Assembly (NCBI GenBank): GCA_002269645.1
Contig: NIVC01004780.1
Location: 1-35,122 of the forward strand
Direction of reading: 5' to 3'
DNA length: 35,122 nucleotides
Source of the DNA: Macrostomum lignano
Taxonomy: Eukaryota
Shown here: one piece after another, positions 1-35,122 of the stretch
Layout: each line of letters starts with the position of its first letter
Numbering within the stretch: position 1 is the first letter of the stretch
The notes under the pieces: generated by a model
The model's database searches: none
What the model saw: only the letters and a program-made list of their open reading frames with translations
Told to the model about the DNA's origin: nothing
Made by a program: the position numbers and the translations under genes

Positions 1-440
1 GAGATTACAGGGAGACATGAGAGATTAGAGGGAGACATGAGAGATTAGAGGAGACATGAGATATTCAGGGGAGACATGAGATATTACAGGGAGACATGAG
101 AGATTAGAGGGACACAAGAGATTAGAGGGAGACATGGGAGATTAGAGGGAGACATGGGAGATTAGAGGGACACATGAGAGATTAGATAGAGACATGGGAG
201 ATTAGAGGGACACATGGGAGATTAGAGGGACACATGAGAGATTAGATAGAGACATGGAGATTAGAGGGACATGGGAGATTAGAGGGACACATATGAGATT
301 AGAGACATGAGAGATTAGAGGGAGACATGAGAGATTACAGGGAGACATGAGAATATTACAGGGAGACATGAGATATTACAGGGAGACATGAGAGATTAGA
401 GGACACATGGTAGATTAGAGGGAGACATGAGAGATTAGAT
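1..440. repeat. Degenerate ~20-bp minisatellite (gagattagagggagacatga)n
   Basis: Direct reading of tandem units; runs off the left edge. Confidence 0.95.
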
Positions 441-520
441 ACAGATAGTAGAGATCGGATAGCTACAAATCGCGCTCCTGATTGTACATATTGAATCGTC
501 GCAATTCGCAAAGCGGTCAC

Positions 521-591
521 CTGACTGGCTGGCAGCATGTTCCGCAGGTAGGCTAGCGAGTTTCGATGCTGCCTGTCAACGCCTTCGATGG
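521..591 (-). CDS. SLC22: Probable SLC22 exon 4 (TIEGVDRQHRNSLAYLRNMLPASQ)
   Basis: ttttcatttcag acceptor. Phase joins exon 3 (A+CC = Thr), and E..V...HR matches the post-TM4 E-x-V-x-x-x-x-R pattern. The donor CAG|gtgacc is less certain. Confidence 0.65.
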
Positions 592-727
592 CTGAAATGA
601 AAATCATTAAAATGGACTGTAAAAAATTTTAAGTGAAAGAACGAGTAGAAGTTATACGAGTATACTGTGGATAAAATTAGTATTTGAGAATTTTAATGAT
701 AAGAGAGATTGGGAATAGTTCGGAGAA

Positions 728-1014
728 AGATAGATCAGATATAGATCAGATATAGATCAGATATAGATCAGATATAGATTAGATATAGTTCAGATATAGA
801 TCAGATATAGATCAGATATAGATTAGATATAGTTCAGATATAGATCAGATATAGATCAGATATAGATTAGATATAGTTCAGATATAGATCAGATATAGAT
901 CAGATATAAAACCAGATATAGATCAGATATAGATCAGATATAGATTAGATATAGATCAGATATAGATCAGATATAGATCAGATATAGATTAGATATCGAT
1001 CAGATATAGACCAG
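728..1014. repeat. 11-bp minisatellite (tagatcagata)n in SLC22 intron 3
   Basis: About 25 tandem units. Confidence 0.95.
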
Positions 1015-1137
1015 ATGTAACCAAAAATCCAGGACAAACAAATAGGAACTAGAACCGACAACTGATGTTTAACTGGTTCATAAAGTTATCTCTTCTGACT
1101 ATATTTCCCTGCCCAGAATACCTAGCGGGTCACTCAC

Positions 1138-1292
1138 TCAGACACAGCGCGACAACCAACAATCCTTTGACAAGGAAGGTGCGGACAAACAGCACTGCGG
1201 CAAACATGTGCACGCTGACTGAGAACGATGCTGTCACACTGACCAGCAGCATCAGGGTTGAACCGGCTATGAAGGCTGTGCGACGGCCGAAC
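1138..1292 (-). CDS. SLC22: SLC22 exon 3 (RFGRRTAFIAGSTLMLL...VALCL)
   Basis: cag|G acceptor and A|gtgagt donor, 155 nt. Completes the MFS motif A (D-R-F-G-R-R). Confidence 0.92.
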
Positions 1293-1304
1293 CTGGGCTT
1301 AGCG

Positions 1305-1348
1305 TTGGTTGATTGGATGATTGATTGATTGATTGATTGACTAGTTGG

Positions 1349-1405
<57 letters not shown>

Positions 1406-1545
1406 GTTTTGATTGATTGGTTGATTGATTGGTTGATTGACTGATTGATTGGTGTGTTGATTAATTGATTGGTTGATTGACTGATTGATTGATTGACTGC
1501 TTGATTGGTGGGTTGATTTGTTAATTTGTTGATTGATTGATTTGG
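1305..1545. repeat. (gatt)n microsatellite in SLC22 intron 2
   Basis: Fills most of the intron and abuts the exon-3 acceptor. Confidence 0.95.
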
Positions 1546-1662
1546 ATGTCAGGGTGCCACAACTTTGAAGAATATTTTGTGCTAAGTTTGCGACTTAATT
1601 TCATCCTGCTTTTGTCAATAACAAGTCAGTAAACACGGGATGCATATGACAATTAAGCAGAC

Positions 1663-1766
1663 CTATCCGACAATTGGCCGAAAGCGATGCCGCCAATGAA
1701 TGGGCCAACAAAGGTCAGACTCTTGACAACGGTGGCCACTATGGACTGCTCGCAGACCAGATCGAA
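1663..1766 (-). CDS. SLC22: SLC22 exon 2 (FDLVCEQSIVATVVKSLTFVGPFIGGIAFGQLSDR)
   Basis: cag|TTC acceptor and AG|gtctgc donor, 104 nt. Contains the WDLVC-like motif and G..G.LSDR, in frame with exons 1 and 3. Confidence 0.92.
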
Positions 1767-1819
1767 CTGCGGGTCGTGGTAGCGAATCTATTAAATATTG
1801 CGGGGGCTTCTGCTGCCTT

Positions 1820-2485
1820 GGGGAATTTCTCCATCCATCCAGAGCTTGGGGGAATTTCTCGTCTCCAATAGGGAGCATCTCACTATCTAGAGCTTGGGGG
1901 AATTTCTCGTCTCCAATAGGGAGCATCTCACTATCTAGAGCTTGGGGGAATTTCTCGTCTCCAATAGAGAGCATCTTACTATCTAGAGCTTGGGGAATTT
2001 CTCGTCTCCAATAGAGAGCATCTCACTATCCAGAGCTTGGGGGAATTTCTCGTCTCCAATAGAGAGCATCTCACTATCTAGAGCTTGGGGGAATTTCTCG
2101 TCTCCAATAGGAAGCATCTCACTATCTAGAGCTTGGGGGAATTTCTCGTCTCCAATAGAGAGCATCTCACTATCTAGAGATGGGGGGGTTTCTAGTCTCC
2201 AATAGGGAGCATCTCACTATCTAGAGCTTGGGGGAATTTCTCGTCTCCAATAGGGAGCATCTCACTATCTAGAGCTTGGGGGAATTTCTCGTCTCCAATA
2301 GAGAGCATCTCACTATCTAGAGATGGGGGTTTCTCGTCTCCAATAGGGAGCATCTCACAATCTGGAGCTTGGGGGAATTTCTCGTCTCCAATAGGCCGGG
2401 AGCATCTCACAATCTGGAGCTTGGGGGAATTTCTCGTCTCCAATAGGCCGGGAGCATCTCACAATCTGGAGCTTGGGGGAATTTC
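1820..2485. repeat. 48-bp minisatellite in SLC22 intron 1
   Basis: gagcttgggggaatttctcgtctccaatagggagcatctcactatcta, about 13 copies. Confidence 0.95.
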
Positions 2486-2515
2486 TTCTCTTGTATTAGA
2501 GAACTTCTTAGGTTT

Positions 2516-2832
2516 GTAGAATTAATCACCTCAAAGGAAGAGTATAGAGAATTAATCACCTCAAAGGAAGAGTACAGAGAATTAATCACGTCAAAGGAAG
2601 AGTATAGAGAATTAATCACCTCAAAGGAAGAGTACAGAGAATTAATCACCTCAAAGGAAGAGTACAGAGAATTAATCACCTCAAAGGAAGAGTACAGAGA
2701 ATTAATCACCTCAAAGGAAGAGTACAGAGAATTAATCACCTCAAAGGAAGAGTACAGAGAATTAATCACCTCAAAGGAAGAGTACAGAGAATTAATCACC
2801 TCAAAGGAAGAGTACAGAGAATTAATCGCCTC
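2516..2832. repeat. 30-bp minisatellite in SLC22 intron 1
   Basis: aattaatcacctcaaaggaagagtacagag, about 10 near-perfect copies. Confidence 0.95.
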
Positions 2833-2909
2833 AAAAATAGTTAATACGGATACTTTCGAGTTTTAAAAGTTCCACTCAAAGCAAACATTAACCCGGCCTA
2901 TATAGCCAC

Positions 2910-3305
2910 CTCGGTCACCACCGTGGCGCCGAACTCATTGCCAAAGCGACGTCCATCGAGGCAGTCTTCGACGCCGAGCGCCCGGCAGGCGTAGGTCAGT
3001 CCGGCACCACCGTCCGCCGGCTGCAGGCAGGCCTCCGACAAGTTCAACACCAGCCTGCTGCACGCACTGCCGGGCTCCAGAGCAGCGGACTCCAGCTCAG
3101 CTTGAGTAGTGTAATTCGGTGACTGACGCAGGTAGTTCACAGTGTCATTGTCCAGCAGGCAGCGGTGGCCGGGCGTGCTGACCAGGAAGAACAAGTCCAA
3201 CTGGTTCATGCCGATGAACATAATCGGCACTACGACCAGGCCGAACTGAATTCTTTGAAATCGGCCGAAACCGCCGATTTTCGCTAGCAGCTCGTCGAAC
3301 TTCAT
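2910..3305 (-). CDS. SLC22: SLC22 organic cation/anion transporter, coding exon 1 (TM1 plus Cys-containing extracellular loop)
   Basis: MKFDELLAKIGGFGRFQ is the typical SLC22 N-terminus, followed by HRC and ..TVVTE. ATG at 3305-3303, donor GAG|gtggct at 2909, phase 0. Confidence 0.93.
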
Positions 3306-3630
3306 TTGCCTGCACCGTCGGGTTGCTGAGGGCTTTCGCTCCTGCTGCGGTCTGCGAGAACTTTAATTAAAACTAGTGCTTAAAATTTAAGACACTTGCA
3401 GATCTTTTCGTCCCTTGTGAACAAATTTATCGGCGCCTTATCGCTAGAAAAATTTAATAAGTAATTTTTGTGCAAATCTCTAAAGTTCACTGAGAGCACA
3501 GTTTTGGCCTTCTTGTTTGTGTACAGAGAACACATTTGCGGGGCATTGAGATTCTTGCTCACGCTGCCGTAACCAGATCAATTTCAGAAATTCAGAAATC
3601 AATTTTGAGCGTCAGACTGTTTATTCTCTT

Positions 3631-4345
3631 CACCCCAGCCCCTTCCCCCAGCCCCTTCACCCCAGCCCCTTCACCCCAGCCCCTTCCCCCCAGCCCCTTC
3701 ACCCCAGCCCCTTCACCCCAGCCCCTTCACCCCAGCCCCTTCCCCCCAGCCCCTTCCCCCAGCCCCTTCACCCCAGCCCCTTCACCCCAGCCCTTAACCC
3801 GAGCCCCTTCACCCCAGCCCCTTCACCCCAGCCCCACCCCAGCCCCTTCCCCCCAGCCCCTTCACCCCAGCCCCTTCACCCCAGCCCCTTAACCCGAGCC
3901 CCTTCACCCCAGCCCCTTCACCCCAGCCCCTTCACCCGAGCCCCTTCACCCCAGCCCCTTCACCCAGCCTCTTCACCCCAGCCCCTTCACCCCAGCTCCT
4001 TCACTCCAGCTCCTTCACCCCAGCCCCATCATCCCAGCCCCTTCACCCCCAAGCCCTTCAACCCAGCCCCAAGTCACTTAAGCCCCCTCACCCCAGCCCC
4101 TTCACCCCAGCCCCTCACCCCAGCCCCTTCACCCCAGCCTCTTCACCCGAGCCCCTTCACCCCAGCCCCTTCACCCAGCCCCTCACCCCAGCCCCTTCAC
4201 CCCCAAGCCCTTCAACCCAGCCCCAAGTCACTTAAGCCCCTCACCCCAGCCCCTTCACCCCAGCCCCCTCACCCCAGCCCCTTCACCCCAGCCTCTTCAC
4301 CCGAGCCCCTTCACCCCAGCCCCTTCACCCCAGCCCCACTCACCG
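3631..4345. repeat. 14-bp C-rich minisatellite (ccccagccccttca)n, G4-prone on the minus strand
   Basis: About 50 units, with an internal higher-order duplication (ccccaagtcacttaag occurs twice). Confidence 0.95.
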
Positions 4346-5121
4346 CAACCTTATAATTTTCTATATTTAAAAACTAAGAGTAATACAAAATGTTCTACTT
4401 GAAGCAAATTTCTTTGGAGAAGTCACTAGTACGAGTCTCGTCGATAATTATATTTATATCGAATTTAATACAGACAATAAAAATTCAAATAAATACGGTT
4501 AAGAAAACTTTAATTCAGTAAAAAACTTAATCTTTTGACTAAATAGTACGAAAAAGAGCATATTTTTGGTTCTGCGTTAAATAAATGGGCAGGGAGAGTT
4601 AAAAAAGAAAAGCCAGAGAGAATTCACATAGCTAATCGGAGTCGATATTTGTTGTTATGCTTAAATATGAAATATTACTGCCAGATATCATTCAGAAAGC
4701 GTATTTACTCAATGAAACATCTTCGTGCTATTGTTCTGTGCGCATAAAACGTAGATAAAGTAAAATACCAGGATTAAGTGATTAAAAGTACAAAGGAACG
4801 CTGGGGCACCGCACACCACGAGTTGAAATAAGCGATGAAAACTTTGCTGAAAAATAAAGCAAAAATACACTAATTGATCGAAACTGACTACTTAAGCAGC
4901 GAGTCAGTTGATTAGTAGTACGAATCGCTTGTTCTAGAAATGAAAAACTGTTTAACCTAAAACTGTTAGAATTATTAAAATTTTTGGCAAAGATGACTGA
5001 CAATTGGAAATAAAATCTAGAAAAAAAGTTAACAGATCACTAACAGTAGGATTATTAATTTTCAACAGTCATTGACAAAGCAGTTTGTTATTTCAATAGC
5101 ATTCGAGCTGCAAGAGAAAAT

Positions 5122-5346
5122 TCAGGTGGATTGCATTCTGTCCAACTCTTTCTGCTCTTTGCTTTTATTTCGCTCCTCGAACTTCACCCGGTTTTTGATG
5201 ATCCGCTCGATCACGCTATAGGCGGTCATGTCGTTGCCGCTGTCCACTTCGCGGTACAGCCCGAGCCGCTTCGCCTCGGAGTAGGGGTCGCTGCCGTCTG
5301 GGCACGGCTTCACGGGCGTGCGGACTCCATGGATCACGTAGTCCAC
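5122..5346 (-). CDS. PCYT2: PCYT2 exon 10, last (VDYVIHG...DGSDPY...RMQST stop)
   Basis: cag|GTG acceptor and TGA at 5124-5122. The ten exons sum to 1098 nt, giving 365 aa plus stop, all in frame. Confidence 0.96.
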   Translation of the reverse strand: MDYVIHGVRTPVKPCPDGSDPYSEAKRLGLYREVDSGNDMTAYSVIERIIKNRVKFEERNKSKEQKELDRMQST

Positions 5347-5355
5347 CTGCGGCGG

Positions 5356-6020
5356 GTGAGATTGTGTTAGACACTTGCTAGACAGGACATGTCTCAGTGT
5401 GAGATTATGTTGGACACTTGCTAGACAGGACATGTCTCAGTGTGAGATTATGTTGGACACTTGCTAGACAGGACATGTCTCAGTGTGAGATTGTGTTGGA
5501 CACTTGCTAGATAGGACATGTCTCAGTGTGAGATTGTGTTAGACACTTGTTAGATAGGACATGTCTCAGTGTGAGATTGTGTTAGACACTTGCTAGATAG
5601 GACATGTTTCACAGAGAGATTATGTTAGACACTTGCTAGATAGGACATGTCTCAGTGTGAGATTATGTTGGACACTTGCTAGATAGGACATGTCTCAGTG
5701 TGAGATTATGTTGGACACTTGCTAGATAGGACATGTCTCAGTGTGAGATGACACTTGTTAGATAGGACATGTCTCAGTGTGAGATTATGTTGGACACTTG
5801 CTAGATAGGACATGTCTCAGTGTGAGATTATGTTGGACACTTGCTAGACAGGACATTTCTCAGGGTGAGATTATGTTAGACACTTGCTAGATAGGACATG
5901 TCTCAGTGTGAGATTGTGTTAGACACTTGCTAGACAGGACATTTCTCAGGGTGAGATTATGTTAGACACTTGCTAGATAGGACATGTCTCAGTGTGAGAT
6001 TGTGTTAGACACTTGTCAGA
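5356..6020. repeat. 43-bp minisatellite in PCYT2 intron 9, containing the branch-point region
   Basis: gtgagatt(g/a)tgtt(a/g)gacacttgctagacaggacatgtctcagt, about 15 copies. Confidence 0.95.
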
Positions 6021-6169
6021 TAAATGATTACAGCAATCCACGGTTTAAAAAAAAACAAAAAAATATTTTCTAAGGTGTCAGGTGATCTGTTGAGAACTTT
6101 TTAGTGCACATGAGCTTCGACAATAACTCAAGATAAAAACAGAAACGGGAAATTTGCGCTGCTGCATAC

Positions 6170-6235
6170 CTTCAGGTGTTTCATGAGCTGCTCGCTAATC
6201 TTGAAGGGGGCATCGATGACCACATTGGACACGTA
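6170..6235 (-). CDS. PCYT2: PCYT2 exon 9 (YVSNVVIDAPFKISEQLMKHLK)
   Basis: cag|TAC and AAG|gtatgc boundaries. Contains the YV..VVI.AP motif. Confidence 0.95.
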
Positions 6236-6365
6236 CTGCGGGGCCAAGCGAGTTTTTGAAAGGTAAACCGCTCAGATAAAATGCTGTGTAAAAATTCTAT
6301 GTAGAGATAAGAGGCCTATTAAAATGTCAAGCCTAAATTTAACTAAAGGCCAAAAGGCAGTAGCT

Positions 6366-6705
6366 GAACTAATGACTGGGGCAGTGGCTGAGCAAAGGAC
6401 TGGAGGAGTGGCTGAGCAAAGGACTGGGGCAGTGGCTGAGCAAAGGACTGGGGCAGTGGCTGAGCAAAGGACTGGGGGAGTGGCTGAGCAAAGGACTGGG
6501 GCAGTGGCTGAGCAAAGGACTGGGGCAGTGGCTGAGCAAAGGACTGGGGGAGTGGCTGAGCAAAGGACTGGGGCAGTGGCTGAGCAAAGGACTGGGGGAG
6601 TGGCTGAGCAAAGGACTGGGGCAGTGGCTGAGCAAAGGAATGGGGGGCAGTGGCTGAGCAAAGGACTGGGGGAGTGGCTGGGGCAGTGGCTGAGCGAAAG
6701 ACTGG
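6366..6705. repeat. 24-bp minisatellite in PCYT2 intron 8
   Basis: ggactggggcagtggctgagcaaa, about 13 copies. Confidence 0.95.
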
Positions 6706-6724
6706 GGGCTCATAAAGGACTCAC

Positions 6725-6879
6725 TCTGCAGGCGAGGACGGAGAGCACTCTCTCGAACATGGTCATGATTGGGTAGTTGTAGCCCCTGTACCAGTTCACT
6801 ATTTGATCCGAGTGAATGCCAATAATCACGTAAGTGGCCATTGAGTAGCACTTTTCCAGAAAGTCGATGTGGCCAACAT
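6725..6879 (-). CDS. PCYT2: PCYT2 exon 8 (HVGHIDFLEK...ERVLSVLACR)
   Basis: cag|AT and AGA|gtgagt boundaries. Contains HVGH and NYPIM...ER.LSVLACR. Confidence 0.96.
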
Positions 6880-7074
6880 CTGCAATATAATTGAATGAAC
6901 CAAATAAGATTACTCGCTGAGCACAGACTGAGCACAGACAAACACGCCAATACTGTACGCAGGCACGCACTCATACACACGCTTATACAAGGTGTACAAC
7001 GGTCCATCGTCAGCACGTACACTCTCTGTGCCTTTGGGGGTTAGCCTTCATGGCTGTATATCGCACGACAACTC

Positions 7075-8190
7075 GCCGCCCCCACCCCACATCAGACGCA
7101 ACTCACGGAATAGATCAAAGGCGCCGCCCCCCCCTACCCACAGCGGACGCAACTCACGGAATAGATCAAAGGCACCGCCCACCCACTCCACATCAGACGC
7201 AACTCACGGAATAGATCAAAGGCACCGCCCACCCAATCCACATCAGACGCAACTCACGGAATAGATCAAAGGCACCGCCCACCCACTCCACATCAGACGC
7301 AACTCACGGAATAGATCAAAGGCGCCGCCCCCCCCGTACCCACAGCAGACGCAACTCACGGAATAGATCAAAGGCATCGCCCACCCACTCCACAGCAGAC
7401 GCAACTCACGGAATAGATCAAAGGCGCCGCCCACCCACTCCACATCAGACGCAACTCACGGAATAGATCAAAGGCGCCGCCCACCCACTCCACATCAGAC
7501 GCAACTCACGGAATAGATCAAAGGCGCCGCCCACCCACTCCACATCAGACGCAACTCACGGAATAGATCAAAAGCGCCGCCCCCCCCCCTACCCACAGCG
7601 GACGCAACTCACGGAATAGATCAAAGGCATCGCCCACCCACTCCACAGCAGACGCAACTCACGGAATAGATCAAAGGCGCCGCCCCCCCGTACCCACAGC
7701 AGACGCAACTCACGGAGTAGATCAAAAGCGCCGCCCCCCTACCCACATCAGACGCAACTCACGGAATAGATCAAAGGCGCCGCCCCCCCCCGTACCCACA
7801 GCAGACGCAACTCACGGAATAGATCAAAAGCGCCGCCCCCCCCGTACCCACAGCAGACGCAACTCACGGAATATATCAAAAGCGCCGCCCCCCCCTACCC
7901 ACAGCAGACGCAACTCACGGAATAGATCAAAAGCGCCGCCCCCCTACCCACAGCAGACGCAACTCACGGAATAGATCAAAGGCGCCGCCCCCCCCGTACC
8001 CACATCAGACGCAACTCACGGAATAGATCAAAGGCGCCGCTCCCCCGTACCCACAGCAGACGCAACTCACGGAATAGATCAAAAGCGCCGCCCTCCCTAC
8101 CCACAGCAGACGCAACTCACGGAATAGATCAAAAGCGCCGCCCCTCTACCCACAGCAGACGCAACTCACGGAATAGATCAAAGGCGCCGC
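7075..8190 (-). repeat. ~50-bp minisatellite made of the PCYT2 exon-7 end plus its 5' splice site
   Basis: Sense-strand unit gcggcgcctttgatctattcc|gtgagttgcgtctg(c/a)tgtgg... I counted 22 gtgagttgc donors, including the genuine one at 8169. Confidence 0.97.
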
Positions 8191-8308
8191 ACACGAAGGC
8201 AATTTTCTCGCCAGGCTCAGGCGCCCGGCCAGTGGAGAACTCCTTCAGTTGCTGAGTGGTTGGCACGAACTGACAGGTAGCGGTGTAGGGACTGCGCGAT
8301 GTTGCCGC
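8170..8308 (-). CDS. PCYT2: PCYT2 exon 7 (AATSRSPYTATCQFVPTT...VCGAFDLF)
   Basis: ttttttacag acceptor and TTC C|gtgagt donor. C+AT forms the His of the second HxGH motif. Confidence 0.95.
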
Positions 8309-8935
8309 CTGTAAAAAACGGGACACGCAGTTAATGTAAATTGGCGATAAAGACTGTCGGTATAAATAATTCTAGAATAAAAAATAGAATTTAATTAAAT
8401 TATTTACAAACAGACTGCCGAATCGAAAATAGAAATCGGAAATCACCAACAACTGTTGAGGGAGCGAACGAAAAACGTTTGAACAGTAATTTTGAATTTT
8501 CATTAATTAGTTTCCATAAGCTGTTTGTTAATACATCTTTTAGTTTCGTATATACTCGTATCAAAACGATTTTTTTCGCGAAAAATTCTAGACATACGAA
8601 ACAATAACAATGTTAAATTATAATATGTTCGTAGCTTTCCGAATAAACTGGTCGAAAACTCCGAAACCTATGCTATGAAGTTAAACAATAATTCAGTTTT
8701 AAAAAGGCATATTGCTTTGAATAACAATTAGCAAACTTTCGTCGTTTTTTATATAAACGCTCTAAAGATGGACTAACGAAAACAGTTGAAATCAAGTAGC
8801 CCAAGTTACATGGTCTCCAGATTGAGTCTAAAAATATTGAAAACAACACACAAATTACTAAATAGCCTAAAACTGCTCATTTTGTAGTTGTGAGCTATTC
8901 TAACGTTTATGGTCCTAGTGTTAGACATTAAGTGA

Positions 8936-9890
8936 CGCCGTGTGATCGGTATTGTCTGCCGTGTGATCGACATTGTCTGCTGTGTGATCGACATTGTCTG
9001 CCGTGTGATCGACATTGTCTGCCGTGTGATCGACATTGTCTGCTGTGTGATCGACATTGTCTGCTGTGTGATCGACATTGTCTGCCGTGTGATCGGGATT
9101 GTCTGCCGTGTGATCGACATTGTCTGCCGTGTGATCGACATTGTCTGCCGTGTGATCGACATTGTCTGCTGTGTGATCGACATTGTCTGCTGTGTGATCG
9201 ACATTGTCTGCCGTGTGATCGACATTGTCTGCTGTGTGATCGACATTGTCTGCTGTGTGATCGACATTGTCTGCCGTGTGATCGGGATTGTCTGCCGTGT
9301 GATCGACATTGTCTGCCGTGTGATCGACATTGTCTGCCGTGTGATCGACATTGTCTGCTGTGTGATCGACATTGTCTGCTGTGTGATCGACATTGTCTGC
9401 CGTGTGATCAGGATTGTCTGCCGTGCGATCGACATTGTCTGCCGTGTGATCGACATTGTCTGCTGTGTGATCGACATTGTCTGCTGTGTGATCGACATTG
9501 TCTGCCGTGTGATCGACATTGTCTGCTGTGTGATCGACATTGTCTGCTGTGTGATCGACATTGTCTGCTGTGTGATCGGGATTGTCTGCTGTGTGATCGG
9601 GATTGTCTGCTGTGTGATCGACATTGTCTGCCATGTGATCGACATTGTCTGCCGTGTGATCGACATTGTCTGCCGTGTGATCGACATTGTCTGCTGTGTG
9701 ATCGACATTGTCTGCTGTGTGATCGGGATTGTCTGCTGTGTGATCGGGATTGTCTGCTGTGTGATCGACATTGTCTGCCGTGTGATCGACATTGTCTGCC
9801 GTGTGATCGACATTGTCTGCTGTGTGATCGACATTGTCTGCCGTTTGATCGGGATTGTCTGCCGTGTGATCGGGATTGTCTGCTGTCTGA
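8936..9890. repeat. 21-bp minisatellite in PCYT2 intron 6
   Basis: gtgtgatcgacattgtctgc(c/t), about 45 copies. Confidence 0.97.
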
Positions 9891-10030
9891 GTGGGACTGT
9901 GTCACGTGATCAGAATCGCAGGTCAAGCAATCCGGATTGTTTGCCCACCTGATTAAGGCACTACCGAATGGAACGATGCAATTTAGACTAATTTCTAAAC
10001 TCCTGGTCAGTCGATAAGAGGCCTGAATCA

Positions 10031-10231
<201 letters not shown>

Positions 10232-10439
10232 TCACTTTGGTGTAAGCACACTCTTACAGTTCGAGTTGGCCCTCATGAACGAGCTCCGGATTAATCCGGC
10301 CTCTCAAGGAGTCGAACAGGGGGTCATTTGGCCTTTACATATTGAGCTAAAGGGCCTCAACAAGCAAACTTGAATCGTAAAAATTATGGCAAAAATACCT
10401 GACTCACATTAACGAATTCGCAATTAAATTAGACTCGAA

Positions 10440-12750
10440 TTTACAACTTACAATCCTCAAACTTCACAGTCCCCACAATTCACAATCCCTAAACTTCAGA
10501 ACCTCCAAAGTTCACAACCCAAGCTTCACAATCCCCAAAATTCACAACCGCAAGCTTCACAACCATTGAAATTCACAACCTCCAAAATTCACAACCGCAA
10601 GCTTCACAACCATTGAAATTCACAACCTCCAAAATTCATAACCCAAAGCTTCACAACCCTCAAAATTCATAATCTCCAAAAATTTACAACATTCAAAATT
10701 CACAACCTCCAAAATTCACAACTCCAAGCTTCACAAACCCCCAAGCTTCACAAACCCCCAAGCTTCACAACCTCCAAAATTCACAACCTCCAAAATTCAC
10801 AACTCCAAGCTTCACAAACCCCCAAGCTTCACAACCTCCAAAATTCACAACCTCCAAAATTCACAACTCCAAGCTTCACAAACCCCCAAGCTTCACAACC
10901 TCCAAAATTCACAACTCTAAGCTTCACAAACCCCCAAGCTTCACAAACCCCCAAGCTTCACAACCTCCAAAATTCACAACCTCCAAAATTCACAACTCCA
11001 AGCTTCACAAACCCCCAAGCTTCACAACCTCCAAAATTCACAACTCTAAGCTTCACAAACCCCCAAGCTTCACAACCTCCAAAATTCACAACCCCAAGCT
11101 TCACAAACCCCCAAGCTTCACAAACCCTCAAGCTTCACAACCTCCAAAATTCACAACCCCAAGCTTCACAACTCCAAGCTTCACAAACCCCCAAGCTTCA
11201 CAACCTCCAAAATTCACAACCCCAAGCTTCACAAACCCTCAAGCTTCACAACCTCCAAAATTCACAACCCCAAGCTTCACAAACCCTCAAGCTTCACAAC
11301 CTCCAAAATTCACAACTCCAAGCTTCACAAACCCCCAAGCTTTCACAATCTCCGAAATTCACAACTCCAAGCTTCACAAACCCCCAAGCTTCACATTTTT
11401 TATTAGAAACAGGGGGGTTGTGTGCACCCTGGCGCACTTTAAGCGACATAGGCACACAACCGGCGAGAGGCATTACTGCCCATTCCGCCGACTCCCCTGA
11501 GCAGGCAGACAAGCGCGCGGATACGTACGCAGTCACACACTCACACAGGAGTGTACAGCGGCCCTAACTTTATATTATCGTTAGGCATGTACACTTCACT
11601 GCGCCTTGGGGGGTTGGCTCTCAAGGCCGTTAATTGCACGAGCAGAGCCAAGTCGAGATTCCAATTCAGCCCCAAATTAATGTGACTGCACTTGGAATCG
11701 AGCCTGGGTCGCTGGCACACCAGAGCAGCTGCGCTACCGCTGGGCTACGGCCCCCCCAAGCTTCACAACCTCCAAAATTCACAACTCCAAGCTTCACAAA
11801 CCCCCAAGCTTCACAACCTCCAAAATTTACAACTCCAAGCTTCACAAACCTCCAAGCTTCACAACCTCCAAAATTCACAACCCCAAGCTTCACAACCCCC
11901 AAGCTTCACAAACTCCAAAATTCACAAACTCCAAAATTAACAACCTCCAAAATTTACAACGCCAAGCTTCACAAACCCCCAAGCTTCACAACCTCCAAAA
12001 TTCACAACTCCAAGCTTCACAAACCCCCAAGCTTCACAACCTCCAAAATTCACAACTCCAAGCTTCACAGACCCCCAAGCTTCACAACCTCCAAAATTCA
12101 CAACTCCAAGCTTCACAAACCCCCAAGCTTCACAACCTCCAAAATTCACAACTCCAAGCTTCACAACCTCCAAGCTTCACAACTCCAAGCTTCACAAACC
12201 CCCAAGCTTCACAACCTCCAAAATTCACAACTCCAAGCTTCACAAACCCCCAAGCTTCACAACCTCCAAAATTCACAACTCCAAGCTTCACAACCTCCAA
12301 GCTTCACAACTCCAAGCTTCACAAACCCCCAAGCTTCACAACCTCCAAGCTTCACAACTCCAAGCTTCACAAACCCCCAAGCTTCACAACCTCCAAAATT
12401 CACAACTCCAAGCTTCACAAACCCCCAAGCTTCACAACCTCCAAAATTCACAACTCCAAGCTTCACAACCTCCAAGCTTCACAACTCCAAGCTTCACAAA
12501 CCCCCAAGCTTCACAACCTCCAAAATTCACAACTCCAAGCTTCACAAACCCCCAAGCTTCACAACCTCCAAAATTCACAACTCCAAGCTTCACAAACCCC
12601 CAAGCTTCACAACCTCTAAAATTCACAACCTCCAAAATTCACAACCCCAAGCTTCACAACCCCCAAGCTTCACAACCTCCAAAATTCACAACCCCAAGCT
12701 TCACAACCCCCAAGCTTCACAACCTCCAAAACTCACAACCCCAAGCTTCA
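10440..12750. repeat. Composite 15-17-bp satellite with a ~48-bp higher-order unit in PCYT2 intron 5, split by a SINE
   Basis: Alternating cacaacctccaaaatt, cacaactccaagctt and cacaaacccccaagctt. Degenerate left edge. Confidence 0.95.
11396..11755 (-). mobile_element. tRNA-derived SINE family A, intact-looking copy inserted in a satellite
   Basis: A box TAGCCCAGCGG (11747-11737), B box GGCTCGATTCC (11704-11694), 3' taataaaaaa tail. Flanked by ccaagcttcaca on both sides. Confidence 0.85.
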
Positions 12751-13241
12751 GATTCCGTAGTTTTATCCACAAACTTTTACAATCACCAACTGTTACCTCA
12801 AAATTGAAGGTTAGACAAAAAATCGGGGGCTGTAAAACTTGGAAGTTTATAAAGTGAAAAGTCTTGGAGGAATGTATAATTGGGGGTTTGTGAAAGTACC
12901 CAATAGACTCGATATAAAACAGTAAGACACTATAAAGAATTCTCGGATTATTAGTAGATCGAAAATATATCCTAATTGCTGACTTACTTAAACAGGCCAT
13001 TATTGAAGGTCAAAGGAAATAGAAAGTTACTAGCGAGAGTTGCTGTAGCAAATTAGGAGGCGATCAACGCACAAAAAAGCACAGCTAGGGTATCTGATTC
13101 TTCAGACTGAACCCTTGCACACTCAGATGTACGCGTTTCAATGTAACAAAGAATGAGTTATGCTTGCAAGAATACACTGAAACGATACAAGAACAACTGC
13201 AATTCTGCATGAAATTTGAGGAATCGAACCCCGGGACTCAC

Positions 13242-13308
13242 CTGTACTTTCCGGCCGCCTTCACCAAGTGATAGGTGTCGTGGCCATCAGCCGAAGTGGT
13301 GATATCGT
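13242..13308 (-). CDS. PCYT2: PCYT2 exon 5 (DDITTSADGHDTYHLVKAAGKYR)
   Basis: tag|AC and AG|gtgagt boundaries. Contains DIT...DG.DTY..VK.AG.Y. Confidence 0.96.
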
Positions 13309-13347
13309 CTAAAATGATTAACAATCCAAGTTTTGCTAACACAATCA

Positions 13348-13521
<174 letters not shown>

Positions 13522-13536
13522 TTAATAAGCCACTCA

Positions 13537-13710
<174 letters not shown>

Positions 13711-13768
13711 TTAAAAGTCTCGTTTGAAATAGAATATTTAGTAGAATATGGAAGATATGGAAACATAC

Positions 13769-13811
13769 CTGCCGAATGGCATTTGCATGGCCGAAGTGAA
13801 CCATGTCAAAA
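13769..13811 (-). CDS. PCYT2: PCYT2 exon 2 (FDMVHFGHANAIRQ), first HxGH motif
   Basis: tttttttcag acceptor and CAG|gtatgt donor. HFGH is the cytidylyltransferase motif. Confidence 0.96.
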
Positions 13812-13998
13812 CTGAAAAAAATAAGTGTTATACCAGAATGTACCTATGGCTTATGCTCAGCAAGATATTGAACACACAACTTGAAAATATTTTATAAGAA
13901 AGCATTATAGAAAAAATGGTCAAAAAATCAACTTCAAAAATAAAAACTTTTAAAATTAAAAAAGTTTGAAGATCAATTGCAAAAATCTCTTCTCTACA

Positions 13999-16019
13999 TC
14001 TCTACATATAAAAATCAAAACTCTGTGTGTGTGTGTGTGTGTGGACAATTTTGATCGCTATGGACTCCCAAACCACTCAACCAAATTACACCAAACTTTA
14101 CACCCACCCTAAACTCACTAAGGAAAATGTCTTAGGCTACCTTTTAATTTCCTAGACTCAAGTCTTCCTACCTAAAAGTACAAAAAACTGCTCAAAATGC
14201 GCGATTTTTTCACTAAATCCTCCATAGCGCCGCTCCACTTCTACCGATTCTCTTCAAATTTGACACAGAATTTTAACTATTTTGACACAATCATGTAAAA
14301 TTTCAAATCTCAAAGTTAATCCTGAAAGCCGCTGCTGCGTTTTAAAGTTAGGCTGTTTTTTTCAGCGAGCAACCACCCCAACCTCCGCCCGCCTGCCTCT
14401 CTTTCCCGATCTGGGCCCAGATGTGTAAAAGGGTTTCAAAATTGACTAACTTTCAGCTGCCATAAGTTTGCTCCAAGTAAAGCGATTGACTTCAAACTTG
14501 ACACAATTCTTCATTGACTTATTCTCTGTCTAAATGTAAAGTTTCAACTCTCTAACTCAATCAGAAAGAAACTGTAAACATGTAAGTTTGTCTGCTTTTT
14601 CTGTTGTTGTGCCACTCACTCACTCATTCCCCCAGAGCCAGACGAAGGGTCAGGCGATAGGGCTCAATGTACATAGCGAATGTACAGTGTTTTGGAATAA
14701 CTTTATTTAATAGCCTTCTCTGCACCCGCGAGTGGAGAGGCTACGTTTAGCCATAACAGTTTAGTGAGAAATTCTAACCACTGCCCTCCCCTCTGTATTG
14801 GCAAACTCTGCAGCAGTTTAACAGTGGATGGCAATTGGCAAATCGAGGCAATCCAGCATGGTTTGTAAAAGCGAAAGATTTATGAAAAGGCGATGCGATG
14901 CAATGACAACCCTACTAAATTAGGCACACCATGGAAATTTTAAGTTTCTCTTAAAGTAAACTTTGAAATTTAAATGTCCTAAGAAATGCTATTTCCTTGG
15001 TTGTTAGACTGATGCAGACTGCAGTGGAGCTGAAATACACAAATTCCTTTCAGGGCTGCAAATTGGCAAGAAAATGACGTGATCAAAGCATGAGAACAGC
15101 GATGAGAGTAGTACGTCCCACAAACTGGCTTTCGAAGCAGGAATGGCAGACTTTTACTTCAAAAGCCAGATAAAGAATCCAGCTTATGTGCGGGCCAGAT
15201 GAGAGTGGAAAGGAGAAGGAATAGACTATTAGAAGAGAGGAGGGCGAGAGGGGATGAGAAAACATGGAATATAAGAGGAGAGACAAGTGGTGAGGAGAGA
15301 GCAGAGAAGAAGGGAGGAAGAAGTGAGAGGAGGGGAGAAAGGAGGGAGAGGAAAGAGTAAAGGTGAGAAGAGGGGAGATATGAGACAGAGGATCGATGAG
15401 AGGAGAGTAGAGAAGAGTGAGAAGAGAGTAGAGATGAGAGAGCAGAAAGAAGATGACAGAGGGTCAAGAGGAGAGAGAGATTAGAGAGGAGAGAGTAGAA
15501 AGGATAGAAAAGAGAGGAGATAAGAGGGAGAGAAGGGGTGAGAAGAGAAGAGATAGAGATAAGATAGGGGTGTAAGAAGAGGGGAGAAAGGAGAGATGAG
15601 AGAGTAAAGGGAAGAGGAGGAAGAGGAAAGAGATGAGATTGTAGAGATGAGACAGATGAAAGGAGAGATGAGAGAGTAAAGATGAGAGATGAGGTGAGAG
15701 GAGAGTGCAGAGAGACGAGAGAAGATAATAGAGGAGAGAGAGTATAGAAGAGGGAAAGAAAAGAAGAGAGGAGTAAGGAAAGAGAGGAGTCAGAAGAGGT
15801 GAAGAGAAGAGTACAGAGGAGATAAGTGAGAGAACGTATAGAGAGTAAAGATGACAGATGAGAGAGCAGAGATGAAACAGACGAGAGATGGGAAGTAGAG
15901 AGAACAGAGGAGAGATAAGAGAGAAGAGATTACAGAGACTAGAGGAGAGAGGAGAGAGGGAGAGAGAAGAGGAAACAGGAGAATGAAGAGGGGAGAGAGT
16001 AGAGGAGAAGAGAGATGGG

Positions 16020-16104
<85 letters not shown>

Positions 16105-17001
16105 GAGCAGAGAGAAACGAGAAGAGATAAGAGAGAAAAGATAAAATAAGAGAAAGGAGAGATAAAAGCAGACAAGAGAGAAGAGAGGTGAGGGAAGAGA
16201 CGAGTGACGAGGGGAGAGAGAAGAGATAAAACAAGAAAAGAGATGAGAGAAAGAGAGAGAGGAAAGAGGTGAGAGAAGAGACGAGAGAAGAGGGGAGAGA
16301 GGAGAGAGAGAGGAAAGAGGAGAGAGGAGAGAGTTAAGAGAAGAGAGAAAAGAATAGAGAGGAGAAGGAAGACGAGAGAAGAGGAGAGAGGAGAGAGAGA
16401 GAAAGAGAAAACGAAAAAGTAGAGAGGAGAGAGGAGAGGAGAGAGAAAGAAAAGAAGAGATGAGATAAGAGATATGAAAGAGAAGAGAGATGAGGGAAGA
16501 TACGAAAGAAGATAGGAGAGAGGAGAGGAGAGAGAAAACGAAAGAGTAGAGAGGAGAGAGGAGAGGAGAGAGAAAACGAAAAGTAGAGAGGAGACAGGAG
16601 AGAGAGAGAAGAGAGAAGAGAGATAAGAGAGATGAAAGAGAAGAGAGATGAGGGAAGATATGAGAGAAGAGAGGAGAGAGAGAGAGGAGAGAGGAAACAG
16701 AAGAACGATAGAAATTTTAAAGGATCCAAGGGACATAGGGAGAGTCAGGGAGAGGCCAGATTTGCCAATACATGTTTTAGAGTCAGACAGACATTGCCTG
16801 ACATTCTGTGAGTAACCCAGCCAACAATATCAATGTTTGCTTCAAATCCTAATTTTACACTAATGTGTTCATTTTATGTCTACCTCTATCCTACTAACTA
16901 TTAATTTGTTTGTGTATGGCCTTAGATTTCAGAATACATGCAAAAGTAGTTCCGGGGATTGGAATTCCCCGGGTTCAAAATCCGCGGGTTTCAACAGCTT
17001 G
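13999..17001 (+). mobile_element. Non-autonomous Helitron-like element, copy 1 (~3.0 kb)
   Basis: 5' A|TCTCTACATATAAAAATC followed by a (tg)n run. 3' GC hairpin at 16952-16972, then CTTG. Homologous along its length to 17002-19994. Confidence 0.72.
15200..16755. repeat. GA-rich polypurine tract inside Helitron copy 1, with pure (GA)n near 16025-16100
   Basis: About 1.5 kb of almost only A and G on the plus strand. Confidence 0.95.
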
Positions 17002-19994
17002 TCTACATATAAAAATCAAAACTCTGTGTGTGTGTGTCTGTGGACAAATTCGTTCGCTATGGACTCCCAAACCACTCAACCAAATACCACCAATTTTTGC
17101 ACCCACCCTAAACTCACTACGGAAAATGTCTTAGGCTACCTTTAAATTTCCTAAATTTGAGTCTTCCTACCTAAAAGTACAAAAAACTGCTCAAAATGCG
17201 CGATTTTTTCACTAAATCCTCCATAGCGCCGCTCCACTTCTACCGATTCTCTTCAAATTTGACACAGATAATCTTTAACTATTTTGGCACAATCATGTAA
17301 AATTTCGAGTATCAAAGTTAATCCTGAGCGGTGCTGTGCGCTTTTAAAGTTAGGCTGTTTTTTTCAGCGTAGCAACCACCCCAACCTCCGCCCGCCTGCC
17401 TCTCTTACCCGATCTGGGCCCAGATGTGTAAAAGGGTTTCAAAATTGACTAACTTTCAGCTGCCATAAGTTTGCTCCACGTAAAGCGATTGACTCCCAAC
17501 TTGACACAATTCTTCATTGACTCATTCTCTATCTAAATGTAAAGTTTCAACTCTGTAACTCAACCGAAAAAGAAACTGTAAGCATGTGAAGTTTGTCTGC
17601 TTTTTCTTTTGTTTGTGCCACTCACTCACTCATTCCCCCAGAGCCAGACGAAGGGTCAGGCGATAGGGCTCAATGTACATAGCGAATGTACAGTGTTTTG
17701 GAATAACTTTTTAATAGCCTTCTCTGTACCCCCGCGAGTGGAGGCGTGGAGTCGGTGGAGAGGAGAGAGTTTAGCGAGAGATTCAAACCACTGTCGTCTG
17801 TATAGACACATCAGTTAAACAAGGATGGCAAATCAAGGCGATGTGGGATGGTTTGTAAAAATAGCAAAAAAATTAATGAATAACTGATTACAATGCAAAC
17901 TAAATTAGTTACACCATGCAAATTTTAACATTAAGATTCGCATAAGGTACTTTAAAATTTAAATGGCCTCCTAAGAAATGCGTATTTCCATGGTTGTTAG
18001 ACTGCTGCAGACTGTGGTGGTGGAGCTGGAGATACACAAATTCCTCTCAGGGCTGCTAATTGGCCAGAAAGATGACGTGATTAAAGCATGAGAAATGATA
18101 ACAACCATGAGAGTACTACGTCCCACAAACTGGCTTTCGAAGCAGGGATCGGCAGATTTTTATCTCAATGGCCAGATAAAGAATCCAGCTCATGGCTGCG
18201 GGCCAGATAAGAGTGAAAAGGAAAAGGAATAGACTATTAGAAAGGGAGGAGGGGCGAGAGGGGGATAAGAGAAAAGATAGAAGACAACAGGAGAGACGAG
18301 GGGGTTGAGGAGAGAGCAGAGAATATGGGACGAAGAAGCGAGAGGAGGGGAGAGAGAAGGGAGAGGAAATAGTAGAGGTGAGAAGATGGAGAGAGAAGGG
18401 GGAGATGAGACAGAGGATCGATGAGAGAGGAGAGTGGAGAAGAGTGAGAAGAGATGAGAGATGAGAGAACAGAGAGGCAGATGAGAGAGGATCGAGAAGA
18501 GAGATTAGAAAGGATAGAGAATAGAGGAGATAAGAGGGGGAGAGAGGAGTGAGAAGAGAAGGAGATAAGAGATGAGAGAGAGAGTTGAGAAAGAAGAGAG
18601 GAGAAAGGAGAGATGATAGAGTAAAGGGAAGAGGAGGAGAGAGGAAAGAGATGAGATTGTAGAGATGAAGGAAGAGAGAGCAGAGTGCAGAGAGACGAGA
18701 GAAAAGAATACGAGTAGAGGGGAGAGAGTATAGAAGAGGGAAGAGAAAAGAGAAGTAAGGAAAGAGAAGAGTCAGAAGAGGGGAAAGAGAAGAGTACACA
18801 GTAGAGAGGAGAGTAGAGATGACAGAAGAGAGAGGGGAATGAGAGAGCAAAGATGAGAGTAAACAGACGATATAAGAGAGGAGAGAGGAGAGTGGAGAGA
18901 GAAGAGAGAAGACAAGAGAGGGAGAGTATAGAAGAGAGAAGAGAAGAGACGAGAAGAAAGAAGAAAGGAAAGAGAGTCCTGAGTCAAAAAGGGGAAGAGA
19001 GGAGTACAAGGGGAGAGAGGTGAGAGAACATATGAGAGTAAAGATGACAGATGAGAGAGGGGAGATGAGAGAGCAGAAACGAGAAGTGAACAGACGAGAG
19101 ATGGGAGAGTAGAGAGAAAGAGGAGAGATAAGAAATAAGAGATGAGAGGTGGAGACAAGGGAGAGATGAGAAGTGAGTGAGGAGAGAGGAGGGGAAGGGG
19201 GAGAATCGAGATGACGGGAAATTGGTGAAAAGGGCGAGAAAGGAGAGGAAAGAGGGGAGAGATTAGAGAGAAGAGAGATAGGACAGGAGAGAGCAGAGAG
19301 AAGAGAGGAGAGAGAGAGAGGGGGGAGTCGAGAGAGAGCAGAGAGAAATGAGAAAAGATAAGAGAAAGAGAAGATAAAAAAAGAGAAATGAGAGATAAGA
19401 GAGCAAAGACGAGAGAGAAGGGAGGTGAGGTAAGAGACGATAGAAGGGATGAGAGGAGAGAGTGGACAGAGGAGAGGAGAGAGTTGAGAGAAGAGAGGAA
19501 AAAGGAGAGAGTAGAGATGAGGGGAGCGTTGAGAGAGGGTAGAGTAAGGAGTGAGAAGAGGGTAGAGGGAAGAGGGAAGAGAGAGTAGAGAGCAGAGAGA
19601 AATGAGAAGAGATAAAAGAGGAGAAAGGAGATATGAGACCAGAGACCAGAGAGAAGAGAGGAGAGGAGAGAGAAAATAATAGAGGGGAAAGGGAAGAGAT
19701 GAGAGAAGAGGGGAGAGAGGACAGAGGAGAGAAGAAAGAAGAAAGAGGAGAGAAGAGGACAAAGGCCAGAGTTTGCTTGAAATTCTTGATTTGCTTGAAG
19801 CACCCCAGCCAACAATATCAATGCTTGCTTCAAATCCTAATTTTATATGAATGTACACTCTATTTTATGTTTAACTCTATCCTAACTATTAGCAAGTTTT
19901 TGTTTGAGTTTGACCTCAGTTTTAGAATACATGCAAAAATAATTCCAGGGAATAAAGTTCCCTGGGTTCAAAATCTGCAGGTTTCAACAGCTTG
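17002..19994 (+). mobile_element. Non-autonomous Helitron-like element, copy 2, head-to-tail with copy 1
   Basis: Starts TCTACATATAAAAATC immediately after the CTTG of copy 1. Ends with hairpin 19945-19965 then CTTG|T. No TSD. Confidence 0.72.
18205..19765. repeat. GA-rich polypurine tract inside Helitron copy 2
   Basis: About 1.5 kb, homologous to 15200-16755. Confidence 0.95.
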
Positions 19995-20085
19995 TATAAT
20001 ATAAAAGGAAAACTCTTTAGCTTATATAACAATAATCTATAAATAGCCTTTAGATAACTTTTATTGCTATTTATCATTTTCACTA

Positions 20086-20446
20086 TATATATAGAGGCAA
20101 GGGGTTGTGTGCACATTGGCGCACTTTAAGTGACATAGGCACACAACTGGCAAGAGGCATTACTTGCCCATTCCACCGACTCCCCTGAGCAGGCATACAA
20201 GCGCGCAGATATGTACGCAGGCACACACTCACACAGGAGTGTACAGCGGCCCTAACTTAAATTTATCGTTAGGCATGTACACTTCACTGCACCTTGGGGG
20301 GCTGGCTCTCAAGACTAGTAATTACACGAGCAGAGCCAAGCCGAGATTTCAATTCAGCCCCAAATTAATGTGACTGCACTTGGAATCAAGCCAGCCTGGG
20401 TCACTGGCATACTGAGCCTATGCTAGACTGCTAGGCTATGGCCCCC
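20086..20446 (-). mobile_element. tRNA-derived SINE family A, second and more decayed copy
   Basis: Aligns end to end with 11396-11755. (TA)n tail. 13-bp TSD atcattttcacta at 20073-20085 and 20451-20463. Confidence 0.87.
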
Positions 20447-20942
20447 TATCATCATTTTCACTAATAAGTAGTTTAACTTAAGATCTAGGATTAATTTAAA
20501 ATTAACTTCAAAACCTCACTGAAGTAGCTTTCAACTAAATTCTACAAGTCTATTATGTAAGAAAAATATATAAAATGAGAATTGAGTGACATTATTGAAA
20601 TATAGGCCACAGTAACTTTTTCTTTGCCTTTGCTTTATAAGATATTTTGTAGGAGATATCAACTCCTACAAAATTTATGCATTGAATATGAAATTGAGCA
20701 ATAAAGATAATAAATTCTGGATAAATATTTGTCTATATATGCTACTACTAGATGTAGGTTATTGAAAATTCAGTACTTCTAGCAAATTCAGTATGAAAAT
20801 CTATGGAACTCTATGAAATCTATGAATCACGAAAATTAAAGTCAAACCGAGATTGAAACTTTAGCAAATAGCCCTAAATTATGAAAAATATAGCCTAGTT
20901 TAGTATAAACATAATCAACCAGGGAACCAGTGAGACCCTTAC

Positions 20943-21004
20943 CAACCGTCCACCCAGACTCGTATTTGTTTCTTCTTTTCGCTTGCTGAATTTTCAAATG
21001 CCAT
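20943..21004 (-). CDS. PCYT2: PCYT2 coding exon 1 (MAFENSASEKKKQIRVWVDGC)
   Basis: RVWxDGC motif. Donor TG|gtaagg. Phase matches exon 2 (TG+T = Cys). Confidence 0.92.
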
Positions 21005-21787
21005 TTTCCTACGGATAGAAGTTAAAGTTAAGTTAACAAAAACCAAAAAGTGAATTTAACTTTTACTGCTAGAGCCTATTTTTTTAATCTAAAGAGCTCT
21101 ACTCTACTCCCGGTCAATTTCGAAAATATAGTTAAAGTTGAAAAAGCGCCAAACTGACTCTTAGAACGCCACGATAATAAAAGCGTACTGCGTTTGGTAG
21201 GTAAATCACGATTGCAAATATCCCTCTCTCGTATAGTCTTCTCTCTACATGCACGATGCATGCGGCATGGCTGAGAGTATTGCCACAAAAATTACTTTTG
21301 GAATATGGGCTATGCCTGAACTTATATCTTTCTAGCAGCCGAAAAGTTTTGAGACAGGCAAATCCCGCAAACCTACAAAATCTGATTGGACTTTCCAATT
21401 GTGCCAAATTCATGTTGAAATATTAGTATCGCCCACAAATATCAAAATAAAAATCGCTTATAGGTTTTCTATAAGCGTTACTATTATATATATCTGTCAC
21501 TATACTGTAGCGCAGCATTTTGGATTTAAAAAGTGAATTTGAAAGCAAGCAATACATGGAGTAGTGCATACAGGTAACAACGGCGATAAGGGGAGTATCG
21601 CTTTTATAAATCAGATTGCACGTTGCAATGCCACTGGGTTAGTGAAGCTGGGTTAGTGAGCTACTGTTACTTTGGAAATCACTCCCGGGAATTCTTAGAA
21701 CTTTTAATTTAGCATTTCATTGCGACTCCACACGACAATCGTCACTGCTGTATACGCCATCCCGGATTTATGAGAAGAACAATGGTG

Positions 21788-23185
21788 CCCGCGCCCGGTG
21801 ACCGGACATTTCGTCAACCGGCATTTCGTAAACCGGCATTTTTTGCCCACAAAAAATTAACTTATTATGCTGTAAAATCAGTAGATAAAAATGTTTCTCA
21901 AGTTGAAAGAAGTAACTACGGGATTTCTTATTCCTTAAAAATATTTAAATTTTGTTTTAAATTAGACTTGTTTTAATTGTTTGCATTTCTTTTTTTGTGA
22001 TTTTGCGTGTGTGTGGCATTTTGTCGGCAAATTGTGTCGCTCGCTCAGAATAGTTGCGAGCGGCTCAGTTGATTCGATATCTAGCTGCTCGCACATAAAA
22101 TTAGCCCTTTTCAGACCCAGTGTTAATTTCGCTGATTTACCTATTACCAACATATTATGCTTGATATACCATTTGGTTTTCTTTTGGAAGATAATTGCCT
22201 TGGGCCTTGGCCCTTGGGGCTTGAAGTTTGTAGAATTTTAGGGCCTAGGCTACGTATCAGATGATTTAAGGCGTTCTTCTCAAAGTCAAATCATTTGTTA
22301 AACTATTTTTTCAATGTTTTTGCAACTTTCATTACCTGAGAAGCTGATTTTAGCATGTTTGGATACTCCCCAAGACCCCAAGCTATTATTAAAACAGTGC
22401 TAATTTTTAGGGCCTAGTTTAAATGTGTAATAAAAATGAATATTTGCTGTAACATAAGCTTTTATGATTATGTTTATTATGATTATGAATTATTATGAGT
22501 TTTTTCTAAGAAAGTCATTTCTTTTCAATAGCACAATAAGCCATTTAAAAATGGTTTTATTTACGAGCAAAGTAAAACCAAAAATACTAAAAGAAATAAT
22601 TAATTAATTCCTTAATCAGTCAATTATATTCAATTACTCAATTACACTATAAATATGAATAATATAAAAAACTTTCAACTTTCTCCAACTTTGTGCATTT
22701 GTTGCCACCTTCCTTGGTATGAGTGCACATAGGGTGACGCATTTGCATAGAATATTTGCATCAAAACATTTAACCTAATGGACATGCAGTCTAGTATTGC
22801 AAAAATTCAAAATTTGTTCATTTTTTTAAAAATAAGGCAATTAATAAAACAAGTCATTGATATAATAATAATTGTAAGCTATATACAAGATATGCAGCTA
22901 TATTAGCTATAGCCTATATACATATATCATTCATATAATGAAAATTTTAGTCACTTCGTCAACAAGCAAATGGGAAGGACCTAGGCATTGGTCACTTCAT
23001 CAACCACCAATAAAGTCGCCTCCCAACACTTTGGTCACTTTGTCAACCAAGTTGACGAAATGCCAATTGACAAAATGACCATTACCCACCTGGTCCACTT
23101 GGCTTAGAGACAAAATAGTCTATGACCAAATTGTTCTATGGGCAAAATGTCTATAGCCAAAAAGATTTATAGGCAAAACAACTAG
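21788..23185. mobile_element. Possible remnant(s) of a DNA transposon or foldback element with repeated GTCA(C/T)TTCGTCAAC subterminal motifs
   Basis: ggacatttcgtcaac at about 21794. Direct copies near 22950, 22992 and 23034, and inverted copies gttgacgaaatgcc and ttgacaaaatgacc at 23051-23081. No clear TSD. Confidence 0.35.
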
Positions 23186-23483
23186 TTGTTGGGAATGCTA
23201 GCACTTATACCTTGGCATAATCCATTCTCATTTTAAAAAAGTAGCAATTATTTACTTTTATTCATTTAATTATTTTCTATGAAAGTTTGTAGTTCCTATC
23301 CCATTTAATAATATTTACTATTAAAGTAGAGTATATAGAACAAAATTATTAAAAACTAAAATGACTTAAGCAAGAAAAAAAACTTATATGATAAAAATAA
23401 CAAGGAAATTTTCCCAAAGCAAAGTATATGCAGGAATATATATAGGAAGTAATATGCATTGAACTGGGATTATCATACCCACA

Positions 23484-23790
23484 CAATAATAATTGATTAC
23501 ACCTGCCCCAATTAGGCCAGATGTGCCACCAACAGCTTAGCCACAGCTATTGCATGGTGCATCTGAAAGCTATATACTTCTATTAAGTCTAAGGACTGGG
23601 AGGGGGGTTGCCACACACATCCTCAATTACCCCAGCTGATGCTGGCACCCGTTTTATAGCTGGGTGAACTGAAGCAATGCAGAGTTAAGTGTCTTGCTCA
23701 AGGACACAAATTGTTCTAGTGGGATTGGGAATCGAACCCCCAACCTTCAAGTCATGAGTCTGATGCTCTAAGTACTAGGCTACAAGCTCC
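23484..23790 (-). mobile_element. tRNA-derived SINE family B with a CORE-like central domain
   Basis: B box GGTTCGATTCC (23738-23728). gtgtccttgagcaagacacttaactctgcattgcttcagttcacccagctataaaacggg resembles the CORE-SINE domain as I recall it. (att)n tail and imperfect TSD catacc..acaataat. Confidence 0.78.
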
Positions 23791-24189
23791 TAGGCTACAT
23801 ACCTACAATAATGGCTTAAGAATACCTGTGTGTAACATTCTATTATAAATATACTAGTTCAAGAAGGAACAAGTTAAGCTAATGCCACTTGCAACTATTT
23901 ACAACTTTGGGGCTTATGAAATAAAAGAAAATAATATGGAAATTAAACTTTCACTGCACAGCTATGCAAAAATATACCAGTATAGCATGCTAAAGTGTAA
24001 TAAATTAAAAGAATGATAATCTTCACTGCCCCAGATCAAATGCAATCATTGATTGGGTGATAAAAAAGTGATTTTTTGCCAGGAAATAGGCCTCCAAAAA
24101 CTTAATCTTTGAGCCTTATGTCCTGCTATATTACTGTGGTCCTTGACTAGCATCAGTGCATTAGATCTAAATTACCCAATTTTGATGCC

Positions 24190-24479
24190 ATGGGCGTCGA
24201 CATCTGCCACAAGAATGACCGCAAGGTGCGCCGCACCAATCCAAAATCCGACGATGTCTATCTGCGCCTGCTGGTGAAACTCTACCGATTTCTGGCCCGC
24301 CGGACTGGCGCCAAGTTTAACAAAATCATCCTGCGCCGCCTGTTCATGAGCCGGGCCAATCGCGGCCCCCTGTCTCTGGCCCGCCTTGGCCGCATGCTGC
24401 GCAAGCCAAATCGGGAGGGTCGCATTGTTGTCACAGTTGGCACAGTTACTAACGATTCCCGGGTGCAGACAGTGCCGAG
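24190..24479 (+). CDS. RPL18: 60S ribosomal protein L18 (eL18), exon 1
   Basis: [39 protein letters not shown] is unmistakable eL18. Likely donor is AG|gtttgt at 24480; the alternative is TTT|gtgttg at 24484. Confidence 0.95.
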
Positions 24480-24587
24480 GTTTGTGTTGTTTGTTTAACT
24501 TCAGTGCTTATACTAGTAATGTTTGCCGCACCCCCTGTTGGGGAGGCAACAAATAACGGAATAATGAATTTGAATCGCATTTCGCAT

Positions 24588-24897
24588 TTATAATAATTAT
24601 TATTGATTACACCTGCCCTAATTGGGCCAGTTGTGTAACCGACAGCTCAGCCGCAGCTTATTGGCTGAATACCTGAAAGCTGCGTACGGCTGTTCAGTCA
24701 AGCACTGGTGGGGTCGCCACACACAGCCTCAATTACCCCAGCTAATGCTGGCACACATTTTACAGCTGGGTGAACTGAAGCAGTGCAGATTTGAGTGTCT
24801 TGGCTCAAGACACTTAGTTCAAGGCATGTACACTTCACTGTGCTTCAAAGGCCTTAATTGCACGAGCCTGGGCCTCTGGCGCATTAATTAGAGCAGC
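24588..24897 (-). mobile_element. Mosaic SINE in the RPL18 intron: family-B CORE and tail joined to a deleted family-A head
   Basis: 24588-24813 aligns with 23484-23707. 24822-24897 (aggcatgtacacttcactg...ttaattgcacgagcctggg) aligns with family A. Confidence 0.7.
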
Positions 24898-24955
24898 ATA
24901 AATTACAGACTGCACTTACGCTGCACTCTCCCGGCCTCCTCTCCGCCAAATCCAG

Positions 24956-25227
24956 GTGACCCTGTGCGCGCTCCGCGTAACCGAGAAGGCCCGCGCCCGG
25001 CTGCTAGCTGCCGGCGGCGAGATCATCACCTTCGACGAGCTGGCCAGACGGGCCCCAAAGGCCAGAACACGCTGCTGGTGCAGGGCACGAGGAAGCGGGC
25101 CGCCCAGCGGCATTTCGGCCGGCCGCCGGGAGTGCCGCACTCGCACACTAAGCCGGTGGTTCGGTCCAAGGGTCGCAAATTTGAGAAGGCCCGCGGCCGC
25201 CGGGCTTCGCGCGGATTCACCAACTAA
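24956..25227 (+). CDS. RPL18: RPL18 exon 2, with an apparent frameshift at 25060-25061 (sequence error or pseudogene)
   Basis: cag acceptor at 24953-24955. LCALRVT..AR..AGG.I.TFDEL..APK is in one frame and [38 protein letters not shown] stop is in another. Confidence 0.9.
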
Positions 25228-25320
25228 TTGTCAAATTGATACAAGAGAGACCGTTCGTTTGATTATAATTGGCCTGGTTGGTGTTTGGTGCGCGCTGTTC
25301 AATGATTTTGATGGCTGCTG

Positions 25321-25326
25321 AATAAA
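25321..25326 (+). promoter_or_regulatory. Polyadenylation signal AATAAA of RPL18
   Basis: AATAAA about 95 nt after the RPL18 stop. Confidence 0.6.
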
Positions 25327-25552
25327 AAATTCAATGAAACCCTTCTATCTGGGCCTCTGGATCTGCGCGGCCTGTCTTTGGAGACAAAAAACTTCAAAAT
25401 GATTATTTTGTTTTGTTTTTTCTTTCTTTTTCGTTTAAGTACTGTCTTCCTACTCACAAGTAGTGGGTGAAGAGTTTCGTTTTTTTTTAATGACAATACA
25501 ACTCAGAGATGAAGTGACTGTCTCAACTTGCCAGACTGTCTGTCTGTCCCAG

Positions 25553-26620
25553 ACTTCACCGACGCTGCCATTGACTCCACCGACACTGCCATTGACTCCA
25601 CCGACGCTGCCATTGACTTCACCGACACTGCCATTGACTTCACCGACGCTGCCATTGACTTCACCGACACTGCCATTGACTTCACCGACACTGCCATTGA
25701 CTTCACACCGACACTGCCATTGACTTCACCGACACTGCCATTGACTTCACCGACACTGCCATTGACTTCACCGACACTGCCATTGACTTCACCGACGCTG
25801 CCATTGAGTCCACCGACACTGCCATTGACTTCACCGACGCTGCCATTGAGTCCACCGACGCTGCCATTGACTTCACCGACGCTGCCATTGAGTCCACCGA
25901 CGCTGCCATTGAGTCCACCGACACTGCCATTGAGTCCACCGACGCTGCCATTGAGTCCACCGACACTGCCATTGAGTCCACCGACACTGCCATTGAGTCC
26001 ACCGACACTGCCATTGAGTCCACCGACACTGCCATTGAGTCCACCGACACTGCCATTGAGTCCACCGACGCTGCCATTGAGTCCACCGACACTGCCATTG
26101 AGTCCACCGACGCTGCCATTGAGTCCACCGACGCTGCCATTGAGTCCACCGACACTGCCATTGAGTCCACCGACGCTGCCATTGAGTCCACCGACACTGC
26201 CATTGAGTCCACCGACACTGCCATTGAGTCCACCGACACTGCCATTGAGTCCACCGACACTGCCATTGAGTCCACCGACACTGCCATTGAGTCCACCGAC
26301 ACTGCCATTGACTTCACTGACACTGCCATTGACTCCACCGACACTGCCATTGACTTCACCGACACTGCCATTGACTTCACTGACACTGCCATTGACTTCA
26401 CCGACACTGCCATTGACTTCACCGACACTGCCATTGACTTCACCGACACTGCCATTGACTCCACCGACGCTGCCATTGACTTTACTGACACTGCCATTGA
26501 CTCCACCGACACTGCCATTGACTTCACCGACACTGCCATTGACTTCACCGACACTGCCATTGACTTCACCGACACTGCCATTGACTTCACCGACACTGCC
26601 ATTGACTCCACCGACACTGC
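25553..26620. repeat. 21-bp minisatellite (gac/gag-t(c/t)caccgac(a/g)ctgccatt)n
   Basis: About 50 copies, with variants arranged in blocks. Confidence 0.97.
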
Positions 26621-26871
26621 CTTCAACTTCATCAAATCTAATAATTTTAATTTCCTGTCTATTTTTGCGTTTCAACAGGTTTAACTTCCAAGCCAGGAAA
26701 TTCGTTATAATTAAAGTAACTCAACCCAGCACAGCATGGAGAAGTTTTTCTTTCGGATTGCGACTTCGTAATCGGATTCCGAAGTCAAAAAAATTTTTGA
26801 AAGAGGCTTTTAATATTACCTGATATGAAAGCGGGAAATAAGTGTGCAACTCATTCATGCAACTCATTCAG

Positions 26872-26928
26872 GGAAGCATGCAATGGAGCTTCCGGACTTT
26901 CTCAGTTGCAAACTGCTGCTGGCTATAA
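26872..26928 (+). CDS. Possible internal exon of an unknown small gene (EACNGASGLSQLQTAAGYN)
   Basis: tcattcag acceptor and AA|gtaatg donor. Phase is compatible with 27215-27293. No homology recognised. Confidence 0.3.
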   Translation, partial: GSMQWSFRTFSVANCCWL

Positions 26929-26932
26929 GTAA

Positions 26933-27172
26933 TGTCTGTCTGTTTACGATCGTCTGTGTCTGTCTGTTTGTCTGTCTGTGTGTCTGTGTGTCTGTCTGTC
27001 TCTGTCTGACTTAGTGTCTGTCTGTCTGTCTGTCTGTCTGTTTACGATCGTCTGTGTGACTGTCTGTCTGTCTGTTTACGATCGTCTGTGTGACTGTCTG
27101 TCTGTCTGTCTGTTTACGATCGTCTGTGACTGTCTGTCTGTCTGTTTACCATCGTCTGTCTGTCTGTCTGTC
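26933..27172. repeat. (tgtc)n microsatellite with interspersed tgtttacgatcgtc units
   Basis: Direct reading. Confidence 0.9.
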
Positions 27173-27214
27173 TGGGCAAATGCATTTCCTGCAAATCCCA
27201 TATACTAATTTTAG

Positions 27215-27293
27215 TCAAAGCGGCAAATATGAGTACAAAGACATTTATCAAGTTTTGGAGGCAGACAATAAAACGGATGAAAACACATACTAA
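27215..27293 (+). CDS. Possible last exon of an unknown small gene (QSGKYEYKDIYQVLEADNKTDENTY stop)
   Basis: tactaattttag branch point plus acceptor directly after a (tgtc)n-filled intron. Open frame to TAA at 27291-27293. Confidence 0.35.
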
Positions 27294-28449
27294 GATTGCC
27301 CAGGGCACCTTGCAGTCAGTCTGTCGAGCCAGCAGAGTGAGATTTATTCGTGTGTTGTTTGCTGACAAATTCTTGCATTTTTTCATTGTGGTTACACTGC
27401 TGGCTACTGCAGTTACTAAGTAATTATTAGTCAACACTAGTCAGTAGTGAGCTACGAGTACATGTATAGACCTCTCCAGTGTATTTATATTTATATGTGC
27501 TTGGCTAGACCGCACGAAATAGCGAATATAAAAAACCGACTAATTGATAAATTAAAATACAACAAAATAGCCAGTATAAACTATAGTGAAAATTTATTTT
27601 ATGCTCTACTGATAGTAGACACACGAGTACAATAAAAATCCACGAAGAAAATAATCAATAAAATGTATCCAATACAGTAGCTGTTCAACTAATCTAACAC
27701 ACGATACCGCATTCGAGCTAATAAAGAGCTCTTTAAAAAGAGAGTCAAATAAACAAATTTTGGTTCAGAATTAAGAGAGAAAAATAGACAAATATTGACT
27801 GAGAAAGTTTATCAGTTGTAAGTGAAGCAATCTTGCTTATTTATAAAAGTACAGGCTATCGAGTGAGAGAGTTCTTTATAGTAGAGGAGGAAAAGTAAGA
27901 CACATGAAACTACAGCGATAACTTACTGTTTGCTGCTTTTATTCATAGTTTTGTTCCGTGAGAGATGAGACATGCCTTTTTCGGGAGTTATATAACAAGG
28001 CCCAGACACAATGCAGGCACACATTTTTTAATCCGTCATATCTACTCAAAGCCTGGGACCTTAGGCACTCCGGATAGGTCTAAAATAATTGACTGCTATA
28101 GCAATTCAACTGTGCAATCATTTTGGTCTGAGGGTCACAGGGACCGATCAAGATATCTCTTTGGGGATCAGCTGTTTTGCTCCAGCAGGGATTATTTTAT
28201 CGTTTCATTGAATTTTAGAGAAATAGCTCTCTCAAAATTCGAGTTTTATCCCGGTTCCATGTCCCGGATCAACTGCTAAATGGAAACAAAAGCTTCGTAT
28301 TTTGAACGCACATACTCTCGTCATCAGCCTTAAAAATTGATTATTAATTGTCAATAGATAGCTAAACAACTGGGCAATCTCGCGATAAAATTTTATCGCT
28401 AACTCTATTTCACTTCGCAACATCCTTGTCTGAAAAACTGCTCGAGCAC

Positions 28450-29457
28450 TCAGTTGAACAGCCGGTTGATGACGTCGGCGGTCAGGTAGAAGTTGGACAC
28501 GGCCAGCATCTTCACGGTGCCGTTTATTTTGGAGTAGGAGCCAGTCAGAGCGCGCCAGCCGATCTTCATGCAGAAGTTGTCGATTTTGGCATAGTTGACG
28601 TTGTATAGAGACACTTGGCTGTCGGGAATGAAAGACCCGTCAACGAACAGTCGGGTCCTGTTCATGATCATCGAAATATCGAACGTGGCGCCGACTCGGA
28701 CGAACTGGTCACTTCGAATTGGGAGCACCTGGTTAGTGGAGATCAAGTTCCGGTGTCCGGTTTGAATGTAGAGCTTGCGAGTCGAATCGAGCAGGTCCCA
28801 TTCCCATAAGTGGAGCCAGACTTGATTGTAAGAGCTGCAGTCTGTGAGATCGATGAACGCGTTCGAACTCGGCTGCCTCTTCAGCTCCATCAGAAACGTG
28901 AAGCTGTTGCTGAAGTTGAATCCGCTGGTGTCGCTTACCCACATCCTGGATGTCAGGCCGTCCATCTTGGCGCCCTCGTCAGTCCAAGTCACTCCGGTGT
29001 GCTCGATCACGTTCTTCTGTCCGCCATCGCTGCACACGAGGTTCTCGAGCTGCTCGCCTCTGCCTCCGAGCCACACGGCCGCAAAGTGTCGATTGGCGGT
29101 GAGCACGTCAAGCTCGGAGTCCACCACGAGCTCGCACGAGTTGGTCTCGTCCGATGGCCAGCCAGCGGGGCTGCTCAGGTTGAGCAGGTGGCAGACTCGG
29201 CTGAAGAGAAACAGCAAACAGGTGGCAGTTCGCGAGTTCCATTGGGCCACCGCTATGCCTGGCAGAGTTTGCTGACGACTCAGAAAGACGCACTGCAGAA
29301 TGGAGACGGCCGGGCTGGGGAGGGTCCAGTCTGACAAGGACTTGTTGAGGCAGATGCGTTGGATTACCGGGTAGCGAGTTCCAGAGTTGGTGCCAGCGGT
29401 AGAGATGCAGAGCAGAACAGACGCAACAAAGGCAAGCAGCAACCGGTGGAGAGCCAT
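28450..29457 (-). CDS. Intronless secreted protein: signal peptide, PAN/apple-like Cys domain, LamG/concanavalin-A-like (Laminin_G_3/pentraxin-type) domain
   Basis: 335-aa non-repetitive ORF with GC-rich third positions. Hydrophobic leader MALHRLLLAFVASVLLCISTA, then C..C..WNSRTATC spacing, then A..DG..S, SFTF, RVGATFD, LFVDG, IG, NG.V beta-sandwich pattern. Domain calls are by eye. Confidence 0.78.
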   Translation of the reverse strand: MALHRLLLAFVASVLLCISTAGTNSGTRYPVIQRICLNKSLSDWTLPSPAVSILQCVFLSRQQTLPGIAVAQWNSRTATCLLFLFSRVCHLLNLSSPAGWPSDETNSCELVVDSELDVLTANRHFAAVWLGGRGEQLENLVCSDGGQKNVIEHTGVTWTDEGAKMDGLTSRMWVSDTSGFNFSNSFTFLMELKRQPSSNAFIDLTDCSSYNQVWLHLWEWDLLDSTRKLYIQTGHRNLISTNQVLPIRSDQFVRVGATFDISMIMNRTRLFVDGSFIPDSQVSLYNVNYAKIDNFCMKIGWRALTGSYSKINGTVKMLAVSNFYLTADVINRLFN

Positions 29458-30336
29458 GATTCTCTTGATTTGAAAATTGGTTTTCCGTTTGAAAATGCTG
29501 AGTATTTGATGGGCTTAAAATGCTGTATCGCTATGGTAACAATCACAACAGCAGCTCAGGCTGATTCGCACGTGGGTGGATGCGTGACGGAAAATCTATC
29601 GAGCGATTTAAAAGCTTCAAACAATAAAATAAAAGAGTTAAATTATTTATCAACAGGGGACGACAATGAAGAGATGGACTGAGGGTTGGCTGTCATACAG
29701 TTAATGGCTTTGCAGCATCCCTCTTAGCCTTCTCTCCTCTGCTGCGGCAGGAGAGACCAAGCCGCCAAAATCCCGTGGGAGTGGGGAGCTTGCAACTAGG
29801 AGGGGAAGGGGGTCGTTATGCTTCATGTATCAAGCATTTATTTCACTTAGCAGCAACTGCATCAGGGGAGGTGGATTGCACTTTCAGCTTTGGAGGCCTC
29901 AGCTGAGTTTAAAATTGTAGTGCCGGTGCTGAGGCACGCGGACGCATCAACTCGAATGGTCGCTATCTCAGATTTTCATTTAAGGGAGAAAGCAACCTGC
30001 AGGGGCGTCAGCACTTGCCAAACCTGCTGGAAAGAGCAGGCACCTATTTACCACAGTATACACCAGAATGAATAGTAGTAGCTCGTAAATCAATCATTGG
30101 GAATGTTTAAAATGTGGCAAATTCTATCCTCACCGTTTTTTAAACCTTCTTTAGGCTTGATTACGAGCGTAAGCCCTACGCTGTACATGCAGCGATAAAG
30201 TTTCATTCATGCATCTGCGGATCCAACCACAAAGTGTCTCAGAATCCGCACCGTCAGCATTGGTGCATTTGAAACGGACTGTTGCATTGTTGGATTATTG
30301 GCAACGGATGCCCTACACTCCCCTGAACGGATGTTG

Positions 30337-31666
30337 ATTGTCTGTCTGTCTGTCTGTCTTAGTGTCTGTCTGTCTGTCTTAGTGTCTGTCTGTCTGTCTT
30401 AGTGTCTGTCTGTCTTAGTGTCTGTCTATCTTAGTGTCTTAGTGTCTGTCTATCTTAGTGTCTGTCTGTCTGTCTTAGTGTCTGTCTGTCTGTCTTAGTG
30501 TCTGTCTATCTTAGTGTCTGTCTGTCTGTCTGTCTGTCTGTCTTAGTGTCTGTCTATCTTAGTGTCTTAGTGTCTGTCTATCTTAGTGTCTGTCTGTCTG
30601 TCTTAGTGTCTGTCTGTCTGTCTTAGTGTCTGTCTATCTTAGTGTCTGTCTGTCTGTCTGTCTGTCTGTCTTAGTGTCTGTCTATCTTAGTGTCTGTCTG
30701 TCTGTCTTAGTATCTGTCTGTCTGTCTTAGTGTCTGTCTATCTTAGTGTCTGTCTATCTTAGTGTCTGTCTATCTTAGTGTCTTAGTGTCTGTCTATCTT
30801 AGTGTCTGTCTGTCTGTCTTAGTATCTGTCTGTCTGTCTTAGTGTCTGTCTATCTTAGTGTCTGTCTATCTTAGTGTCTTAGTGTCTGTCTGTCTGTCTG
30901 TCTGTCTGTCTTAGTGTCTGTCTATCTTAGTGTCTGTCTGTCTGTCTTAGTATCTGTCTGTCTGTCTTAGTGTCTGTCTATCTTAGTGTCTGTCTATCTT
31001 AGTGTCTGTCTATCTTAGTGTCTTAGTGTCTGTCTATCTTAGTGTCTGTCTGTCTGTCTTAGTATCTGTCTGTCTGTCTTAGTGTCTGTCTATCTTAGTG
31101 TCTGTCTATCTTAGTGTCTGTCTATCTTAGTGTCTGTCTATCTTAGTGTCTTAGTGTCTGTCTATCTTAGTATCTGTCTATCTTAGTGTCTGTCTATCTT
31201 AGTGTCTTAGTGTCTGTCTATCTTAGTGTCTGTCTATCTTAGTGTCTTAGTGTCTGTCTATCTTAGTGTCTGTCTATCTTAGTGTCTGTCTATCTTAGTG
31301 TCTGTCTATCTTAGTGTCTGTCTATCTTAGTGTCTGTCTATCTTAGTGTCTGTCTGTCTGTCTGTCTGTCTGTCTTAGTGTCTGTCTATCTTAGTGTCTT
31401 AGTGTCTTTCTATCTTAGTGTCTGTCTGTCTGTCTTAGTATCTGTCTGTCTGTCTTAGTGTCTGTCTATCTTAGTGTCTGTCTATCTTAGTGTCTTAGTG
31501 CCTGTCTATCTTAGTGTCTGTCTATCTTAGTGTCTTAGTGTCTTAGTGCCTGTCTATCTTAGTGTCTGTCTATCTTAGTGTCTGTCTATCTTAGTGTCTG
31601 TCTATCTTAGTGTCTGTCTATCTTAGTGTCTGTCTATCTTAGTGTCTTAGTGTCTTAGTGTCTTAG

Positions 31667-31723
<57 letters not shown>

Positions 31724-31762
31724 GCCTGTCTGTCTGTCTGTCTGTCTTAGTGTCTTAGTGCC

Positions 31763-31858
<96 letters not shown>
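30337..31858. repeat. Compound microsatellite (tctg)n / (tcttagtg) / (tcta), ~1.5 kb
   Basis: Direct reading. Confidence 0.97.
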
Positions 31859-32563
31859 CGCCTACCTGCCTGTCTTTCTACTGAACTGCACTATTTATAC
31901 CCTATTTGTTTATTCGCCTTTTTCTCCCTACTCCGAGCGGAGCGTCCACATTATCGCCCTGTCCAATATATTTTACGTTCACCAGAATTTGATTAATCAC
32001 CTTCGCGAAATACCCCTGACTAGAATCGTGGATGCTGCGAAGAAGCGAAGAAGCCGCTGTAAAAAATCTTTCCAATCCAGTGAATATCGGGGCTCCGCCC
32101 CAGACTCTGCAGGTCAGGCGATTCTGTTTCGTATATGCACACCCGAAGCCAATGAAAGCTAGTGCTGCCATGCAAGGCTGGTTATGCTAATCTTAATCTG
32201 TTCGTGAGAACTCGGATTACTGACTTGGCTTTGAGTAAACTGCGTGGTACCGCGAATTCAGCGGTTCTCAATTAGATATTAATAGCGTTTATTCTTAAAT
32301 ATTAAAGTATTAATTATGAAAAGTACATCTTTGCGTTTTTGTAAACTTTCGATGTTTTCAAAGTATCTAAAAGAAGCACAAAACAAAATTTGACAGCACA
32401 TTAACTACAGCCTAAAACATAGACTAGGGCGTGCACACGTTTTCGTCGGACATCGAACTTCTACAAAGTTTTGCTGTCCGAGAAATTACTTCGTACAAGT
32501 TGAACAGCCATCGGAGTGGATTGAGGAGTCATTGGTAGAGCAAGTTGGGTCGTTGGTTACTAA

Positions 32564-32569
32564 TTTATT
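32564..32569 (-). promoter_or_regulatory. Polyadenylation signal AATAAA of the TMEM196-like gene
   Basis: tttatt on the plus strand, about 35 nt past the stop. Confidence 0.5.
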
Positions 32570-32603
32570 TACACGTACGAATAGTCAGTTGCCAGACATG
32601 TAG

Positions 32604-32972
32604 TCAGGCATGGCATGTGCAGTCTGCGCTGGTGTCGAGCAATTTTTTTTCAACTTTGCCGTCCACTGCAGACTTGCTGACAACCACAACATCTTTCTCG
32701 CCGTAGACCTCGACGTGGAACAGGGTCTCCCGCTTGTGGCTCATCTCCACTTTGGCCAGCTTGGCCAGCCGGCAGCTGAGGATGCTGCTGACTATGCAGA
32801 CCAGACACTCGGTGCCGGAGGCGCCCAGCGCGCACAGAAGCAGCACGTCAAGGTTCTCCTTCTGGTAGGTGTGCCCGTCGGTGGTGTGGTTGACCAGACC
32901 GAGCCGCAGCAGCTGGATGCTGATGACAGCTGTCAGGAGTGACACCACGGAAAAGGCCGAGAAGCACAGGAT
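32604..32972 (-). CDS. Last exon of a TMEM196/MS4A(CD20)-like membrane protein
   Basis: ccccggcag|ATC acceptor. ILCFSAFSVVSLLTAVISIQLLR and C.VSSILSCRLA give two TM segments resembling the TMEM196 C-terminal half. TGA at 32606-32604. Upstream exons not found in the window. Confidence 0.65.
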   Translation of the reverse strand: MLCFSAFSVVSLLTAVISIQLLRLGLVNHTTDGHTYQKENLDVLLLCALGASGTECLVCIVSSILSCRLAKLAKVEMSHKRETLFHVEVYGEKDVVVVSKSAVDGKVEKKLLDTSADCTCHA

Positions 32973-33029
32973 CTGCCGGGGTTTTCAACGAGAGGATTGA
33001 TGTAGTGTCTGTCCGGCTCTGGGTGCACC

Positions 33030-33055
33030 TGTCTCTGCCTGTCTGTCCGTCTTCC

Positions 33056-33116
<61 letters not shown>

Positions 33117-33159
33117 GCCTGTCTGTCTGTCTGTCTGCCTGTCTGTCTGTCTGTCTGCC

Positions 33160-33208
<49 letters not shown>

Positions 33209-33215
33209 TTCTTTC
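33030..33215. repeat. (tctg)n microsatellite in the intron upstream of the TMEM196-like exon
   Basis: Direct reading. Confidence 0.95.
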
Positions 33216-33924
33216 CGCCTGTCTGCTTGTGTTTATGTTGTTCTGACCCAATTTTTTTTTGTATTTATCTGCCCATGTTGTTTTGTCCTTCTTAGTGCTG
33301 TTCTCCGATCTGCGCCCGATCGCCCGCCTTGTCCGAGATTAACTCGTGGCAGCTTCAAGCATGTCACCCCTGGCTACCTCTCACTTGGCAGCAGCAAAAG
33401 CCCGACGCCGGGTTAAATTTCATTCGGATTGAACAGTAGCTGTAGGCTCGGGCAATTTATTCGTAGTTATTGATTAGGATGCACACACGCTCGTTCAGAA
33501 AGTTCATCTCATCGTATTTTACAGACGGACATCGAGTCCTCACTGATATCCATGCAGAGCTCAATCATGCAAATGGCTCTTTATCGAAGAAGGGTTTCTT
33601 AGTTCGATTCCGATTTGACTTTGAAGTTCTCATGTAGTCTTTTTCCTCGGCCTAACAACATGCTTTCAAGCCTAATCTCTTTTGAAGTCTTTTGATCTTT
33701 CTCTCCGTGTCGTGTTTAATATTGGATGAGCCCTCTAGTCAGCTGACATTCAGGGCTAGCGACGTATTTAAAAAGGACAGACAGCAGGCAGGTGAAACTA
33801 TGTAATTTGAAATTAGAACTTACAATGTAAATTGTCTGCCGCCTCACGCATGCCACTCCAATCATGCCGGTTACAAAGAACTGAAATTTATTTTATAAAA
33901 ATTGATTGCAAATAATGAAAAGGG

Positions 33925-34855
33925 GGTGAGGCGGCTGGATAGTGAAGTGGCTGGGGAGTGAGATTGCTGGAGAGTGAGGTGGCTGAGGAGTGGGTGGCCG
34001 GAGAGTGAGATGGCTGGGAGGGAGGTGGCCGGGGAGGGAGGTGGCCAGAGAGCGAGGTGGCCGGAGAGGGAGGTGGCCGGAGAGTGAGGTGATTGGAGAG
34101 TGAGATGGCTGGAGAGTGAAGTGGTTGGAGAGTGAGGTGGTTGTAGAGTGAGGTGGCCGGTGAGTGAGGTGGATGGGGAGTGAAGTGGCTGGGTGCCGTG
34201 GGTGGGGAGTGAGTGGCTGGGAGTGAGGTGGCTGGGGAATGAGGTTGCTGCGAAATGAGATTGCCGGGGAGTGAGGTGGCTGGAGAGTGAGATGGCTGGG
34301 GAGGAAGGTGGCCGGGGAGGGAGGTGGCCGGAGAGCGAGGTGGCCGGAGAGTGAGGTGATTGGAGAGTGAGGTGCTGGAGAGTGAGATAACTGGAGAGTG
34401 AGGTGGCTGAGGAGTGGGTGGTTTGGGAATGAGGTGGCTGAGGAGTGGGGTGGTTTGGGAATGAGGTGGCTGGGGAATGAGGTGGCTGGGAATGAGGTTG
34501 CTGGGGAATGAGGTGGCTGGGGAATGATGTGGCTGGGGAGTGAGGTGGCTGGGTAGTGAAATTTCCGGAGAGTGAGGTGGCTGGAGAGTGAGGTGGTTGG
34601 GGAGTGAAGTGGCTGGGGAGTGAGGTGGCTGGGGAGTGAGGAGGCTGGGTAGTGAAATTTCCGGAGAGTGAGGTGGCCGGGGAGTGAGGTGGATGGGAGT
34701 GAAGTGGCTGGGGAGTGAGGTGGCTGGGAGTGAGGAGGCTGGAGAGTGAGGTGGCCGGTGAGTGAGGTGGATGGGGAGTGAAGTGGCTGGGAGTGAGGTG
34801 GCTGGGGAGTGAGGTGGCTGGGAGTGAGGTGGCTGGGGAGTGAGGTGGCTGTGGA
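33925..34855. repeat. Degenerate G-rich ~16-bp minisatellite (gagtgaggtggctggg)n
   Basis: About 55 imperfect units. Confidence 0.93.
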
Positions 34856-35122
34856 GTGCTGTATAAAATAGCTACAGTTAGTATGGAGCTCCGGGCAGAT
34901 CTGCGCTGTAAAATAAAGGAAACTACACGACCGCTGAATATTCCTGGCCCTTCAAAGTGCATGCTCACTGACTATAGCACTTCTCACTTTCTCTTATTAA
35001 ACCGGCACGCATATTGATTGCCAGTGGCACTCGTCAAGTTGGCCGCCAGCTCGAGTGAGCCTTCGGGGCGCGTCGGATTCAAGTGCCGGCAGATCTTCAG
35101 TTACAGCTAGCTAAAGTACTCT

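What the first reader, a model, noticed from the sequence alone, without database searches (positions are those of the whole stretch)
7075..8190. PCYT2 intron 7 is an array of 21 copies of its own 5' splice site, all downstream of a premature stop
Seen: the ~49-53-bp unit contains the last ~21 exonic nt (encoding GAFDLF) and the donor gtgagttgc. I counted 21 extra copies, 19 with an exon side identical to the real donor at 8169. Reading on past the real donor gives ...DLFRELRLLWVEGRRF and then TGA at 8131-8129, inside the first extra unit and just before the second donor (8121|8120). Use of any extra donor therefore makes a PTC transcript that cuts the enzyme at its second HxGH motif. Established: PCYT2 is generally regarded as the rate-limiting step of the CDP-ethanolamine pathway, and duplicated donors compete during splicing. 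From memory, a C-terminally truncated inhibitory mouse Pcyt2 isoform has been described. Inference: array length could act as a heritable dial for unproductive splicing or NMD, or as a U1 snRNP sink. It could equally be a tolerated slippage product.
Basis: partly seen in the sequence, partly recalled or inferred. Interest (0 to 1): 0.85.

Follow-up and report, generated by a model that had tools for sequence, protein, structure and literature searches.

The report
Tandem splice-donor array in flatworm PCYT2
A 50-bp piece straddling the end of exon 7 of a flatworm phospholipid-synthesis gene is copied 22 times in tandem, leaving 21 spare splice-donor sites in the intron; the array is real, but it looks like one of this genome's many intron minisatellites rather than a shown regulator.

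Summary
The window is a whole contig of Macrostomum lignano (assembly Mlig_3_7). On its minus strand lies a 10-exon, 365-aa PCYT2 gene. At 7074-8190 a 49-53-bp unit is repeated 22.1 times. Each unit carries the last 21 nt of exon 7 plus GTGAGTTGC. The real donor is at 8169 and 21 extra donors follow. Read-through hits TGA at 8131-8129. In all four genomic copies only the first donor keeps the frame open.

Tandem arrays make up 43% of the window. Every PCYT2 intron longer than 100 nt is 40-85% minisatellite. The paralogue's intron 7 holds an unrelated 52-bp array. The unit occurs nowhere else in the genome.

One copy, about 1% diverged, has 21 units in a different order, and its exon end carries a repeat variant (GCC to GCT, synonymous). 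So the array turns over by in-register exchange, which always rebuilds exon end plus donor. All deposited protein models use the first donor.

Most likely this is a tolerated slippage product whose spare donors are cryptic sites giving premature-stop (PTC) transcripts. I could reach no RNA data. It is a new, extreme example of a known kind. Interest is moderate.

The parts
5122..21004 (-). PCYT2 (ethanolamine-phosphate cytidylyltransferase) coding region with 10 coding exons: 21004-20943, 13811-13769, 13686-13555, 13479-13404, 13308-13242, 10169-10037, 8308-8170, 6879-6725, 6235-6170, 5346-5122. The product is 365 aa.
   Evidence: A tblastn guide plus splice sites placed by hand give one open frame. 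The product is 99% identical to the M. lignano model P0001, and identical to the partial model P0122 annotated on this very contig. Pfam finds CTP_transf_like twice.
8170..8308 (-). Exon 7 (139 nt), ending ...GGC GCC TTT GAT CTA TTC C. Its last 21 nt (8190-8170) form the first half of the first repeat unit.
   Evidence: GAFDLF is conserved in the paralogue, in a related species' transcript and in human PCYT2.
8161..8172 (-). Authentic 5' splice site TCC|GTGAGTTGC, with G(+1) at 8169.
   Evidence: It is the only donor that keeps the frame open into exon 8. All deposited M. lignano models use it: GAFDLF|HVGH. Positions +1 to +6 pair with the canonical 5' end of M. lignano U1 snRNA, AUACUUACCUG.
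7074..8190 (-). Minisatellite of 22.1 units of 49-53 nt. Each unit is the 21 exonic nt, then GTGAGTTGCGTCTG(C/A)TGTGG, then a G-rich tail. There are two main tail types: GGGTA(G/C)Gn and GGAGTGGGTGG.
   Evidence: In the 764-Mb assembly the unit is found only at the four PCYT2 loci.
7098..8123 (-). 21 extra (decoy) donors, G(+1) at 8120, 8070, 8019, 7967, 7918, 7867, 7815, 7762, 7713, 7662, 7612, 7559, 7509, 7459, 7409, 7359, 7307, 7257, 7207, 7157 and 7106. Positions -3 to +12 are the same in all of them.
8129..8131 (-). In-frame TGA reached by reading past the real donor. It lies upstream of every extra donor.
6880..7073 (-). Unique 3' part of intron 7, ending in the acceptor ...ttatattgcag.
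6725..6879 (-). Exon 8. It begins AT GTT GGC CAC, completing the His of the second HxGH motif (HVGH).

Best explanation
This is a locus-specific minisatellite. It arose when a 50-bp segment straddling the exon 7 / intron 7 junction was duplicated, probably by slippage between two GCGGCG words 50 nt apart. It then expanded by unequal exchange, as happened in every other long intron of this gene.

The array is in register with the junction. Any gain or loss of whole units therefore rebuilds an intact exon end followed by a donor, and the coding sequence survives the turnover.

The mRNA that makes enzyme is spliced from the first donor, the one nearest the exon. The 21 copies downstream are cryptic donors of equal intrinsic strength. 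Each time one is used, the product is a premature-stop transcript, which is expected to be degraded by nonsense-mediated decay (NMD).

The net effect is probably neutral to mildly costly splicing noise. The cost is buffered by several gene copies and a paralogue. This is not an evolved control device.

Shown here: the anatomy of the array, its origin from the exon junction, its turnover between copies, the premature-stop outcome, and the genomic context.

Inferred only: U1 binding at each unit, the strong preference for the first donor, NMD of the aberrant products, and neutrality.
For: 1. The array and the donor copies are real.

2. The locus lies on four contigs. C4780, C525 and C1920 share the same 22 units in the same variant order, yet C1920 differs from C4780 at other arrays. 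C441 differs by about 1% in unique flanking sequence. It has 21 units in a different order built from the same variants.

3. C441's array begins with the window's units 1-3, and its exon ends GCT instead of GCC, which is synonymous. The exon-proximal unit has therefore been exchanged. A related species' transcript has GCC, so GCC is the older state.

4. Context: 42.7% of the window lies in tandem arrays. Introns 1, 5, 6, 7, 8 and 9 are 40-85% array, each with its own unrelated unit. The three short introns have none.

5. The 72%-identical paralogue has the same intron position with a single donor and an unrelated 52-bp array, 13.6 or 49 copies depending on the contig.

6. The unit is not a dispersed repeat.

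7. Only donor 0 leaves the frame open, on all four contigs.

8. All deposited models use donor 0. The Mlig_3_7 annotation was built from RNA-seq-guided assemblies (PMC5730564).

9. In exons 2-10 the two diverged copies differ by 5 synonymous and 0 non-synonymous changes. The related species is 82% identical in nucleotides, and its protein falls in the same 90%-identity protein cluster. The gene is therefore under purifying selection and must be spliced productively.

10. PMC5730564 states that simple and tandem repeats make up 15% of this genome.
Against: No RNA reads could be examined, so how often each donor is used is unknown.

From memory (Eperon and colleagues, 1993 and 2000): in mammalian extracts, when several equally strong donors are all occupied by U1, the one nearest the acceptor is favoured. 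That rule predicts mostly unproductive splicing here, which would be far from neutral.

None of the 41 extra donors in the two array versions has decayed, and positions -3 to +12 never vary. A purely harmful or purely neutral element might be expected to show some dead copies. However, the test is not significant (p about 0.07), and homogenisation within arrays explains the pattern as well.

Unit number is similar in the diverged copies (21 and 22), which could hint at a constraint on length. The intron 9 array is equally stable, at 15.7 copies in all three contigs compared.
Confidence: 0.68

Rival explanations
1. The array is a tunable unproductive-splicing device. The extra donors compete with the real one, and a share of transcripts set by unit number goes to premature-stop isoforms. 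These isoforms are either degraded by NMD or make a 230-aa protein with one catalytic domain that inhibits the enzyme. Array length would then set PCYT2 output heritably.
For: The extra donors are identical to the real one from -13 to +12, and all give premature stops that lie upstream of at least two exon junctions. The truncated product keeps only the first CTP_transf_like domain. A truncated mouse Pcyt2 splice variant is published as a post-translational repressor (title in the reference list of PMC13565840). A human PCYT2-gamma isoform that retains part of an intron is classed as an NMD biotype (PMC9100777). No extra donor has decayed in any copy.
Against: Unit number differs by only one between the diverged copies, so there is little 'dial' variation to act on. 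The paralogue and all neighbouring introns show that arrays arise here without any link to splice sites. The invariance of the donor core is not significant.
Confidence: 0.1
2. The array acts positively, as a cluster of intronic U1 snRNP binding sites. The bound U1 could strengthen definition of exon 7. It could also protect the 1.3-kb intron from premature cleavage and polyadenylation. In this trans-splicing species, it could protect the exon 8 acceptor from spliced-leader trans-splicing.
For: U1 binding downstream of a natural donor enhances use of that donor in PAH exon 11 and with exon-specific U1 RNAs (PMC5933811). The real donor has a weak exon side (TCC), so it pairs with U1 only at +1 to +6. 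M. lignano trans-splices about 39% of its genes (PMC5730564). Each unit also carries a G-run about 20 nt after the donor; from memory, intronic G-runs are splicing enhancers in vertebrates.
Against: One or two such sites would be enough, and 21 are not explained. In the PAH case the effect falls off with distance. The paralogue manages with one donor of similar sequence. Nothing here tests U1 occupancy.
Confidence: 0.1
3. The array is an assembly artefact: long noisy reads were mis-stacked, or a short duplication was inflated.
For: The assembly is PacBio-based and redundant. The contigs differ in G-run lengths, as homopolymer errors would.
Against: Four contigs carry the array. Two clearly different versions exist (22 and 21 units in a different order), with matching flanks. 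C1920 and C4780 share the same 22-unit order although they differ at other arrays, so they are separate sequences. An array of 1.1 kb is well within the length of a single read.
Confidence: 0.02

Closest known systems
Internal tandem repeats at exon-intron boundaries (De Grassi and Ciccarelli 2009, PMC2812944); 'introns from tandem arrays' (Zhuo et al. 2007 PNAS, known to me by title only, not held in the library)
   Same: A tandem repeat whose unit overlaps an exon-intron junction multiplies splice signals. It can thereby create alternative or cryptic splicing patterns, and copy number differs between recent gene copies.
   Different: Those cases are human genes in segmental duplications. They are described as making novel introns or variable coding repeats. 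Here the array multiplies only the donor, 22 times, in a conserved single-function metabolic enzyme of a flatworm. No alternative product has been seen.
Ordinary intronic minisatellites (VNTRs)
   Same: Head-to-tail units of 10-100 bp, interspersed unit variants, a higher-order period (about 200 nt), copy number and variant order differing between alleles or copies, and G-rich units.
   Different: The first unit is half coding exon. The array is therefore anchored on a functional splice site instead of lying inside the intron.
Competing duplicated 5' splice sites in model pre-mRNAs (work of Eperon, Krainer, Hertel and colleagues; recalled from memory)
   Same: Identical donors in tandem compete for one acceptor, and position rather than sequence must decide the choice.
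   Different: Those are artificial constructs with two sites, tested in mammalian extracts or cells, where the site nearest the acceptor tends to win. Here there are 22 natural sites, and the deposited mRNA models use the one farthest from the acceptor.
Intronic U1-binding splicing enhancers and decoy splice sites (PAH intron 11, exon-specific U1 RNAs; PMC5933811)
   Same: Donor-like sequences downstream of the real donor that bind U1 without being used much.
   Different: These are single sites close to the exon, with a function shown by mutation. Here U1 binding and any effect are untested.
Unproductive splicing coupled to NMD, and truncated PCYT2 isoforms (human PCYT2-gamma, PMC9100777; mouse variant of Pavlovic et al. 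2014)
   Same: Retention or extension of an intron between the two catalytic domains gives a premature stop.
   Different: The mammalian isoforms come from ordinary intron retention, not from a repeated donor. Homology of the intron positions was not established.

Membership tests
Minisatellite / VNTR | Head-to-tail repeats of a 10-100 bp unit in many copies | tested here: met
   Period 50, 22.1 copies, 90% matches.
Minisatellite / VNTR | Copy number or internal variant order differs between alleles or copies | tested here: met
   22 units on C4780, C525 and C1920 against 21 units in a different variant order on C441. Whether these contigs are alleles or duplicated chromosome copies is not known.
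Minisatellite / VNTR | Of local origin, not a dispersed element | tested here: met
   The unit matches only the four PCYT2 loci in the 764-Mb assembly. Its exonic half is ancient coding sequence.
Tandem repeat at an exon-intron boundary that alters splicing | The unit overlaps an annotated splice junction and carries the splice signal | tested here: met
   21 exonic nt plus GTGAGTTGC in every unit.
Tandem repeat at an exon-intron boundary that alters splicing | Transcripts that use the repeated signals exist | not testable with these tools
   No RNA reads are available. Exact and homology look-ups for the read-through product found nothing.
Regulated unproductive splicing (alternative splicing coupled to NMD) | The alternative site gives a premature stop upstream of later exon junctions | tested here: met
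   All 21 extra donors do so, on all four contigs.
Regulated unproductive splicing (alternative splicing coupled to NMD) | The alternative isoform is made and responds to conditions or to NMD block | not testable with these tools
   This needs RNA-seq or RT-PCR.
Regulated unproductive splicing (alternative splicing coupled to NMD) | The element is conserved beyond what neutrality predicts | tested here: inconclusive
   The donor core -3 to +12 is invariant in 41 units, but p is about 0.07 once the hypervariable G-tail is set aside. The paralogue lacks the array. No genome of another Macrostomum species was reachable.
PCYT2 (ethanolamine-phosphate cytidylyltransferase) | Two cytidylyltransferase domains, each with an HxGH motif | tested here: met
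   Pfam PF01467 matches in two stretches, E = 5e-51. The motifs are HFGH and HVGH. Identity to animal PCYT2 is about 60%.

The most novel reading that the evidence does not exclude
The array is kept by selection as a rheostat or landing pad. In this reading, 21 U1-binding donor copies set, through their number, what share of PCYT2 pre-mRNA is spliced productively, or they protect and define the exon in a trans-splicing genome. Unequal exchange would then give heritable, stepwise changes in the output of the rate-limiting enzyme of phosphatidylethanolamine synthesis.
Probability: 0.1. Interest if true: 0.75.

Novelty: new member of a known kind. Interest (0 to 1): 0.35.

Why it matters
As a by-product of minisatellite inflation, the array is mainly a natural experiment in splice-site choice. 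It offers 22 donors, identical from -13 to +12 and spaced 50 nt apart, in a gene that must still be spliced correctly. The host animal can be made transgenic and treated with RNAi.

Which donor is used, and how much is lost to premature-stop products, would show whether this flatworm picks donors by order of transcription, by exon definition, or by nearness to the acceptor.

The array also shows how a minisatellite can sit on a coding junction without breaking the gene, because in-register exchange always restores the exon end. If array length turned out to control expression, this would be a clear case of a repeat-length allele tuning a metabolic enzyme through splicing. Nothing found here shows that.

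Tried and rejected
**Searches for a product of intron read-through or extra-donor use.**
- An exact look-up of the 230-aa truncated protein and of my 365-aa model found neither in the collection.
- A homology search with the 80-aa stop-to-stop frame across exon 7 and the first unit gave no hit.
- A search with residues 150-230 of the truncated protein returned only two M. lignano models, both with the normal junction.
- These negatives are weak.

**RNA structure that might hide the extra donors.** Exon 7 plus five units folds less well than shuffled controls (z = +2.3), so this idea is rejected.

**Rfam scan of the window.** No family reached its threshold.

**Constraint on array length.** The donor array has 22.1, 22.1 and 21.2 copies on the three contigs compared. 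Its neighbours run from identical (15.7 in all three) to very different (143 against 28). This is neither evidence for nor against constraint.

**Selection on the donor core within units.** Not significant.

**A dead gene copy.** Rejected. The frame is intact on the contigs, exons 2-10 show 5 synonymous and 0 non-synonymous differences between the diverged copies, and the models rest on RNA-seq.

**A dispersed repeat or transposon as the source of the unit.** Rejected.

**Papers.** The papers by Eperon and colleagues and by Zhuo and colleagues were not held in the library. What I say about them is from memory or from their titles.

**Genome-wide count of arrays spanning junctions.** Not attempted, because no annotation file is available to these tools.

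Full report
**What the window is.** The 35,122-base window is a complete contig (C4780) of the 764-Mb Macrostomum lignano assembly Mlig_3_7. A guide alignment plus splice sites placed by hand give a 10-coding-exon gene on the minus strand, from 21004 to 5122. It encodes 365 aa.

The product is 99% identical to the deposited M. lignano model P0001. It is identical over its whole length to the partial model P0122 annotated on this very contig, and about 60% identical to animal PCYT2 proteins. Pfam finds the cytidylyltransferase domain twice.

**The observation.**
- Tandem Repeats Finder reports one array at 7074-8190: period 50, 22.1 copies, 90% matches.
- GTGAGTTGC occurs 22 times on the minus strand, never on the plus strand, and nowhere outside the array.
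- Each unit is the last 21 nt of exon 7 (GC GGC GCC TTT GAT CTA TTC C), then GTGAGTTGCGTCTG(C/A)TGTGG, then a G-rich tail.
- The real donor has G(+1) at 8169. The 21 others run from 8120 to 7106.
- 19 of the 21 match the real site over the last 13 exonic nt, and 9 match over all 21.
- The junction splits the His codon of the second HxGH motif: GAFDLF|HVGH.
- Reading on gives ...RELRLLWVEGRRF and then TGA at 8131-8129.

**Is it real?** The same locus lies on three further contigs.
- C525 and C1920 carry the same 22 units in the same variant order. They differ only in G-run lengths.
- C1920 differs from the window at other arrays (36 against 45 copies in intron 6; 78 against 51 in the downstream 14-nt array). 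It is therefore a separate sequence.
- C441 differs by about 1% in unique flanking sequence. It carries 21 units built from the same variants in a different order.
- An artefact is very unlikely.

**Premature stops.** On all four contigs only the first donor leaves the frame open into exon 8. On C525 and C1920 the first unit is one G longer. The particular TGA is out of frame there, and the stop falls a little later. The premature-stop outcome therefore does not depend on the uncertain G-run lengths.

**How the array behaves.** C441's array starts with the window's units 1-3, and its exon 7 ends GCT rather than GCC. A transcript of a related species has GCC. So in one lineage the exon-proximal unit was gained or lost, and a repeat variant became the end of the exon. 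The change was tolerated because it is synonymous.

This is the structural point of interest. Because the array is in register with the junction, unequal exchange always rebuilds 'exon end plus donor'.

The array ends in GCGGCG followed by unique sequence. This fits a first duplication by slippage between two GCGGCG words 50 nt apart (inference). A partial last unit would look the same.

**Context.**
- 42.7% of the window lies in tandem arrays.
- Of the nine PCYT2 introns, the three short ones (75-95 nt) have none. The six longer ones are 40-85% array, each with a different unit.
- The 43-nt array of intron 9 runs to 9-10 nt from the acceptor and repeats a CTAAC branch-site-like word ten times.
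- The 72%-identical paralogue has intron 7 at the same position and phase with a single donor (TTTC|GTGAGTGTCC). It carries an unrelated 52-nt array that starts about 90 nt further in, with 13.6 copies on two contigs and 49 on a third.
- The genome paper gives 15% of the genome as simple and tandem repeats, and describes 180 Mb of near-identical redundancy (PMC5730564).
- The PCYT2 unit itself is found nowhere else in the genome.

The donor array is therefore one outcome of a general process that fills introns with minisatellites. With 18 junctions in about 8 kb of non-array gene sequence and six or more founding duplications, one of them straddling a junction is not surprising (my rough estimate, not a test).

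**Function.** I could not reach any RNA reads.
- Every deposited M. lignano protein model for this gene uses the first donor. The annotation was derived from RNA-seq-guided assemblies. That pipeline removed repeat-overlapping and non-coding isoforms, so it says nothing about rare products.
- Three searches for the read-through product found nothing.
- Exons 2-10 of the two diverged copies differ by five synonymous and no non-synonymous changes. The related species is 82% identical in nucleotides, and its protein falls in the same 90%-identity cluster. The gene is under purifying selection and must be spliced productively at a useful rate. That implies a strong bias toward the first donor (inference).
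- The M. lignano U1 5' end is canonical, and the donor pairs with it at +1 to +6. Every unit should bind U1 equally well by sequence.
- The RNA shows no fold that would hide the extra sites (z = +2.3).
- What sets the first donor apart is only its position and its upstream context. It is preceded by true exon, whereas each extra donor is preceded by a G-run. From memory of vertebrate work, such a G-run would act as a silencer if it lay inside an exon.

**For and against a selected role.** No extra donor has decayed in either array version, and positions -3 to +12 never vary in 41 units. With only seven variable columns outside the G-tail, this is not significant (p about 0.07), and homogenisation within arrays explains it equally well. 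Unit number is similar in the diverged copies (21 and 22), but so is that of the intron 9 array, while other arrays differ up to five-fold. The paralogue shows that the junction works with one donor.

**Comparison with what is known.**
- Tandem repeats overlapping exon-intron boundaries that change splicing have been described in human segmental duplications (PMC2812944). They are also the subject of Zhuo et al. 2007, which I know by title only.
- Donor-like U1 sites downstream of a real donor can enhance its use (PMC5933811).
- Truncated or NMD-class PCYT2 isoforms exist in mammals (PMC9100777; the Pavlovic 2014 title).
- The present case is a new and extreme member of the first kind: only the donor is repeated, 22 times, in a conserved metabolic gene of a flatworm.
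- It passes the tests for a minisatellite and for a boundary-spanning repeat. The defining tests for regulated unproductive splicing could not be run.

**Verdict.** The gene, the junction and the premature-stop logic are correct. The regulatory reading is unsupported. The best explanation is a tolerated, locally generated minisatellite whose spare donors are cryptic sites (confidence about 0.7). Its value is as a natural test of donor choice, and a handful of RT-PCR or long-read experiments would settle the matter.

Noticed in passing
window 5356-6022 (minus strand, intron 9 of PCYT2): A 43-nt minisatellite of 15.7 copies runs to 9-10 nt from the exon 10 acceptor AG. It repeats a branch-site-like CTAAC word ten times, so a 3' splicing signal is also multiplied in this gene. 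Copy number is the same on the three contigs compared (window, C1920, C441).
   Followed up: partly
whole window, e.g. 1-439, 730-1016, 1837-2835, 3628-4337, 8937-9890, 10450-12750, 25552-26621, 30339-31858, 33922-34858: 42.7% of the contig is tandem arrays with many unrelated units of 4-56 nt. All PCYT2 introns over 100 nt are 40-85% array, and the three introns of 75-95 nt have none.
   Followed up: partly
window 14008-14567 and 17007-17570 (intron 1 of PCYT2): A tandem segmental duplication of about 3.0 kb, 91-95% identical. Each copy is followed by a long GA-rich array (15292-16695 and 18307-19757).
   Followed up: partly
window 11452-11682 and 20134-20370 (plus-strand frames): Two similar stretches lie in introns 5 and 1; their translations share ...IPPTPLSR.TSA.I.TQ.HTHTGVYSGPN...GMYTSL.LGGLALK... 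They look like copies of a dispersed element. Not identified.
   Followed up: no
window 24151-24498 (plus strand), continuing near 24900-25230: A ribosomal protein L18e (RPL18) exon (Pfam Ribosomal_L18, E = 1e-39). This is the neighbouring gene upstream of PCYT2, on the opposite strand.
   Followed up: partly
window 2901-3362 and about 1140-1790 (minus strand): A further gene lies downstream of PCYT2. By eye its first exon (MKFDELLAKIGGFGRFQ...) looks like an SLC22-type transporter, but Pfam gave no significant hit on the exon fragments. A (TCAA)n array at 1305-1542 abuts one of its exons.
   Followed up: partly
window 28450-29514 (minus strand): An open frame of 354 aa with a signal-peptide-like start (MALHRLLLAFVASVLLC...) and no Pfam match.
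   Followed up: partly
G000 contigs C1212, C1213, C1214, C3672, C3830, C4525, C4853: At least 27 U1 snRNA genes, nearly all identical, lie in same-strand clusters spaced about 11-22 kb apart. Their 5' end is the canonical AUACUUACCUG.
   Followed up: partly
L013 (C922:64000-68600) against L014 and L015 (C163, C1087): The paralogue's intron 7 array of 52-nt units has 49 copies on one contig and 13.6 on the other two. This is a 3.6-fold length difference between copies of the same gene.
   Followed up: partly
L010 (C525:245000-254900): This copy has 188 N and a 1-nt length difference in exon 7. The deposited model on this contig is a 174-aa fragment starting inside exon 7. This is probably an assembly error rather than a broken gene.
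   Followed up: no
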